In this document: positions 1-64,000 of the stretch, in pieces
Numbering within the stretch: position 1 is the first letter of the stretch
How the letters are laid out: each line of letters begins with the position of its first letter
NCBI GenBank assembly: GCA_963802945.1
Contig: CAWDKY010000016.1
Coordinates: 224,001 to 288,000 of the forward strand
Direction: 5' to 3'
DNA: 64,000 nt
From: an uncultured delta proteobacterium
GTDB lineage: Bacteria > Desulfobacterota > RBG-13-43-22
Notes under the pieces: model-generated
Database searches by the model: none
Told to the model about the DNA's origin: nothing
What the model saw: the letters and a program-made list of their open reading frames with translations, nothing else
Program-made: the position numbers and the translations under genes

Positions 1-173
1 TGATGGGAAACCGGATCAATTATATGCCCACATCAGAAGCCATTAAACGGCGAGGCGTTGACATTGATGAGCTGGCCCTTTTTGAAAGCCTGGGGACCTG
101 TTTTGGGAGAAAACCAAAGGAATATACTTATCAACTTCATGAACAAAAAGGAGTCATTGAGAGGCACCTTTAA
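1..173 (+). CDS. 3' end of a gene running in from the left, probably 6-phosphofructokinase (partial)
   Basis: Frame from nt 3 reads MGNRINYMPTSEAIKRRGVDIDELALFESLGTCFGRKPKEYTYQLHEQKGVIERHL* (TAA 171-173); resembles deltaproteobacterial PfkA C-termini as I recall them; only the tail is visible. Confidence 0.45.
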   Translation, partial: MGNRINYMPTSEAIKRRGVDIDELALFESLGTCFGRKPKEYTYQLHEQKGVIERHL

Positions 174-179
174 AAACCA

Positions 180-260
180 GGCAACAGGCAATAGGTAAGA
201 GGCATCAGGGTTTGTTAGTAATAATTTATAGGCAGCAATTAAATCCTATTGCCTGTTGCT
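180..260. repeat. Inverted heptamer tandem array (GGCAACA/GGCAATA ... TATTGCC/TGTTGCT)
   Basis: ggcaacaggcaataggtaagaggca followed by the complementary cctattgcctgttgct. Confidence 0.75.
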
Positions 261-270
261 TAAAGTTATT

Positions 271-1284
271 ATGATTGTTCTCGGCATTGAAACCTCCTGT
301 GATGAAACTGCAGCTTCTGTCTTGAAGGATGGGAAAGGAATCCTTTCCAATGTGGTCTATTCCCAGATCGCCCTTCACCGGCCTTACGGCGGAGTGGTCC
401 CCGAACTGGCTTCTCGAAGGCATTTGGATAATATCGTTCCGGTGATCGAAGAAGCCCTCACCCAAGCCGGATTGAATTTGGAAGCCATAGAAGGCATTGC
501 CGTCACCCGAGGACCCGGACTGGTGGGTGCCCTGTTGGTAGGCTTGTGCTTTGCCAAATCGTTATCTGCGGCCAGGCGGATTCCATTATTGGGAATCAAT
601 CACATCGAAGGCCACATCTGTTCCATTTTTCTTGAAAAGGAAGTCCCCTTTCCTTTTTTATCTTTGACGGTTTCCGGCGGACATACCAGCCTGTTCTTGG
701 TTAAGGAAATCGGGTCTTATGAGACTTTGGGTCAAACCCGTGATGATGCCGCCGGCGAGGCCTTTGACAAAGTTGCCAAGCTTTTAAATCTGGGGTATCC
801 GGGTGGAGGGATCATAGAAGCCTTAGCAGAAAAAGGAGAGCCCAGGATTCGGTTCCCCAGGGCCATTCCATCGGCAGATTCCCTGGATTTCAGCTTCAGC
901 GGGATCAAGACCGCTGTAGTCAATTACGTCAAAGGATTTACGACCCCCCCCAATAGCGAAACAGGATTATCCATTGAGGATATAGCCGCCTCTTTCCAGG
1001 AGGCTGTGGTGGATATGTTGATCAAAAAGGTCACCCAGGCCCGGGAAAAATATAGGATCGAACGTCTGGTCCTGGCTGGAGGGGTGGTCTCTAACGGTTA
1101 CTTACGCCGCCGTTTCCACACTATGGCCTGGGAAGAGGGATTGGATCTATTTATCCCTTCTTCCCATCTTTGCACCGATAATGCAGCCATGATTGCCTGG
1201 GTTGGAAACCATTATCTGGAAAGAGGATACAAGGATTCCCTGGATATCGATGCCTTATCGAGGTGGAAGGTGGGGGCGTCCTAA
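271..1284 (+). CDS. tsaD: tRNA N6-threonylcarbamoyltransferase TsaD
   Basis: LGIETSCDETAA, GGVVPELASRRH, GPGL, HIEGH, VSGGHT, TRDDAAGEAFDK, DNAAMIA motifs; ATG at 271. Confidence 0.97.
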   Translation: MIVLGIETSCDETAASVLKDGKGILSNVVYSQIALHRPYGGVVPELASRRHLDNIVPVIEEALTQAGLNLEAIEGIAVTRGPGLVGALLVGLCFAKSLSAARRIPLLGINHIEGHICSIFLEKEVPFPFLSLTVSGGHTSLFLVKEIGSYETLGQTRDDAAGEAFDKVAKLLNLGYPGGGIIEALAEKGEPRIRFPRAIPSADSLDFSFSGIKTAVVNYVKGFTTPPNSETGLSIEDIAASFQEAVVDMLIKKVTQAREKYRIERLVLAGGVVSNGYLRRRFHTMAWEEGLDLFIPSSHLCTDNAAMIAWVGNHYLERGYKDSLDIDALSRWKVGAS

Positions 1285-1511
1285 AAAATAATTCGGATTT
1301 CGGATTGCGGATTTTGGAATAGAAAAAAAAGAAGGAATTATTTAGAACTGAGAAGAAATAAATGCAGGGTTGAATCCTGAAATCCTATTTTCGTACTAAA
1401 ACACGTGGGATATTAAGTTAGTAACCACACTTGCTTTTGCCATGGGGACCGCACAACCGAAGCGAAAACAGGCCCAAAGAAAAGGGTTCATTGGCCTCTT
1501 TCAGAAATCGA

Positions 1512-2363
1512 CTAGGAAGTCCCGTAACTGTGCAATCCCGACAATAGGAAGTTGACCCCGAAATAGGTAAACAGTACGCAGACAAACCCGATGATCGAAA
1601 GCCAGGCGATTCGGGATCCGTGCCAGCCTTTCATCATCCGGGCATGCAATAGGGCGGCATAAAGCAGCCAGGTGATTAAGGACCAGGTTTCTTTGGGGTC
1701 CCAGCTCCAATACGTCCCCCAGGCCGAATAAGCCCAGATCGAACCCGTGGCGATACCCACGGTCAACAATAAAAATCCGATGATAATCGTCTGGTAAATC
1801 AATTCATCCAGCATTGGAATTCCGGGGAAATAAGACGATAGGCCTTGATGATCCTTTTCCTTTTCGGTTACAGGTTTCTTGGTCAAGTACATGATACTCA
1901 GACTGCAGGAAACAGCAAAGGCTGCATAGCCTAAAAAACAGGTAATGACATGGGCTATCAACCAATTACTTTGCAAGGCCGGGAGTAGGGGCTGGATGCG
2001 GGTGTTGATATCGGGAGAAAAGGAGGCATAGGCCATGGACAGAAAAGCAAAGGGGGTGGCAAAAACTCCGATAGTTCTGGACTTTGTTTTCCATTCAATC
2101 CCGATATAAATCAGGGCGATGGTCCAGGCAAAAAAGATCAAAGACTCATAGAGATTAGAAAGCGGGGCATGACCGAATCCCATTTGATAGGATTCAATCC
2201 AACGCAGGATGATGGCCCCGGTGTGGATAAGAAAAACAATCCGGATGACCCAGCCGGCCAATCGACCCATACTCTGTTTTTTGAACACCAAAAAAATCAG
2301 ATAGAAAAGGGCTGAAAAAAAGTAGCCGAAAGTTACTAAACCAAGTAAAAAAGAACTGTTCAT
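1512..2363 (-). CDS. ccsA: Cytochrome c biogenesis system II protein, CcsA/ResC type
   Basis: WWD motif WAYSAWGTYWSWDPKETW, GHAPLSNLYES, C-terminal GLHSY, multiple TM helices (naming of ccsA/ccsB is swapped in some taxa). Confidence 0.95.
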   Translation of the reverse strand: MNSSFLLGLVTFGYFFSALFYLIFLVFKKQSMGRLAGWVIRIVFLIHTGAIILRWIESYQMGFGHAPLSNLYESLIFFAWTIALIYIGIEWKTKSRTIGVFATPFAFLSMAYASFSPDINTRIQPLLPALQSNWLIAHVITCFLGYAAFAVSCSLSIMYLTKKPVTEKEKDHQGLSSYFPGIPMLDELIYQTIIIGFLLLTVGIATGSIWAYSAWGTYWSWDPKETWSLITWLLYAALLHARMMKGWHGSRIAWLSIIGFVCVLFTYFGVNFLLSGLHSYGTS

Positions 2364-2364
2364 T

Positions 2365-3726
2365 TCAACTGCTCCGTACCTTCTCAGTTAATTGCTCCAT
2401 TTTGCGGACAAAGGCCCCTCGGTTCTTGTGGGCCGTTCCGCCCATCAAAATTTCCGTCCTTGACTCTCCTTGGGAATCCTTTTTCTCCCTGTTCCAGATC
2501 CAAACCTGTTGATGGGAAAAATAAAAGGTCACAATAAATCCGATAAGCATCAGTGACGCCCCGATCCAGATAAACCAGACCCCCGGGTCCTGATTGACCT
2601 GCAATCCGGTCAGATACTGGGTTTTGAGTTCCTGGACCTTCACATGGAATTCTCCCAGCCGGTTGCCGTGAAACTCGGGGTGGTTGGCCAGGATCCAGCC
2701 CTGATCGACTTCTTCTTGATCTTTAATTAAGATCATTCCTATGGCCGGTCCCATATCCGATAGATTGCTGACGTATCGAACCGCCTGTATGTCAAAAGGG
2801 GTTTTCGGCACAGGAACCCTTTCTTCCATTTTAAGGTCTAATTCCGATTCCTGCCCGCCTTTTTCTAAAGCGAGTTTGATGGAGACGGGAAGCTGATCCC
2901 AAGAGGATTGATAAAAATGGATGCCTTTATAAGAAAAAGGATCATTAACCCGGACAGCGGCCTTCTGCTTTTCTATTCCTTGCTCTTGGATACTCAGATC
3001 CGACCGGTATTCTTTGGGCATCCCGTTGGGGTAGAAGGTCATGGCAAAGTGATCCAATCTGACGGAAAAGCCTAATTTTTTAGGGGGGTAACCCTCTTTG
3101 ATGAAAACCTGGTCTGCGCTCTCTCCTTCCTTGAGTTCCAAAAAGCCTTTAAAACCGTATAAAGACCCGATGATGGCCCCTAAAAAAATAACCAGGACGC
3201 TCAAATGGATCAGGTACACCCCGAAGCGGCTGAATCGACCCTTTTCCAGATAGAAGGCTGTTCCCTGTTCTGAGGAGAGGGGTTTCATCTTTCTAAAGTG
3301 CCAGTCAAACAGGGATTGTGCCCAAGCCCTGGAGTCCAGGGGCGTTTCTTTCAAAGTGAGCTTATGGTGAAAAGGCAGGGTTTCAAACAGATGCTCGGAA
3401 ACGGACCGCGGAAAAGCCATGGCCACCTTCCAGGTGGAAGAAATTCGTTTCAGGGAACAAACCACCAGATTAACGGTCAATAAAACCAAGAGCCATTGAA
3501 ACCACCAGGAATGATACATATCATAAAGCTGAAAAAAGCGAACCAGCTTATCGGCTAATAATCCATAGCGCTGCCCATAAAACGCCAGGGGTTCTCCCTG
3601 GGGCAACACAGTCCCCAGGATGGAGGTTATGGCCAGAGTGATGAGGAGGACCAGGGCCAATCTAATTGAGGAGAAAAAATTAATGATCTCAGACCCGATA
3701 CTTTTTGAAGATTTTGTATTAGCCAT
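2365..3726 (-). CDS. ccsB: Cytochrome c biogenesis protein, ResB/Ccs1 (CcsB) type
   Basis: SSIRLALVLL..SILGTVLPQ, DMYHSWWF, GVYLIHLS, TGLQVNQDPG; adjacent to the CcsA/ResC gene; ATG at 3726. Confidence 0.93.
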   Translation of the reverse strand: MANTKSSKSIGSEIINFFSSIRLALVLLITLAITSILGTVLPQGEPLAFYGQRYGLLADKLVRFFQLYDMYHSWWFQWLLVLLTVNLVVCSLKRISSTWKVAMAFPRSVSEHLFETLPFHHKLTLKETPLDSRAWAQSLFDWHFRKMKPLSSEQGTAFYLEKGRFSRFGVYLIHLSVLVIFLGAIIGSLYGFKGFLELKEGESADQVFIKEGYPPKKLGFSVRLDHFAMTFYPNGMPKEYRSDLSIQEQGIEKQKAAVRVNDPFSYKGIHFYQSSWDQLPVSIKLALEKGGQESELDLKMEERVPVPKTPFDIQAVRYVSNLSDMGPAIGMILIKDQEEVDQGWILANHPEFHGNRLGEFHVKVQELKTQYLTGLQVNQDPGVWFIWIGASLMLIGFIVTFYFSHQQVWIWNREKKDSQGESRTEILMGGTAHKNRGAFVRKMEQLTEKVRSS

Positions 3727-3877
3727 ATTTGGATAGTTACCATAACTGAAAAGATGGGACAAGTTATTAAATTCTCCGGCCAAGGTCTTTATAAAACAAT
3801 GGGAAGGGATTGGTTGAAAGGATTGACTGGCCGGACTAATTGTGATACTCTTTTAAATACTAAATAAGGCAAAGATT

Positions 3878-5164
3878 ATGTTGGATTTAAAATTGATAAG
3901 GGAAAGATTGGCTTGGGTGCAGGATCGGCTGTCCCTGCGGGGTCAGGATTTGCCCTGGGAGACCTTTGAGTCTTTGGATAAAGAACGGCGGGAGATACTC
4001 CAGGAGGCAGAGACCCTGAAGCATCGTCGGAATACGGTTTCCGACCAGATCGGGCGTTTGAAACAGGAAAAGAAGGAGGCCCGGGAGGCCATTGAGGAAA
4101 TGCGTCAGGTCTCCAAACGGATCAAAGAATTGGATGATTCCCTGGCCGGGATTGAAGAACAATTTTCTGCTATCCTGCTCACCTTGCCTAATATCCCGCA
4201 TGAGACGGTTCCTGTAGGTTATACCAGCGAGGACAATCCGGTTGTTCGGACCTGGGGTGAGAAACCGGTTTTCTCATTTACGCCCCGGCCTCATTGGGAG
4301 ATCGGGGAGAACCTGGATATTCTCGATTTTGAACGGGCCACTCGTATGACCGGAGCCCGTTTTGTGATCTATAAAGGGCTGGGGGCCCGTCTGGAACGGG
4401 CCTTGATCAATTTTATGCTGGAACTGCACACCACCAAACATGGTTACACTGAAATCCTGCCACCTTTTATGGTCAACAGCCAGAGCATGATCGGGACCGG
4501 CCAATTACCCAAATTTCGAGATGAACTATTTAAATTGGAAGGGTGGGATTATTTTCTGATTCCAACGGCCGAAGTACCGGTGACCAATCTCTATCAACAG
4601 GAAATCCTTTCCGCCCAGGAAATGCCCAAATATTTTGTTTCCTATACCCCTTGTTTTCGATCCGAGGCCGGTTCTTACGGCAAGGACACCAGAGGGCTTA
4701 TCCGCCAGCATCAGTTCAATAAGGTGGAATTGGTGAAGTTCTGTGCCCCCGAAGAATCTTATGCTGAACTGGAAGGCTTGCTGCAAAACGCCGAAGAGGT
4801 CCTCAAGCAATTGAATCTGCCTTATCAGGTGGTCAGCCTTTGTACCGGAGATCTCGGATTTGCTTCCGCCAAAACCTATGACATTGAGGTCTGGCTTCCG
4901 GGGCAAAATCTTTATAGGGAAATATCTTCGTGCAGCAATTTTGAAGATTTTCAGGCCCGCCGGGCCAACATCCGTTTCCGTCGGGAAGGGCGGACCAAGA
5001 CCGAATTGGTCCATACGCTCAATGGATCCGGATTGGCCGTAGGCAGAACCCTGGTGGCCCTCCTGGAAAACTACCAGCAGGCAGACGGCAGCGTTTTGAT
5101 CCCGCCGGTCCTCCAGCCTTATATGAACGGCGTCAGTTGTATTAAAAAAAAGGCTGAAGACTGA
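3878..5164 (+). CDS. serS: Seryl-tRNA synthetase
   Basis: MLDLKLIR start, [52 protein letters not shown]. Confidence 0.98.
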
Positions 5165-5248
5165 AGGCCGAAGGTTTGAGGTTGCACTTCAAAGTTCAAA
5201 GTTAAAAAACCTTAGACCGGATACCTTGACCCTTAGACCCTGTACCCG
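5152..5248. repeat. Inverted 7-mer tandem array between convergent serS and queD
   Basis: gctgaagactgaaggccgaaggtttgagg ... ccttagaccggataccttgacccttagaccctgtaccc; begins inside the last serS codons. Confidence 0.6.
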
Positions 5249-5251
5249 TGT

Positions 5252-5623
5252 TTATTCGCCGAAATAAGTGGCACAGGCAGAATCCGATTCCCAAACAGAG
5301 ACCTTGCTCACTCGTACCTGATTATCATTCAGATGGCGGCTTAATTCATGAAAGAGATAACGGGCAATGTGTTCCGAGGAAGGATTTTCTACTTGAAAAG
5401 GAGCCAATTCGTTCAGGTACTTGTGGTCCAGCCCATCCAGGACTTCCTGAGTAACAGCTTTCATTTCTCCGAAGTCCCTGACCAGACCTGCTGAATTCAA
5501 TTGGACGGCCCGGACAAAGACCTCCACCTTCCAATTGTGACCATGGAGTTGTTCGCATTTTCCCTGATAATTCCTTAAATGATGGGCGGCTGCAAATTGG
5601 GTGATGATGGTTAGTTCAAACAT
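5252..5623 (-). CDS. queD: 6-carboxy-5,6,7,8-tetrahydropterin synthase
   Basis: FAAAHHL, CEQLHGHNW, LDHKYLNE, NPSSEHIA, VWES motifs. Confidence 0.95.
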   Translation of the reverse strand: MFELTIITQFAAAHHLRNYQGKCEQLHGHNWKVEVFVRAVQLNSAGLVRDFGEMKAVTQEVLDGLDHKYLNELAPFQVENPSSEHIARYLFHELSRHLNDNQVRVSKVSVWESDSACATYFGE

Positions 5624-5840
5624 GGATCAGGATATCTTTGAAGTTTTTAAAATTTTGAGACGGTTTTGAAACTTTCTGGGCCAGTCCTTTGAGGTCCACT
5701 TGCAAACTGGCTATGTCCTGATGACGTTTTTCTATCAGACGTTCCAGTTCGGTCAGACCGTATTGAACCACCTCGATCTCTTTTTTCAGGAGTTCTTCCT
5801 GTATCCGTTGATTAATTTGTTTGATGAGTCCTGGATCCAT
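5616..5840 (-). CDS. Small coiled-coil hypothetical protein
   Basis: 74-aa ORF in tandem with queD; removing one base near 5673 gives QKFQNRLKILKTSKIS* ending at 5627, so a possible indel. Confidence 0.6.
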   Translation of the reverse strand: MDPGLIKQINQRIQEELLKKEIEVVQYGLTELERLIEKRHQDIASLQVDLKGLAQKVSKPSQNFKNFKDILIHV

Positions 5841-6004
5841 GGCCGATAATGGCTCCCTTGCTCCGGAAATTAATTCAAGTTACGGCAATTGATTATAGTA
5901 TGAAAGAAACCCTCTTCAAAGTCAAGGATTGGTTTAATCATCACTACAGGGTTGACAGGATGAAACAGGCATGCTATTTTTCCTCTAATTGAAGGAGAAT
6001 AATT

Positions 6005-7660
6005 ATGAAACAAAAAAATGCTCTTACTTCATGCCGAAAAGGTTTTTGGGGATTGACTTTTATCCTTGCTTTCTTCCTGACTGCGAACTCTTGGGCTGAA
6101 GGAGTTAAAAAGGTGGCTATCCTTCCTTTTGCCATCAACTCAGCGGAACGGATGGACTTTTTGCGGGAAGGGGTTCAGGACATGCTTGCTTCGCGCCTGA
6201 CCTGGGAAGATAAAGTCCTGGTCCTAGACAGCACCCAGGTTCAGAATATCAGGGAAAAAATATCAGGACTTGTGGATGAAGCCCGCGCTGTTGAGATCGG
6301 AAAACAATTGGGAGTAGATGTGGTCCTTTGGGGCAGTATCAATGTCTTGGGTACCACGGTCAGTCTTGATATTAACTTGGTGGATATTGCCCTTCGCCAG
6401 CCCCTGAAAAAATTCTATGCCCAAGCCAAGAATATGGATGAAGTTATTATCAGGGTCAACGAATTGTCGGACACGATTAATAAAAAGGTGTTTGATCATG
6501 TCCGGAAGTCTCCAACTTCATCGGAGGCGGCAGCTCAACCCAAAAGTCAGGAGCCGTCAGCGGAAAATGCTCCTTCCGGGAAGGCCCCTCTTTCACTTAA
6601 GGGATTTACGATTAACCCCCTTTCTCCTCAGATTATTATCAATGCCGGTGGCTTTGATATGGCCGGTGTCTGGCGAAGCACTATCTTACCTTTTGCTGTT
6701 GTCGACATGGCCTTCGGTGATTTAGAAGGAGACGGCAAAATTGAAACGGTTTTGATCAGCAAGAACCGAGTCTATATCTATCGCTATATTCAAGATAGAT
6801 TCGAGTTGGTCAAAGAGATTCGCGGAGGTCGTTGGGATAATTACCTGAGTGTGGATGTGGCCGACATTCATGGGACCGGGACCCCACAAATTTTTGTTAC
6901 CAATTACCGGGACAACACACTACGATCCTTTACCCTTTCCTGGTCCCAGGGGGAGTATAAAACCATCGCCAAAAATGTCCCTTATTACCTTCGAGTCCAT
7001 CAGTTGCCCGGAAGAGGGGCTGTCCTGTTGGGCCAGCAAAGATATGGCGAGTTGTTTTTTGATGACAAAATAGTCATTCTTTCCTGGAAAGAGGGACGGT
7101 ATGTTGAGGTGGAGCAATTGAAAGTCCCTAAGGGATTGACGGTTTTTGATTTTGTTTTACTGGAAGACAATCCAGACGGTTCTCAAGAGATCCTCCATGT
7201 CAATCGCAATAACCGGTTAATGGTTTTGTCAGAAAAAGGCAAAGCCAAATATTCCAGCAGCGATTCCTACGCGGGTACAATTAACCATCTCAGCCAATCG
7301 TCGAATACCAAAGATTTGTTCGGTGGGCCCGCGGAGGATAAAGAGCTGGCTTATATCCCGGCCCGTTTAGTGGTTACTTCGGTATCAAACCCGGGGAAAA
7401 AGGAGATCATCCTGAATAAAAACAAGGGGTCGTTTTTTAATTTTCTGGACCGGTACCGCGCCTTCAGTAGTGGTGAGATCTATTCCATCTCCTGGGACGG
7501 AGGCAATATGAAAGAAAATTGGAGGACCCCGACCATCAACGATTATATCGCCACTTTCAATGTGGGTGATTTTAAGAATAACGGCCAGAAGCAACTGGTG
7601 GTGGGGGCTGTTCAGAGTACCGGATACCTTTATCTCCGATGGCCGCAGTATCTTGTATAG
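6005..7660 (+). CDS. Exported protein with TolB-N/CsgG-like N-domain and FG-GAP/VCBS repeats
   Basis: Signal peptide, KVAILPF..N motif, repeats GDLEGDGKIE, ADIHGTGTPQ, GDFKNNGQKQ; the C-terminus probably continues in another frame (FISDGRSILYSYDL...) to about 7694. Confidence 0.75.
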   Translation: MKQKNALTSCRKGFWGLTFILAFFLTANSWAEGVKKVAILPFAINSAERMDFLREGVQDMLASRLTWEDKVLVLDSTQVQNIREKISGLVDEARAVEIGKQLGVDVVLWGSINVLGTTVSLDINLVDIALRQPLKKFYAQAKNMDEVIIRVNELSDTINKKVFDHVRKSPTSSEAAAQPKSQEPSAENAPSGKAPLSLKGFTINPLSPQIIINAGGFDMAGVWRSTILPFAVVDMAFGDLEGDGKIETVLISKNRVYIYRYIQDRFELVKEIRGGRWDNYLSVDVADIHGTGTPQIFVTNYRDNTLRSFTLSWSQGEYKTIAKNVPYYLRVHQLPGRGAVLLGQQRYGELFFDDKIVILSWKEGRYVEVEQLKVPKGLTVFDFVLLEDNPDGSQEILHVNRNNRLMVLSEKGKAKYSSSDSYAGTINHLSQSSNTKDLFGGPAEDKELAYIPARLVVTSVSNPGKKEIILNKNKGSFFNFLDRYRAFSSGEIYSISWDGGNMKENWRTPTINDYIATFNVGDFKNNGQKQLVVGAVQSTGYLYLRWPQYLV

Positions 7661-7706
7661 TTATGATTTGGGAGAGGTTAAACACCGGCCCTAAAACGGG
7701 TCATGT

Positions 7707-7783
7707 GGCGGTGTAGCTCAGGTGGTCAGAGCATGCGGCTCATATCCGCAGTGTCCGGGGTTCAAGTCCCTGCACCGCCACCA
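7707..7783 (+). tRNA. tRNA-Met (CAT), elongator type
   Basis: GGCGGTG/CACCGCC acceptor stem with paired 1-72, TAGCTCAG D arm, TGCGG-CTCATAT-CCGCA anticodon arm, GTTCAAGTC T loop, encoded CCA; Ile2 not formally excluded. Confidence 0.93.
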
Positions 7784-7956
7784 AAAAAAATCTAATTACT
7801 CCAACGGATCAATATACTTTTGATAAGAATTAGAGGCTTTGGGTTTTCCTCTCAAGGCCTCTTTCCTTTATCTTTCCTCCTTGAGGATCTGCGTTGTGGC
7901 CTTGATCATGAGTTGGGCTGATTTCCCGTCCTGAATGCTGATGATGGAGTTGCGGA

Positions 7957-8640
7957 ATGAAAACTTGGGCGTATACATTTTTTTTCATCATGGCCTTTTG
8001 GTTAAGCCTGGGATCGTCCTTCTCCGGTGTTCTTTTTCCTTCCATCCGGCTTTCAGAAACCGATTATCATTTTAAAGAAGTGGAAGAGGGGACCATCCTC
8101 TCCCATGATTATTTGGTGAAGAATACCGGCTCGGCAACCCTTCAAATTCTTGATGTCCGCCCGGGCTGAGGCTGCTCGGTGGCCCATTTCGATCGGGCCA
8201 TCCCCCCTGGAGGGGAGGGGAAAGTGACCTTAACCTTAAATTTAAAAGAATATCAAGGACCGGTCTGGAAATCCGCAACGATCTTAAGCAACGATCCTCA
8301 ACAACCTTCTATTGCCGTGAACTTACACGGTACGGTCCGTCCTCATATTGAAATACGGCCGGCCTCTTTTGTTCAATTCAAGGGAGCAGAAAAGGGAGAT
8401 CAGGAAAGGGTGATTGATTTAATAACCACTTCTCAACCTTTTCAAATCCTGAAGATTGAAAATACCTTGGGGGGAAAAATCGCCTATCAGTTGGAAACCA
8501 AGGTCGAAGGCCGGCATTATCGCCTTAAAATCATTAACCGCCAAAGCAAGGAAAACTATTCGGGAATACTCAAGTGTTTCACCAACCATCCCAAAAAGCC
8601 GGAACTTCAGATCCAAATCAGCGGCACTCTTGGCGGATAG
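7957..8640 (+). CDS. DUF1573-type (Ig-like) exported protein with in-frame UGA (8167-8169), candidate selenoprotein, 227 aa
   Basis: ORFs 7957-8169 and 8179-8640 share a frame: ..VKNTGSATLQILDVRPG-UGA-GCSVAHFDRAIPPGGEGKV.., matching the DUF1573 pattern NTG..PL.I..V..sCGCt.....IpPG. Confidence 0.85.
8179..8220 (+). promoter_or_regulatory. Putative bacterial SECIS-like hairpin(s) downstream of the UGA
   Basis: GTGGCCC-ATTTCGATC-GGGCCAT stem begins 10 nt after UGA; a second hairpin CCCC-TGGA-GGGG follows. Confidence 0.55.
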
Positions 8641-8649
8641 AGGTAAGCG

Positions 8650-9867
8650 ATGCATATTGTGGCCCTGACCCATCTTTTTTTTCCGGCCCAGGGAGGAACG
8701 GAAATCTCCCTTCGGCAATGGACTAAAGAACTGGTTAAAAGAGGACACCAGGTGACCGTGATAACCTCCAATCAGACGGCCCTGGAAGCATTTAAGCGTC
8801 CCCGAACCGACCACTCTTTGAAAGCCGAAGAGGTCCGGGAAGGGATTCGTATCTTACGATTACCCCTTACCCCCAACCAACAATATATCCTGGCCAAAAC
8901 AGGGGCCATGGCCTTGCGAAGCCGTCTGCCCGGCGGAGACCGCCTCTGGTTCATGACCCAGATTCCCCATCTGCCCCAGATGATCAAAACAACCCAGGAG
9001 CTCAATCCGGATTTGATCTATGCCGTTCCGTTTCCGACCGCCACTATCTATTATGCCTCGATGGCCGCTCAAAAAACAGGCTGCCCCTGGGTTATTCAAC
9101 CTCATTTGCATTTGAAAGATATAAACTCCTCTCTAATGAAAATCCTTCGCTGGCTATTCCCCAAGGCTTCGGCCATATTGAGCAATACCTTGGCCGAGAA
9201 GGCTTATCTGATAAAGCAGGGCATTCAAGAAGAAAAGATTCATGCCCTGGGACAGGGAATAGACCTTTCTCTCCTGGCGGGAGGCGATGGCCATCGATTC
9301 CGATCAGACCACGGCCTGACGGATGAACCGTTGATCCTTTTTCTAGGCCGTAAGGTGGAAAACAAAGGGATCGACACCCTGCTGGAAGCCATGCCCTTGA
9401 TCTGGAAAGGGGAAGCTCGGGCGGTTCTAGTCCTGGCCGGTCACTCCAGCCCCTATTTTCAAAGCTTATACTACGGTCATCCTCTATCCCATGATCACCG
9501 AATTATCTCCGTGGATGATTTTCCGGAAGAAGAAAAAAAAGACCTGCTGAAGGCCTGTGATCTTTTGATTCTGCCCTCCCAGGCTGAAAGTTTCGGGGTG
9601 GTATTTCTGGAGGCCTGGGCCAAAGGCAAGCCGGTGATCGGAGCCCGCATACCTGCCGTAGAGGAGATGATCGTTGATGGAGAAGATGGATTTGTGATCC
9701 CTTATGGGGATCCGGTCAGTCTGGCCATCGCGGCCCAAAAACTGATTAAAGATCCCGATCTACGCCAGAGAATGGGAGAAAAGGGAAAATTCAAAGTAGA
9801 GCATGATTTTGAAATCAACCGGGTCACCGATCGCATGGAGGCCTTGTTTTTAAGCCTGATGAAATAA
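8650..9867 (+). CDS. Glycosyltransferase family 4
   Basis: GGTE N-motif, LFLGRKVENKG, PSQAESFGVVFLEAWAKGKPVIG (EX7E). Confidence 0.93.
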   Translation: MHIVALTHLFFPAQGGTEISLRQWTKELVKRGHQVTVITSNQTALEAFKRPRTDHSLKAEEVREGIRILRLPLTPNQQYILAKTGAMALRSRLPGGDRLWFMTQIPHLPQMIKTTQELNPDLIYAVPFPTATIYYASMAAQKTGCPWVIQPHLHLKDINSSLMKILRWLFPKASAILSNTLAEKAYLIKQGIQEEKIHALGQGIDLSLLAGGDGHRFRSDHGLTDEPLILFLGRKVENKGIDTLLEAMPLIWKGEARAVLVLAGHSSPYFQSLYYGHPLSHDHRIISVDDFPEEEKKDLLKACDLLILPSQAESFGVVFLEAWAKGKPVIGARIPAVEEMIVDGEDGFVIPYGDPVSLAIAAQKLIKDPDLRQRMGEKGKFKVEHDFEINRVTDRMEALFLSLMK

Positions 9868-10824
9868 TGACCGTGCCCTTCTCTGAAAAAAAGATTGATG
9901 AGGACAATCCCGCCAGGGCGGGACAGATGGATAATTTTCAACAACCTGTAACGGTATCGGTGGTCATTTGCACCCTCAACCGTGAAGAACCCTTGATCCA
10001 CGTCCTCGAACTTTTAAAGGAGCAGAGCGTCAGCGCCTTTGGAGATCCTGGTTGTCGATCAAAGCCGGGAACACCAATCAACAACCTGGAATTATTTAAG
10101 GGGAAATCAGGACCGCATCCGCTTACTGACCCTTCTTTCCCCATCGACCACTGCCGCCCGCAACCTGGCCCGGAAAGAAGTCAAGGGTGATCTTGTCCTT
10201 TTCTTGGATGATGATGTCCTTTTTTATCCCACTCTGATACAAAATCATCTGGAAAACTATAAGGACCAGAATCCAGGGGCCGTATCCGGCAAGGTCCTTT
10301 ATGACGGAAGTGAGGAAAATGATTTGCCTTGGGCCGCCAGAATCACCTGCAGCGGGAAATACCTACGAAATTTTACCACCAACCAACGATGCCTGGTCCC
10401 TACTCTTTACGGTTGTAACATGTCTATTCGTCGGGACGTCCTTCTGGAAGTCGGAGAATTTGATTTGAATTACTGGGGTAATCTTTTATGGGAAGAAGTG
10501 GACTATGCCCTACAGATCAGAAAACACGGCTATCAAATCCTGTATGATCCCAAGGCGGCCGTCTTTCATGTCATGGCCCAGAAAGGGGGCAGCAGAAACC
10601 CGCCTCCCCGGCAATATCTGGAAAGCACGGTCTTCAACGATTGGTATTTTTTCTTTAAATATATTTCTGTCTGGTTCTGGCCGTTTTTATTGTACCGCCA
10701 GAAAAAAACTTGGCTTCAATATGTTGCGGCCAATAGAGGCAACAGCATCCCCTTGATTAAACAGACGATTCGAGCCTTTCAACTCGCAAAATTAGAGCAG
10801 GGAAAATATTGTCAAAAATTGTAA
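9867..10824 (+). pseudogene. Glycosyltransferase family 2, frameshifted near 10032 (possible assembly error)
   Basis: VSVVICTLNR in one frame; EILVVDQS, AARN, FLDDD, GCNMS, EEVD in the next frame. Confidence 0.8.
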
Positions 10825-10831
10825 AAAAACC

Positions 10832-10860
10832 TTGACTTGTCCTGATTAAGGCATTATAAT
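10832..10860 (+). promoter_or_regulatory. Sigma70 promoter upstream of csp
   Basis: TTGACT (10832-37), 17-bp spacer, TATAAT (10855-60). Confidence 0.85.
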
Positions 10861-10874
10861 CATTTATAATAAAT

Positions 10875-10970
10875 CCGTCATCGACCCAGTAAGGTGTGGG
10901 TGACGGTCGAAGTTGGTGAACAAGTCGACGGGCCATGGCATCGGAGATTGTATCCTCGGTGCTTTTTTTT
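10875..10970 (+). ncRNA. Structured 5' leader or small RNA ending in a terminator-like hairpin plus U8
   Basis: CCGTCA..TGACGG hairpin, TCGA..TCGA hairpin, then GGCATCGG..TCGGTGCT followed by a T-run, between the promoter and the csp RBS. Confidence 0.55.
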
Positions 10971-11020
10971 GGCGAGTCGTATCCCAACTTGAGAAATATT
11001 TCAAGAGGAGGGATACGACT

Positions 11021-11224
11021 ATGCCAGAAGGAAAAGTAAAGTGGTTCAACGAGAACAAGGGTTTTGGCTTTATTGAAGTTGATGGTCAGGATAAGGATGT
11101 ATTTATTCACCATTCAGCGATCAGTATGCAGGGCTTTAGAACCTTGCAAGAAGGCCAGCGTGTAAGCTTTGACATCGAGCAGGGCAAAAAAGGCCCGGCT
11201 GCGGTCAATGTAAAAACCCTGTAG
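11021..11224 (+). CDS. Cold-shock protein (CspA family)
   Basis: [15 protein letters not shown] (RNP1), DVFIHHSAI (RNP2); RBS GAGGAGG before ATG 11021. Confidence 0.97.
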
Positions 11225-11245
11225 AAGCTCGTTAATCCTAAAGAC

Positions 11246-11285
11246 AAGAGGGGGGGTTGAATTTTTTCAACTCCCCCTCTTTTTT
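11246..11285 (+). terminator. Intrinsic terminator after csp
   Basis: AAGAGGGGGGGTTGAA-TTT-TTCAACTCCCCCTCTT followed by a T-run. Confidence 0.85.
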
Positions 11286-11324
11286 CTTGGAGACCGTTGG
11301 TCAGGGGATGAACGGTTCTTCCCT

Positions 11325-11357
11325 ATTCTGAATTCTGACTCCTGGATTCTGAATTCC
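11325..11357. repeat. Heptamer array ATTCTGA/CTCCTGG family
   Basis: attctgaattctgactcctggattctgaattc; same family at 43128-43167, 44208-44290, 48497-48533 and 52603-52782. Confidence 0.8.
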
Positions 11358-11376
11358 CAAGAGTTCAAACATTTTT

Positions 11377-12660
11377 TTAAAGATTTACGTGGTAAATCTC
11401 AAAGGCCTTTTGAGTCAGTTCTTCCCTAACAGAGGGATCCGCAATATCGATCAAGGCCTTCATGCGCTCCCGCACCGTCTTGCCTTTCAAGGCCGCTATA
11501 CCGTATTCCGTGATCACGTAGTCCACATCATTTCTGGACGTGGTTACGGCCGCCCCAATCTTGAGTGTAGGGACTATCCTGGAAACGTCTCTGGCGGTAC
11601 TGGGGAGGGCAATAATGGCCTTTCCCCCATCCGATTGCCTGGCCCCTCTCACAAAGTCAAGCTGCCCGCCCACACCGGCGAATTGCTTTGGACCTAAGGT
11701 GTCAGCGCAGACCTGGCCGAGAAGATCCACTTCTAAAGCGGAGTTTATGGCGACCATCTTTTTATTCTGGGCGATGACATAAGGATTGTTGGTGTAATCC
11801 ACGGTGTGCATTTCAAGCATGGGATTGTCATCTACCCAATCATAAAAGGCCCTTGAACCCATCAGGAAAGTCACGACGATCTTGTCTTTGTGGATCGTCT
11901 TTTTTCGGCCAGTGATTATGCCTTTTTCCACCAGATTTTTCGCGCCGTCGGAAATCATTTCCGAATGAATCCCCAGATCCTTGAATCCGGTGAGGTTAGA
12001 AAGCACCGCGTCGGGAATGCCCCCAATTCCAAGCTGGAGACAGCACCCGTCATCGATCAGTTCAGCGGCGTGTCTGCCAATGCTTTTTTCTACCTCCGTC
12101 AACGCGCTGCTCTTCAACTCGATGATGGATTCGTTGACTTCGACAAAATAATCGATGTCCGAAAGAGGAACAAAGGATTGGCCGTGGGTCCTGGGCATGG
12201 TTGGATTGACTTCGGCCATGACTACTTTTGCCGTTTTGACCGCTTTTTTGGTGTAATCCACCGAAACACCCAGACTGCAAAGGCCATTTTTATCAGGAGG
12301 AGAGACCGTGACTATGGCTACATCGACCGGGAGCACGGACTCAAAAAGAGACGGTATTTCTCTGAACACACAGGGCAGGTAATCCGCCCTGTTTTCCCAA
12401 AGCGCATCTCGGGTTGTGGCCCCGGCGAACAAAGAAATATGGCGAAAGCTGGAAGCCAATTCAGGACGGCAATAGAAGGCCTCCCCCATAGAGACCATAT
12501 GGACAATCTCAACATCTCGGAGTTCCCCTGCTCTATTGACCAGTTTCCTGGGTAATATCCGCGGTTCTCCACAGGCGTGGGAAAAAACAATTCTGTCACC
12601 CGAATGGATCTTTTTCACTGCTTCTTCCGCAGTGCAAACATGTTCCTGGTAATAGCCCAT
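11377..12660 (-). CDS. Acetyl-CoA hydrolase/transferase family (4-hydroxybutyrate CoA-transferase-like)
   Basis: LQLGIGGIPDAV, LGIHSEM, INSALEVDLLGQV, GVGGQLDFVRGA, ITEYGIA. Confidence 0.92.
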   Translation of the reverse strand: MGYYQEHVCTAEEAVKKIHSGDRIVFSHACGEPRILPRKLVNRAGELRDVEIVHMVSMGEAFYCRPELASSFRHISLFAGATTRDALWENRADYLPCVFREIPSLFESVLPVDVAIVTVSPPDKNGLCSLGVSVDYTKKAVKTAKVVMAEVNPTMPRTHGQSFVPLSDIDYFVEVNESIIELKSSALTEVEKSIGRHAAELIDDGCCLQLGIGGIPDAVLSNLTGFKDLGIHSEMISDGAKNLVEKGIITGRKKTIHKDKIVVTFLMGSRAFYDWVDDNPMLEMHTVDYTNNPYVIAQNKKMVAINSALEVDLLGQVCADTLGPKQFAGVGGQLDFVRGARQSDGGKAIIALPSTARDVSRIVPTLKIGAAVTTSRNDVDYVITEYGIAALKGKTVRERMKALIDIADPSVREELTQKAFEIYHVNL

Positions 12661-12965
12661 TATTATCTCCCTATCTCGCAAGATTTTATTTTAACGTTTC
12701 CCTTCGACTTCGTCAAGAGAGGAGCATCACCTCCTTATTCCAATTTTGCCGGGCTGTCCGGATATCTTTTAGTTATAATTTAATTGACACACAGGAATGG
12801 ACTTTCTATACTTTTTTTTCAAAAAATATTTTATCAGAATCCATTGGAGTTAAGAATTAATGAGCCATAGGATCAAGGAGCAGGCGATGATGGTCCTTGG
12901 CAATTATGCTCAATATCGACAGCATCTTTCCTGTTAATAGGAAAAAAACTTATGGAGTATTGATT

Positions 12966-13943
12966 ATGCGATACATCATTTTTGGAGCTGGGGCCATCGG
13001 TGGGGTAATCGGTGCGCGTTTGCACCGGGCAGGCAAAGACGTGGTACTCATTGCCCGCGGCCGGCATCTGGAGGCGATCCGGGAGCATGGACTCCGGCTT
13101 GAAACACCGGAATGGACCGAGACTTACAAGATTAAGGCAGTTTCAACTTCGGCCGAAATTCAGTTTCAAGAGAACGATGTGGTCATCCTGGGTATGAAGT
13201 CGCAGGACACCGCCGCTGCACTTAAGGCCCTTCAAACAGCAGCCGGTGGCCGGATACCGGTGGTCTGCACCCAAAACGGAGTGGCCAACGAACGGATGGC
13301 TCTGCGTCGATTTGAGAACGTCTATGCCATGGTCGTCATGCTCCCGGCCACGCATCTGGATCCGGGTGTGGTGCAGCAGAATTCGGCACCGACACCGGGC
13401 ATCCTGGATGCGGGACGGTATCCTCAGGGGACCGATTCTACGATAGAAGCGGTTTGCGCCGATCTCATGGATGCCGACTTCAGCGCTCGAGTCGATAGTT
13501 CGGTGATGCGGCAGAAATACACCAAACTTCTGATGAACCTGGCTAATGCCTTTCAGGCCATTTGCGGATATGATGCGGACGGCAGGGAGTTTCTTAAAGC
13601 CGCCCGGGAAGAGGCGCTGACCTGCTACCGGGCCGCCGGTATTGACTTCGCCACAACCGAGGAATTTCAAAGCCGCCGCGGAAATATCATTCAGGTGAAG
13701 AATATCGGAGACAAGCGAAGATTTGGCAGCTCATCATGGCAAAGCGCAGCACGAGGTACAGGCACCATCGAGGCGGACTGGCTGAACGGTGAGATCTGCC
13801 TGCTGGGGCGCCTTCACGGTGTACCCACGCCCGTAAATCGATTATTGCAGGCCACCGCAAACCGCGCTGCGCGGGAGAAGCTGACTCCGGGCACGATTAC
13901 GCCCGAGGACCTGCGGCGGCAGCTATGGCATCAAGAAGATTGA
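12966..13943 (+). CDS. Ketopantoate reductase (PanE/ApbA) family protein
   Basis: IFGAGAIGG Rossmann motif, QNGV, KLLMN, SSWQS, EADWLNGEI. Confidence 0.88.
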   Translation: MRYIIFGAGAIGGVIGARLHRAGKDVVLIARGRHLEAIREHGLRLETPEWTETYKIKAVSTSAEIQFQENDVVILGMKSQDTAAALKALQTAAGGRIPVVCTQNGVANERMALRRFENVYAMVVMLPATHLDPGVVQQNSAPTPGILDAGRYPQGTDSTIEAVCADLMDADFSARVDSSVMRQKYTKLLMNLANAFQAICGYDADGREFLKAAREEALTCYRAAGIDFATTEEFQSRRGNIIQVKNIGDKRRFGSSSWQSAARGTGTIEADWLNGEICLLGRLHGVPTPVNRLLQATANRAAREKLTPGTITPEDLRRQLWHQED

Positions 13944-14101
13944 GATAAGATGTTGCATGCCTTAAGACTTTTCTCGTTGACAGAAATAAACTGGTTTTAA
14001 ATTAAATTTAGAGAGAAAGTTTAGGATAAAAAATGAACACCCGTCAACTTGGTGGGATTGATTAAAAAACCTTTTTTCAAATTAAGAGATTACAGGAGGT
14101 C

Positions 14102-14887
14102 ATGATGAAACTGCAGGATTTGTACAGCTTGAAAGGTAAGGTCGCCCTGGTTACCGGAGGCGGAAGAGGGATCGGCAAGTTTATTTCCACAGGATTGGCT
14201 GAGGCCGGCGCCGACCTGATCATTACATCTCGCAAGGAGAGAAACCTGGAGGCAGCGGCCCAGGAATTGTCGAAGTCATTTAATGTCCGGGTCTTGCCCA
14301 TTGCCTGCGATATGGCCAAGGAAGAAAATATTGAAAACATGCTCAAGACGGCTACCGAAAAATTTCCTCGTATTGATATCCTGGTAAACAATGCCGGGGC
14401 AACCTGGGGGGCACCGACCCTTAGCTTTCCTCTTGAGAAGTGGGATTATGTTTTCACGATTAATGTCAGAGGCGTATGGATATTGACCCAAAAAATAGCC
14501 AATCTGATGAAGGACTGGGGTGAGGGAACGATCATTAACCTGGCTTCGACCGCCGGTTTGCGGGGAACAACAGAAGAGGGACATCCGGCCGTCCCTTATA
14601 ATTCAACCAAAGCGGCCATTATCAGCTTGACACAGAATTTGGCCATCAAACTGGCGCCTTACCACATCCGGGTCAACGCTATCGCCCCGGGTTATTTCAA
14701 GACTGACATGATGGCCCATGTGACCAGAAACGAAGCCTTCTATAAGATGGCCACTGCGGGTATCCCACTGCAAAAAGCGGGCGACATCGACGATATGAAG
14801 GGTGTGGCCGTCTTTCTGGCCTCCAACGCCTCCCAGTTTATTACCGGCCAGACCATCGTCGTTGACGGCGGTTCCGTTGCCAAATAG
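14102..14887 (+). CDS. Short-chain dehydrogenase/reductase
   Basis: TGGGRGIG, NNAG, YNSTK catalytic motif, VNAIAPG, VDGG. Confidence 0.93.
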   Translation: MMKLQDLYSLKGKVALVTGGGRGIGKFISTGLAEAGADLIITSRKERNLEAAAQELSKSFNVRVLPIACDMAKEENIENMLKTATEKFPRIDILVNNAGATWGAPTLSFPLEKWDYVFTINVRGVWILTQKIANLMKDWGEGTIINLASTAGLRGTTEEGHPAVPYNSTKAAIISLTQNLAIKLAPYHIRVNAIAPGYFKTDMMAHVTRNEAFYKMATAGIPLQKAGDIDDMKGVAVFLASNASQFITGQTIVVDGGSVAK

Positions 14888-14898
14888 GGCACTAAACC

Positions 14899-16158
14899 TT
14901 GGGCAAAGCTTCACATGAATTTCAGATTTTCGTCAAGCCCATTGGGTCCATCTGCAACCTGGGCTGTCATTACTGCTATTACCTGAAAAAAGAGCATCTC
15001 TACCCAAAAGGCGAGACGTTTCGCATGTCCGACGATATCCTGGAAAGATATGTCGTCCAACACATCGAAGCCTCTCCCGCTCCAACGATCAACTTTTCCT
15101 GGCATGGCGGGGAGCCGACCCTCCTGGGTCTTGATTACTTTCGCCGGATCGTGGCCCTTCAGCGCAAACATAAGCCTAACGGCCGCCGCATAACAAATGG
15201 AATGCAGACCAACGGCACCCTCATCGATGAGGAATGGTGCCGTTTCTTGGCCTCAGAGGACTTTGCCGTTGGCTTGAGTCTGGATGGCCCGCAGGAATTG
15301 CACGATCAACACCGGGTTTTCAAGAGTGGAAACCCCACGCATGAAAAGGTGATGCGCGGATACCATTACCTGCGACAGCACAAGGTTCCGGTTGATCTGC
15401 TGTGCGTGGTACAGGCCCATAACGTTCAACATCCCAGCGCGGTTTATCGGTTCTTTAAACAGATCAAGGCCCAATATATGACTTTTCTGCCTTTGGTTGA
15501 ACTGGATACAAATCAGGCCGGCAGCGTCGGCCCTAATTCTGTCCCGGCTGAATCCTGGGGGGATTTTTTATGCGCCATCTTCGACGAATGGAAGACTGAA
15601 GACATCGAACGAATCAAGGTGCAGATATTTGAGGAGACCGCAAGAACTGCTTTCAATCAAGAACATTCGTTGTGTATTTTCAGAAAAACCTGCGGTGATA
15701 TTTCCGTCATCGAACACAATGGGGATTTTTTTTCGTGCGATCATTTCGTCAACCTGGAACATCGCCTGGGAAATATTCAGGAGACACCCATTGTCGATTT
15801 GTTGGAAAGTCCGGCCCAGAGAGCCTTCGGTCAGGCCAAATGGGAGACACTTCCCAGATACTGCCGGAACTGCGAGGTACTGGAGATGTGTTATGGCGGG
15901 TGCCCTAAGGACCGTATCCTGCGTACGCCGGATGGAGAGGCGGGGTTGAACTACTTGTGTGCGGGCTATAAACGTTTTTTCACCCACTGCCGACCTTTTG
16001 TTGACCAGCTATCTGCTTTGTGGCGTCGGAAATCGGTTGAACGGCAAAGTCCTCCAGAGAAGGTCAAGAGCGTTCAGGCTTACCCCAAAGTTGGCCGCAA
16101 CGATCCTTGTCCGTGCGGCAGCGGCCTAAAGTACAAAAAATGCTGTATGGGCAAGTAA
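14899..16158 (+). CDS. Anaerobic sulfatase maturase (radical SAM/SPASM) with C-terminal SEC-C motif
   Basis: CNLGCHYC, WHGGEP, SLDGP, FSCDHFV, CRNC..C.GGCPK, GRNDPCPCGSGLKYKKCC. Confidence 0.92.
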   Translation: MGKASHEFQIFVKPIGSICNLGCHYCYYLKKEHLYPKGETFRMSDDILERYVVQHIEASPAPTINFSWHGGEPTLLGLDYFRRIVALQRKHKPNGRRITNGMQTNGTLIDEEWCRFLASEDFAVGLSLDGPQELHDQHRVFKSGNPTHEKVMRGYHYLRQHKVPVDLLCVVQAHNVQHPSAVYRFFKQIKAQYMTFLPLVELDTNQAGSVGPNSVPAESWGDFLCAIFDEWKTEDIERIKVQIFEETARTAFNQEHSLCIFRKTCGDISVIEHNGDFFSCDHFVNLEHRLGNIQETPIVDLLESPAQRAFGQAKWETLPRYCRNCEVLEMCYGGCPKDRILRTPDGEAGLNYLCAGYKRFFTHCRPFVDQLSALWRRKSVERQSPPEKVKSVQAYPKVGRNDPCPCGSGLKYKKCCMGK

Positions 16159-16215
16159 ACGCGGCTGGATAGAGTTACGGGTTACGAGTTTAAAAAAAAT
16201 ACTTTTCCCTTAACC

Positions 16216-16250
16216 CCTCGCTCCCCGATGGGGCACCACGAAGGATGAAA
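16216..16250 (+). repeat. Dispersed motif CCTC..CCCC..TGGGGCACCACGAA..ATGAAA (second copy at 48428-48467)
   Basis: tggggcaccacgaaggatgaaa versus tggggcaccacgaaacatgaaa. Confidence 0.65.
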
Positions 16251-16276
16251 GGATTGCTTTACCGTAACAATATGGT

Positions 16277-16399
16277 GTCATTCCGGTCCCGCATCAAGTG
16301 CGGGATAAACTCCAGCCGGAATCCAGGTCAATTAAAGCCTCAAACGCCCTGGATGCCGGATCGGGCCTGCCCCGTATTTGATACGGGGTCCGGCATGAC
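16277..16399. repeat. REP-like double palindrome (GTCATTCCGG..CCGGAATCCAG..CTGGATGCCGG..CCGGCATGAC) with inserted micro-palindromes
   Basis: First 50 bp are the exact reverse complement of 17707-17756; second arm matches 25343-25393 at 47/51. Confidence 0.9.
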
Positions 16400-16468
16400 G
16401 GAGAACAAACCAACCCAATTCTTATGGCGTGGTTATTTTCGTCTAAAAATCGTAACTCGTAACACGTA

Positions 16469-16599
16469 ATGGTCTCGCAAAAAGTCGCCGAAAGTCCATT
16501 TTCGTCATTCCGACGAAAGTCGGAATCCAGGAACTTCAATAGGTTATAAAACCCCTGGACCCCGGTTTTCACCAGGGTGACGACTTTTTGCGAGTCCAT
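16469..16599. mobile_element. MITE-like element, 19-bp terminal inverted repeats enclosing a REP-like dimer
   Basis: ATGGTCTCGCAAAAAGTCG / CGACTTTTTGCGAGTCCAT (18/19); interrupts a CGTAACN heptamer array. Confidence 0.8.
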
Positions 16600-16639
16600 C
16601 ACTCGTAACCCGTAACAGGGGATCTTCAAATATCGTTAG

Positions 16640-17500
16640 TTACTTCTTCAGCTTTTCTTTAAAGAAGGCTATAGTACGCTGCCAGGCCAGTTGGGCCGCC
16701 TCCTTATTATATCGTCCGGGGTTGGTATCGTTGTTAAAAGCATGTTGTGCCCCCGCATACATGTATATCTTGTAGTCGATGGCTGCCTTCTTTAGAGCGG
16801 CTTCATAAGCCGGAATGCCTCCATTGATAAATTGATCGATCCCGGCATAATGGAGGAGCAAAGAAGCCTTGATCTTGGGAACATCTTCAGGAGCAGGCTG
16901 TCTTCCATAGTAGGGTACCACAGCCGATACATCCGAAGAGTGTACGGCCAGTTGGTTGGCCATCCCCCCTCCCCAGCAGAAGCCTACGACTCCAACCTTA
17001 CCGGTCGAAACAGGATTGGTTTTTAGAAATTTTACTGCCGCAAGATAGTTTTGTAAGGTTGAAGGCTCATCCAGTTTTTGAATCAACGCCGGCGCTTTTT
17101 CCTGATCTTCCGGAGTCCCCCCTAAAGGAGTTAAGGCATCAGGGGCGACAGCCAGAAAACCCTCCAAAGCGATACGCCTGGCAACGTCTTCGATATGAGG
17201 AACCAGGCCCCTGTTTTCATGGATGACGAGCACGCCAGGCTGCTTTTCCTTGCCTTTCGGCCTCGCCAAATAGGCCCGAATGTCGCCTGTCGCTCCCGGA
17301 TATTTTATAGTTTCCACGAACAGACGAGGTTCATCCTTGGGAACGATCTCGGCTTGAGCGAAATTTTTTTCCAATAAAGGCAGCAGAGTATAAGCAGCGG
17401 CAGTCCCACCGGCCAGAACAGCCAACCTCTTGATAAATTCACGGCGATCAAATAATTCATGGGTGTAGTCGTCGATCAATTCAATGATTTTTTGATCCAT
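16640..17500 (-). CDS. Dienelactone hydrolase family (YghX-like) with twin-arginine-like N-terminus
   Basis: DRREFIKRL, IHENRGL, GFCWGG, HAFNND. Confidence 0.92.
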   Translation of the reverse strand: MDQKIIELIDDYTHELFDRREFIKRLAVLAGGTAAAYTLLPLLEKNFAQAEIVPKDEPRLFVETIKYPGATGDIRAYLARPKGKEKQPGVLVIHENRGLVPHIEDVARRIALEGFLAVAPDALTPLGGTPEDQEKAPALIQKLDEPSTLQNYLAAVKFLKTNPVSTGKVGVVGFCWGGGMANQLAVHSSDVSAVVPYYGRQPAPEDVPKIKASLLLHYAGIDQFINGGIPAYEAALKKAAIDYKIYMYAGAQHAFNNDTNPGRYNKEAAQLAWQRTIAFFKEKLKK

Positions 17501-17637
17501 CTTTTTCTCCTTTCTTTCAGGGATAATACAAATTATTTAACTTTAGCGACAAAAAAGCAAGTTCAATCAAAATTTGTTGCTTGCTTCCCTCCTCTATTTT
17601 TTATATACTTATATCATTCAAAAACCACTCATTAATT

Positions 17638-17781
17638 GAGGTTCTTTCAAATCTCTTAAATTTCGTCACACCGGCGAAAGCCGGTGTCCAGAATGCATTT
17701 AAAAGACTGGATTCCGGCTGGAGTTTATCCCGCACTTGATGCGGGACCGGAATGACATCTCTGGACTTTTGCAAGAGCCTC
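17638..17781. mobile_element. MITE-like element, 14-bp terminal inverted repeats enclosing a REP-like dimer
   Basis: GAGGTTCTTTCAAA / TTTGCAAGAGCCTC (12/14); inside are GTCACACCGGCGAAAGCCGGTGTCCAG ... CTGGATTCCGG..CCGGAATGAC. Confidence 0.7.
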
Positions 17782-17804
17782 TATTTGTAAGGAGGAATGA
17801 GACC

Positions 17805-18545
17805 ATGTACGAAGGGATGATAGCCGAGACAGTTGGTTTTTATGGGTGTGACAATGATCCAATAGAAGGATATCTGGCCCGTCCGCTGGGACCGGGGCCT
17901 TTCCCAGGCGTTATTGTTGTTCATCATCTACCGGGTTGGGATGAAGCAACTAAAGAAATAACCCGTAAACTGGCCTATCACGGCTATGTAGGTTTTTCCC
18001 CACACCTCCACCATCGGGAAGGCCCAGGTACCCCCGATGAACTCTTGGCCAAGGTTTGGGCTGCCGGCATGGTCCCAGACAAACGCTGTATGGGCGATAT
18101 CGATGCAGCCATTCGATATCTGGAGACCCAGTCCTATTACAGCGGCAAGGTCGGCATCATCGGGTATTGTTCCGGTGGCCGGCAGGTTTACTTGGCGGCT
18201 TGCACCATCAAACGCATCAATGCCGCCGTGGATTGTTATGGGGGTCGGGTGGTGGCCAAGCCCGAGGAACTTACCAAAGGTTGGACGGTTGCCCCCATTG
18301 ACCTGACCAAGGATCTGGCCTGTCCCTTGCTGGGTCTGTTTGGCGCCGAAGATCAAAACCCTTCACCTGAGCATGTGAAGCGCATGGAGGAAGAACTCAA
18401 ACGATACAACAAGACCTATGAATTTCACACCTACCCAAACGCCGGTCATGGTTTCTTTTCAGTAGACCGGCCAAGTTACCGGGTAGAGGCTGCCGTTGAC
18501 GGCTGGAAAAAGATCTTTACCTGGTATGAAAAATATTTAAAATGA
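17805..18545 (+). CDS. Dienelactone hydrolase family, cytoplasmic
   Basis: GIIGYCSGG, GLFGAED, AGHGF; RBS AGGAGG before ATG 17805. Confidence 0.92.
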   Translation: MYEGMIAETVGFYGCDNDPIEGYLARPLGPGPFPGVIVVHHLPGWDEATKEITRKLAYHGYVGFSPHLHHREGPGTPDELLAKVWAAGMVPDKRCMGDIDAAIRYLETQSYYSGKVGIIGYCSGGRQVYLAACTIKRINAAVDCYGGRVVAKPEELTKGWTVAPIDLTKDLACPLLGLFGAEDQNPSPEHVKRMEEELKRYNKTYEFHTYPNAGHGFFSVDRPSYRVEAAVDGWKKIFTWYEKYLK

Positions 18546-18736
18546 AAATGGTTATCTAATGAATAAAGTTGAATAGGGGGGAACGCTCTTCTTACCTATG
18601 TGGTTTAGGGATCGGTTAAATCAACCGGCTTCCCCCCAATTCGTCTGAATAGCCAACCCAATTTCTTTTCTTCAAGGCGCAACATAAATAAGTTCTTGCC
18701 CAAACTGCTCAAGGATTAGAGTAAAATATTTTCTTC

Positions 18737-18775
18737 TTGACAATGTAGTCACATAAACATAAAATGTGTCTACAT
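18737..18775 (+). promoter_or_regulatory. Sigma70 promoter with paired operator for the TA locus
   Basis: TTGACA-17-TAAAAT; ATGTAGTCACAT and ATGTGTCTACAT are inverted copies (11/12) overlapping the promoter. Confidence 0.8.
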
Positions 18776-18797
18776 ATTTCCCAGATGGAGAAGAATC

Positions 18798-19088
18798 ATG
18801 AAAAAGGCCGGCGTTCGTGAATTGAGGCTTCATTTCAGTCAATACCTTCAAGAAGTAAAGCAGGGGGAACCATTATTAATTACAGAGCGGGGTGAGGGGG
18901 TTGCCCAAATCCTTCCACTCCTTCCCAATGAAAGCAAACAGGGCAGAAAGATCCAAGCCGCTTTGCGGCAATTGGCTCAAAAAGGTCTTATTCACCTTCC
19001 CCCAAGGCAGAAATTCGCCGGTCCTCCCAAACGGATCAAGATTCCAGGCAAGCCGTTTTCAGAAGCGGTCATAGAGGATCGCAGATGA
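18798..19088 (+). CDS. Phd/YefM family antitoxin
   Basis: GVRELRLHFSQYLQEVKQGEPLLITERG; ends SEAVIEDRR; ATGA overlap with the toxin. Confidence 0.9.
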   Translation: MKKAGVRELRLHFSQYLQEVKQGEPLLITERGEGVAQILPLLPNESKQGRKIQAALRQLAQKGLIHLPPRQKFAGPPKRIKIPGKPFSEAVIEDRR

Positions 19089-19510
19089 TTCTCTACTGTG
19101 ATACTTCCGCTTTGATTAAACGTTATGTCGAAGAAGCAGGAAGCGATCAAGTGGACCGACTTTTTGAGGAAGGGTCGTCCGTGGTCACTTCAACAGTTGC
19201 TTTCGCTGAAATAATGGCCGTTTTTAGACGAAAATATCGAGAAGGCATACTTACCAGAACCGGCTATTCTAAATCGGTCTTGGAATTTAAAAAAGAGTAT
19301 TCCAAACTTATTTTGGTTTCTATAACCCCGGAGTTAAATCAACTTATTGAAAACCTTGTTGTTAAACATCCCTTAAGAGGTTTTGACGCCATCCATCTCG
19401 CTTCGGCCCTGCTGGTTCAAAAAGAAGGCTCTATGAATGTCAATTTCGCCTGCTTTGATCGTGTCTTAAATAAGGCAGCGTCCTCAGAAGGTCTCCTAAT
19501 ATCTTTTTAA
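19085..19510 (+). CDS. vapC: VapC-type PIN toxin
   Basis: YCDTSALIKRY, E, LRGFDAIHLASA, CFD. Confidence 0.9.
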   Translation: MILYCDTSALIKRYVEEAGSDQVDRLFEEGSSVVTSTVAFAEIMAVFRRKYREGILTRTGYSKSVLEFKKEYSKLILVSITPELNQLIENLVVKHPLRGFDAIHLASALLVQKEGSMNVNFACFDRVLNKAASSEGLLISF

Positions 19511-19727
19511 AGGCAAATAAATAAGTATGCTGTCCCCGGATTAAAGATCCTCAAAATGCAGGACAATTTTTTAACAGTAAAATTTTGTTCGGCCCTTCTT
19601 AAACCAGTTTTTTGATCATTTCCTACCGCTGATCCAGCCGACGAGAAGGCCGGCTATTGTATATTCCACCGTGATCCCTAAAAACAAGGTAAGGGCTATA
19701 TAATTTGGATAGTTTATTGGATCGACT

Positions 19728-20615
19728 TTACAGTAGGCCTGCTGCGGTCAGGGTATTCTTGACGAGTACGGCCTGTTCTGGTGTGAGCGGCGGAAGAGGC
19801 GGTTTCACATCGACCCGTATCGGATGGCCCAGCAGACGCAGGGCCTCCTTCATCAGGGCATGGGGTGCGGGCGCTCCGGCGATAAGGGGCAGCAATTGAT
19901 TGATCTCGGCCTGCAGGGGAGCCGCCTTCTCAAAATCGTTGGCCTTGAGGGCCTCGTAAAGACGAACCGCCGTCCGTGGTGCCACGTTCGGCAATGGACA
20001 GATGGCCCCGCAGGCGCCAACCCCCATGGTCTTGGTCAGGTTGACACAAATCCCGGTGAAGACGCTGAAGTCTTCATCGGCAGCATCGACCAGGCCCTTC
20101 ACCTCACTGGTTTTAAATATGGTTTCCTTGGCTCCGACCACGTTGTCGATCTTGGCTATCCTGGCAATTTGTTCGGGGGTAAGGACCAGATGACTGTGGC
20201 TGGGGAAATTGTAGAAAAGAACCGGAAGGTCCACCTGGTTACAGACGGTCTCGTAATGCTGATAAACAGAGTCTTCGTCCAGAGGATAGAAGACCGGCAA
20301 AGCCAAAAGTAAACCGTCGGCCCCGGCATCCTTGGCATAGCGGGCCATTTTGAGGGCGGCATCGGTCCCTCTCTCGTTAATGCCTACGATAACCGGCAAG
20401 GCACCGGCATTTGTTTCGATTACAGTATCAATAACCGATTTCTGGAGGTCGTGAGTGAGGTAAGGACACTCGCCATTACTTCCGAGGACGACCAGACCGT
20501 GCACCCCTGATTTGATCTGGTAGTTGGTCATCTTGGCCATAGCCGCCCGGTCAATTCCACCGGACTCATCATAGGCCGTTACCATTACGGTAAAAATCCC
20601 CTGAAACTTTTTCAC
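19728..20615 (-). CDS. Dihydrodipicolinate synthase family aldolase/lyase
   Basis: GSNGE, FYNFP, GAKE Schiff-base Lys; divergent from true DapA (GTTGE). Confidence 0.88.
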   Translation of the reverse strand: MKKFQGIFTVMVTAYDESGGIDRAAMAKMTNYQIKSGVHGLVVLGSNGECPYLTHDLQKSVIDTVIETNAGALPVIVGINERGTDAALKMARYAKDAGADGLLLALPVFYPLDEDSVYQHYETVCNQVDLPVLFYNFPSHSHLVLTPEQIARIAKIDNVVGAKETIFKTSEVKGLVDAADEDFSVFTGICVNLTKTMGVGACGAICPLPNVAPRTAVRLYEALKANDFEKAAPLQAEINQLLPLIAGAPAPHALMKEALRLLGHPIRVDVKPPLPPLTPEQAVLVKNTLTAAGLL

Positions 20616-20636
20616 CCTGGACCCCCTTTATTGGCT

Positions 20637-20969
20637 TTAATCAGATTTTGAAAATCGCAACAGACTCTTAAGTTTTTCAATTTTTTCTTCGTTCAACCCT
20701 TTTAAATCTGTGAAATCCAACCAGCCATCTTTTATCAACCGGGCAAAAACCAATTCAAGCATGGAATATCGGTAATCATATTTTTGATCGACTTCCTTCC
20801 TTTTCTCGGTCAGGAAATCATGCAGTTCCCAGATATCTTCCGGTTTTTTAATTTGTTCAGCCTTTTCACGGATCCTGCCTGCCAGATAAGTGCATTCCCG
20901 CTCAAAAGCTTTTTCAAAAGCTTCCTTGGCGATCTTCTTTTCGTTCTTTGACCAATTTACATAGTTCAT
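20637..20969 (-). CDS. Fluorescence recovery protein (FRP)-like protein
   Basis: WSKNEKKIA..AFEKAFERE, IWELHDFLTEKRKEVDQKYDYRYS, VFARLIKDG match the FRP signature LWxLHDFLSAKRHEIDGKYD.R.S...VFA.L.KEG. Confidence 0.85.
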   Translation of the reverse strand: MNYVNWSKNEKKIAKEAFEKAFERECTYLAGRIREKAEQIKKPEDIWELHDFLTEKRKEVDQKYDYRYSMLELVFARLIKDGWLDFTDLKGLNEEKIEKLKSLLRFSKSD

Positions 20970-21062
20970 GGCCTTTGCATCCTGCTGGTTTGAAAATCAG
21001 TGGTAGCAGTAGCCGGAATTCATTTTTTATGAAAACCCACCTACATGCAGTTGCTGGAGGGG

Positions 21063-21665
21063 TTATTTAAGATATTGCTCAATGATCTCACCTTTCCTAA
21101 AACAGTCAAGAGAGTGGTCGTTTACCATACCGGTAGCCTGCATATGCGCGTAACATATGGTAGAACCTAAAAATTTAAAACCCCTCTGCTTCAAGTCTTT
21201 GCTCAAGGCGTCCGACTCTTTGCTTGTTGCCGGGTAATCCGATAATTTCCTTATTTTATTGATTTTCGGTTTACCGCCGACAAACCCCCATATATATTTT
21301 GAAAAACTTCCATAGGCTGCTTGAACTTCAAGAAATTTACGGGCATTATTTACCGTTGCTTCAATTTTCAATCTATTTCTAATTATCCCCGGATTCTGTA
21401 AAAGTTTTTCAATCTTTGCCCGATTAAATCTGGAAATCTTTTCCGGTTCGAAATTTTCAAAGACCCTTCGGTAATTCTCCCTTTTTTTTAAAACCGTGAA
21501 CCAACTCAAACCTGCTTGGGCGGATTCCAAGGTCAGAAATTCAAAGATCAACCGGTCATCATAAACCGGCACACCCCATTCCTTATCGTGATATTCCACA
21601 TAATCGACTTTACTCAAATCGACCCAAGGACAACGGCAAATATTATTTTTCCTATTTTTTTTCAT
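21063..21665 (-). CDS. tag: DNA-3-methyladenine glycosylase I
   Basis: RCPW, YHDKEWG, LESAQAGLSW, IIRNRLKI, GMVNDH..C. Confidence 0.96.
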   Translation of the reverse strand: MKKNRKNNICRCPWVDLSKVDYVEYHDKEWGVPVYDDRLIFEFLTLESAQAGLSWFTVLKKRENYRRVFENFEPEKISRFNRAKIEKLLQNPGIIRNRLKIEATVNNARKFLEVQAAYGSFSKYIWGFVGGKPKINKIRKLSDYPATSKESDALSKDLKQRGFKFLGSTICYAHMQATGMVNDHSLDCFRKGEIIEQYLK

Positions 21666-21682
21666 TTGTCAACGAACTCATC

Positions 21683-21755
21683 TTCCAATGCGGCGTTGAC
21701 CCGTGGCACGCCGCTTGCGGGGGCCGAAGGCCCCATGCAAGCATGATCGGGGTCA
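21683..21755 (-). other. Truncated or degenerate attC-like site abutting the transposase IR
   Basis: TTCCAAT-GCGGCGTTGACCCG ... CGGGGTC with internal hairpin GCTTGC..GCAAGC; the second arm is replaced by GGGTCAGGTCT. Confidence 0.45.
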
Positions 21756-22683
21756 GGTCTATTTTTTCAACATTATTTATTTTACCTGTGTCCGTATAAT
21801 ACGGCTTATTGAAGAAAAATGTAATCCTAAATACGCAGAAACTTGCTTCTGGGTGTAACCGTGTCTCTCCACTGCCTTCAATATCCGTTTATTTCTTGCT
21901 TCCTTTTTTCGAATCAATTCGGGGATAATATTTTTTCCAGACTGGGTCTGTTAATAAAACGTTGGCTTTTTGATATGTCGGGAATTGCCTCTTTCCCCTT
22001 CAGATGATCTTTTAAACGTTCCACAAAAGAATCCTCCCCTAGGATGCTCTGAGCTCTCAAATCCTTCCAAATAGATTCCGATCTTATTCCAGCCCTAACA
22101 AACTGGCGATAGATTCCTTCCGCCTTCATTCTTTTGGGTGAAAGTTGCCCTAAGATCCCATCAACGGTAAGGCAGGAGGGCTTACTTCGCTGCCCTGCTG
22201 TAGCCGCATAGCTGCTCCATTTCCACTGGTTCGGGTTTTTTATGAGTTTTGCCCTTACCGGATTCAGTACGATATAACGGGAAACTTCAAGAAGATGGCT
22301 ATCTTTTTGCACCAGAATACCCTTGAATCTCCCCTGGAATAAATGACCAACGGTTCCATGTCGCTTATTGAACAACTGGGTAAACACCCCATTTAATTGT
22401 CTCATCCCAATGGAAAGGTTTCCATCAGGTGTTTCGATAAGCAAATGATAATGATTATTCATCAGACAATAGGCATGGCAGAGCCAGTTATAGCGCGTGT
22501 TAACCTGGTAAAGGATTTTGAGGAAATCCTCACGGTCGTGATCATCCTTAAAAATCTCATTTTTGTTATTTCCTCGGCTGGTCACATGATAAAAAGCCCC
22601 GGGAAATACTATGCGTAGAGGACGTGCCATGAGTATCCTATATCATTACTATATCTTCAATGTCAAGAAAATAGACCTGACCC
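21750..22683 (-). mobile_element. IR-bounded element carrying a Y1 HUH (RAYT-type) transposase
   Basis: Perfect 16-bp inverted repeats GGGTCAGGTCTATTTT (21750-65) / AAAATAGACCTGACCC (22668-83), 22/25 when extended. Confidence 0.8.
21777..22630 (-). CDS. Y1 tyrosine transposase (RAYT-like) with C-terminal HTH; frameshift near 21918
   Basis: MARPLR, YHVTSRGN, LMNNHYHLL (HUH), GHLFQGRF, YIVLNPVRA, WSSY; the shifted frame continues ..RHGYTQKQVSAYLGLHFSSISRII.. to TAA at 21777. Confidence 0.88.
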
Positions 22684-22704
22684 TAATTCCCGCGCCGCAG
22701 GCGG

Positions 22705-22764
22705 CGCCAACGGCGGGCATCACCGGAGTGCGTCAGCGTGTCCGTGTGCATGCCATCGTTGGGC
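22705..22764 (-). other. attC site (60 bp)
   Basis: Minus strand GCCCAAC-GATG-GCATGCAC..GTGATGC-CCGCC-GTTGGCG: R'' and R' cores, L'' has one extra base relative to L'; starts 5 nt after the gene stop. Confidence 0.85.
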
Positions 22765-22769
22765 TTATT

Positions 22770-23636
22770 TTAATCATCAGATTTTGATAGTTGTCTGATC
22801 ACTTGCTTAAGCTCTAGGATCTCAATTGATTGTGGGCAACCAGACCAGTTATGACGCCAGCAGACTATAATGTCACAGCCCTCAGGTGAATGTCCATGGT
22901 CCTTAAAGTTACGGCTTTCATATTCAAATTCAATCCTGACACGCTGCCATTTCCCAGCAGCAATTTGCTGTTTAGCTTCGCAGTCCGGGAAACCCGCTTG
23001 AACAGACTCAACATAATAACCAAGTTCTTTTGCGACCATTCCAAAGAGAAATATCACTCCATTTTCATTTATTGGCTCATGCCTTAACCCACGAAAGTCA
23101 ATTGGATTACCATAGGTTGGGCTACTTTCTAACTTTGTATGATGTGGAATAGACCGGCTGTGTGTAGGTTCATCACTTTCGCGTTCTATTTCACTCTGTA
23201 TAGATAAGGTTGATGATTGAGATGGTGGCAGAGGCATGAGTGCAATAACATCAGCCCATTCAGGTTTGCTCATGGCGAACTTTCGAAAATAATCCGGGAT
23301 GGAGGACCATGGCCCAAAGTGACTTGCAAAAGTGTTAACTCCGAAATTTCCTTCACGCCTATATTGATGTCTAGTTGGAATTTCTCTGTTCTTACGGACT
23401 AATTCTCCCCAATCTTGGAGTAGTTCAATATCTTCAATACGGATGTTTGTATCATCTGATTGTATCCCGGCTGCTTTTAGTGCAGCTCTCCAACTTTTGA
23501 AGTGAGTAAGTACTTTATATTCACTTATTCCAGAGTGTGAAATAAACTTTGAGCGCGACAATGGTTGCCCAAGTTCTTGAGCAGCTTTACGAATTGCATC
23601 GAGTATTTCATCTCGCGTTGGCATATTTTCTGTCAT
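22770..23636 (-). CDS. Cassette gene: homing-endonuclease-associated repeats plus putative PD-(D/E)XK nuclease domain
   Basis: Two repeats ending HFKSWRAALKAAG / HFGPWS; C-domain FPDCEA..RIEFEYESRNFKDHGH..CDIIVCW. Confidence 0.65.
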   Translation of the reverse strand: MTENMPTRDEILDAIRKAAQELGQPLSRSKFISHSGISEYKVLTHFKSWRAALKAAGIQSDDTNIRIEDIELLQDWGELVRKNREIPTRHQYRREGNFGVNTFASHFGPWSSIPDYFRKFAMSKPEWADVIALMPLPPSQSSTLSIQSEIERESDEPTHSRSIPHHTKLESSPTYGNPIDFRGLRHEPINENGVIFLFGMVAKELGYYVESVQAGFPDCEAKQQIAAGKWQRVRIEFEYESRNFKDHGHSPEGCDIIVCWRHNWSGCPQSIEILELKQVIRQLSKSDD

Positions 23637-23655
23637 TTTAATTTATTCTCCATGA

Positions 23656-23693
23656 GCCCAACATGGGCTTCAGCGGGAAGCCCATGGTTATAG
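23656..23693 (-). other. Shortened attC site (38 bp)
   Basis: Minus strand CTATAAC-CATGGGCTTCCCGCTGAAGCCCAT-GTTGGGC; R'' overlaps the TAA of the upstream gene. Confidence 0.7.
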
Positions 23694-24320
23694 CTTCTTT
23701 ACGTCAGGGAAACACCCTGCCATCCTCCCCATTATGACGATTAAGTAGAGATACGATTGAAAACAAACAAAATCGCATAGCTCCGGTTCGTTGAGAACCT
23801 TACCAACAGAATAACCAAACCCACCGGCAGGGAGACTCACCAGATTGTAAGCTGAGCCCATAGGGTCGCCATGGGTCAAGGAATTGAAGGTGTTGCAGAT
23901 GTCCTGAGCTTGTTTTGTGTCCACCTCTTTACTCATGGTGGTTAGCATTGTGGCAAGACTGGGACGTTCCTTATGCCGCCAACCATTCTGCCACAAAGAG
24001 ACTTCTTGAGGTTTTTCATGCAGGTACGAAATGATGGCGGCTCGCTCGATGAGGGGGCGCATGAGAACGGCTGCGGCAAATAGATAACCTTGGCGGACCA
24101 GTTCCCGAATGCTCAAGGCCAAATTAATACCCTGCGGGATAAGCTGGCAAGCCGCTTTCTGCAAGTCATTCATCTCGTTTTTATGCGTATAGGCTGCAAT
24201 CTCAGCATTTGCTTCCAAGCAAGACAGAATAACCTGGTCGAAGTGAAAGACAGACTCTCTCCCAAGATACGGTTCGTTGTCCGGAGTGAATACAGGTGCT
24301 TTTTTCGATGCCTCATTCAT
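23688..24320 (-). CDS. Cassette gene, DUF5677-like helical protein
   Basis: LVRQGYLFAAAVLMRPLIER and NSLTHGDP motifs; ATG 24320 lies 20 nt inside the GTTATAGC core site. Confidence 0.6.
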   Translation of the reverse strand: MNEASKKAPVFTPDNEPYLGRESVFHFDQVILSCLEANAEIAAYTHKNEMNDLQKAACQLIPQGINLALSIRELVRQGYLFAAAVLMRPLIERAAIISYLHEKPQEVSLWQNGWRHKERPSLATMLTTMSKEVDTKQAQDICNTFNSLTHGDPMGSAYNLVSLPAGGFGYSVGKVLNEPELCDFVCFQSYLYLIVIMGRMAGCFPDVKKL

Positions 24321-24332
24321 CTTCTTTTTCCT

Positions 24333-24372
24333 GCTATAACAAATTATTGAACAGTTTTCTGGATAATAACAT
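24333..24372 (-). other. Putative attI-like site at the head of the cassette array
   Basis: Minus strand GTTATTATCCAGAAAACTGTTCAATAATTT-GTTATAGC: core site with no attC palindrome, preceded by direct GTT motifs in AT-rich DNA. Confidence 0.45.
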
Positions 24373-24511
24373 GAAGTTTCAGTATATTCAATAAAATAGA
24401 AAAAATATCTAAACGTAACCACATAAATTTATTATACTTATACGCTTGTATAACATACCTTTCTTGCTGTTTTCCAGTTTCTGTTTAACTTCCTTCAAGA
24501 ACTTTGAGTTT

Positions 24512-24847
24512 TTATATTTTTGAACGGATGAGTCTATTTAACAGTATATCTTCAATGTTTGGTCGTGAATCCAAAACAGAAAGCACATAAACATTCTTTT
24601 CAGATATTCTATAAAGGATTCTCCAGGGTGGAACAATCAATTCCCGATACTGTAGGATACCATGATCCTGCAACTCCGGAACGATGCGGCCTCTTTCCGG
24701 AAAGTTATAAAGGCTGGAGGCTTTTTGTTTTAGGTTGTTGAATATCCTCACGGCTTCCGATAGGCTGTCATCCGCGATATATTCGATAATACTTTTTAAA
24801 TCATCCTCGGCAATATTGGACCAGACAACTCCGTATTTGGGCTTCAT
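24512..24847 (-). CDS. RelE/ParE family toxin
   Basis: VVWSNIAEDDLKSIIEYIA, FPERGRIVPEL, YRELIVPPWRILYRI. Confidence 0.9.
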   Translation of the reverse strand: MKPKYGVVWSNIAEDDLKSIIEYIADDSLSEAVRIFNNLKQKASSLYNFPERGRIVPELQDHGILQYRELIVPPWRILYRISEKNVYVLSVLDSRPNIEDILLNRLIRSKI

Positions 24848-25125
24848 TTCATCTTTTCTTTCAGAAGATGATCCATATTTTTAAAAACTTCCTGCTGAGA
24901 TTTTACTTTCCCTTCCCGTATTTCCTGTTCACCCTGGGATATCAATTTTAATATTCCGATAGCATTCCGCATATCCTCATAACTTTTAGGATCTTGCAGA
25001 ATGGCTTTGGGCTCTCCGTTTTGAGTAATGATAACCGGACGATGGGTTTCATTGATTTGTTTTAACAGATCGGATGCTCTTGCCTTAAGGTAGGTTACTG
25101 GTTTTATGTCCTGGAAAATATTCAT
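24844..25125 (-). CDS. Phd/YefM family antitoxin
   Basis: DIKPVTYLK..RPVIITQNGEPKAIL; ATGA overlap; upstream TTGACA and CGGTCT-N18-AGACCG palindrome. Confidence 0.9.
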   Translation of the reverse strand: MNIFQDIKPVTYLKARASDLLKQINETHRPVIITQNGEPKAILQDPKSYEDMRNAIGILKLISQGEQEIREGKVKSQQEVFKNMDHLLKEKMK

Positions 25126-25342
25126 AAGATCACCTCCGGTCTATTTATAGTACCAAATTAAGACCGATGTCAAGTCGGAATTTTAATCTTACTCATCCAC
25201 AATAATAAATAGCCTTGAGTATTCTTGGGGTCAAGGGTCAGGCATAAAAGTATTTGAAGTCTTAGCGAAGGATTCAGATTTCGGTCAGTTTTTTTAGCGC
25301 AGAAATAAACCCTAAACTATACCTTGGGTTTGACTGTTCTCC

Positions 25343-25575
25343 GCCATACCGGACCCCGTATCAAGTACGGGGCAGGCCCGATCCGGAATCCAGTCTTTTC
25401 AACCTGGATTCCCGCTTTCGAGACTGTGTCGTAATAGCGGACAGCGCCATCAAAGCCGTCATGCCGGCGAAAGCCGGCATCCAGAACTTAATGAAAATAC
25501 TGGATTCCGTGTCGCGTTTCGATTGCACGGAATGACAAAAATATAATTGCGACACAGTCTCTTCGCGGGAATGAC
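25343..25575. repeat. REP-like double palindrome interrupted by a MITE
   Basis: Removing 25420-25564 restores CTGGATTCCCGCTTTCGCGGGAATGAC. Confidence 0.85.
25420..25561. mobile_element. 142-bp MITE with 16-bp TIRs and a TTC target duplication, containing a REP-like dimer
   Basis: GAGACTGTGTCGTAAT / ATTGCGACACAGTCTC (15/16); TTC at 25417-19 and 25562-64. Confidence 0.88.
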
Positions 25576-25763
25576 GACACTAGAACTATTATAACCCTAC
25601 TATTGCAACACGACACTAGCAGTATTTAGAGTAATGGAGAAGGTTTTGGATTTTGGTCAGATTAGTTGGGTTCGTGATTAAAAATTAAATTCCGGATTTG
25701 AAAACAAGCAGCTAAAATCTTTTAGGCATGAATGTCTTTTGACGATCGTTTCATTGACACGAT

Positions 25764-26477
25764 TCATTTACCCAGATAAGCCCGGCGGACCTGGTCATCG
25801 GCCAGAAGCTCGTGGGCCGGGCCTTCCAAGGCAATCGCTCCGGTTTCCAGTACATAGCCGTATTGGGCCACCTGCAAAGCGGCCCGGGCATTTTGTTCAA
25901 CAAGAAGAATGGTGGTCTCTTGATCGTTGAGACGGCGGATCACCTTGAATATTTCATGGACGAACAAGGGTGCCAGTCCCATAGAGGGTTCATCCAAAAG
26001 CAGGAGTTTGGGACGGGACATCAGGGCCCTGGCTATGGCCAACATCTGTTGTTCTCCCCCGCTCATAGTTCCGGCCAATTGTTTGGAGCGTTTTCTTAGG
26101 ATGGGGAATAGATCATAAATCCAATCCAGTTTTTCTTCGATCTCATGTTTAAATTTCCGATTGTGATACAAATAAGCCCCCAAATGCAGATTATCCAATA
26201 CGGTCAGATGGGAAAACAACTGCCGGCCTTCCGGAACCTGAGAAATCCCCATGGAAACAATCTTGGCCGGAGCATATTGAACGATGTTGGTTTCCTGATA
26301 CCAAACAGCCCCGCTATTGGCTTGAATCACACCGGATATGGTTTTAAGCAAAGTGGACTTTCCGGCGCCATTGGCCCCAATAATAGTCACAATATCGCCT
26401 TCTCCCACCTTAAGGGAGATGTTTTTTAAGGCCTGAATCGTACCGTAAAAGGCATTGACACCCTCCAGCTTAAGCAT
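25764..26477 (-). CDS. livF: Branched-chain amino acid ABC transporter ATPase LivF
   Basis: GANGAGKST, MSGGEQQMLAIARAL, LLDEPSMGLAP, VEQNA. Confidence 0.93.
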   Translation of the reverse strand: MLKLEGVNAFYGTIQALKNISLKVGEGDIVTIIGANGAGKSTLLKTISGVIQANSGAVWYQETNIVQYAPAKIVSMGISQVPEGRQLFSHLTVLDNLHLGAYLYHNRKFKHEIEEKLDWIYDLFPILRKRSKQLAGTMSGGEQQMLAIARALMSRPKLLLLDEPSMGLAPLFVHEIFKVIRRLNDQETTILLVEQNARAALQVAQYGYVLETGAIALEGPAHELLADDQVRRAYLGK

Positions 26478-27246
26478 AGTCGATCTCCCCGCCCAAATAG
26501 GCTTCGATTACCAGGGGATCGTTTTGAATAAGCTCCGGAGGGCCTTCAGCAATCTTCTGCCCGTAATTGACCACCATGATTTCATCCGAAACCTTCATTA
26601 CCAACCGCATATCGTGCTCAACCAACAGAATGGTGATACCCCGATCCCGGATGGAGTAAAGCAGTTCCGACAGGCCGTTGGTTTCCGATTCATTGAGGCC
26701 GGCCGCCGGTTCATCCAAAAGCAGCAACTGAGGGTCAGAGGCCAAGGCCCTCAGGATCTCCAAAGTTTTTTGTTCTCCCAGGGGCAGGCTGGAGGCAGGA
26801 AGATGGGCCTTGGAAGAGAGCCCGGCCATCGTAAGTAGATTCATAGAGCTTCGGAAAATTTGGGACTCTTCTCTTTTCATGCGGGGCAGACGCAGGCCCG
26901 AGGCCAGCAAACCGCTGCTGAACCGGCTGTGACAACCCACCATGACGTTTTCCAGAACATTCATATTTTCAAAGAGGTCAATAGTCTGGAAGGTCCGGGA
27001 AATACCCATTCCGGCGATACGGTGAGGTTTCTGATTGGTGATGTCTTTCCCCTGAAAAAAAATCTGCCCTTCGGAGACTGGATAAATTCCTGAAATTAAG
27101 TTAAAGAAAGTGGTTTTCCCCGCACCGTTAGGGCCGATGATCGATTTGATCCGACCGGATTCAACCTCGAAGGATAAATCGACGATAGCCAGCAGACCTC
27201 CGAAGGCCTTTTTAAGGTTTTCAATCTTTAAGAGAGAGTCCGCCAA
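26470..27246 (-). CDS. livG: Branched-chain amino acid ABC transporter ATPase LivG
   Basis: GPNGAGKTT, RTFQ, LLDEPAAG, VEHDM, VIEAYLG. Confidence 0.93.
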   Translation of the reverse strand: MADSLLKIENLKKAFGGLLAIVDLSFEVESGRIKSIIGPNGAGKTTFFNLISGIYPVSEGQIFFQGKDITNQKPHRIAGMGISRTFQTIDLFENMNVLENVMVGCHSRFSSGLLASGLRLPRMKREESQIFRSSMNLLTMAGLSSKAHLPASSLPLGEQKTLEILRALASDPQLLLLDEPAAGLNESETNGLSELLYSIRDRGITILLVEHDMRLVMKVSDEIMVVNYGQKIAEGPPELIQNDPLVIEAYLGGEIDYA

Positions 27247-27248
27247 AA

Positions 27249-28199
27249 TCAGGTCTTTCTTGGCCTAAAAAGTTTTCGGATCAAAACGGGCGTGCCTTCT
27301 AAGATTCCCTCGGGCATGAATAATAAGATGGTGAGTAAGATGGCCCCATAGACCAGGATGTCGTATTGATTAAAGACCCGCAAGTACTCCGGCAGGAAAG
27401 TCAATAAGCAAGCCCCTAAAATGGCCCCCCAAATATTATGAATCCCGCCGATAACGCCCATCATGAGGAACATGATGGAAACCATCAGGTCGAAATTATT
27501 GGGAGAAATAAAAGATACAAAATGGGCATAGAGACTGCCGGCAATGGAGGCATAAACTGCGCTGAGGACAAAGATTTGAATTTTCAACAAGGAAAGATTC
27601 ACCCCCATGGCGCTGGCTGCGGTTTCGCTGCCGTGCATGGAACGAAGGGCCCGTCCGACCCGGGAATGAATGACATTCAAAGAAAAAAGAAGGGCCAGAA
27701 GATTAATGCCCCAGATCAGGTAATAAAATCGAAAACTGGTATTGAACTGAAAATTCCCCAAATGAAGGCCGGGAATATTGGATAGGCCGGAAGGCCCCCC
27801 GGTTAATTCCATCCACTCATTGAATATAATAAAGACAATTTCCCCGATTCCCAGCGTGGCCACCGCCAAATAATGTCCTTTGAGACGCAAGGCCGGGATA
27901 CCTATAATAATGGCCACCAGTACTGATAAAAAAATACCTCCCAAGAAAGATAAATAAATGGAAAATCCGAAATGGGTCGTCAATACTCCCGTACAATAGG
28001 CCCCGATCCCATAGAAAGCGGCATGCCCGAGGGAGATCTGACCGGCATAGCCCATGAGCAGGCTTAAGCCCATAACGACTAGGCTGTTAATGCCCATAAA
28101 TACCAGGACACTTAGAAAATAATCGCCACGGATAAAAAAGGGAAGGACGGCCACGGCAATGCTCAAGCCCAGAAGTTTAAAATAATTTTTTCGACCCAT
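27249..28199 (-). CDS. livM: Branched-chain amino acid ABC permease LivM
   Basis: GYAGQISLGHAAFYGIGAY, RLKGHYLAVATL, LTGGPSG. Confidence 0.92.
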   Translation of the reverse strand: MGRKNYFKLLGLSIAVAVLPFFIRGDYFLSVLVFMGINSLVVMGLSLLMGYAGQISLGHAAFYGIGAYCTGVLTTHFGFSIYLSFLGGIFLSVLVAIIIGIPALRLKGHYLAVATLGIGEIVFIIFNEWMELTGGPSGLSNIPGLHLGNFQFNTSFRFYYLIWGINLLALLFSLNVIHSRVGRALRSMHGSETAASAMGVNLSLLKIQIFVLSAVYASIAGSLYAHFVSFISPNNFDLMVSIMFLMMGVIGGIHNIWGAILGACLLTFLPEYLRVFNQYDILVYGAILLTILLFMPEGILEGTPVLIRKLFRPRKT

Positions 28200-28209
28200 G
28201 GACGACCTC

Positions 28210-29104
28210 TTAAAATTCTTTGACCTTCCCCACCTCTTCGCTGCCGAAAATGCCGCTGGGTTTGAGAAAAAGGACCAGGATCAAAATGACCAAAGCAATG
28301 GCATCCTTAAAACCTGAAGAGATAAATCCGGCCGAGAAGGACTCAACGATCCCAATAATGAAGCCGGCCACAACCGCGCCCGTTCCCAGACCCAACCCCC
28401 CGAGTACCGCCGCGCAAAAGCCTTTCAGGGCCAGCAGCGGCCCGCGGTCATATTCCATCAAGGCAATCGGGGTAATGGCCGCACCGGCGATGGCTCCCAA
28501 GGTGGCACTGAGGGCAAAAGAAAGAAGGATCATTTGGGAGACATTGATCCCCACCAGGCTGGCTGCCAAGCGGTTTCCGGCGCAGGCGCTCATGGCTTTA
28601 CCGGTTATGGTTCTATTAAAGAATAGATTCATCAGGATAACGGAGAGCAGGGAGAGACCCAAAACCCAGAATATCTGAGGCTGAATCGCCGCCCCGGCAA
28701 TCACGATGGGTTGTCCTGAAGAAAAAGGCGGAAGGCTATAAGGATTTTTCCCCCAGATAAACATGGCAATCCCGCGGAAAAAGATAGAGACGGCCACGGT
28801 TACAATGAGGAGAGTGATTAAAGAAGCTTGCTTCAGGGGATTGATGAATACCCGTTCATAAATTATTCCAATCACCGTGACCAGGGCCAAGGTGACTAAA
28901 AAAGCCAGAATTAAAGGAAGCCTCAGGGTGGCGGTCAAAAAGACCATAATCAATCCACCGAACATGACAAATTCACCTTGGGCCAGATTGATGAGCCCGG
29001 TGGCATTATAAATGATGGTAAATCCCAATCCGACCATGGCATAGATACTGCCCACGGTTAAACCCGGTCACCAGATATTGAATAATTTGACTCTGGAGAT
29101 CCAT
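28210..29104 (-). CDS. livH: Branched-chain amino acid ABC permease LivH (one extra base near 29063 shifts the N-terminus)
   Basis: ATG 29104 gives MDLQSQIIQYLVTG, which joins LTVGSIYAMVGLGF..INLAQGE after a 1-nt correction. Confidence 0.88.
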
Positions 29105-29109
29105 AAGAT

Positions 29110-29190
29110 AAGGTCCACGGTTTAAGGTTTAAGGTTCAAGGTTAAGAATTTTGGTACCAACTTGAGCCTTTACCTTCCTTACCTTGAACC
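29110..29190. repeat. Inverted heptamer array (GGTTTAA/GGTTCAA ... TTGAACC) inside the liv operon
   Basis: aggtccacggtttaaggtttaaggttcaagg ... cttgagcctttaccttccttaccttgaacc. Confidence 0.7.
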
Positions 29191-29196
29191 ATTTTA

Positions 29197-30402
29197 TTAT
29201 TTGGCAAATGCCCAATCACCTTTAACAACCTGAATCATTTCAAAGGCCGTTTGATCTAATCCGGTATGATCCAAACGGTTCATGGTAAAAATTCCGGCTG
29301 TCCCGGGCCACTTTTTGATATTGTTCTCGAGGTAATTACGAACCTTGGCCTTATCGGTACCCACATGTTTAATGGCTTCGATCAGCATATAAATCGCATC
29401 ATAGCCATAACCGCCAAAAGAGGAGACCTCGGCTTTAAACCGTTTTTCATATTCCTGGGCGTATTTGGAAAGGACCTCATATTGAAGATGATTTTTCGGC
29501 AGTTTATCCCAGACCACCAGCCGTCCCAGGGGGCAGATTACACCCTCAGCAGCTCCGCCGGCCAATTTGATATTCTCCTTGCTGCCAAATCCGTGGCTTT
29601 GATAAAGAGGAATGCCCATGGCCAGGGCTTTCCAATTTTTAGTGACCACAATCTGGGGCGGCCCGATCGACCAATTAATAACCGCCTGGGCACCAGAGGC
29701 CTTGATCCGGGTGAGTTGGGCGGTCATATCCGCATCCTTCGGCCCATAGACCTCGTCGGCCACAACGGTGATCCCGTATTTTGGGGCCATCCTTTTGAGT
29801 TCGCTTCGGCCGGTTGCCCCAAAACCGGCACTGACGGTGATGATGCCGACCTTGTATATCCTCTTTTTTTCCATATAACCATAGATAGCCTCAACGGCGG
29901 AATGATCGGTTTGGGCGGTTTTAAAGATCCAGGGCCGCTGAACTCTGGGGGTTTCAAAGGCCGCCCTGGGACTGGCAATAATGCGTTTGTATTCTTCATC
30001 CGGGGTGACGATTTGAAGGGCGGCCGCCATGGAAATCATGGGAATTTCCCCTTTTTCACAGATGGGGGCCATGGCCATAGACTCCCCCGTGGTAGAAGAA
30101 CCGATGATGGCCACGACTTGATCTTTGTCGATCAGCTTTTTCGTAGCTAGAACGGCCTCACTCTCTCCGCTTTTGGAATCTTCAATGATAATTTCAATGG
30201 GCCGCCCATTAATCCCCCCTTGCTTATTGATCCAATCCTGGACCATGAGAGCAGTATTTTTCTCAGGTTCACCTAAGAAAGAAGCCCCTCCGGTAATAGA
30301 GGCCACAAATCCAATCTTAATGGGTTCGGCCGCAGATAACGAACCAATGAATGCAAAGGGTAACAATAAAATTGCCAAGAAAACGAAATATTTTTTTTTC
30401 AT
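29197..30402 (-). CDS. ABC substrate-binding protein, LivK/LivJ family
   Basis: Signal peptide, EPIKIG, INKQGGINGRPIEIIIED, GYGYDA. Confidence 0.92.
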   Translation of the reverse strand: MKKKYFVFLAILLLPFAFIGSLSAAEPIKIGFVASITGGASFLGEPEKNTALMVQDWINKQGGINGRPIEIIIEDSKSGESEAVLATKKLIDKDQVVAIIGSSTTGESMAMAPICEKGEIPMISMAAALQIVTPDEEYKRIIASPRAAFETPRVQRPWIFKTAQTDHSAVEAIYGYMEKKRIYKVGIITVSAGFGATGRSELKRMAPKYGITVVADEVYGPKDADMTAQLTRIKASGAQAVINWSIGPPQIVVTKNWKALAMGIPLYQSHGFGSKENIKLAGGAAEGVICPLGRLVVWDKLPKNHLQYEVLSKYAQEYEKRFKAEVSSFGGYGYDAIYMLIEAIKHVGTDKAKVRNYLENNIKKWPGTAGIFTMNRLDHTGLDQTAFEMIQVVKGDWAFAK

Positions 30403-30653
30403 AAATTCCTCCTTCTTTCACTATATAATAAGTAAATTCTCCTTCGATTCGATTAAGCCCTAATTTTCATTTTCTTTATTGAAAAATTCCTTGCACTCCT
30501 TTTACTTAGACTCTCAAATATCTCCACAGTAAAGGCAGTATGTATCTTTTGGTAAAAATTGGACCTAAAGTAAAAGTGTATATTATTAATATAAATAAAT
30601 AAATCCTGTCAAGCATTTTAATTCAGAGCTTTATATATGCATTTAAACCGATT

Positions 30654-30687
30654 AGAAACCATTGGACTTTCACGTCCAATGGTTTCT
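30654..30687. repeat. Perfect 14-bp inverted repeat in the divergent liv/etf intergenic region
   Basis: AGAAACCATTGGAC-TTTCAC-GTCCAATGGTTTCT. Confidence 0.85.
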
Positions 30688-30907
30688 GATTCTCTACTTA
30701 GATTCTGATGAGGAACGTTTTTTTATCAACCGTGATTCAAAATCAAATTCCATTAAAATAAAAACTTGACACGGAAAAAAACCTTGACTATATGATGTTA
30801 GATAAAATCAATCAAAAAACTGTTGCCCGTCTGTAAAAATCGAGGGAAAATAGTAAATTATCTACCGACCCTTCCAAGCTGATTGGATGGGCAGAAAAGG
30901 AGGAAAC

Positions 30908-31702
30908 GTGAATATTTTGGTCTGTCTTAAACAAGTGCCGGATACCGAGGCCCAGATTAAAATCGATTCCGCAGGAAAGGGGATTCAAACCGGGGACATC
31001 AAGTGGGTCATGAATCCGTATGATGAATTCGGAGTGGAAGAAGCCTTGCGCATCAAGGAAAAAGCAGGAGGCAAAGTCACCGTAATCGGTGTCGGTCCCC
31101 AAAGGATGGTCGAATCCTTGCGTACGGCCCTGGCCATGGGAGCGGACGACGCCATCCATGTCGATGACCCTGCAGCCGATGGAGGAGATGCCCTGGCCAC
31201 AGCCCGTGTTTTGGCAGGGGCGATTAAACAAGTCCCTTTTGACCTTATTTTTTGCGGCCTACGGGCCGTGGATGACGATAATGCCCAAGTGGGTGCTGCG
31301 TTGTCCGAATTGTTACAAATCCCCTTATTGTCTGTTATCACCAAAGTGGAAATTTCAGATGATAAGTCCAAGGTAAAGGTTACTCGCCCGGTAGAAGGAG
31401 CCACCTGGGTCTTTGAAACCGCTTTGCCGGCTCTGATTACCGCTCAAAAAGGCTTGAATGAACCTCGCTATGCATCCTTACCAGGGATCATGAAGGCCAA
31501 AAAAAAGCCTTTGGCGGCCAAGAAACTTGGTGATATAGGCCTTTCTCCTGATCAGGTAGGCGAAAAAGGTTCCAAACTGAAAATCCGAACCTTAACCCCA
31601 CCTCCTGAACGCAAAGGAGGAAAAATTATTGAGGGAGAAACCCCCCAGGAAAAAGCAACAATTGTGGTTAAACTTTTACGCGAAGAAGCCAAAATTATTT
31701 AG
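30908..31702 (+). CDS. etfB: Electron transfer flavoprotein beta subunit
   Basis: ILVCLKQVPDT, MNPYDEFGVEEAL, ALAMGAD, NEPRYASLPGIMKAKKK; GTG after AGGAGG. Confidence 0.96.
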   Translation: MNILVCLKQVPDTEAQIKIDSAGKGIQTGDIKWVMNPYDEFGVEEALRIKEKAGGKVTVIGVGPQRMVESLRTALAMGADDAIHVDDPAADGGDALATARVLAGAIKQVPFDLIFCGLRAVDDDNAQVGAALSELLQIPLLSVITKVEISDDKSKVKVTRPVEGATWVFETALPALITAQKGLNEPRYASLPGIMKAKKKPLAAKKLGDIGLSPDQVGEKGSKLKIRTLTPPPERKGGKIIEGETPQEKATIVVKLLREEAKII

Positions 31703-31718
31703 TGAAGGAGAAAAGGCT

Positions 31719-32702
31719 ATGGCAAAAGGAATATTAGTTATTGCGGAACAAAGAGGGGGATCCCTCCGTAAGATATCGCTAGAACTGGTTAGTGAAGGAC
31801 GGCGTCTGGCCGATCAGTCAGGGCAGCCTTTGGCGGTCGCCGTTTTAGGAAATCAGATCGCCGAGGAAGCAAAAAAGCTGGCCGCTTATGGGGCAGAAAC
31901 CATTTATGTGGCCGATGCCCCCGAATTGGCGGCTTATACGCCGGAAGCTTACACAGCGGTCTTAAGTGAACTCATTAAAGCCAAGGAACCGGATATCGTA
32001 TTGGGAGGAGCTAGTCAACAGGGAAAGGAATTGGCGGCCCGTTTGGCGGCCCGTTTGGAGACGGGATTGGCTATGGATTGTACGGCCTTGCGTTTGGAAG
32101 GGGGATTATTGATTGCCAAACGCCCCATGTATGCCGGCAAAGTCATCGCCGAGGTGGTTTGTGAATCAGCCCGGCCTCAGATGGCCACCTGCCGGCCGAA
32201 TGTTTTTTCGATCCAGGAGCCTGATGCCGCTCGAACTGCTGAAACGGTGGCAGTTTCGGTTTCCATCAAACCCGAGGACCTGCGAACAACCCTGGTGGAA
32301 GAGCTTGCCGATCAAGGCGGCAAAGTGGATCTCACCGAAGCTACTTGTATCGTTTCCGGGGGCCGGGGAATGAAAGATACAGAGAACTTCGTCATTTTGG
32401 AAAAACTGGCCAGTGTTATCGGCGCTACGGTCGGCGCCTCCCGCTCGGCTGTGGATGCGGGTTGGAGACCCCAAAGCGACCAGGTCGGCCAAACAGGCAA
32501 AGTGGTCAACCCGAATCTTTATATCGCCTGCGGGATTTCAGGGGCCATACAGCATCTGGCCGGCATGGGCTCTTCCAAGGTTATTGTGGCCGTCAACAAA
32601 GATCCGGATGCCCCCATATTTCAGAAGGCCGATTACGGCATCGTCGCGGATCTTTTTGAAGTCGTACCGGTCTTGGAAGAAGAATTCAAAAAGATCATGT
32701 AA
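31719..32702 (+). CDS. etfA: Electron transfer flavoprotein alpha subunit
   Basis: VSGGRG, GASRSAVDAGW, QVGQTGK, GISGAIQHLAGM, NKDPDAPIF. Confidence 0.96.
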   Translation: MAKGILVIAEQRGGSLRKISLELVSEGRRLADQSGQPLAVAVLGNQIAEEAKKLAAYGAETIYVADAPELAAYTPEAYTAVLSELIKAKEPDIVLGGASQQGKELAARLAARLETGLAMDCTALRLEGGLLIAKRPMYAGKVIAEVVCESARPQMATCRPNVFSIQEPDAARTAETVAVSVSIKPEDLRTTLVEELADQGGKVDLTEATCIVSGGRGMKDTENFVILEKLASVIGATVGASRSAVDAGWRPQSDQVGQTGKVVNPNLYIACGISGAIQHLAGMGSSKVIVAVNKDPDAPIFQKADYGIVADLFEVVPVLEEEFKKIM

Positions 32703-32716
32703 TTAAACACCAGAAA

Positions 32717-32808
32717 AAGGGTTCGAGGGTTCCAGGATGCAGGGATTCAAGGGATTGTGCTGGGAGCATTTCACTTGAATCCCTGACTCCTCGAATCCTT
32801 GACCCCTT
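32717..32808. repeat. Inverted octamer array (GGGTTCGA/GGATTCAA ... TTGAATCC) between convergent genes
   Basis: agggttcgagggttccaggatgcagggattcaagg ... cttgaatccctgactcctcgaatccttgacccctt; same family at 43253-43320 and 46104-46140. Confidence 0.8.
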
Positions 32809-32817
32809 CCCAAACAG

Positions 32818-34695
32818 TTAAATATTCTCGACGGAAGATTTTTTCAATTTTAAGTTGAGTTTGTCGCCAGGTTTGATGTTTCCCTTGGCTGAAAGACGAT
32901 TCCAAGAACGGATTTGATGCGGAGTGGTATTAAATTTCTGGGCGATTTCAGACAGACTGTCCCCCTTTTTAACCGTATAAAGAACCCTTTTAATCCGGGT
33001 ACCTGCTTCCGCTTTTGTTTTCTTGTGGCTTAATTTTGCTGGCTTTCCGTTTTCCTGCCTGCCCTCAGGAGAAGATGTCTCCTTGCCCACAAACAAAATT
33101 AAGGAATTCCCCTGTTGAATTTTAATGCCCCGCTTAGTGCTGTTCCATTTTTTAATCATGGGGACGGCCACAGCAAATTTTTCGGCTATGGAGGTTAGAG
33201 AATCCCCTTTTTGTATTTTATAACGAATGCGAAAGGCATGTCCATTTTTCCCATTTCCCTTATGGGCAACCAAGAAAAGCTTTTTCCCCTGACGGCTTCG
33301 AGAAGCCCGGATGGATGAATTTTTTTCGAACTGATTTTCAAGATCGAGCGGTACTATTTCCGAGTAAGAACCCTGGCGTCCTGTTTTTTTAGGTATTAAC
33401 AACACCAGACCCGGATTAAGGCGTTTGCCGGTTTTTATCCTGTTGGCCTTGGCAATAACGCTGGCTTTGACTCCATATCTTTTGGCAATGGAAGCCAGCC
33501 TCTCCCCTTTCTTGACCCGGTGTTCCGCATAGGTAACCCGCGGCTTTGGTTTTATGAGTTGAGCAAAATTTTCCATCAGCTTTTCTTTGCTTCCCTCGGG
33601 AATTCGTAGGTTATAGCTGGTGGCTCCTGGAGGTGTTATCCACCTTTTTAATTCCGGATTCAGATCGACAATGGTTTCCACGTCCACCCCACAGGCTGCG
33701 GCCACATCCTTTAATTCCACATTTCCAGGAACAGTGGCTTCGTCGAAGGTAAGAGGGGGTTGGTATTGAATCTTGGAAAATCCGTACTTTTCAGGTTCTT
33801 TGGCAATCAGGGCTGCTGCAATCATTTTGGGAACATAATGTTTTGTTTCTTCTTTGATATAACTGCAATGATCGGCGGAAATTTCCCAAAAATTCTGCGC
33901 ATTATACAAGGCTAAGGCCCTGGAAATTTTACTCTCACCGGCATTGTATCCGGCTGCGGCCAAATACCAGGAACCAAAATGATTATAGAGATCGGATAAA
34001 TGTTGGGCTGCAGCCCGGGTTGATTTTATCGGATCTTTTCGTTCATCCACCCAAGAATTAACCTGGAGTCCGTAGCGGGAACCGGTTTTTTCGATAAACT
34101 GCCAAGGTCCGACGGCATGGGCGCGGGAATAGGCCTTGGTGCTGAAACCACTTTCAATCATGGCCAAATAGATCAAATCTTCCGGCAGATTGTGCTCCCG
34201 TAAGATTTTTTTCATCATCGACATATAACGTGTTGAACGGCCTATCCACAGAGAGAACCGGTTCCGAAGTTTTGTTTGGAAATAGTTGATAAAATACTCC
34301 ACCTGGTCGTTAATCACGATGGGAAAATCAAAGGATGCCTTTATTTTTTTATCCCCAGCCGTTTCAAGTTCTTTTAACTCCAAAACAACTTTTTCTTTTA
34401 TTTCTTCATGAGAGGGTTTAATGATAGGAGGAAGGTCATTGGAAACGCCCTCCCGGTTGTCGTCTTCCTGCAGAAGAGGCGGTCTAAGTTCTAATGGATT
34501 AGGTCGAGACGATGGCGGATTAGAAATTTTTGAATCTAGATCCGGAATCAGTTCCGGAACCGGAGGCGACTTGGGACCTATGGGATCGGGAGGAGTTAAT
34601 GCCAAGGCATTAGAAGGAATAGCCACAAAAAAAACAACCAATATCAAAAGCACCTTGGGTAAAACAGCTCTATTCATTCCCCCATCCTTTCTCAT
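32818..34695 (-). CDS. mltD: MltD-like lytic transglycosylase with three LysM domains
   Basis: YLAMIESGF, AVGPWQFI, VDERKDP, AAAGYNAG, ETKHYVPK; LysM repeats VKKGE/IQKGD/VKKGD; alternative start 34677. Confidence 0.92.
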   Translation of the reverse strand: MRKDGGMNRAVLPKVLLILVVFFVAIPSNALALTPPDPIGPKSPPVPELIPDLDSKISNPPSSRPNPLELRPPLLQEDDNREGVSNDLPPIIKPSHEEIKEKVVLELKELETAGDKKIKASFDFPIVINDQVEYFINYFQTKLRNRFSLWIGRSTRYMSMMKKILREHNLPEDLIYLAMIESGFSTKAYSRAHAVGPWQFIEKTGSRYGLQVNSWVDERKDPIKSTRAAAQHLSDLYNHFGSWYLAAAGYNAGESKISRALALYNAQNFWEISADHCSYIKEETKHYVPKMIAAALIAKEPEKYGFSKIQYQPPLTFDEATVPGNVELKDVAAACGVDVETIVDLNPELKRWITPPGATSYNLRIPEGSKEKLMENFAQLIKPKPRVTYAEHRVKKGERLASIAKRYGVKASVIAKANRIKTGKRLNPGLVLLIPKKTGRQGSYSEIVPLDLENQFEKNSSIRASRSRQGKKLFLVAHKGNGKNGHAFRIRYKIQKGDSLTSIAEKFAVAVPMIKKWNSTKRGIKIQQGNSLILFVGKETSSPEGRQENGKPAKLSHKKTKAEAGTRIKRVLYTVKKGDSLSEIAQKFNTTPHQIRSWNRLSAKGNIKPGDKLNLKLKKSSVENI

Positions 34696-35009
34696 TTACT
34701 AGGAGTAATCAGTGGTTGTGGTTTATAATGTTTATAATGATTGAAAAGGGAAAACTCCCTATTTATCTTATTTTATTACCATATTAATAAAAAAAAAGCA
34801 ACATAAAAATAACTCCCGAAAATAATCTATAAAGCCCCCCCCTATACTCCTTATTCCGAAGAGGGACTTACGGATTTCTCCTTTTTGATAATTGTCCGTG
34901 TTTTTCCTGCGGGAGCCGGAATCCAGGGTTTTATCCCCTTCTTTGGGTTCCCTCTTTCATAAAAATAACGGCAAAAGCAACCCCATTGTAAACTAATGGA
35001 AATGGCAGG

Positions 35010-35345
35010 TCAAAATTTAACACCGGTGATAAGATTCTCTTTTTTCAAGGCATCAAAACTTTGAAGGTCTTTTATGGCCTGGCCGATTTTATTGATATGA
35101 ATCAAAAAGTCTTCTCCGGCCTGTCCCATCCCTGGCAGAGCACTGATTCTTTGAGCTAAGGTTTCCCCTCGAGCCAACAGGGAATTGACCTTTTGACCGG
35201 GAACTTCTAATCCCTTTTGAAGCTGCTCGGAGGTCCCTCGAAGCTGGTTCAAGACTTCTAAAATTTCATCCTTGACTTGCAATAAAACATCCATGCCTTC
35301 TTCGAGAGTTTCATTTGGAGTCATTATGGATTCTCCTTGAGCCAT
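35010..35345 (-). CDS. Hypothetical helical protein
   Basis: 111-aa ORF with amphipathic composition and a plausible RBS; no recognised motif. Confidence 0.6.
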   Translation of the reverse strand: MAQGESIMTPNETLEEGMDVLLQVKDEILEVLNQLRGTSEQLQKGLEVPGQKVNSLLARGETLAQRISALPGMGQAGEDFLIHINKIGQAIKDLQSFDALKKENLITGVKF

Positions 35346-35531
35346 TGATTCCTATCCATAAAAAATTTAGGTCGTAGGGTCGATGTGCAGGTTCAAATTG
35401 GGCGAATGTATTTGTTTTCAATTCGAATGTCAAGGAATTTTAAGCCTCTTTTTTAATTATTGAATTTTTTTATTTTATCCAGTAAATAAAGGCAAGGGAA
35501 TATGTTTTGAACGTCGAGGGGAGGACTACCC

Positions 35532-37109
35532 ATTCACTTAGCCGAACTTTTATTTAAGGCTGTTCGGGCCTATCCTCAAAAGGAAGCGGTTCGCTGCCAT
35601 CAGGGAGTGTTTACCTATGAACGGTTTGCTGAAAGGGTCTTCAGACTGGCCCATTTTCTGAGAGACCGGGGATTAGGTCCAGGCTGCCAGGCGTCCATCC
35701 TGCAATACAACTGCCATGTCTTTCTGGAAGCCTACTTTGCCACTGCCCTTATTGGTGCAGTTTTGGTCCCTCTCAATTATCGCCTTTCCTCCAAGGAAAT
35801 CGAATTTATCCTTAATGACTCAGAATCCCAGCTTCTCATTATCCATTCTGATTTCTTCCCTAAAATTGAGCTGATTAAGAATTTAAATATCTCTTCCCAA
35901 AATATCCTTTTAGTAAACCGCAAAGACCGGACTCAGGCTCAGGGTTTTGATTATGAGGCCGCCCTGGGGTCCTCCTCACCGGACCCGATCCTTGATTGGG
36001 GGCCTGGAGAAGAGGCCTCGGCCCAGATTTACTACACCAGCGGTACAACCGGACGCCCCAAAGGGGTCATGCTCAGTCATAAGAATAACTTCCTCCATGC
36101 CCTGGGCACCATGGCCGAACTTCAATTGAATGATTCCGATGTCTGGATCCATGTGGCTCCCCTCTTCCATTTGGCCGATGCCTGGGCCACCTGGGCTATC
36201 ACCTGGGTAGGCGGCACCCATGTCCTGGTCAAGGAATTTGAACCCAAAACGGTTCTGGAGACTATGGTCCGGGAGAAGGTTACCCTTTCCAATATGATCC
36301 CCACCATGCTGAACCTGCTTATCCATCACCCGGATTTCCCGAACTATGCCTTCCCTCATCTTCGGGTCTTGTTAAGCGGTGGGGCTCCGATCGCCCCGGA
36401 AGTGGTCAGAAAGATCATGCAGGGTTTTGGTTGTGACTACATTCAAACTTATGGGATGACGGAAACCAGTCCCTATCTGACCCTTTCCATCTTAAAAGAA
36501 CATTTGAAAAAGTTACCTCCGGAAGAACAGTTTCAATTCAAGGCCAAGACCGGCCGTGCATTTATTGGGATTTCCCTTAAGGTCGTTCGGGAAAACGGAG
36601 AAGAAGTGCGACCGGACAATCAAGAGGTCGGTGAAATCATTGTTCGGGGAGACACGATTACCCAAGGGTACTGGAAGCTGCCGGAAGAGACCCAAAAGGC
36701 CATTAAAAACGGCTGGCTCAGTACTGGAGATCTGGCGGTCATTGATGAAGAAGGATATATCAATATTGTGGACCGGAAGAAGGACATGATTTTGACCGGC
36801 GGAGAGAATGTCTATTCCACTGAGGTTGAAAATGTTTTATACCAATTCCCTCCAATCCTTGAAGCGGCTGTCTTTGGGATCCCGGATGAAAAATGGGGCG
36901 AAGCCGTTCATGCCGCAGTGGTTTTAAAAGACGGTCAACAAGCCTCAGAGGAACAAATCATTCAGTTTTGCAAAAACAATCTGGCTCCCTTTAAGGCCCC
37001 CAAGTCGGTCACCTTTCTCGACCAATTACCTCGAACCGGTTCCGGTAAACTTTTCAAAAAAGGCCTTCGAGATCCGTTCTGGGAGAACTATAATAAAAAA
37101 GTGCACTAA
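35532..37109 (+). CDS. Long-chain fatty acid-CoA ligase (AMP-binding), probable ATT start
   Basis: YTSGTTGRPKG, YGMTET, TGDLA, DRKKDMILTGGENVY; the frame extends to ATT 35532 (IHLAELLFKAVRAYPQKEAV) 7 nt after GGAGG. Confidence 0.92.
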   Translation: MHLAELLFKAVRAYPQKEAVRCHQGVFTYERFAERVFRLAHFLRDRGLGPGCQASILQYNCHVFLEAYFATALIGAVLVPLNYRLSSKEIEFILNDSESQLLIIHSDFFPKIELIKNLNISSQNILLVNRKDRTQAQGFDYEAALGSSSPDPILDWGPGEEASAQIYYTSGTTGRPKGVMLSHKNNFLHALGTMAELQLNDSDVWIHVAPLFHLADAWATWAITWVGGTHVLVKEFEPKTVLETMVREKVTLSNMIPTMLNLLIHHPDFPNYAFPHLRVLLSGGAPIAPEVVRKIMQGFGCDYIQTYGMTETSPYLTLSILKEHLKKLPPEEQFQFKAKTGRAFIGISLKVVRENGEEVRPDNQEVGEIIVRGDTITQGYWKLPEETQKAIKNGWLSTGDLAVIDEEGYINIVDRKKDMILTGGENVYSTEVENVLYQFPPILEAAVFGIPDEKWGEAVHAAVVLKDGQQASEEQIIQFCKNNLAPFKAPKSVTFLDQLPRTGSGKLFKKGLRDPFWENYNKKVH

Positions 37110-37219
37110 GGTGGTCCACCATCCTCCATCTGCACTCTTAAAAGATCCATATCTCAATAAAGTAAAAGGCCAAGACAAAAGGCCCTAATACAAATTAAGG
37201 GAACAGTTGTGATTAGAGA

Positions 37220-37681
37220 TCAATGATCCAAAATCTCAATCGCCTTATAGGATGTCCAGGTCCCCCCTTCGTCTCCCCTGACCGTATAGCCGACCACTCT
37301 TATTTTCAAACCCTGCTTTAGATAGTTTTGATCGTTGTGGTTAATTTTCAACAAAATAAAGGAAGGTCTGTCTTTTGGGCCCTTGCTTTTTAAGGCCGCC
37401 TGGTCGATGTATCTGGTCATTGTAACCGCTGTTTCAATGGTCACTCCATCATAGTCTGTTAAATGAACAAGAAAATGTGCCGGTCTTAGTCGGTCATGTC
37501 CCGCCGAACCTGACATCTCTGGATGTCCTTTGATCTTTTGTTCTGGAACCCAGGTTATCTCACTCACTTTTCCGGTCACATCAACCGGACCTACGGGTCT
37601 GATAGGAAAGGCCAAGGTATTCATAACCATGACCATTAAAAAGAAACAAACAGCCATGGATATCTGAACTATTTTTATCAT
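37220..37681 (-). CDS. Exported hypothetical protein (possible OB-fold)
   Basis: Signal peptide ending TLA-F; beta-rich; ends VVGYTVRGDEGGTWT. Confidence 0.7.
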   Translation of the reverse strand: MIKIVQISMAVCFFLMVMVMNTLAFPIRPVGPVDVTGKVSEITWVPEQKIKGHPEMSGSAGHDRLRPAHFLVHLTDYDGVTIETAVTMTRYIDQAALKSKGPKDRPSFILLKINHNDQNYLKQGLKIRVVGYTVRGDEGGTWTSYKAIEILDH

Positions 37682-37693
37682 TCTACCATCCGC

Positions 37694-39511
37694 TCAGTCC
37701 GCAACCAGAGGAAAGCGCACGACCATGGTTGTCGAACTTTTTCCCACTTTAACCTCGATTCGGCCTTTGAGTAACCGGATGATGCGATGGGTAATATAGA
37801 TCCCCCGGCCCCGACCTTCCCCCTCCAGGAGTTTCAGCCGGTCTTCATCTGAGATTTGGCCGGTATTGGCAATCTCGGCGCAGGCCCAATGACCATCGGC
37901 GTAAGTGCGCATGGAAAGTTTACCCCCTTTCTGGGGAATAGCCTTGGTGGCATTATTGAGCAGGTTGTCCAAAATGCGTTCCAGGTGGATGGAATAACAG
38001 CGCACAGGCAGTACATCATGAAAAGGCCCTTCCTGAAGCATCACATTGGTTTTAACCATCTCTTTGATGGCTTCTTTGTTAATCTCAAATCGTTTTTTTA
38101 GGATCTCCGTCAGGTTGACGATCTGTTCTTTATCGGCCTGATGAATACTTAAAGCCATCTCCTGCATTCGATTGGTCTCGTCCACCAAAATATCTAAATA
38201 TTTTTTAATGGCTGGGTTTTCCTTCAGCGGGGCTTCCTTGGCCAGCATCGTTTTCAACCTCCGGGCGAAACCGGCAATGGCTATGGCCGGGTTCTTGAAA
38301 TCATGGAGGGTGTCATCCAACTGTTCCATTCTTTGGGCCTGCATAAGCTCCCGGCCCAAAAAAAGAAATATCTCGATCTCCCACTCGCTGTATCCTTTTC
38401 TTGAGTCCAGGGCATCAAAGGTCATGAAGTGGGTAATCTCTCCACTCACTTTGAGAGGGATATAAAGAATGGAATTAATATGGTGGTCGGCCGCAAATTT
38501 TTTCAGGTTGTTGGAGATTTTGTCGCTTCTCTGAGGATCGATGATCAGGATATAAGAGGGGGTCACCACTTCATAAGGGGATTCCTGGGTGCTGCTCTCC
38601 GGTCTCAAAACGAGTTCAAAAGCCGGCTCACTTTTCACCGAAAATCGTTTTCCAATACCATGATACCCGGTGGTATCGGAGTAGCCAGCTTCAAGGACCA
38701 CTTGCTCCAGGTCCCTCGAAACCGAAAAAAGGGCACAGCTCTGGACATTGATGATGTCGGCAATCTCAGGGATCACCCGATTGAAGACGTCCTTCATCTT
38801 GATTCCCTCCCGGGAACCGGTTTTCTGGAATACTTTTTGGACAATGGCCTCCTTCTTCTCGTTGATCTTGTAAAGAGAGAGAATTTTTTTTCGGGCGATG
38901 ACAAAACTGAGTCTCCGGGCCATGAGTTCCGCCATCCGCACGTCCAAGGGAGGAAAGCGGTGATCTTCTTCCGCATAGTATATCTGGATCACCCCGACCG
39001 TCTCTCTCTCATGAGGGAAGAAGCGCGGTATGGCGAAAGGGACGGCCATCAGGGAATGGGCCCCTCTAAGAGCTATGACCTCTTTATTCCCATAAAGGTC
39101 TTCACGCAGGATGCTGGGAACCAGATAAGTCTTTTGGGTCTTCACCACTTCTCCGGCAATCGTATTTTCCAAGGGAATGTAAGTGGCCCGCGAAGCCTCC
39201 TGAAAGGGATGGGACCCGTAAGAAAGCATCTGGCCGGTATTAGGATCGTAAATTCTGACTGAGGCCGACAAGGCCTCTAAAAATTCCACCATGATTCGGG
39301 TCACTCTAGTCAGGATTTCCTGTTCGGACAAGTCGGGGTTGATTTCAATAATTTCATCTACCTGGCTGGAAATCTGATTCAGAAAATCAGGGAGTGTTGA
39401 TTCCTGTAAGGTCGCTGCCAGTTGATTCCAAAATGCATCACTCCGGCAATCCGGTTCTCGGAGTTCCTTTTGCATGGTCTTGATAAGCTTGTGGATAAAA
39501 TGCCGGATCAT
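37694..39511 (-). CDS. Cytoplasmic sensor histidine kinase with two GAF domains
   Basis: SLMAVPF and SILYIPL GAF strands; LHDFKNP H-box; NLLNNA N-box; GRGRG G2-like box. Confidence 0.85.
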   Translation of the reverse strand: MIRHFIHKLIKTMQKELREPDCRSDAFWNQLAATLQESTLPDFLNQISSQVDEIIEINPDLSEQEILTRVTRIMVEFLEALSASVRIYDPNTGQMLSYGSHPFQEASRATYIPLENTIAGEVVKTQKTYLVPSILREDLYGNKEVIALRGAHSLMAVPFAIPRFFPHERETVGVIQIYYAEEDHRFPPLDVRMAELMARRLSFVIARKKILSLYKINEKKEAIVQKVFQKTGSREGIKMKDVFNRVIPEIADIINVQSCALFSVSRDLEQVVLEAGYSDTTGYHGIGKRFSVKSEPAFELVLRPESSTQESPYEVVTPSYILIIDPQRSDKISNNLKKFAADHHINSILYIPLKVSGEITHFMTFDALDSRKGYSEWEIEIFLFLGRELMQAQRMEQLDDTLHDFKNPAIAIAGFARRLKTMLAKEAPLKENPAIKKYLDILVDETNRMQEMALSIHQADKEQIVNLTEILKKRFEINKEAIKEMVKTNVMLQEGPFHDVLPVRCYSIHLERILDNLLNNATKAIPQKGGKLSMRTYADGHWACAEIANTGQISDEDRLKLLEGEGRGRGIYITHRIIRLLKGRIEVKVGKSSTTMVVRFPLVAD

Positions 39512-39526
39512 CGTTTGCCTGTTCCC

Positions 39527-40174
39527 TCAATATCCCATCGGCTCGCCGACCAATTTGACATGGATTCGGTCCTTGACCATATGGCCTTCAATGATGGACC
39601 ACATATTACAAATACGGGTGGGAGTCCGGCAGTCGGAGCACAGACCGGTTTTGACACAAGGATTGGACAGGCCGTAGCGGATATTATTCAGGGGGGCGGC
39701 GTGATGTTTGACCCGTTTTAAAGCCGCATCCAAATCCGGGGCCACCTTATTCATTCCCACCATGAGAATAACTTTTTTAGGGCCGAAAGCCATGGCCGCC
39801 ACCCGGTTTCCCATCCCGTCCAGATTAACCAATATCCCGTCTAAAGTGATGGCATTGGTGCTGGAGATCATGATGTCGGCGAAAAGTCCCTGACGGCGCT
39901 GATCCAGACCTTCTTCCGGGGACAACTCCGGCTGGTAAGGATCGATAACTTTTACTCCAGAGATGGCTTTGACCGCCTCCCAAAGGCCGATCTCCACCAG
40001 GGAAGTCGAACCGCAGCGATAAACAATGGCACCTTTAGGGATCATTTGGATGACCTCTTCTTTGGCCTGACTGATGGTGGGGGCGAAACTTCCGGCCATC
40101 CGTTTTTTCTCCAGTTCGGTAATGATATGCCGGGCGACCATCTCATTATACTTTTCCTGAACCGTTTCCATCAT
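39527..40174 (-). CDS. LUD domain (LutC/YkgG family) protein
   Basis: SSTNAITLDG.LVNLDGMGNRVAAM.FGP, GMNK, PCVKTGLCSDC..RICN. Confidence 0.9.
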   Translation of the reverse strand: MMETVQEKYNEMVARHIITELEKKRMAGSFAPTISQAKEEVIQMIPKGAIVYRCGSTSLVEIGLWEAVKAISGVKVIDPYQPELSPEEGLDQRRQGLFADIMISSTNAITLDGILVNLDGMGNRVAAMAFGPKKVILMVGMNKVAPDLDAALKRVKHHAAPLNNIRYGLSNPCVKTGLCSDCRTPTRICNMWSIIEGHMVKDRIHVKLVGEPMGY

Positions 40175-40412
40175 ATTCTCCTTCCGATACCTTCCACAGA
40201 ATTTTTTTATCCCTTTTCATACAAAATCTGTTATTAAAGCATTATTATAAACTAAACATTTCGATGTTCAAGTTTTATCTTTTTCCAAAGGAATCGTAAC
40301 CGGAGGAATGACAATCCAATGAGGCTATGGTAGCTGCTGCCAAAGCCAGGGGGTCTATGGAAGAGCCTGAATTGAACAACCATCTTTTTTTACAGACTAA
40401 GGGAAAAGTCCT

Positions 40413-41207
40413 ATGCTGTCTTACCCCAACATCGATCCGGTCTTGATTGCTTTCGGTCCCTTTCAGATCCGCTGGTATGGCATGATGTACCTGCTGGGGG
40501 CGGTTTTTTCCTATCTTTTGGTCCGTTATCAACTGGCCCGCCAGAAATCCCCGCTGCTGGCCAAAGAACAACTGCCGGACCTTTACTTCTATCTGGTCCT
40601 GAGTTTGATCCTTGGGGCGCGCTTGGGATATGTCCTCTTCTACAACTTCAGAGAGTATCTTCAGCATCCCCTGGAACTGGTGGCCGTCTGGCACGGCGGG
40701 ATGTCCTTTCATGGGGGTTTGGCAGGACTATTCCTGGCCGGTTGGTGGTATTGCCGGAAAAACAAGATTGCTTTTTTGGACTTGGGAGATCTGATTATTG
40801 TTACGGCTCCGATCGGCTTAGGGTTGGGAAGGCTGGCCAATTTTATCAATGGAGAACTTTACGGGCGCATCACCTCTTTTCCCTGGGGTATGGTCTTTCC
40901 TTATGGTGGCCCCTTCCCCCGCCACCCGTCACAGCTTTATGAGGCCATCCTGGAAGGGGGGTTGCTTTTTGGCCTGCTCTGGCTTTGGAGAAATAAAAAA
41001 ACTTTCTCCGGGGCCATAGTTGTGCGGTTTTTAATCCTGTACGGTGCGTTTCGAATTTTGGTCGAATTTTTCCGTGAACCGGATGTCCAGGTAGGTTTTC
41101 TTTGGGGATTTTTAACCATGGGTCAGTTACTCAGTTGCTTGATGATCTTAGTGGGATTTTTTTTATTTTTCAGCCGAAGGTTTAATAAAAAGCACATCGG
41201 CTTGTAG
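40413..41207 (+). CDS. lgt: Prolipoprotein diacylglyceryl transferase
   Basis: IRWYG, GARLGYV, GGMSFHGG, GRLANFINGELYGR, HPSQLYE. Confidence 0.97.
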   Translation: MLSYPNIDPVLIAFGPFQIRWYGMMYLLGAVFSYLLVRYQLARQKSPLLAKEQLPDLYFYLVLSLILGARLGYVLFYNFREYLQHPLELVAVWHGGMSFHGGLAGLFLAGWWYCRKNKIAFLDLGDLIIVTAPIGLGLGRLANFINGELYGRITSFPWGMVFPYGGPFPRHPSQLYEAILEGGLLFGLLWLWRNKKTFSGAIVVRFLILYGAFRILVEFFREPDVQVGFLWGFLTMGQLLSCLMILVGFFLFFSRRFNKKHIGL

Positions 41208-41256
41208 GGATCTCTTTCCTCTAAATAGAAAGAATAGGCTTTTTTAAGAAGGCTTT

Positions 41257-42039
41257 ATGAAAATAATGCGTTTTATTTACCAAGAAGAAGCGGAGTACGG
41301 TGTTGTCACTCAAGACAGCCTCCGGAAGATTGAAGGCTGGCCCTCCGGGTCCTATGCCATATCGGAAGAATTAATTCCTATCAGGGAGGTGAAAGTCTTG
41401 CCTCCCGTGATGCCCAGTAAAGTCGTGGCCATAGGATTGAATTATGCCAAGCACGTGACTGAAGTGAAGCTGGATCGGAACGCCCCTTCGGCCCCTCTTT
41501 TTTTCTTAAAACCCCCCACTTCTATTATCGGTCCGGAGGAAGGGATCATCTATCCTGCAAAAAGCAATGAACTTCATTATGAAGGGGAACTGGCGGTCAT
41601 TATAAAAAATCGGACTTGGAAGATACAGCCGGAAGAAGCCCCGGATTTTATCCTGGGGTATACTTGTCTTAATGACGTCACCGCCCGGGATTGGCAGCGA
41701 TCGGACGGGCAATGGACCCGAGGAAAGTCTTTTGACACCTTTTGCCCTATCGGCCCGGTCATTGCTTTGGACATCAAAAATTCGAATGCCCTAAAAATTG
41801 AAACCCGGCTAAACGGCCAGGTGAAACAGTCCGCCTCCACCGCCGATCTTTTGTTTAAGGTGGAGGATTTGGTCAGCTATATCTCCCATCATATGACTTT
41901 ACTGCCGGGAGATATCATCGCCACCGGAACCCCGGAAGGGGTTGGCCCGATGAAGGTCGGGGATACGGTTGAGGTGGAGATTGAAGAGATCGGGGTCTTG
42001 CGCAATCATGTGATCGAGGAAAGAGAGAAAGAATGCTGA
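41257..42039 (+). CDS. Fumarylacetoacetate hydrolase family protein
   Basis: IGLNY, FLKP, YEGEL, NDVTARD, GKSFDTFCPIGP, TGTPEGVG. Confidence 0.94.
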   Translation: MKIMRFIYQEEAEYGVVTQDSLRKIEGWPSGSYAISEELIPIREVKVLPPVMPSKVVAIGLNYAKHVTEVKLDRNAPSAPLFFLKPPTSIIGPEEGIIYPAKSNELHYEGELAVIIKNRTWKIQPEEAPDFILGYTCLNDVTARDWQRSDGQWTRGKSFDTFCPIGPVIALDIKNSNALKIETRLNGQVKQSASTADLLFKVEDLVSYISHHMTLLPGDIIATGTPEGVGPMKVGDTVEVEIEEIGVLRNHVIEEREKEC

Positions 42040-42186
42040 TCATTGATATTATGACAAAGAAACGCTGCTTGCGCAATACACACATTCCCCTCGGCGAAAA
42101 TCGGCACCCTTGAAAAACTAAGGGTGAAACATCCCCGTTTCTAATTCTTCTAGTTTATGTATTTTCTCTAGATTTCAGGAAAAAAA

Positions 42187-42222
42187 CAACAGGCACTTAT
42201 TCCCTTGAATAAATGTCTGTTG
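42187..42222 (-). terminator. Hairpin downstream of tRNA-Arg (probable terminator)
   Basis: CAACAGGCACTTATTC..GAATAAATGTCTGTTG preceded on + by an A-run (U-tail on -). Confidence 0.65.
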
Positions 42223-42233
42223 CCCATTTTAAT

Positions 42234-42309
42234 TGGCGCGCCCAGGGTGATTCGAACACCCGACCTACGGATTCGTAGTCCGGCGCTCTATCCACTGAGC
42301 TATGGGCGC
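42234..42309 (-). tRNA. tRNA-Arg (ACG)
   Basis: GCGCCCA/TGGGCGC acceptor stem, anticodon loop CTACGAA, GTTCGAATC T loop, encoded CCA. Confidence 0.95.
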
Positions 42310-42380
42310 GTTACAGAAGGTATAAACCGAAAGGATGGACCTGTCAACCCTATTCGGGATTGAAATATTTCCCCAACAAC

Positions 42381-43019
42381 CTAAGACCAGGAGCTTGTTA
42401 AAAAGGTATCCACATCTTCAAAAATGATCGCACCTTTTTCTTTGATTTCTGCCAGGGCCTGGGCCGAGGTTGCCGGGTCGACCCCCCGGCACAGATTTTG
42501 AACCACACTTATCTTATAGCCTCTGGCCAATCCATCCAGGGCGGTCCAGAGGACACAGTAATCCGTGGCAATTCCGAAAATAATTAAATGGTCGATTTCC
42601 CATTGCTTCAAAATTCTATTTAATTCCGTTTCCTGTCCTCCGTCGTCCTGAAAACAGGAGTAACTGTCGAATCGGTAGTCTTGGCCTTTTCGGACAACAG
42701 CTTCAAATAAATGTGGATGCAACAACAATTCCGCATTGGAGGTTCCCTGAACACAATGGGGGGGCCAGAGAACTTGTTCTTTCCCTTGTAAAACAATTTT
42801 GTCAAAAACCTTTTTCCCGGGATGATTGGTATAAAAGGAGATATGGTTGGCAGGGTGCCAGTCCTGAGAGGCCCAGAGAGGAATTCCCCGGCCTTTGATT
42901 TGATCAATCGCCTTGTTGATTTTGTGCAGATAGTCCAATCCGGTTGCCGGTACGGCCAGAGCACCGGTCATCAGGTGTGTAAAATCTCCCTGAATATCAA
43001 CCACAATGGCTCCGTTCAT
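42381..43019 (-). CDS. pncA: Nicotinamidase/pyrazinamidase
   Basis: VDIQGDF, QDWHP..HISF, WPPHCVQG, RKG..DSYS, GIATDYCV. Confidence 0.94.
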   Translation of the reverse strand: MNGAIVVDIQGDFTHLMTGALAVPATGLDYLHKINKAIDQIKGRGIPLWASQDWHPANHISFYTNHPGKKVFDKIVLQGKEQVLWPPHCVQGTSNAELLLHPHLFEAVVRKGQDYRFDSYSCFQDDGGQETELNRILKQWEIDHLIIFGIATDYCVLWTALDGLARGYKISVVQNLCRGVDPATSAQALAEIKEKGAIIFEDVDTFLTSSWS

Positions 43020-43127
43020 TCTTTTCCCCTTGAGGGTTTCAAATGGTCTTGTCCTACTTGTATCTTCATTTTTGATTCATATTATACCAAATAGGCCAAG
43101 GGATCACCAATCTTTTAACGAAAAAAA

Positions 43128-43320
43128 ATTCAAGAATCCAGAATCCAGGAGCCAGAATTCAGAATAAAAACTTTTAATCGCTTGATTCAAAGGTTTATTT
43201 TCATATTTCGTAGCGTAGTGCTTTATAGAGTATGAGAGTTAAAAACAGAAACAGAGTTCGAAGATTCAAGGATTCGAGGTTTCAATCCCGCCAGAGGCGG
43301 GACTTGGCCCCTTGAATCCT
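43128..43320. repeat. Heptamer array (near-exact reverse complement of 48497-48533) plus octamer array containing the palindrome TCCCGCCAGAGGCGGGA
   Basis: tcaagaatccagaatccaggagccagaattcagaat; gattcaagggattcgagg..tcccgccagaggcgggacttggccccttgaatcc. Confidence 0.75.
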
Positions 43321-43411
43321 TTTCTTTTACCTTTTGTTTTTTCTTGACTTATTTTGGTGGGCTGGTTAAGAGGTTAAGTGTTGCTATTCTTATAGTACTT
43401 AAAATAAGGAC

Positions 43412-44188
43412 ATGGTAATAACTCGCTTCTTTTTCGTTATCGGTCGTATGGCCTTGGCCTTCCTGTCGGAGCTGGGAGGGATTTTACTTATGTTCTTCCG
43501 GACCCTAGCCTGGACTTTTATTCCACCCTTTCGCCTGAGAAATTTAATCAAACAGATGGAATTTATCGGGGTCAAATCCCTCTTTATTGTCGTCCTGACC
43601 GGGACTTTTACCGGAATGGTCTTGGCCCTTCAGAGCTATCACGGCTTCAGAATGTTCGGCGGTGAAAGCCTGATGGGAGGGATTGTGGCCTTATCCATGG
43701 CCCGAGAGATGGGACCGGTGATGACCGCCCTGATGGTCAATGCCCGGGCCGGTTCGGCCATTGCCGCGGAATTAGGGAGCATGCGGGTTACCGAGCAGAT
43801 CGACGCCCTGCAAATGATGGCCATCAATCCGGTCCAGTATCTTTTTGTCCCCAGGATTTGGGCCGGGGTCCTGATGCTGCCCCTGCTTACGGCCATCAAT
43901 ATCTTTGTAGGTATTATAGGCGGCTATTTTGTCGGAGTTGTCCTGTTAAAAATCAATTCGGGTGTGTATCTGACAAAGACGATCAATATGATGGAGATGG
44001 CCGACCTAGTGCAGGGGATAGTCAAATCGGTCTTCTTTGGACTGATACTCACCCTGATTAGTTGTTATAAGGGATACAACACTTCCGGTGGTGCCGAAGG
44101 AGTCGGCCAGGCCACCACCGAAGCCGTAGTCATCTCTTCGGTCTGTATTTTGATCGGGACTTACGTGTTAACTTCTTTATTTTTTTGA
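43412..44188 (+). CDS. mlaE: MlaE family ABC permease
   Basis: REMGPVMTAL, GSAIAAELGSMRVTEQIDAL, GGAEGVGQATT. Confidence 0.95.
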   Translation: MVITRFFFVIGRMALAFLSELGGILLMFFRTLAWTFIPPFRLRNLIKQMEFIGVKSLFIVVLTGTFTGMVLALQSYHGFRMFGGESLMGGIVALSMAREMGPVMTALMVNARAGSAIAAELGSMRVTEQIDALQMMAINPVQYLFVPRIWAGVLMLPLLTAINIFVGIIGGYFVGVVLLKINSGVYLTKTINMMEMADLVQGIVKSVFFGLILTLISCYKGYNTSGGAEGVGQATTEAVVISSVCILIGTYVLTSLFF

Positions 44189-44300
44189 AAACCATAAACC
44201 CTATGGAATGGAATCCAGAATTCAGGACCCGGAATACAGAAAGGGAATGGTTCTGTCTTTAATCCTGCTCCTGGCTTCTGACTCCTGGCGACTATCTTTT

Positions 44301-45041
44301 ATGATCCGTTTAGTCAATATCAATAAATCTTTCAGAAGTCAGCAGGTCTTGCGGGATCTGAACCTGATCATTCCCTCCGGACAGACGACCGTGATTATCG
44401 GCCGTAGTGGCGGAGGGAAGAGTGTTTTGCTTAAACATATTATGGGACTGATGCGGCCGGATAGCGGTGAAGTCTGGATCGACGATGAGGAAATCAACCG
44501 CTTAAACCAAAGGAACCTTTACCGGGTCCGCAAGCGGTTCGGGATGCTCTTTCAGGAGGGAGCCCTATTTGATTCCATGTCCGTGGGAGAAAATGTGGCT
44601 TTTCCTATTCGGGAACATAAAAAATTGACCCCTTCTGAAATTGAAAAATTGGTTTCTGAAAAATTGGCCCTGGTGGGTTTGCGGGATATTGAAGATAAGA
44701 TGCCGTCGGAATTGAGCGGTGGCATGCGTAAGAGGGTGGCCCTGGCCCGGGCCATTGCCCTGGATCCGGATATCCTGCTGTTTGATGAGCCGACTACGGG
44801 ACTGGACCCGATCATGACCGCCGCCATAGATCAGTTAATTGTTGAGACCCAAAAGCGATTTCAAATGACCTGTGTGGTCATCAGTCATGATATCCAGAGC
44901 GTCTTCCGAATCGCCCATAACATTTTTATGCTCTATGAAGGAAAGATCATCGAAGGAGGGACCCCGGAGATCTTTCGCCAGTCCACCAATAAAATTATTC
45001 AGGATTTTTTATTGGGCCGAATCTCGGAGAATTTAATCTAA
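44301..45041 (+). CDS. mlaF: MlaF family ABC ATPase
   Basis: GRSGGGKS, FQEGALFDSM, LSGGMRKRV, DEPTTGLDP; the upstream extension in the ORF track is heptamer repeat. Confidence 0.94.
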   Translation: MIRLVNINKSFRSQQVLRDLNLIIPSGQTTVIIGRSGGGKSVLLKHIMGLMRPDSGEVWIDDEEINRLNQRNLYRVRKRFGMLFQEGALFDSMSVGENVAFPIREHKKLTPSEIEKLVSEKLALVGLRDIEDKMPSELSGGMRKRVALARAIALDPDILLFDEPTTGLDPIMTAAIDQLIVETQKRFQMTCVVISHDIQSVFRIAHNIFMLYEGKIIEGGTPEIFRQSTNKIIQDFLLGRISENLI

Positions 45042-45059
45042 AGGCCCAGAGGAGGTCTC

Positions 45060-46100
45060 ATGGAAAAAAAAGGAGTGAGCACTGAAGTTAAAGTAGGTAT
45101 TTTTGTCTTTCTCGGGTTGATTGTTCTCGGTTACATGACCCTGAAGGTTGAAAAATTTAAGTTAAAAACACAGAAAGGTTACGAAATAGCCGCCTTCTTT
45201 GACTCGGTTTCAGGTTTGGTCGAAGGCGGTGCGGTCCAGATCGCCGGGATCGAGGTGGGCCGGGTGAAAGATATCCGTCTGACCGGCAGACAAGCCAAGG
45301 TAACCATGACGATTCGCAAAGAGATCCCGATCTATTCCGGTGCCCAGGCGAGTCTTAAAACAATGGGGGTTCTGGGAGATACCTATGTCGAGATTAAACC
45401 GGGAAACGATAAGACCCCACGTCTCCTGGCTGGAGGAGTGATTCAGGAATCCTTTTCCCCTATAGAGCTGGGCGAAATTCTGTCTAGAGCCATGCCGGTG
45501 GTGGATAATATTCGTTCGGTGACAAAAACCTTAAGCGATGTCATCGGTACGGAAGCCGGTAAAACTGATCTCAAAGGTACGTTTGATAATTTCCATAAAG
45601 CAACGGATGATATTCGGAGCATGACGGCGGGACTTTCCCGTGGGGAAGGAACCATGGGAAAACTAATACGGGACGACACCCTTTACAAAGATATGAAAAC
45701 CACCATGACCGGACTGAAGGATACCATGGCCCAGATTAATGAAGGCAAGGGGAGTCTTGGAAAGCTGATTAAAGATCAGGATTTTTATGATGAAACCAAA
45801 AAGACCCTGACCAGTCTGCAAAAAGTGGCTGGGAAAATCGAATCCGGGGAAGGGTCCCTTGGGAAATTGGTCAATGACGACTCTCTGTACAAAGAGGCCA
45901 AGGAAACCGTTGCCAGTTTGAATCAAACGGCCAACAAGATCAATCAGGGGGAAGGGACCATTGGGAAATTAATCAATGACGACTCCTTGCACAAAGAGAT
46001 CAAATACACCCTGCGAAGCGTGAACAAGGCCATGGAAGGACTTTCCGAGGAGGTCCCGGTGAGTATTCTGGGAACGATTATTGGGGTGATCATTAAATAA
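45060..46100 (+). CDS. mlaD: MlaD/MCE protein with long helical extension
   Basis: TM plus MCE (SGL..G.VQIAGIEVGRV, GVLGDTYVEIKPG), then four G.GT/SxGKLxxDxxxY/H repeats. Confidence 0.9.
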   Translation: MEKKGVSTEVKVGIFVFLGLIVLGYMTLKVEKFKLKTQKGYEIAAFFDSVSGLVEGGAVQIAGIEVGRVKDIRLTGRQAKVTMTIRKEIPIYSGAQASLKTMGVLGDTYVEIKPGNDKTPRLLAGGVIQESFSPIELGEILSRAMPVVDNIRSVTKTLSDVIGTEAGKTDLKGTFDNFHKATDDIRSMTAGLSRGEGTMGKLIRDDTLYKDMKTTMTGLKDTMAQINEGKGSLGKLIKDQDFYDETKKTLTSLQKVAGKIESGEGSLGKLVNDDSLYKEAKETVASLNQTANKINQGEGTIGKLINDDSLHKEIKYTLRSVNKAMEGLSEEVPVSILGTIIGVIIK

Positions 46101-46136
46101 GAAAGGGGTCGAGGATTCGAGGGTTCAAGGATTCAA

Positions 46137-47744
46137 GTGAACAAGATGATTAAGATCGGACTCAAGTTCGTTCAACGGGGCTGGGTCAGCGGAAAACCAC
46201 GAAAATCGAATTCCAAGCTCCGAACTCTGAACTCCGAACTGAAAAAACAACAGATTTCTTCCATCGCTGGATATTTTCCCATAGTATTGTTTCTACTTTC
46301 TCTGCTATGCTTCCCCGTCGGCTGTGCCCATCTTTCTTCCGACCTGGGGCCGGAAAACGTCGCCCCTTTTTTTCACATCCAAACCGATCCGGAAAAACAG
46401 AGCCGCCGTCTGGATGCGGGCGGGCCTTTTTACTCCCAGGCGGAAGGCCCGGAAGAACGGGAATGGACGTTACGCCCTTTTTTTTCCTATAGAGAAAATC
46501 TAAAAGAACAAACTGAAGAACTGGAATATTTATACCCTATCGGCTGGTACAAAAAGACACCCGAAGGAACACTGAAGCGCCTCATTCCTTTTTTCTCTTC
46601 TTTTAAATCGGCGCCGGACCAAGAGGAAGAAGGGAAGGAAGAGCATACCGATCTTTTTCTGGTTTTTTGGGGAAAAGATAAGGCCGGGGAATCTTACGGC
46701 GGAGTGTTTCCTTTCGGAGGTTTATTTAAAGACCGGTTTGATCGGGATGAAATCCAGTTTGTGCTTTGGCCCCTTTACACCCGGATCCGGGAAGGGGAAA
46801 CACAAACGTACAATATCCTCTGGCCGATTTTTTCCCTGACTTCGGGAGGAATGCGTAGCGGATTTCGGATTTGGCCTTTTTATGGGCAGGAGAAACAAGA
46901 AGGGGAAGGGGCTTATCAAAAAATATTTTTTCTTTGGCCCCTCGGTCTTTATCAGCAAAGATATCTCGACACCGATCATCCAAAGACCTATTTTTATATT
47001 CTCCCTTTTTATCTTTCCGAGCGGAGTCCCAACGAAAATAAAAAGATTTTTCTCTGGCCTTTTTTTAATTTTTACTTCGAAAAACATTTTAACTACTTTC
47101 AGGTAGATTTCCCCTGGCCGATCTTTCAATATGCCCGGGGTGAAAAGGCTGAGGCCTTTAAGCTCTGGCCCATAATAACCTACCGTAAAGTGGATGACCG
47201 GGAGAGGATGTACTTCCTCTGGCCTCTGTTTTATCAGGAAAAAGAAGAAAATGACGAAAAAGACGAGGTTTTGAATCTATTTCTTTATGTCATCAAATTC
47301 CATCAGGTCTATTATAAACAAGAGGACCGCTGGGAAAGGGTTTCCAAGTTTTGGCCCTTCTTTCGCCACGCCGAAGACGGAAGAGGGATGGTCCATTTTT
47401 ATTTCCCGGCCCTAATGCCGGCCGATTGGGAAGGGCTTGAGCGGCATTACGGGATGCTTTTCCGGGTCTTTGAATACTACCAGGACGGGAAAGGCAAAGA
47501 GGTTTCCAAATTTCTTTGGGGTTTGTATTATCACCAGAAACAAAAAGACCTGAATAGGATCGACGTCGGTTTCCTCTTCAATTATCAAAAAGAGAAAGAG
47601 ACGGTCCAACTCTCTTTTTTGAAAGGATTGTTGGGGTATCGCCGAGACGGACCCAAACGCCAATTGAAGATTTTTTATTTCCCTATTTCCTGGGAAGAGA
47701 GGGAAGAGACTGAGAAATCACCCGTGTCCCCTCCGGGGGGATGA
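46137..47744 (+). CDS. Putative lipoprotein with many aromatic WP(F/L/I) beta-repeat units
   Basis: Hydrophobic stretch ending VGC; nine WP motifs plus related LPF/YPI/FPF variants; true start uncertain. Confidence 0.7.
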   Translation: MNKMIKIGLKFVQRGWVSGKPRKSNSKLRTLNSELKKQQISSIAGYFPIVLFLLSLLCFPVGCAHLSSDLGPENVAPFFHIQTDPEKQSRRLDAGGPFYSQAEGPEEREWTLRPFFSYRENLKEQTEELEYLYPIGWYKKTPEGTLKRLIPFFSSFKSAPDQEEEGKEEHTDLFLVFWGKDKAGESYGGVFPFGGLFKDRFDRDEIQFVLWPLYTRIREGETQTYNILWPIFSLTSGGMRSGFRIWPFYGQEKQEGEGAYQKIFFLWPLGLYQQRYLDTDHPKTYFYILPFYLSERSPNENKKIFLWPFFNFYFEKHFNYFQVDFPWPIFQYARGEKAEAFKLWPIITYRKVDDRERMYFLWPLFYQEKEENDEKDEVLNLFLYVIKFHQVYYKQEDRWERVSKFWPFFRHAEDGRGMVHFYFPALMPADWEGLERHYGMLFRVFEYYQDGKGKEVSKFLWGLYYHQKQKDLNRIDVGFLFNYQKEKETVQLSFLKGLLGYRRDGPKRQLKIFYFPISWEEREETEKSPVSPPGG

Positions 47745-48393
47745 ATTCAAAGCGACTCCCGGCTAAGGGCACTTTGGTCTCCACCCGGCTGAAACGAAAC
47801 CTGGTCCCGTCTCCCATCAGGTTTTCAAACGTAAATTCCAGGGGAAGGAAGGTTGTTTTGGATATACGGACCATGATTTGCTGTAAATCCGGCTGAGGGT
47901 TTTTGGGTTTTAACAGCAACTGGTGAAAAGGGGCTTCCTCCGAAATCGTGGCATTCAACCGAACCGAGAAATTTTTTTCCAAGCCTCCCAAACCGGAGAG
48001 GAAATCGATGATCGGTTTGATCTGCAGATAATAATCTTTAAGCCGATACACATTAACCGCCTTTTCCTCGGGTTGATACCACCAGACCTTGTCGCCGTTA
48101 CAGATCAATTGCTCGGGCCGGGGTTTTTTCTGATCCAGGCGGAGTTTGTTCGGAGAAAGGAACGAAAGCTGTCCCTCGGCCTGTAGGGATGAGGAAGGCA
48201 GCTTGGAAGCAATTTTAGGCACAATTTCCCGGATATAATCGGCCTGAAAGGTCTTGGTAGCGGCAAAACGGTCTTTTAATTGAGACAGGATAAAGTTCAA
48301 ATCCTCTCCCGGCTGAGCCTGAACCTGATTCGTCAGACCACACAAGAAGATGCCTATCAAGGCCGGTAATAATTGTTCAACCCGTTTCATCAA
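47683..48393 (-). CDS. lolA: Outer-membrane lipoprotein carrier LolA family
   Basis: TFQADY, PNKLRLD, QLICNGDKVWWYQP, FEFIPPEGT; directly downstream of ftsK. Confidence 0.85.
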   Translation of the reverse strand: MMKRVEQLLPALIGIFLCGLTNQVQAQPGEDLNFILSQLKDRFAATKTFQADYIREIVPKIASKLPSSSLQAEGQLSFLSPNKLRLDQKKPRPEQLICNGDKVWWYQPEEKAVNVYRLKDYYLQIKPIIDFLSGLGGLEKNFSVRLNATISEEAPFHQLLLKPKNPQPDLQQIMVRISKTTFLPLEFTFENLMGDGTRFRFSRVETKVPLAGSRFEFIPPEGTRVISQSLPSLPRK

Positions 48394-48546
48394 ATATTCC
48401 TTTAAAAGATAAGTTTTTCTTTTAAAGCCTCACGCCCCTATGGAGTGGGGCACCACGAAACATGAAATAAACTTAGCATAGATCGATTAAGAGTTTTATT
48501 CTGAATTCTGACTCCTGGATTCTGGATTCTTGATTTTTATTTTCGT

Positions 48547-50725
48547 TTAAAAATTCTTGATCAGCACTTCCCGGGGACGGCCGCCCTCGCCTGAACTGAC
48601 GATTCCTTCCCGTTCCATGATCTCCACCAAACGGGCTGCCCGGTTATAGCCGATGCGCAGTTTTCTTTGGATCATAGAGATGGAAACCTGGCGGGTCTCT
48701 TTGACGATTTGCAGCGCTGCCTCGTATTTTTCATCGATGTCATCATCCGTTTCCGAGGGTTCCGGTTCTTCCATGGTTAAAAGGGTGTCATCATAGACCG
48801 CCTGTTTCTGATTTTTTAGAAATTCGGTCAAACGTTTGATTTCCGCTTCGGAAACAAAGGCCCCATGTATGCGCTGGAGTTTGGATACCCCGGGAGGCAG
48901 AAAAAGCATATCTCCGGCACCCAAAAGGGCCTCGGCCCCATTGGCATCAAGGATGGTTCGGGAGTCGGTTTTGGATGAGACCTGGAAAGAAATGCGGGCC
49001 GGGAAATTGGCTTTGATGATACCGGTCAGGATATCGACGGAAGGTCGCTGGGTGGCTATAAGCAGATGAATACCAGCAGCTCGGGCCATCTGGGCCAGCC
49101 GGGTCAGGGATTCCTCTACGTCCCGGGAGGAAATCAGCATCAGATCGGCCAGTTCGTCAATGACGATGACTACATAAGGCAGCCATTCCTCGGGGTATTT
49201 TTCAGAAGTCCCCTTTTTTTCCTTAAGCAGTCTTTGATTGTAAGTGTCGATATTCCGGGCCCCTTTGTCGGCCATTTTCTGGTAACGGTCCTCCATCTCC
49301 CGGATGGCCCAGCGCAGGACCCGAGTGGCCATTTTGGCATCGGTAACCACTTCGTGCAACAAATGAGGGATCCCCTCATAGGGCAAAAGCTCAATTCGCT
49401 TGGGGTCGATGAAAAAAAAGCGAACCTCCTCCGGCCTGGCCTTAAAAAGAATACTGCTGATTAAGGCGTTCAGACACACGCTCTTGCCGGTGCCGGTGGC
49501 CCCGGCAATCAACAGGTGAGGCATCTTGGCCAGATTGGTGACTACGGGAAAACCCAAAATATCTTTGCCCAAGGCTAAGGTCAACTTGGATTTGGGACTC
49601 GGAAAATTCCTGAGAGGAAAGGATGTCTTTCAGCCCCACCGTCTCCCGCTGACTGTTGGGGATTTCTATGCCGATGACCGGCTTGCCCGGCAGAGGGGCG
49701 ACGATTCGGATGCTGACGGCCCGCATGGCCATGGACAGGTCATCGGCCAGACCAGTGACCCGGCTGATCTTGACCCCTGGGGCCGGTTCAAACTCGTACA
49801 TCGTAATGACCGGTCCCGGCGAGACCTCGGTCACCTGACCCTCCACCCCGAAATCCTTCAGCTTTTTTTCCAGGAGTCTGGAATTCATGAGCAGACTTTG
49901 CTGTTGAACCTCCTGATCATTCTTTTCATAGGTATCCAATAAAGTCAGGGGGGGCAGCTCAAACTCCCCTTTCTCCTTCATGAAAACAAATTGCTCCTGT
50001 TGAGGTTGGGGACGCGGCAGGGGCGCAACCGGTTTAAACACCGGGCTTTGGACTATGGTCGGCGGGTGGGCTTCTTTTTCCTTCTGAATTTCTTTTTCAA
50101 CCCGCAAGGATTTGGCTTTCCGTTTTCGCTCCCTGTTTTTTTGATAAGCATCCCGCCATCGGCTCAACTGATCCAAAAGCCGGGCCTGAACCCTTTCTCC
50201 CAATCGGGCCAAAGAAACCCGGGTGATCAGAATGAAGCCGGTCAGCAAGACAACGATTAAAAAGATATGGGTTCCTGGCGGATTTAACAACAAGGAGATG
50301 TGGTGGAAGATCAGATAACCCAAAATTCCTCCCCAGGGAAAGTTCCAGCCGAAGTATTGAAAATTCTGCTCTCCTCTGGAGAGCAAGGCGGCAAAAGAAA
50401 AAATCACTAAAAGATAGCCGGTTGCCTGCCAATAAGGCGAGGAAATAGGTTCTTTGCGGAAGGAATAAAAGGCCAGTTGAAAAAAGATGAAACTGAGCCA
50501 GAAGGAGGCCAGGCCCAAGAACTCAAACAGGAAGGCCGAGAGATAAGAACCGATCTTTCCCACCCAGTTTGTTATGGGCAGATCGCCAACCTGATGAGAA
50601 CTGAAAGAGGGATCTGTCGGGTGATGGGAAATAAGGGCCAGGAGAATTAAAATTCCCACCGCTCCCAAACACAGCCCAAGGATTTCATAATAAATGGGTT
50701 TTGGGGAGGTTTCTTCTTTAGCCAT
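48547..50725 (-). CDS. ftsK: DNA translocase FtsK, split by one extra base near 49595 (probable assembly error)
   Basis: 4TM N-domain, PGPVITMYE, IGIEIPN in one frame; MPHLLIAGATGTGKS, IDELADLM, ATQRPS, LRIGYNRAARL in the next. Confidence 0.95.
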
Positions 50726-50761
50726 AGGATGAGTCCTCTGTCATTTTAATAAAATAAAACC

Positions 50762-50892
50762 GGAGTATTGGAGTGATGGAGAAACAGGCCATGAGAGTAT
50801 TGGAAAAACCCATTGAGCTGTATTTTGTGATGGGAAAAACTTCCCTTTTCCAACACCCCAACACTCCATCACTCCAATATCCCAGCACTCCA
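50762..50892. repeat. Inverted octamer array (GGAGTATT/GGAGTGAT ... CACTCCAT/CACTCCAA)
   Basis: ggagtattggagtgatggag ... caacactccatcactccaatatcccagcactcc between rnj and ftsK. Confidence 0.8.
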
Positions 50893-50898
50893 TTTCTT

Positions 50899-52581
50899 TT
50901 ACATCGGTATGATCAAAGGCAGCACCACCGGTCTGCGTTCGAGAGAATGATCAAAGAATCGCCTCAGGGTCTTGCGGATCTCTTCCTGGATGTCGGACCA
51001 ATTTTTGTTATCCTCCTTTTGCCTGAGGTATAAGATCTCCAGGACCAGTTCCTTGGCCTCCCGGATCAATTCTGGGTGCTCCTCTTCGGAAATAAATCCT
51101 CGGGAAATGATGTCCGGCCCGGATAGAAGTTCTCCGGTCTGGTTGTTCAGCACCACCTGAACCACCACCAGTCCTTCATTAGAAAGGTGGCGCCTGTCCC
51201 TCAAGATTAGATTGCCCACATCCCCAACGCCTTTGCCGTCCACAAAGACGCGGCCCACTTCCACCTGATCAAAAATCCGGCCTCCTTCTTGATCAAAGCG
51301 TATGACCTGGCCGTCTTCAGCCAGGATCAGATTTTCTTTGGGGATGCCGATCTTGCCGGCCAATTGGGCATGTTTGACCAGATGGCGGTATTCCCCATGA
51401 ATGGGAATGAAGAATTTGGGCCGGGTCAGGTGGAGCATTAATTTCAATTCTTCCTGATTGGCATGACCGGAAACATGGATCTCCGAAACTTTTTCGTATA
51501 TCACCTCAGCCCCAAAGCGGTACAAATTATTAATTAATCCGTCGATGGCCTTTTCGTTGCCGGGAATGAAGCGGGAAGACAGGATGACCGTATCCCCTTT
51601 TTTGATCTTGATCTGTTTATGATCGTCCCGGGCGATCCGGGTTAAAGAGGACATGGGTTCAGCCTGACTGCCGGTGGTGATAAGGGTTACTTGGGAATCG
51701 GGGAGCTGAAGCATCTCCCCCAGGGTCAGTTCCATCCCCTGGGGGACAGTTAGAATACCCAATTCCTGGGCGATCCGGCAATTGGTAATCATACTTTTTC
51801 CGTTGAAGGCCACTTTGCGCTGATAGCGGGCGGCCGAGTTGATCACCTGCTGGATCCGATGGATATTGGAAGCGAAGACAGCCACAATCACCCGGCCTTC
51901 ACATTCGCGCATGATCTGGTCCAGGGTCTCGCCGATCCGTTTTTCCGGCAAGGTATGGCCTTCCCGTTCGACATTGGTGGAATCCGACATCAGGGCCAAT
52001 ACACCTTTTGCCCCATAGGCGGCAAAGGTATTGATGTCTGTGATCGCGCCATCCAGAGGGGTCTGGTCGATCTTGAAATCCCCTGAATGGATCAGGGTGC
52101 CTACTGGGGTTTGAATCGCCAGGCCCAGACCTTCCGGGATGCTGTGGGTGACCCGGATGAATTCCAGTTGGAAGGGTCCGATAGTCAGGGATTCTCTTGG
52201 GGCAACCATCCTCAGATCACATTGCTCCAGGATACGATGTTCTTTCAATTTTTCCTTGACCAGTTCCAGGGTAAACCTGGAGCCGTAAACCGGGACCGAA
52301 ATCTCTTTAAGCAGGAAAGGCAGGGCCCCGATATGGTCCTCATGGCCGTGGGTCAGGACAATGGCCCGGATCCGTTCTTTGTTTTTTAATAAATAGCTGA
52401 AATCCGGGATGACAATATCGACGCCCAGCATATAGTCTTCAGGGAACATCAGCCCGGCATCGATGACCAGGATATGCTCTTCATATTGAACCAGGAGCAT
52501 GTTCAGCCCGATCTCTCCCAAACCCCCAAGGGGGATGATATCCAAAAAAGGAGGGGCTTGCCAACGTGTTTCTAATTCCAT
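50899..52581 (-). CDS. rnj: Ribonuclease J
   Basis: PLGGLGEIGLN, THGHEDHIG, HSIP, GDFKID, DSTN, HVSGH, PIHGEYRH. Confidence 0.97.
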   Translation of the reverse strand: MELETRWQAPPFLDIIPLGGLGEIGLNMLLVQYEEHILVIDAGLMFPEDYMLGVDIVIPDFSYLLKNKERIRAIVLTHGHEDHIGALPFLLKEISVPVYGSRFTLELVKEKLKEHRILEQCDLRMVAPRESLTIGPFQLEFIRVTHSIPEGLGLAIQTPVGTLIHSGDFKIDQTPLDGAITDINTFAAYGAKGVLALMSDSTNVEREGHTLPEKRIGETLDQIMRECEGRVIVAVFASNIHRIQQVINSAARYQRKVAFNGKSMITNCRIAQELGILTVPQGMELTLGEMLQLPDSQVTLITTGSQAEPMSSLTRIARDDHKQIKIKKGDTVILSSRFIPGNEKAIDGLINNLYRFGAEVIYEKVSEIHVSGHANQEELKLMLHLTRPKFFIPIHGEYRHLVKHAQLAGKIGIPKENLILAEDGQVIRFDQEGGRIFDQVEVGRVFVDGKGVGDVGNLILRDRRHLSNEGLVVVQVVLNNQTGELLSGPDIISRGFISEEEHPELIREAKELVLEILYLRQKEDNKNWSDIQEEIRKTLRRFFDHSLERRPVVLPLIIPM

Positions 52582-52616
52582 TTATATCCTACCTTTTATC
52601 TCTCTGAATCCAGAAT

Positions 52617-52747
52617 TCAGAAGCCGGAAGCCAGGATAGCAGTCAGATACGATTCAAGCAATTTACTTACTTCCTCAAGTTGATTCATCAGAGTTGAGTA
52701 ATCTCCATAGCCAGTTCTTGAAAATCCTTTGCAGGTTTTCTTTTCAT
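52617..52747 (-). pseudogene. Internally deleted four-helix-bundle (TIGR02436-type) gene flanked by heptamer arrays
   Basis: ATG 52747 gives MKRKPAKDFQEL, joined out of frame to GYGDYSTLMNQLEEVSKLLESYLTAILASGF*; these resemble the family N- and C-termini. Confidence 0.7.
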
Positions 52748-53481
52748 TCTGGCTTCTGACTCCTGGCTTCTGGATTCTGAACCTCAAGATTCTCCTCAAT
52801 CGCTTCTCTGACTTTCTGCATCAGGATGTCGGCATTTTTTTTATGATACCCTTCGGTGGGGATCGGGTTTCCCAAAACAATGCTTATGGTCCCCGGGGTT
52901 ATCCAGAATCCACCCTTGGAGAGCACCCGGGCGCTTCCCCTTATGGCGATAGGAACAATGGGTTTTTGAGATTTAATAGCCAGAAAAAACAACCCTTGTT
53001 TAAACTCACCCAACTGATCGGTTTTTTGTCGGGTCCCTTCCGGGAAAATGACAATCGAAGTCCCTTCATTGACCTTTCGGGCGGCTTGCATGAGGCTTTG
53101 ATAAGCCTGTTTGGCATTGGAACGGTTGATAGAGATATAACCAGCCCGTTTCATGGCCCATCCGAACAAGGGGATCTTAAAATAACTTTCCTTGGCCATC
53201 CAGCGAAATTGAATCGGGAGTCTGGAAAGAAGTACTGGGATATCATAAGCACTTCGATGGTTGGCGGCAAAGATATAAGACTGGCCCGGAACGAGGACTT
53301 CCGGGTTGAATACTTCGGTCCGAACCCCGCTAATCATCAAAACTACCTTGGCCCAGAAGGCAGCAATCCGATGCAATCGGTTCCCACTCGAATCAAATAA
53401 AGAGACAACCAGGGCATACAAACTTAACCCTATGGTCAGGATAAAATAACAAGGTATGATAAAAAAAGTCCGTAAATACAT
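52744..53481 (-). CDS. plsC: 1-acyl-sn-glycerol-3-phosphate acyltransferase
   Basis: NHRSAYD, IFPEGTR, PIVPIAI motifs. Confidence 0.93.
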   Translation of the reverse strand: MYLRTFFIIPCYFILTIGLSLYALVVSLFDSSGNRLHRIAAFWAKVVLMISGVRTEVFNPEVLVPGQSYIFAANHRSAYDIPVLLSRLPIQFRWMAKESYFKIPLFGWAMKRAGYISINRSNAKQAYQSLMQAARKVNEGTSIVIFPEGTRQKTDQLGEFKQGLFFLAIKSQKPIVPIAIRGSARVLSKGGFWITPGTISIVLGNPIPTEGYHKKNADILMQKVREAIEENLEVQNPEARSQKPE

Positions 53482-53574
53482 AAGTTCCTTTTAACCGGAT
53501 CAAATATTAAAAATAATAAACTATTGCAGTGAATTCGTCAATCAATGAATCGAGTTTTGGGATGCACTTCCCGG

Positions 53575-55279
53575 TCAGGCCGAGGTTTGACTGAGGGACT
53601 GTGTCCCTCTTTTCATGGCCCACCATCCGGTGAACAGATGCAGGAACAAAACTACGATGAATGACCCTATCATCCACCAGTAATCCATGAGTATTAGTGA
53701 AATATTCCGAAAATCAGCCATCAGCAGCCGATACACTGGTCCGGCCTCTAGCCCAATGCTAACCCCGATTAAGGCCAGGGAAAAAATCATATAAAGAAAT
53801 CCTCCGAAACCGGTGGGCATCTGCCCCAGATTCTCCGAGCCGTATTGGGGATACATGGCCCCCAGGCCTATGGCCAGGCCCACCAATCCAAAATCCAGAC
53901 TAATCATGGTCAGGGAGGAGATCCACTGCATGTTGGCTGAGACCTGTAGCTGCCGGTTGGTGAAAACAATCAAAACTTCGGAAAGGATTAATAAGGGGAT
54001 GAAGTAAAAGACAAATTTGTACCAAAGGAACTTTTTTAAGGAAAGGGGGGAACTGCGGATCATCCAGAAGGCCTGGCCTTCGGCGCTGATTGCGGGAAAA
54101 ACAAACCGCACGGCTACCGAAGCCAACACAAAACCGGCCAGCCCCAAATTCAAGAAGGCAATAAAATTTTTTAAATATAGGGTCGGCAAGGGGGACTTAT
54201 GTAAAGGCAGGACACTGAAATTATAGACATAGATAACGATCAAGACCAGCAGAATGAAAAGTTGAGACCATTGAGTCTTGTCCCGATAAAAGGCCTTCAC
54301 GTCCTTCAGAATCATCCCGTTCATCCCTGGAGAAAATGGCAGGGACTGCCACAACCTCCCATCCAGTCTGTTTTGAACTTGCATCCCTTTATAGTGCCCC
54401 TCTTGGGCCCGGGAATAAGATGAAAAATAATATTGTCCGGCCAAAAGAAGGTTAGCCATAAAAACAAACCAGGCGGTACTCCAAAGCACCAGTAAGGGCA
54501 ACAGGCCCGGGATAAATTCCCCTTTTAGAAAAAGCCAGAAGGCCTCTTTGGTCCAGGAGCTGGGAAGATAAGGCGACTCCTGGGCGGTCAGGCTTCCAAG
54601 ATATTCGACCAGTGTGGAAAGCTGATCAGGGTTGACCAATTGCTCCGGCCGCATAAGGCGAAAGATCATAAATAACATGGTGACCATCAGGACGCTTAAT
54701 ATCACCAACAAATCGCGGGTACGGCGAACCGGTAAAAAAGCAGTCAAAAGAAGGGTGAGTAAAATGCCCAGGCTTCCGGCCAGAAAAACAAACGGTAGAA
54801 TGACCAGGGGCAGGCTTAGATAAAAACCTCCAGGAGCCTGAAAAATAATCCCATAGCAGAGGAAGATCGGCAGGGCCATGAGGATAACCATCCAGGAGGC
54901 ATCGAACAGGCTTTCCAGATATCGGGCGGAAAACAGGGTCAGCCTGGGGACTGGGGTTTCATGGATCAGGTCAAGGTCTTTGGAAAGGAAAAAGTTGGAA
55001 AGGGCGGTAATCAAATGACTGTAAATCAGGATCGTAAAAAAGGTCAGCAGGAGCATAGACAGGACCTTTTGTGACAGGACTTCGCCGAATCCCGGGATCC
55101 CGTGAAAGTAACTTAAGATTACGAAAAAAGGCATAAAAGATCCCGGCCCAAAAGACCAGGCCGATGAAGATAAAGAGCACAAATTTCCAACGGGTCCCCG
55201 GTATGCGCTTGAGACGGTTGTTGAACCCCAGGATCCGGGGTTGGAGCAGAAAAAAGACGGCTTTAAGGGAGTTGGACAA
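53575..55279 (-). CDS. Putative ABC exporter permease (12-TM type), frameshift near 55118
   Basis: N-terminus in ORF 54971-55279 joins ILSYFHGIPGFGE..; ILKDVKAFYRD, SAEGQAFWMIRSSP. Confidence 0.82.
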
Positions 55280-55327
55280 AGGGAATGAACCTCTGAAATA
55301 AATTTATTTATTTTAAAAGCCTTTTTA

Positions 55328-55402
55328 AATCCCTCCCAACCTCCCTTTTACAAAGGGAGGGGTAGAACTTCCCCTTTAGTAAAGGGGGATTGAGGGGGAT
55401 TT
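55328..55402. repeat. REP-like element with CCCTTT..AAAGGG hairpins
   Basis: AATCCCTCCCAACCTCCCTTTACAAAGGGAGG..CCCCTTTAGTAAAGGGGGATTGAGGGGGATT; a degenerate relative near 34834-34876. Confidence 0.75.
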
Positions 55403-55445
55403 GAGGTTTACAATGCCTTGAATAAACCTCTCTTAAAAATCTAAT

Positions 55446-56189
55446 CTAATATTCCTCTTCCTCCTCAATATCTCCAGTCACTTTAAGAAAAAGGGCTTCC
55501 AACCCTTTGGACTTCCAGTCCGCCTCTTTGGAAAAGGAATCCATGGAACCAAGGGCGATCAACGCCCCTTTTTGGATGATCCCGATCCGTCCGCAAATCT
55601 CCTGGGCCGTGGATAAGGTATGGGTAGAAAGAAAAATGGTCATCCCCCGGCTGGTTTCTTTCTGAAAAAGACGCTTTACAATCCGGACCCCTTTGGGATC
55701 TAAGCCCACCATGGGCTCGTCGACGATCAAGACCCGGGGATGATGGATCAGGGCTGAGCAGATGATCAAGCGTTGTTTCATGCCGTGGGAATAGCTCTCG
55801 ATCAGTTCATGGCGCCAGTCCCATAGGTCAAACAGGTTAAGCCGCTCTTCGATCTCTTTATCCGTCTTGGCAGGCAAAAGCCCATAAAGCCCCCCGACAA
55901 AATGAAGAAATTCCAGCCCAGTGAGTTTGTCATACAAGAAAGGACGGTCGGGGATATAGCCGGTAAGGGCCTTGGCCTGGGAGGGCTGGGTAAGGACAGA
56001 AAACCCCACGATTTCCACATCGCCGGCGGTAGGAGCCAGAACTCCGGCCATGATTTTCAGGGTAGTGGTTTTACCGGCCCCGTTCGGCCCCAGAAATCCG
56101 AAGATTTCTCCCTGCGTCACCTCCAGAGAAAGATTATTAACTGCCAGTAACGAACCGAATTGTTTGGACAGGTTTTTAATCGCTATCAT
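55446..56189 (-). CDS. ABC transporter ATP-binding protein
   Basis: GPNGAGKTT, YSHGMKQR, VDEPMVGLDP, STH. Confidence 0.94.
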   Translation of the reverse strand: MIAIKNLSKQFGSLLAVNNLSLEVTQGEIFGFLGPNGAGKTTTLKIMAGVLAPTAGDVEIVGFSVLTQPSQAKALTGYIPDRPFLYDKLTGLEFLHFVGGLYGLLPAKTDKEIEERLNLFDLWDWRHELIESYSHGMKQRLIICSALIHHPRVLIVDEPMVGLDPKGVRIVKRLFQKETSRGMTIFLSTHTLSTAQEICGRIGIIQKGALIALGSMDSFSKEADWKSKGLEALFLKVTGDIEEEEEY

Positions 56190-56205
56190 TGGTGTTGACA
56201 AATTA

Positions 56206-57699
56206 TCACAAGGCCGACTCGATCTCAATTTTTAAGTTGCCGATGATGGGGATTAGAGAGGCCATCCCTTCTTCCATCCCTTCAGCCAATTTCAGGTGGG
56301 TGGGATCGGCCGGGACCTGATTGAATGTCGGATCCAGGCTGATCCACTTGGCACCCAGATAGGCTTCCACCCAGGCATGATAGAAAAAACGATCCCGCAG
56401 CAAGGTGACTCCCAGGGCCATACGGGAAGGTATTCCGGCGGCCCGCAACAAGGCCAAAAGCAGCGTGGCATGTTCATTACAGTCCCCTTCCCGCTGTTGC
56501 AGGACTTCCACCGCTCGTGGAACGGAGAGGATGGGGAGTTTCTTTAAATGTTGAAAGACCCAGGTATTTAAACGAACGGCCGCCTTTTGGGCCTCCTTCT
56601 CATTGCCTAGGGCCTCTTTGAGGGCCTTTTGCAGACGGGGATCTTTTAAGGTCAGCACAGGATGGTCGGCCAGATACCGGTTTTGATCTCCTCGTTGATA
56701 AGGAAGAATATAGGAATCATCAAGGGTCAAGGACTCTCGTTCAATAGTCACCTGGTTTCCCGAAACCCTTTGCCGGCCTTCGGTTTGAGGGATGTCTCCA
56801 AGGGCCGGAGAGAGCTTGAAGATAACTTTTTTAACCGTTTTTGGATCCGGGGGATTTGAGACCGGGATGGATAGCTCTGTGGCCAAATCAGGGCCCGATC
56901 CTTTATCCATTTTTTGTGCTTTTTCCCTACTGGAGCGGATCAGATGGAATCCCATTAAACCTTCTTCTTTCAAGACCCGGCCCTTATAATCGATCCAGAC
57001 GGTCATTTTGTTTCCCAATAGATTCATTTCAAAACGTTGTCCTGGACGCTTATCCCCTTCAAGGTTCAGTATCTCCGTAGGGCCAGCGGTGATGGTAACC
57101 GGTTTGGGAACCATCAGAACCGGATCGAAAAGGGAAAATGATGCTTGATCTCCCGGCTTCATCTGGGCTCGATAGACCTGATAGGGCAGGGTCAGGGAAA
57201 GCTGGGGAGGCCTCTTCAATACGATATTTTGGATTTGGGGTTGTCCCATCAGATCACTGGTCAACTTCAAGTTGGATCCTTCCACGGTCCCTTTGATGGA
57301 ATAAACCAGGTACCCGGAAATCATTTTATAATGGAAATCCTTTAATAGAAATTCGGAGGTGAGGGAGGAGGTGAAGGAAAGGGTTATCTGGCGGGGAAAT
57401 CCCAGGACCATAAGTCTTAAAAAAAGATCCTGGTTGATGGCGTAGCCTTCGACCGACCGCTGCTTGACCGTATGAGCATAGCCGATTTTTTGGTTATTAA
57501 AGAAAATGGACATCCAGTCTTCGGAATCCTGGAGAAGGATTTTAGGCTGGGCAGGATTGGCGGCAAACTGGCTGACTGGCGGTTGATAGGATTTATAGGT
57601 CCACAGACCCAGCAAAACGAGCCATAGGCCGAAGGAAAGAAAGAAAACGATTTTTAGTTTCTTGGACAGGGGGCTGTGTTGAGCGTGAGAATTTTTCAT
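56206..57699 (-). CDS. Membrane-anchored transglutaminase-like domain protein
   Basis: N-terminal TM; GDCNEHA..RAAGIPSR, YHAWVE, LDPT (Cys-His-Asp triad intact). Confidence 0.88.
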   Translation of the reverse strand: MKNSHAQHSPLSKKLKIVFFLSFGLWLVLLGLWTYKSYQPPVSQFAANPAQPKILLQDSEDWMSIFFNNQKIGYAHTVKQRSVEGYAINQDLFLRLMVLGFPRQITLSFTSSLTSEFLLKDFHYKMISGYLVYSIKGTVEGSNLKLTSDLMGQPQIQNIVLKRPPQLSLTLPYQVYRAQMKPGDQASFSLFDPVLMVPKPVTITAGPTEILNLEGDKRPGQRFEMNLLGNKMTVWIDYKGRVLKEEGLMGFHLIRSSREKAQKMDKGSGPDLATELSIPVSNPPDPKTVKKVIFKLSPALGDIPQTEGRQRVSGNQVTIERESLTLDDSYILPYQRGDQNRYLADHPVLTLKDPRLQKALKEALGNEKEAQKAAVRLNTWVFQHLKKLPILSVPRAVEVLQQREGDCNEHATLLLALLRAAGIPSRMALGVTLLRDRFFYHAWVEAYLGAKWISLDPTFNQVPADPTHLKLAEGMEEGMASLIPIIGNLKIEIESAL

Positions 57700-57891
57700 A
57701 ATAGGTTAGGCATTTTTCCTATTGATTTCAGGAGAAGGGGAAAGGGGCATCCCATGATACCTTGGTCAAAAGACAAAAATCGTTTCGAAAAAAGCATCGA
57801 TTTTAACGATTCAAATCAGCCGCGCAAGTTGTCAAGCGTCGGTTGCCTTTGGCCTTTGACGATAGGTACCACGTGCTATCCTTTGGCGTTT

Positions 57892-58404
57892 TCAGCGATA
57901 GTATCCACTACCGACAACCCATCCGAATGGTTTAAATAAGAGCACATACGATCTTTTGGGTTGAGCTGTGGTCTCTCCCTTCTTCGTAAACCAGTACTCG
58001 ACATACCCGCCTCCGGCTTTCGCTTTTGTCAGAAATTCCTTTATGTAGTATGTGCCTTTGAAGTCTTTGTCCTCAAGCCGATTCCGTCCCTCCACATCTT
58101 TTCGGCCGTATAGGACCACATTGACGCCTTCGATCGTATCGGCCCAGAAATATCCTTCGGTCCCGTACCTAAGTTCCCTCAGCAGGTCGGCAGCAAGCTT
58201 TTTGGCCTCCTTAAAGGTTAATTCTTCTTGCTGATACTTTGCATAGATTGCCTGAAGCATGCTGACTGCAGTTTCCACTTCCATTTTGATCAGCAGGTCC
58301 TGAGCCGCACAATTTCCAGGCCTTTCAGTCTGCGCAAAAGCAATTACACAGAAAACCGCCATACCCAGAAGACCAGCCAGTACTGTCATTAATACCTTTT
58401 TCAT
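57892..58404 (-). CDS. Stand-alone single Cache domain protein, exported
   Basis: Signal peptide; LRYGTEGYFW, GGGYVEYWFTK, PKRSYV..WVVGSGYY. Confidence 0.88.
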   Translation of the reverse strand: MKKVLMTVLAGLLGMAVFCVIAFAQTERPGNCAAQDLLIKMEVETAVSMLQAIYAKYQQEELTFKEAKKLAADLLRELRYGTEGYFWADTIEGVNVVLYGRKDVEGRNRLEDKDFKGTYYIKEFLTKAKAGGGYVEYWFTKKGETTAQPKRSYVLLFKPFGWVVGSGYYR

Positions 58405-58521
58405 ACTTCCTTCTCCTCTTGTGTTGAATTGTTAACTGCCTAGTATGCAGATCAGCAACTGGGGCTTAGTCGCGGTCTGCTGGATTTGTTTGTCGGCTTT
58501 ATTATAACTTTTATGGACACT

Positions 58522-58914
58522 TTATTTTAGCATAGCTATGCAATCAATCTCAACCCGAGCACCAAGGGCCAGACCGGTGGCTCCAAAGGCACTGCGGGCA
58601 GGAAAATGCTTGGGGAAAAAATTAACATAGACTTTATTCATTTCCGCCCATTCATCCATATTGGCCAGCATGACGGTGACCTTGACAACCTGATCGAGAG
58701 ACGAGCCATGGCGTTTCAGTGCGGACTTGATGTTCTCCATGGTTTGCCTGGTTTCTTCCGAAATACCGCCCGGAACAATTTTCCCGGAATGATCCATCCC
58801 GAGCTGACCCGACAGATAGAGCATATTCCCGACACGCACTGCTTCGGAAAAAGGATAACCTTTCATACTTTCTGAGGATAAATATTCAATACCCGATGGA
58901 TATTCAGCGCCCAT
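58522..58914 (-). CDS. RidA/YjgF family protein
   Basis: PFSEAVRVGNMLYLSGQLG, MNKVY, PARS, LALGARVEIDCIA. Confidence 0.94.
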   Translation of the reverse strand: MGAEYPSGIEYLSSESMKGYPFSEAVRVGNMLYLSGQLGMDHSGKIVPGGISEETRQTMENIKSALKRHGSSLDQVVKVTVMLANMDEWAEMNKVYVNFFPKHFPARSAFGATGLALGARVEIDCIAMLK

Positions 58915-59058
58915 CTTGTGTACCTTGAATTAGGATTCTTTTACCTATCTACTCCACAGCCGTTGTTATTAACGATGAACCTTTAAACATGATAATTTAA
59001 ATATCATGTTTATTTTATCATATCCAAAGGAAAATGGTGTAAATGTTTTAGCAATTTT

Positions 59059-59086
59059 TTGACTTGAGATCCCAAAATGATATCAT
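59059..59086 (+). promoter_or_regulatory. Probable sigma70 promoter (extended -10) of the acyl-CoA dehydrogenase gene
   Basis: TTGACT-16-TATCAT with a TG extension. Confidence 0.5.
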
Positions 59087-59279
59087 TTGTTTAGGGCTTT
59101 GAAACACAATTCTGAAAAGAAACCTGACAGGTTACAGTAAATTACCCATTTTTCCCCTTCAACCTGCTCATTGAAAATTTTTCTTGTAACCTGGAGTTGA
59201 ATGACGTATTTAGAAGGATGCTCAAGGTGGGGCAGGCGATTTCCTGTTTCCACAGTTTATTAAAAGGAGAATGTGATCT

Positions 59280-60899
59280 ATGGCTAGTCAACCGAAAATG
59301 GACCCTGAAACACTTTCCATGGTGTTGGATACCCTGGCGAAACTTGAAAAAGAGCGAATCACTCCAAGCATCAAATTGGAAATGGATGAAAAAGGTGAAT
59401 TTCCCATGGAACTTATTCGTTTCATGCAAGGCCCGGAGATTGCGCTGCATCTCATCTTTATCCCTGTAGAATATGGTGGACTCGGCGCCGGCGCTAGGGA
59501 GATCGCCATTGTTTCCGAAAAAATGGCCAAGATCGATCTGGGCATAGCCACTTCTTTTTTGGCGATTTGTCTGGGAATGGATCCCATTATGGTCGGGGCT
59601 ACCCCTGAGCAAAAAGAAAAGTATATCACTAAAATCGCGGAGCAAGGCTTTATTGTCGCTTATGGCGTGACGGAACCCGAGGCCGGTTCCAATGTCCAGG
59701 CTCTTAAAACAAAGGCCGAAAGGGTCTTGGATGCCGGCGGCAGGATTATCGGTTATAAACTGAACGGTCAAAAGCAGTTCATTACCAACGGAGGCGTAGC
59801 CGATCTTTATACGATTCTGGCGGATACGCCTGAAGGCCCTTCATTTTTTATCGTGGAGAAAGGGGCCAAGGGTCTTATTCCCGGAAAACATGAAGATAAG
59901 CACGGCATAAGGGCTTCGGACACTTGTCCCATCACCTTGGAAGATTTGTTTGTGCCGGTCGAGAATCTGATTGGCGGAGTAGAAGGACAGGGGCTTAAAG
60001 AGGCCAATCAGGTGTTCGGTTATACACGCCTCATGGTGGCTACTTTTGGTCTGGGCGGCGGCATGGCCGCTTTGGAGAAGACGATCGCTTATGCCAAAAA
60101 AAGAGTGCAATTCAATAAGCCCTTGGTGGAGAAGCAAGGATATACGCACCAATTATTGGTGCCCAATGCCGTGCGCCTGGAGGCGGCCCGGGCTTATATC
60201 GAACAGGTAGCCGAGCGACTCGACTCCGGTGAGACCGATCTGCAAGTCGAAGGTTCGATCGCCAAATACTTTGCGACCGAGGTCGGCGATGCCATGGCCA
60301 ATGACGCCATTCAGGGTCTTGGCGGGTACGGGTTTATCCGTGAATATGAAGTTGAGAAAATCAAAAGGGATATTAAAATCACAACTATTTTTGAAGGCAC
60401 CAGCGAGATCCAGCGGAACATTATTTCTACTTTTCGATTGCGCGACACGGTACGCTCCAAAGGCGGATATTACGCGACCAAAGCTGCCGATCTTGAGCAG
60501 ATGGAAGAAGAGATTGGCGGCCGTTGGCTGGCTCCCGGCCTCCGGCTTATCAATGAAATCATCCAGGGGGCCCGCAAGACCAAACTGACCAAATCCCAAT
60601 ATGTCATGTTCCTTTTGGCGGATATGATGACCTGGGGTGAAACGGCCCATGCCCTTTGCCGGAAAGCCGTTCACTATGAAGGCCGGGAGAGAACATCCGA
60701 ATTCATGAAAGCTGCCGCCCGTTTATTTGTTAATGAAACACTCGGGAAGATCTATTTTAATGGCCTCAAGATCTCCCAGGGTTACGAAGCGGATATGGAG
60801 GATCTGGCGGAAAAACTCAAAACACTGGATCTTGGCGGAGCCGCTAAGGGATATCTGAAAGATATGGACTTGATCGCAGCCGAATTAGTGCGATCCTAA
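59280..60899 (+). CDS. Acyl-CoA dehydrogenase with C-terminal extension
   Basis: YGVTEPEAGS, LNGQKQFITNG, KHGIRAS, GGYGF, IFEGTSEIQR. Confidence 0.94.
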   Translation: MASQPKMDPETLSMVLDTLAKLEKERITPSIKLEMDEKGEFPMELIRFMQGPEIALHLIFIPVEYGGLGAGAREIAIVSEKMAKIDLGIATSFLAICLGMDPIMVGATPEQKEKYITKIAEQGFIVAYGVTEPEAGSNVQALKTKAERVLDAGGRIIGYKLNGQKQFITNGGVADLYTILADTPEGPSFFIVEKGAKGLIPGKHEDKHGIRASDTCPITLEDLFVPVENLIGGVEGQGLKEANQVFGYTRLMVATFGLGGGMAALEKTIAYAKKRVQFNKPLVEKQGYTHQLLVPNAVRLEAARAYIEQVAERLDSGETDLQVEGSIAKYFATEVGDAMANDAIQGLGGYGFIREYEVEKIKRDIKITTIFEGTSEIQRNIISTFRLRDTVRSKGGYYATKAADLEQMEEEIGGRWLAPGLRLINEIIQGARKTKLTKSQYVMFLLADMMTWGETAHALCRKAVHYEGRERTSEFMKAAARLFVNETLGKIYFNGLKISQGYEADMEDLAEKLKTLDLGGAAKGYLKDMDLIAAELVRS

Positions 60900-61239
60900 G
60901 GCCATTAAATCGGCCCGAGAGCGCCGATCAGTGCAAATCATAAATCGGGAGACCTTACTTATTTCTCAACCAGAAAATTATAAAAGATGTATGGTCTACC
61001 CCGATTTCTTAATTTTACACCGTACACCTTGTGTTCTAATAGATTGTCAAGTGATATAAGATACCCCGGGACGCTACAACTCTTCAAAAAAGCTGGCCCC
61101 AAAAATTAACGATTACGTTTGTACTCTTCTGATTTTTTCAAAATCAAATTTTGGGGGAAGAAGTCATCATCGAGCTTGACAATGCCTATATAGACAAATC
61201 ATGATTTTCACACCAAAGTTCATAGAAGGTTACCCCGAC

Positions 61240-61620
61240 CTACTTCAGCCACTGGACGTATTCAATCACATTGTTGTCCGGGTCACTGATGTAAATCCAC
61301 TTTGACTCGGCGTTTTCCAGCGGCCCTTTAATGACCGGGATATGATGTTCCTCGATCAACCGGAGTGTCTGGTTCATGTCCTCGCTGGTGAGGGCCAGAT
61401 GCGGACAATACGGCGGCTTGATCGTCGGCTTGGCGAAGGGTTTGCCATCCAGCCAGTGAAGCAATTCCAGGTTTCCGCCGGTTAGTTCCAGAAAGGCATA
61501 ATCCTCTTGTTCTTCGATGTTCACCTTTCGGAAGAGGAGCCTCAGGCCCAATACCTGGGTGTAGAACCTAATGGACTGATCCATATTAGAGACTTCAAAA
61601 GCCACATGATCGTTCTTCAT
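61240..61620 (-). CDS. VOC/glyoxalase family protein
   Basis: DHVAFEVSNM..SIRFY, LELL, HLAL, DPDNNVIE. Confidence 0.92.
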   Translation of the reverse strand: MKNDHVAFEVSNMDQSIRFYTQVLGLRLLFRKVNIEEQEDYAFLELTGGNLELLHWLDGKPFAKPTIKPPYCPHLALTSEDMNQTLRLIEEHHIPVIKGPLENAESKWIYISDPDNNVIEYVQWLK

Positions 61621-61633
61621 AATTAATGCCCTC

Positions 61634-61822
61634 TAACAGGTTGCTGAAAAAGGCCCATCAATCCCGCCAAGGGCGGGATTGCCCTCATCCCTCCCCGCTT
61701 TTCAGCGGGGCAGGCTTATTGCGACGTACTTCTATGTACGCCTCATTCCTCAAAATTTCTGGCGCCTTGTATCTGGACCTTTATGAGCAACCTGTGAAAT
61801 ATGAGTTTTTCCGCAGACTATT
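61634..61822. mobile_element. MITE-like element with nested IS-type ends and two micro-palindrome inserts
   Basis: Left end TAACAGGTTGCTGAAAAAGG; internal inverted copy CCTTTATGAGCAACCTG (61778-94); outer end TTTTTCCGCAGACTATTA. Confidence 0.7.
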
Positions 61823-61839
61823 AAAAGACCGGGTCGTTT

Positions 61840-62823
61840 CTATCTCTTATCCTGCCAGGATAAAATCGTCTTCCCAATCCATTGATCGGCAGTCAAAAGA
61901 ATGGATAAATGATTTTCTTTTTTTATTATTTGGCTTATCGATTTCTTTTGTATCTCACTATCGGCATAAGTTGCATATCTGATGACTTTTTCAGGCACAA
62001 ACAAGTCGTCATTGGCTCCGATGAATAATCCAAAGGGCTTATCTATTTTCCTGAACTGCTCCTGCGGATTATCCGGTGTCATTGATAAAGACATATTGCG
62101 CGTAATGGATTTCAGTAGCAGAGGTTGTGCCGCCCGGACTTTCTCTGGGTAATTAAAAAAAACCGCCTGCGTGTTTCCCAAAAATCGCCCACCGGAGATG
62201 GCCGATATGATAAAAACCCATTTTTTAACAGAGACAAAGGAGTTTTTTGTATTAACGCGGCTGGTGTCGGATTTATATCCCAATTGCGGGGAGACAAAGA
62301 AATAACCGTCGACATCTTCTTTCTTATTCCAGGCTGAATAATTTAATATCAGTCCGCCGCCGGAAGAATGCCCGCCCAGATATAACGGAATTCCCGGATT
62401 ATTTTTTCGTATAGTCGTGATAAACAGGCTAAGATCAGTCCATACCTGCTCAACGGAAGGAGCGTCACCACGAGGGCCGCCGGAATGACCATGACCCCGT
62501 AAATCAACAAGGTATACAGCGGTTCGATATTTTTCACTCAACCCTTTGGCCAGATATTGATAGCCGGCCTCACTATAAGCACCACCCCCATGGAAAAATA
62601 TTAACAAAGCAATCGGTTTTGTTGGCGGAAGTTTTGTATAATAGGCCAGATCGATGCCGTCAGAGGCTTTAAGAAATTGTGGTTTGTCTAGGAAAACCTT
62701 TTGTTCGTTCTGTAGTTCCTTAAAAGATATTGGCGTTGATTGATCCTTAGATTTGCATCTCACCATAAAAACAGCTATCAAAAAAATAAGAAGAAATAGA
62801 AAAATAAGGTTTGCTTTTGTCAT
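61840..62823 (-). CDS. Alpha/beta hydrolase (lysophospholipase-like), exported or lipoprotein
   Basis: FHGGG, DLRGHGHS, GHSSGG nucleophile elbow, His in ENHLS. Confidence 0.88.
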   Translation of the reverse strand: MTKANLIFLFLLIFLIAVFMVRCKSKDQSTPISFKELQNEQKVFLDKPQFLKASDGIDLAYYTKLPPTKPIALLIFFHGGGAYSEAGYQYLAKGLSEKYRTAVYLVDLRGHGHSGGPRGDAPSVEQVWTDLSLFITTIRKNNPGIPLYLGGHSSGGGLILNYSAWNKKEDVDGYFFVSPQLGYKSDTSRVNTKNSFVSVKKWVFIISAISGGRFLGNTQAVFFNYPEKVRAAQPLLLKSITRNMSLSMTPDNPQEQFRKIDKPFGLFIGANDDLFVPEKVIRYATYADSEIQKKSISQIIKKENHLSILLTADQWIGKTILSWQDKR

Positions 62824-62921
62824 AGTTTGTTCCCTCTATATAATAATATTACTAAGACTCGATTTTTGAACAATGTTAAACGATCTTCATCTGTTAACGT
62901 GGCCCGGCCTCGAATTCAAAT

Positions 62922-63926
62922 TTATCGGTTTGATGAATGGACAAACCAGTTGATAGCGTCCGCGACCTGAGCGGGCTGATCAAAGTTGTCGAAGTGGCTG
63001 GCATTCGTGACCCATTTGATCTGGACCTTAGGGCATTTCGTCGCAAGATCGGCAAAAATAGACGGCGGCTGTGCCGGGTCGCGGCCAGCCTGCAGTTGAA
63101 GTACCGGGAACGGGAAGTTGTTGTTGCAGATTTTGCCGAGGGCGGTGTCCAAATCCCAGTTGTTGCGCTTGAAATACTTCGGGTTCATTTCGGCGACTCC
63201 CGGTCGAGAAAACTCATAAACCAGATAATCGCGATCAATCTGCCGGAATGGGGTGGTCATGCGGCTGCCATAGACAAGGTCAATGAACCGGCCGGGATCC
63301 CGCATCAAATAGGTGGCAATCCAGTTATTCTGGAAAAGCAGCCATTGGGGTTTTTGAATATATTTGGCCCATTTGTTGCTTTGTTGAATCAAATCCGCTT
63401 CCATACGGACATAACCCAAAATATGATCCTGGTGATCGCTAACCATCACACTGCCGATGATCGTGCCCCAGTCATGCGAGACAACATAATATTTGTCAAT
63501 GCCCAGGCTATCCATGAAATCTACAATTTTCTGAGCCACATAGTGCCAGTTAAAATTCCTATCTTGCAGGTCGGAACGCCCGTAACCCTTCATGTCAATG
63601 GCGATCAGACGGTAATGATGATCGACCTGGGGCAGCACATAGCGCCAGGAGTACCAGCCTTCCGGAAGTCCATGCAAGAAAAGAATCACACGGCCGTCGG
63701 GGTTGCCTTCGTCAACATAGTGCCATTTGATTCCATTCACCACCCGGTCATGATGGTTGAACCGGGCATCGATGGCATCGTGTTTGGGTTGGAATTCGGC
63801 GCGAAAACGGTCGTACTTTCCGGCCAGTTCCTTGGCCCTATGCGGTGCATAGATCCAGACAAAAGCGGCCACTAAAATTCCAATTGCCACCAAAATCAAA
63901 ACAAACCATTTCAATATGTTTTTCAT
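62922..63926 (-). CDS. Alpha/beta hydrolase, epoxide hydrolase-like, with N-terminal anchor
   Basis: LHGLPE, DMKGYGRS, SHDWG (Asp nucleophile), ASHF. Confidence 0.9.
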   Translation of the reverse strand: MKNILKWFVLILVAIGILVAAFVWIYAPHRAKELAGKYDRFRAEFQPKHDAIDARFNHHDRVVNGIKWHYVDEGNPDGRVILFLHGLPEGWYSWRYVLPQVDHHYRLIAIDMKGYGRSDLQDRNFNWHYVAQKIVDFMDSLGIDKYYVVSHDWGTIIGSVMVSDHQDHILGYVRMEADLIQQSNKWAKYIQKPQWLLFQNNWIATYLMRDPGRFIDLVYGSRMTTPFRQIDRDYLVYEFSRPGVAEMNPKYFKRNNWDLDTALGKICNNNFPFPVLQLQAGRDPAQPPSIFADLATKCPKVQIKWVTNASHFDNFDQPAQVADAINWFVHSSNR

Positions 63927-64000
63927 GATGATGAGTTCCCCATTTTTGATTCGAACACTATAACGGTGTGAGGTCGAACCAGAAAATTTTAATAAATCTT

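Follow-up and report, generated by a model that had tools for sequence, protein, structure and literature searches.

The closest described relatives of the gene reported here belong to the OS_HP2 family, which was introduced as a new selenoprotein family from the deltaproteobacterial symbionts of Olavius algarvensis and is listed with two selenoproteins and no Cys homologues (Zhang and Gladyshev 2007, PMC1976440, Table 2). The term OS_HP2 also occurs once in PMC2398784, and passages of two reviews (PMC9312934 and PMC13188914) carry a "DUF1573 domain-containing protein" (PF07610) with the motif UGC. A curated model also exists, NCBIfam NF041425, under the name "OS_HP2 family (seleno)protein". 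Both the family and its UGC motif have been published, and the locus described below is no new kind of system. A first-pass annotation of this DNA, made from the sequence, had left open whether the family was catalogued as a selenoprotein; it is, as OS_HP2 since 2007, as the DUF1573 protein with motif UGC in the two reviews, and as NF041425. The same annotation had called the gene hidden, a word that holds at most for gene callers and not for the family.

Reading frame, family membership and fold

The window, by which we mean the whole 64,000-nucleotide stretch of DNA that was analysed, contains at positions 7957-8640 of the plus strand a single reading frame with a lone in-frame TGA at 8167-8169, followed by GGC TGC TCG. 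The features of the gene are as follows.

7946..7949, plus strand: Shine-Dalgarno-like GGAG, 7 nt 5' of the ATG, by direct reading of the sequence
7957..8640, plus strand: complete coding sequence of the predicted OS_HP2/DUF1573 selenoprotein, 227 aa with U71; ATG at 7957, TAG at 8638-8640
7957..8028, plus strand: hydrophobic N-terminus (residues 1-24), probable Sec-type signal peptide or membrane anchor, from the sequence and a model helix at residues 4-18
8047..8334, plus strand: DUF1573 / HYDIN-VesB-like Ig domain (residues 31-126), from Pfam and VIA-align
8167..8169, plus strand: in-frame TGA, almost certainly Sec (U71); homologue column 24 TGA versus 8 TGC/TGT, n = 32
8167..8175, plus strand: U-G-C motif, TGA GGC TGC = U71-G72-C73, in a modelled turn between strands 62-69 and 73-78
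8344..8631, plus strand: second Ig-like beta-sandwich (residues 130-225), from model strands at 131-224, with no Pfam match

Under the standard code the frame falls into an ORF of 70 aa at 7957-8169 and another of 153 aa at 8179-8640, which starts with GTG. The ORF listing and the sequence both bear out the earlier observation that TGA-GGC-TGC-TCG alone stands between them. Translation with TGA as U yields 227 residues with one recoded codon, in the context ...ILDVRPG-U-GCSVAHFDR..., so the read-through product with its DVRPG-U-GCS segment stands as first annotated. The signal peptide claimed along with it comes down to a hydrophobic N-terminus, which probably serves in export or anchoring.

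Family assignment was made with the U read as C. The protein scored 109.1 bits against NF041425, above the curated cut-off of 100, with residues 33-127 aligned to positions 2-97 of the 98 in the model; in a six-frame search of the genome with the stop read through, the same model gave 96.5 bits. Pfam DUF1573 (PF07610) matched residues 31-126 with 66.5 bits (gathering score 26.1), and the HYDIN/VesB-like Ig domain PF22544 matched with 31.5 bits. The window protein thus shares with OS_HP2 the Pfam domain, the U-G-C motif, an in-frame UGA followed by a hairpin and a score above the family cut-off, and both come from the former Deltaproteobacteria. Nothing of substance separates it from the published OS_HP2 family.

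An AlphaFold2 model was built from a 32-sequence alignment of homologues. The model (mean pLDDT 90.0, pTM 0.72) consists of two beta-sandwiches at residues of about 29-128 and 130-225, preceded by an N-terminal helix at residues 4-18 of low confidence (pLDDT 57-60). The U71-G-C73 segment is placed in the turn that joins strands 62-69 and 73-78. Comparison of the first domain by VIA-align returned the VesB Ig domain of Vibrio (Z 11.9, rmsd 1.9 over 96 residues) and HYDIN PapD-like domains (Z 10.5-10.6), along with VesC, pilus chaperones and MSP domains. The second domain resembled an S-layer SbsC domain (Z 10.0) and an MSP-like domain (Z 9.8), and 2qsv, an uncharacterised protein of Porphyromonas gingivalis, matched over both domains (Z 10.8). 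A Foldseek search of the PDB likewise returned HYDIN-type domains of ciliary central-apparatus proteins together with 2qsv, and a sequence search of the PDB gave no match at E values up to 1. The fold of the window protein is therefore that of the PapD-like, ASH and HYDIN-VesB Ig domains (PF22544; PDB 4lk4, 6bqm, 2ys4 and 2qsv). These are structural or binding modules which suggest no chemistry for the window protein; among the best 50 matches listed by Foldseek and VIA-align there were generic Ig, PapD and ASH modules and no redox or metal protein. To our knowledge, no Sec or Cys-x-Cys site has been described in domains of this kind.

Homologues and the hairpin after the recoded codon

The window protein alone retrieved five related loci. 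The family model was run against the genome of the window and 60 relatives, 61 in all, and matched in 35 of them, with exactly one TGA in many of the matches. The resulting alignment of 32 sequences from 31 loci has, in the column of U71, TGA in 24 sequences (23 genomes and one paralogue) and a Cys codon in eight (six TGC, two TGT). C73 is kept in 31 of the 32 sequences and G72 is at least 90% conserved. Both flanks of the column are conserved down to 23-30% identity, and residues N56, G58, L62, G85 and G88 are invariant throughout the set. The homologue check proposed in the first-pass annotation, TGA aligned to Cys with conservation on both sides, accordingly returned the pattern expected of a Sec codon. 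The Cys-type DUF1573 proteins (PF07610), with C-G-C or C-A-C, have the same two-domain architecture and the same conserved residues as the window protein; they differ in carrying Cys for Sec and in that the hairpin after the codon is much weaker or absent. The eight Cys forms among these 32 sequences differ from the 2007 table of PMC1976440, where OS_HP2 has no Cys homologues.

Several further loci were observed in the course of the searches. One genome carries a Sec form (VGUGC, 1204-1851) and a Cys form (VTCGC, 244-852) in tandem, both on the minus strand (locus L025, G059:C37). Another locus (L071, G006:C102, about 520-1224, plus strand) holds a DUF1573-type gene with the TGA in a U-A-C motif (VTTSUACTT); a match similar to it (L072, G003:C41) aligns through the later part of the protein only. 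A query of 301 genomes of the phylum with the paralogue P0002 gave 71 match rows; counted over the whole match, one TGA was present in 43 of these and no TGA in the other 28.

A bacterial SECIS element is a stem-loop that follows the UGA directly and carries a G in its apical loop (PMC1976440, Fig. 5 legend). The corresponding feature of the window gene lies inside the coding sequence.

8178..8202, plus strand: SECIS-like hairpin inside the coding sequence, 8-bp stem, 9-nt loop AUUUCGAUC, -14.5 kcal/mol

Its stem begins 8 nt and its loop 16 nt after the TGA. Seven of the eight modelled pairs (GTGGCCC/GGGCCAT) are those of the GC-rich 7-bp stem that had been noticed at first reading, and that stem is real. 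The loop AUUUCGAUC contains a G, and the loop positions G25 and A26 are at least 90% conserved among the homologues. In bacterial SECIS elements the usual spacing between UGA and loop is about 16-37 nt.

All Sec forms fold a hairpin that starts about 9-12 nt after the TGA. Minimum-energy folds of a 33-nt region (+10 to +42 after the TGA) had a mean energy of -11.9 kcal/mol in the Sec forms (n = 24) versus -4.7 in the Cys forms (n = 8), with a one-sided Mann-Whitney p of 8e-5 that is computed over relatives which are not independent of one another. As a control for the encoded peptide, each sequence was compared with 300 synonymous recodings, for which the codon usage of the window's genes was applied to all sequences. 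For the window hairpin (peptide SVAHFDRAIPP) one of the 300 recodings was as stable, the recodings having a mean of -5.2 and a standard deviation of 3.0. In 16 of 24 Sec forms, against one of eight Cys forms, the natural sequence fell in the top 5% of its own synonymous recodings. The difference in energy between Sec and Cys forms and the recoding control both argue for selection on RNA structure.

Four further results speak against such selection. In a fixed register, 74.6% of the cells of the stem are paired versus 29-49% when the stem is slid along the alignment. The covariation suggested as a check of the hairpin failed to appear in that register, the score being 0.166 versus 0.168 in shuffles. 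RNAalifold found no consensus pairs in 22 aligned stretches of the UGA plus 45 nt. Hairpins are present in the distant members, where their sequence and register differ, and these shifted registers account for both the missing consensus and the non-significant covariation. A dinucleotide shuffle of an 81-nt stretch was not significant (z -0.33), and an Rfam scan of 7800-8800 with E up to 10 returned six chance-level snoRNA-type matches and no SECIS family. Bacterial SECIS elements commonly vary in sequence and register, and are too varied for good coverage by Rfam.

Selenocysteine machinery and alternative readings

The source genome (G000; 4.37 Mb in 72 contigs) was searched for selA, selB, selC and selD, as the first-pass annotation had advised. 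Three of these are intact: selA (627 bits), selD (392 bits, with an in-frame TGA of its own) and tRNA-Sec (74.3 bits, anticodon TCA confirmed by ARAGORN). The fourth, selB, is present but frame-split. The selD gene itself lies at G000:C17:415477-416388 on the minus strand (locus L010), and its one in-frame TGA makes the selenophosphate synthetase a selenoprotein in its own right. Of the 23 genomes with a Sec form, 21 contain selA. The presence of selA was also considered as a discriminator between genomes with Sec and Cys forms and was discarded as uninformative, selA being present in 56 of the 61 genomes.

The frame-broken selB is the only real doubt specific to this genome. It lies at G000:C30:178945-180834 on the minus strand (locus L002:220-2139), its best piece scores 266.4 bits against a cut-off of 242, and it is the sole selB-class match in the genome. 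It is spread over three frames (ORFs of 254, 160 and 260 aa) because of three single-nucleotide insertions relative to the intact 646-aa frame of a congener; selB is intact in four of the five congeners searched (G005, G012, G001 and G002), with open frames of 646-684 aa. Should the insertions be genuine, this strain could no longer insert Sec. The gene would then be a selenoprotein by descent whose decoding has just been lost through inactivation of selB, the UGA would terminate translation, and the gene would be a fresh relic. The open selB frames of the four congeners and the lack of a second selB-class match in the genome speak for such a loss, but the same kind of frame break occurs in two other genes nearby. 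In 20 kb around selB, 15 ORFs of G005 have hits in G000, and three of these, selB and two others within 8 kb, are broken across frames there; in the reverse comparison one of 17 G000 ORFs is frame-split in G005. Frame splits in both directions indicate that single-base indel differences are scattered in both assemblies, and the split selB is more likely an assembly error than a real loss. A recent loss is also at odds with the intact selA, tRNA-Sec and selD, the last of which has kept its TGA. Furthermore, G000 and G005 share an identical sequence over the 63 nt that begin with the TGA, and the derived amino-acid changes in the selenoprotein number 10 in G000 versus five in G005, with six ambiguous, which is no clear excess. 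We regard the fresh-relic reading as improbable, although it survives better than the other two alternatives.

Far less probable is an error of sequencing or assembly at the TGA, or a nonsense mutation that has turned a Cys-type DUF1573 gene into a pseudogene. Single-base errors or variants do occur in this assembly. The TGA, however, stands at the same codon in 23 genomes whose proteins span 27-91% identity, with the downstream part fully conserved, and a TGA shared in this way cannot be explained by a sequencing error or a nonsense mutation. The hairpin, moreover, goes with the TGA forms and not with the Cys forms. Contigs from the metagenome runs X2, X3 and X4, which are about 93-94% alike, span the TGA and are without difference at 8145-8248 among the rows listed, a point that weighs weakly against an error. 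Run X1 covers 8422-8625 only. Among the runs listed as carrying the region there was no RNA run, and their DNA shares were all at or below 0.18.

Equally improbable is that the locus makes two separate chains, an exported peptide of 70 aa terminated by the UGA and a protein of 153 aa initiated at GTG 8179: both ORFs exist under the standard code, but the DUF1573 match (residues 31-126) spans the UGA, the Cys homologues are continuous, the AlphaFold2 model forms one domain across the site with pLDDT 89-98, and GTG 8179 falls within the hairpin stem.

The selenoprotein reading is the one we retain. What looks like an internal stop is almost certainly a selenocysteine codon, in a two-domain protein that is probably exported. 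The replacement by Sec of the first Cys of the DUF1573 CGC, proposed at the outset, is borne out by the TGA/Cys column, the hairpin, the presence of selA, selD and tRNA-Sec and the NF041425 score. It is in our judgement highly probable that this is a genuine selenoprotein gene of the known OS_HP2/DUF1573 family, in an uncultured member of the Thermodesulfobacteriota, with its UGA decoded in the way proposed below.

Gene neighbourhood, a short paralogue and proposed function

The neighbours of the selenoprotein gene in the window are listed below.

6005-7660: gene upstream of the selenoprotein gene, encoding an FG-GAP repeat protein that looks exported
7832..7862, plus strand: terminator-like hairpin after the FG-GAP gene, 12 pairs and a T-rich tail, from a consensus scan
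8650..9867, plus strand: GT4 glycosyltransferase gene (Pfam Glycos_transf_1 and Glyco_transf_4), 9 nt after the stop codon of the selenoprotein gene

A GT4 gene is the next gene downstream at all 17 loci from f1, the bacterial family of the window, and at none of the 13 loci from other families of the phylum. In f1 the GT4 gene is probably an operon partner that is co-transcribed with the selenoprotein gene; in the window it is followed by a GT2 gene. The literature passages on OS_HP2 contain no mention of this conserved neighbour. A GDP-mannose 4,6-dehydratase gene lies upstream in two family members (L026 and L033). Outside f1 the neighbours vary and include HAD hydrolases (L029 and L031), FAD_binding_2 proteins (L031 and L045) and c-type cytochromes (L044 and L052), according to a Pfam scan of 57 flanking ORFs selected by eye among the 138 of at least 110 aa at 16 loci. 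Neither these 57 ORFs nor the neighbours in the window gave a match to a copper-related Pfam family.

On the upstream side, the terminator-like hairpin at 7832-7862 suggests, from the sequence, that the selenoprotein gene is a transcription unit apart from the FG-GAP gene; the scan gave five terminator-like sites versus 3.1 expected in shuffles. The FG-GAP gene was considered as a conserved partner and rejected, since it lies upstream in two of the 31 loci only, one of these being the window itself. Synteny with the congener G005 breaks at 7761-7783, where 1874-7783 corresponds to its contig C34 and 7761-9896 to its contig C83. The break falls shortly before the selenoprotein gene, as expected if the FG-GAP gene is no conserved neighbour. 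Elsewhere in the window, a perfect 51-nt inverted repeat (16276-16326 and 17707-17757) brackets a dienelactone-hydrolase gene at 16640-17500 on the minus strand; both arms are palindromic in part, and the contigs of G005 contain many copies. A stretch of about 33 nt at 11324-11356, by an acetyl-CoA hydrolase/transferase gene, recurs with 94-100% identity on at least 10 G005 contigs.

The source genome also encodes a second protein with a DUF1573-like domain and an in-frame TGA.

G000:C53:12481-12906 (= L023:1459-1884), minus strand: short DUF1573-like paralogue, 142 aa, KIKYY-U-STK, without a second Cys

The TGA is present in 19 of 19 copies cut from f1, and the short-type rows of the 61-genome search all contained one TGA, so that no TGA-less copy was omitted from this count. 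Its hairpin has 96.4% of cells paired versus 5-54% when slid, with one compensatory change of A-U to G-C in four of 14 distinct sequences. The short paralogue scores 44 bits against NF041425, below the cut-off of 100, and 34.4 bits against DUF1573. In the 301-genome sample of the phylum, rows of at least 90 bits were confined to f1 and a Cys form of the short paralogue was not found. A profile search of 1.84 billion representative sequences returned, as its best 150 matches, proteins that were all 665-7635 aa long with 4-33 repeated Ig-like stretches. A conserved stretch after the stop codon of the short paralogue was considered as an RNA element and set aside; it is the first part of a HAD-hydrolase gene that overlaps the 3' end of the paralogue in a different frame. 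It is possible, and we propose it tentatively, that this protein of about 140 aa, whose N-terminus is hydrophobic and which carries the motif KIK[YF][YT]-U-[SG]-x, is a second, distinct DUF1573 selenoprotein that is not separately catalogued. With a lone Sec and no partner Cys, it could form no internal selenylsulfide.

For the U-G-C protein of the window we propose the following mechanism. SelB together with Sec-tRNA(Sec) would recognise the hairpin at 8178-8202 after the UGA at 8167-8169, and Sec would be inserted in place of termination. The N-terminal hydrophobic segment would export or anchor the 227-aa product. Outside the cytoplasm the protein would then present two PapD/HYDIN-like Ig domains, with U-G-C in a tight turn at one tip of the first domain, and this turn would be the functional site. 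A selenol and a thiol two residues further on would most likely undergo selenol-thiol/selenylsulfide cycling or act as a soft-metal clamp. Sec in U-G-C is expected to have a lower pKa and a higher nucleophilicity than the Cys forms, and the C-G-C homologues would do likewise but less reactively. Motifs of the C-x-C type are found in the C-G-C shuttle disulfide of yeast Erv2 and in the CXC of the copper chaperone CCS. As a working analogy, these motifs may be compared with U-G-C in having two chalcogens with one small residue between them in an exposed turn. Erv2 and CCS have unrelated folds and no sequence relation to the window protein, and they serve as a lead only. The redox or metal-binding role suggested in the first-pass annotation remains an inference. 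Co-transcription with the GT4 gene in f1 would place this role in the cell envelope; the pairing suggests an envelope role in this lineage, and a link to glycan assembly may follow from it.

Because of the UGA, standard gene callers split genes of this kind in two, and the OS_HP2 gene merits correct annotation for that reason. Results from the homologue search demonstrate that Cys homologues of OS_HP2 exist and that Sec forms occur alongside Cys forms, in one genome even as adjacent genes. The GT4 pairing, constant in one family of Thermodesulfobacteriota, provides the first clue from gene context to what DUF1573 does. If the short paralogue is indeed a second selenoprotein, the DUF1573 Ig-like scaffold has twice made a selenium-bearing exported protein in this lineage. 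Its lone Sec would point to the role of a metal or substrate ligand and not to a dithiol-like redox couple, while the obligate GT4 pairing of the U-G-C form would tie selenium chemistry to the assembly of envelope glycans.

Follow-up and report, generated by a model that had tools for sequence, protein, structure and literature searches.

An earlier note on this locus had described two genes on the minus strand as the cassettes of an integron that lacks its integrase, and we asked whether they are integron gene cassettes at all, how far the array extends and by which route it reached this chromosome. The window, as used here, is the whole stretch of 64 kb that was analysed. Two consecutive units, cassettes A and B, lie on its minus strand with one ORF apiece (Table 1), and both units begin with TT and six further bases, in exact reverse complementarity to the 3' core site of the same unit. 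The four motifs sit where the note had placed them: GTTATAGC runs from the G at 24340 and pairs in 8 of 8 bases with GCTATAAC at 23694-23687, and GTTGGGCT runs from the G at 23662 and pairs in 8 of 8 bases with AGCCCAAC at 22765-22758. A 60-nt site follows directly after AGCCCAAC and ends in GTTGGCG, and cassette B ends at the G of this R' (22711). A hairpin closes each unit, abutting or overlapping the stop codon, and both hairpins have inverted core sites (CTATAAC...GTTGGGC in site A, GCCCAAC...GTTGGCG in site B), the R' of site A being also the start of unit B. Bare matches of this length have a background of about 2.7% in the window, where 25 of 897 8-mers ending in AAC on the minus strand and 24 of 922 on the plus strand have their reverse complement 400-1300 nt upstream. 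It is the placement of the matches, not the match itself, that exceeds chance: each R'' forms the base of a hairpin that stands at or beside the stop codon of an ORF, and its complement lies 19 nt (A) or 25 nt (B) ahead of the ATG of that same ORF. These intervals are the short leaders that the note had reported for the two co-oriented genes, with AGGA in the leader of A and GGAG in that of B.

Table 1. Features of the cassette locus and its immediate context (window coordinates).
Feature	Position	Strand	Basis and remarks
Phd-ParE toxin-antitoxin pair, directly upstream (context)	24512..25125	-	Pfam, NCBIfam
Sigma-70-like promoter match	24363..24391	-	consensus scan: TTGAAT, 17 nt, TATTAT, with TG
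Left junction G/TTATAGC	24333..24340	-	exact reverse complement of GCTATAAC; homology to L001, L002 and L003 starts here; G 24340 belongs to the flank, cassette A begins at TT 24339
Cassette A, 678 bp	23662..24339	-	blastn homology bounded at the junctions
ORF A, 210 aa, DUF5677 family	23688..24320	-	Pfam PF18928, E 2.4e-6
Site A, truncated attC-like hairpin, 38 nt	23656..23693	-	fold; R'' CTATAAC, R' GTTGGGC
Cassette B, 951 bp	22711..23661	-	starts TTGGGCT, complement of its own R'' AGCCCAA
ORF B, 288 aa	22770..23636	-	Pfam PF18780, E 4e-17, two stretches
Site B, canonical attC, 60 nt	22705..22764	-	model R3 match and fold
RayT-like Y1 transposase gene (context)	21750..22683 including repeats; gene 21914-22642	-	NCBIfam NF047646, 85.4 bits
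tag, 3-methyladenine glycosylase I (context)	21063..21665	-	TIGR00624, 237 bits

The ends of cassette A could also be read from other genomes. In blastn comparisons with three loci that carry it at 84% (L002), 83% (L001) and 81% (L003) nucleotide identity, homology to the window extended from 24342/24339 to 23687/23674 and was found nowhere else between 25200 and 22500. Cassette A has been mobile across genomes, and A and B are integron gene cassettes joined at G/TT. To recognize attC sites we used a covariance model, R3, whose 29 attC sites all came from 12 loci outside the window; 10 of its 12 L-box pairs show compensatory changes, and its covariation score was reached by 0 of 500 shuffles. 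Among 80 fetched loci, 16 had attC matches, and all 41 R3 matches lay on the strand of the gene (41/41); in 11 of the 80 the match abutted the 3' end of the cassette A homologue, as expected if the homologues are flanked by attC, and eight of these 11 have kept the complementarity between R'' and cassette start. The copy in L002 sits between two 66-nt attC matches (60.4 and 55.7 bits). One of the 11 belongs to a complete sedentary chromosomal integron in an Omnitrophota MAG (L006), where the homologue (79% protein and 73% nucleotide identity) is the first cassette beside intI (TIGR02249, 412 bits against a cut-off of 265). It starts with G/TTATACC, one base apart from the G/TTATAGC of the window, has the R'' CTATAAC, and has the attC architecture of R box, spacer and L box with bulges in common with the window; L006, however, has intI and 12 attC matches, whereas the window has neither integrase nor attI.

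Site B was accepted by the covariance model (19.1 bits, E 0.029) and was the sole R3 match below E=1 on both strands of the window (128 kb). The refutation that the note had foreseen, sites rejected by a covariance model and homologues never flanked by attC, did not come about, site B being accepted and the cassette A homologues abutting attC in the 11 loci. The match coincided exactly with 22764-22705 and was specific to the predicted strand, with 11.9 bits on the opposite strand, and the next unrelated match reached 13.0 bits; the core of the site occurs once in the 64 kb at up to 3 mismatches. Between its core sites, site B has an unpaired spacer, an L box with bulged bases and a short terminal stem. 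Site B is an attC; the E-value of its match is modest and was obtained with a home-made model, roughly calibrated and run with filters off. With the default Infernal filters, models R1 and R2 gave nothing in the window, and the sites were visible only without filters; R1, built from seven sites of four loci, was set aside as too narrow, giving 11.0 bits for site A and 6.5 bits for site B, neither of them significant. Home-made hairpin and core-site scanners were dropped in favour of the covariance models, the first having missed both sites through a stem rule and minimum size that were too strict, and the second having returned mainly terminators and palindromes on both strands. Rfam matched nothing in the region, two tRNAs being its sole matches in the window. 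Folding of the bottom strands, which the note had proposed as a check, gave structures more stable than shuffles for both sites (-11.7 kcal/mol, z -4.7 for A; -17.4 kcal/mol, z -2.7 for B).

Site A, 891 nt from the validated site B, is not a normal attC. It folds into an R box and a stem of 9-10 bp with one bulged base and the 5-nt loop CCGCT; there is no unpaired spacer, and the L stem has only 5 bp. Its model scores (11.0, 8.6 and, with R3, 9.4 bits) were not significant window-wide, and it was not among the R3 matches in the window at E values up to 10. Natural attC sites usually measure about 57 nt and up. That the hairpin is a working minimal attC instead of a dead remnant is improbable; were it still recombined by an integron integrase, it would lie well below the usual natural size range, and the minimal attC would need to be redefined as one with no unpaired central spacer and a single extrahelical base. 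Site A offers a natural case on which to test the minimal attC, and is the only point of some wider value at this locus.

For the products of both cassettes, the searches for a function gave no more than weak leads. ORF A, whose stop codon TAA falls within R'', has 1243 homologues of up to 94% identity, which begin at the same ATG; it belongs to no NCBIfam family, and its AlphaFold model (pLDDT 83) and sequence gave a weak lead to HEPN domains (Pfam HEPN_Apea, E 0.012; sacsin HEPN, probability 0.72). ORF B, with 2898 homologues, some of them 83-88% identical, and likewise no NCBIfam family, consists of two HNH-associated repeats and a conserved C-terminal domain; residues 130-288 had no Pfam match, the AlphaFold model of the product has a pLDDT of 67, and the C-terminal domain gave a weak lead to restriction-endonuclease-like folds (AspBHI, E 0.046). 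No B homologue was present among the 80 fetched loci, and a tblastn search of B against plasmids returned only 9 partial haloarchaeal matches covering 36-39%. PADLOC matched 0 of 7 proteins, a PDB fold search with the models of A and B gave nothing at E 0.001 or better, and the protein atlas placed both only in unnamed or DUF clusters.

The array is smaller than had been claimed. The range 21063-24372 overshoots it, since the RayT-like gene and tag have no cassette features, no attC and no R3 match, and TTGGCGCC has no R'' to complement it: a third cassette with an R'' complementary to TTGGCGCC would require GCGCCAAC, for which there is no minus-strand match. A GTCAAC...GTTGAC pair before tag was also discarded, having neither a stem nor a match. 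The RayT-like gene, with a frameshifted C-terminal part, lies between 25-nt inverted repeats, and the element so bounded starts 27 nt past the R' of site B. Upstream of cassette A come Phd-ParE and a liv operon, and the locus lacks what makes an integron complete, an intI and next to it an attI ahead of the first cassette. We detected no attC-like site or structure between Phd-ParE and cassette A (folding z about 0; best covariance-model score 4-5 bits), and folding and the covariance model gave neither structure nor match at 24341-24520. The claim that the window holds no tyrosine recombinase was borne out: no Phage_integrase domain was found by Pfam in 61 of the 64 ORFs that do not overlap and measure 70 aa or more, one of the three ORFs outside that scan belongs to no NCBIfam family, and tblastn of the L006 IntI against all six frames of the 64 kb had a best E of 0.13, 16 kb away. 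The integrase-free stretch extends for at least 21 kb on one side of the cassettes and 39 kb on the other, and by Pfam the flanks consist of housekeeping genes. A repeat-rich stretch lies at 25126-25763.

Arrays of this size and composition have been described. A CALIN is defined in PMC4889954 by at least two clustered attC sites, and according to the part of that survey available to us 83% of CALINs have fewer than six. The locus resembles them in its co-oriented cassettes with attC, the lack of intI within reach and its small size (PMC4889954), and differs in that only one of its two sites passes the attC model, the second attC being counted by eye; the designation as a CALIN therefore holds for the missing integrase and for one attC of the two that the definition calls for. 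As far as the text consulted goes, Loot et al. (bioRxiv 10.1101/2022.09.11.507474) suggest that small CALINs and SALINs may arise by insertion at 5'-GWT-3' sites (attG). An isolated cassette unit among housekeeping genes, a left junction that is a plain GTT without att structure, in keeping with 5'-GWT-3', and an expression that would rely on a resident promoter all recall such insertions, whereas the window holds two ORFs instead of one and the insertion event would here have to be deduced from its product (bioRxiv 10.1101/2022.09.11.507474). With two cassettes and no integrase, the locus is a mini-array on the CALIN/SALIN border, and of a known kind.

How A and B arrived can be approached from what surrounds them. 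The reading that dispenses with integrons, in which the hairpins are terminators or REP-type palindromes of the RayT-like transposase and the 8-mers match by chance, could point to the adjacent RayT-like gene, flanked on either side by GC-rich palindromes, and to the 2.7% background, and is close to refuted: site B is unique in the window and the inverted repeat is confined to the RayT gene, no T run follows either hairpin, the model match depends on the strand, and the boundaries of cassette A recur in unrelated genomes that have no RayT homologue. A REPtron had been considered as well and was rejected, since related palindrome copies should flank RayT and only the 25-nt inverted repeats do. 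The whole explanation that we consider probable is that A and B are integron cassettes that an IntI supplied in trans inserted at an ordinary GTT of the chromosome; for the route taken alone, on balance we lean towards an attG-type or secondary chromosomal GTT as the target. The lack of structure or model match left of A, the lack of an IntI remnant, the housekeeping flanks and the solitary cassette A copies in L001 and L005 count for such an origin, and the truncated attC of A, which shows decay, and 16 attI-like nucleotides in L001 and L005 count against it. The latter two observations belong to a serious though less probable alternative, in which a chromosomal integron, formerly complete or larger, was reduced to the present two cassettes, one with an eroded attC: deletion or rearrangement, such as may have come with the Phd-ParE module or the RayT-like element, would have removed intI and attI and possibly further cassettes.

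Loss of intI is listed among the origins of CALINs (PMC4889954), and decay of an integron would agree with the visible truncation of site A, the closeness of the RayT-like element to site B together with the repeat-rich stretch beyond Phd-ParE, the short IntI-like fragments upstream of the array in L032, and the resemblance of the 16 nt in L001 and L005 to the attI-proximal bases of L006. It is opposed by the absence of any IntI remnant in the 64 kb, by the absence of attI-like or attC-like structure left of A, by a left flank that matches those of L001 and L006 weakly, and by the published figure of 95% of CALINs that lack a recognizable intI pseudogene in their vicinity (PMC4889954, in the part available). 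An active satellite array, whose cassettes are still shuffled by an intI elsewhere in the genome, overlaps both origins and is unlikely here; site B looks intact and CALINs often share a genome with integrons (PMC4889954), but nothing in the window speaks in its favour, there is no partner site on the left, and site A is truncated. The note's 'decaying or trans-serviced integron' is one of two live origins, insertion at a non-att GTT by the attG route fitting at least as well.

On the explanation that we consider probable, A and B are promoterless ORFs, each with its own attC, that were linked to one another and to the chromosome by integron-integrase recombination at G/TT, having arrived either as one A+B circle or as two circles in turn. 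The target GTT would have lain between the Phd-ParE module and the RayT-like element, and the pre-insertion allele would read ...AATAATTTG joined straight to TTGGCGCC.... The left side has no partner site, and the spacer, the terminal structure and most of the L box are gone from the attC of A. In mobile integrons, loss or erosion of an internal attC fuses two cassettes into one unit, and a cassette inserted at a secondary site has no partner on its left with which to be excised; those cases concern resistance cassettes on plasmids and transposons, whereas the cassettes here carry genes without an assigned function and lie in an environmental chromosome. Because the left partner is missing and the attC of A is eroded, A and B would be a mostly stranded unit in which site B is the one attC still intact. 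Were IntI supplied, site B could still recombine, and B could be excised by itself only with a functional 38-nt remnant. Expression of A and B, if any, may come from the AT-rich flank or by read-through from parE; the promoter-like match in that flank ends 23 nt before the left junction and could drive both genes, a lead only, as the region holds 14 such matches against 10.2 +/- 2.9 in shuffles and is not enriched.

In an uncultured Thermodesulfobacteriota-like genome, the locus provides a further case of integron cassettes that sit stranded amid housekeeping genes and have no integrase, and it leaves the understanding of integrons unchanged, small CALINs, SALINs and non-att insertion having already been described. 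The close copies of cassette A that stand alone, beside miaB in L001 and between glnD and fabF in L005, have the 16 nt left of the junction in common, and these resemble the attI-proximal bases of L006 at 10 of 13 positions, which hints that the solitary copies may descend from integron platforms. They could even carry a short piece of attI along, a weaker proposal than that of site A as a minimal attC; if true, a cassette in first position can take part of the platform with it on leaving an integron. A special exchange mechanism for the differing attC interiors on one cassette body was considered and rejected as unneeded: third-codon-position identity with the closest copies is only 52-56%, and unconstrained sequence would be unrecognisable anyway. 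Members of the DUF5677 cassette family are spread over numerous phyla of bacteria, and two archaeal MAGs contain more distant homologues; the family occurs singly, in arrays without an integrase and in a complete integron.

Each of the two minus-strand units, A and B, opens with an 8-mer that is the exact reverse complement of the one closing its coding part (GTTATAGC/GCTATAAC and GTTGGGCT/AGCCCAAC), and direct reading of the sequence confirmed all motif coordinates of an earlier note, which had interpreted this stretch as an integrase-less array of integron cassettes. Bare 8-mer complementarity of this kind is not rare: in the window, about 2.7% of the 8-mers ending in AAC have their complement 400-1300 nt upstream (25/897 and 24/922). 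The part beyond chance is the placement, in that R'' (the 5' core site of attC, ending in AAC) forms the base of a hairpin that lies at the stop codon or overlaps it, its complement lies 19 or 25 nt 5' of the ATG, and the two units are chained via the same G/TT. According to the established integron biology summarised in two sources, such signatures are those left by IntI recombination at G/TT (PMC4889954; bioRxiv 10.1101/2022.09.11.507474), a reaction that would have produced the junctions of both units.

Features of the cassette region and extent of the homology to cassette A in loci of other genomes
Feature	Position	Strand	Remarks
Phd-ParE toxin-antitoxin pair	25125-24512	minus	Pfam/NCBIfam; first in minus-strand order from 25.1 to 19.7 kb
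AT-rich spacer	between Phd-ParE pair and DUF5677 gene	minus	170 nt
Unit A	TT 24339 to G 23662	minus	678 bp
DUF5677 gene (ORF A)	ATG 24320 to stop 23688	minus	
Unit B	TT 23661 to G 22711	minus	951 bp
Gene with two HNH-associated repeats (ORF B)	23636-22770	minus	
RayT-like Y1 transposase gene	22642-21914	minus	flanked by 25-nt inverted repeats
tag gene (3-methyladenine glycosylase I), then FRP-like gene, then DHDPS-family gene	3' of RayT-like gene, to ~19.7 kb	minus	
Cassette A versus locus L002	24342 to 23687		blastn 84%
Cassette A versus locus L001	24342 to 23674		blastn 83%
Cassette A versus locus L003	24339 to 23710		blastn 81%

The sites that close the units, A and B, both fold into hairpins more stable than shuffled sequences (z -4.3 to -4.7 for site A and -2.7 to -2.9 for site B), and a stretch of 188 nt to the left of unit A gave no fold better than shuffles (z 0.0 to 0.6). 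Site B follows the standard attC plan, with R'' GCCCAAC and R' (the 3' core site, starting with GTT) GTTGGCG, a 4-5-nt spacer unpaired with its counterpart, an inner paired L box in which GCAT(G)CAC(A)CGGA pairs with TCCGGTGATGC and the bulged bases lie on the R''-L'' arm, and a short terminal stem-loop. Site A consists of R'' CTATAAC followed by a single additional C, a stem of 9 bp (ATGGGCTTC/GAAGCCCAT), the loop CCGCT and R' GTTGGGC, and its fold lacks both an unpaired spacer and a terminal structure. In other genomes, copies of this cassette carry sites of 65-77 nt behind an identical R'', compared with 38 nt here, which is most simply read as the outcome of an internal deletion that would have shortened site A. 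Site interiors vary among the genomes carrying the cassette; because third-codon-position identity is merely 52-56%, a special mechanism for this variation is unnecessary.

We built three attC covariance models from sites of the fetched loci, with the window's own sites excluded: R1 from 7 hand-curated sites, R2 from the 16 R1 matches, and R3 from the 29 R2 matches in 12 loci. The training alignment shows the expected attC biology, with 88.6% paired cells versus 68.6% in shuffles, compensatory changes in 10 of the 12 L-box pairs, and outer R-box positions that are frequently unpaired, in keeping with chimeric R' sites. Across 80 loci with DUF5677 homologues of cassette A, R3 gave 41 matches at E <=10, which fall in 16 loci and all share the orientation of the DUF5677 gene, and no match of at least 14.5 bits on the opposite strand (1.285 Mb, default filters in use). 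Run filter-free on both strands of the whole window, R3 returned four matches and accepted site B as the best (22764-22705, minus strand; 19.1 bits, E 0.029, the E-values being rough to about a factor of five by the tool's statement); the other three scored 13.0, 11.9 (opposite strand of site B) and 11.9 bits, with E from 1.3 to 2.5. Site A scored 11.0 bits with R1, 8.6 with R2 and 9.4 with R3, and was the top match in its own kilobase yet non-significant window-wide. No match lay near the RayT-like gene or the tag gene.

The families of both proteins span many phyla, with 1243 database homologues of protein A (up to 94% identity) and 2898 of protein B (up to 88%). The 80 loci, obtained in a single scan of genomes for which an alignment of A was the query, exclude the window's own genome (best match 91%) and come from a very wide range of bacteria and from two archaeal MAGs. 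No other gene of the window's island recurs in them, so synteny is absent, and blastn of 25200-22500 against the loci confined the homology to cassette A, the homologous span running from the G/TT junction through the AAC of R''. Homologues of the cassette gene do occur flanked by attC: in L002, two almost identical attC sites of 66 nt enclose the copy. At L006 the homologue is the first cassette beside a gene matching the integron-integrase model TIGR02249 (412 bits, cut-off 265), with 12 attC matches after it. This locus, from an Omnitrophota MAG (8517-20298), is a complete integron with a near-consensus promoter in the intI-cassette spacer and 11 of its 12 attC matches at E <=4e-7. L001 and L005 hold a solitary cassette among housekeeping genes (miaB in L001; glnD and fabF in L005), and directly left of G/TTATAGC the two share an identical 16 nt (9985-10000 in each), despite unrelated contexts. 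The DUF5677 family crosses domains, the archaeal MAG homologues (L027, Methanoregula; L036, Nitrosopumilaceae) having 57% and 53% identity; neither locus contains an attC match. A full-text literature search for DUF5677 gave two papers, whose titles and abstract openings show no integron link.

The range of 21063..24372 proposed for the array in the earlier note is about 1.6 kb too long: because no att-like site was found left of cassette A and no R'' matches the bases after site B (GCGCCAAC is without a minus-strand match in the window), the array comprises two cassettes, with no third R''. Its claim that the window lacks a tyrosine recombinase held, both in a Pfam scan of 61 of the 64 window ORFs and in a tblastn search for an IntI remnant with the L006 IntI, whose best match (E 0.13) lies far from the array. 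That weak match (7836-7973, 29% over 59 aa), beside tRNA-Met (7707-7783), coincides with a 71-aa ORF without a family match and is probably nothing, or no more than what is left of a tRNA-associated integrase.

The feature is real, its core interpretation as integron cassettes is right, and the array belongs to the CALIN/SALIN class, a kind of arrangement already known. It does not qualify as a complete integron; with CALIN it shares the absence of an integrase nearby, but it reaches the "at least two attC" of that class only if the 38-nt remnant of site A is counted, and the CALIN label needs trimming. As to origin, we lean modestly towards insertion of the cassettes into a non-att genomic GTT. 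This is consistent with the plain flank on the left, the housekeeping genes around the array, the small size, the absence of any intI remnant and the copies that stand alone in L001 and L005. Decay of an integron, which the earlier note had suggested beside service in trans, remains as a less probable alternative that deserves serious weight: site A is eroded, mobile elements adjoin the cassettes, and the 16 nt common to L001 and L005 match attI-proximal bases of L006 at 10 of 13 positions, a hint that part of attI may accompany these two solitary copies, but the window's own left flank matches that stretch weakly. Continued service of the array by an intI located elsewhere is a separate question, and we consider it improbable. 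An explanation of the hairpins through REP/RayT fails, as site B occurs only once in the window and RayT-less genomes confirm where cassette A begins and ends.

Protein A is an all-helical DUF5677 protein (predicted model, pLDDT 83) with weak HEPN-like signals, and protein B joins two HNH-associated helical repeats through a disordered linker to a conserved alpha/beta C-terminal domain with a weak likeness to restriction-endonuclease folds; fold searches for A and B gave no match reaching E 0.001, and PADLOC none for the proteins scanned. The cassettes may be expressed from a promoter-like match with an extended -10, which stops 23 nt short of the left junction; the region shows no enrichment of matches of this type.

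The window is a chromosomal stretch, with tsaD, serS, ccsA and resB (cytochrome c assembly), ftsK, RNase J, lolA and lgt among its housekeeping genes (Pfam scan), and its SerRS is 97% identical to a protein of a Thermodesulfobacteriota bacterium MAG. Two type II toxin-antitoxin pairs, Phd-PIN (18798-19510, plus) and Phd-ParE (24512-25125, minus), bracket the 5 kb that hold the cassettes, the RayT-like gene and the tag, FRP-like and DHDPS-family genes, where GC is ~40-45% versus 47% in the window. The RayT-like element (21750-22683) is of the REP-associated tyrosine transposase type, with 25-nt inverted repeats that are 88% complementary and GC-rich palindromes on either side; the C-terminal HTH-like part lies in a different frame (21777-21950), so that there is either a frameshift in the gene or an indel in the assembly at that point. 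The 640 non-coding nt from livF to Phd-ParE (25126-25763) contain nested repeats, both inverted (arms of 23 nt separated by 90 nt and arms of 16 nt separated by 110 nt) and direct (17-18 nt), and look like one or more miniature repeat elements. Further along, ftsK (48547-50725) is interrupted by a frameshift or by an error of assembly: of its two overlapping ORFs, which lie in different frames, one (49442-50725) encodes the 4TM and alpha domains and the other (48547-49584) the motor and gamma domains.
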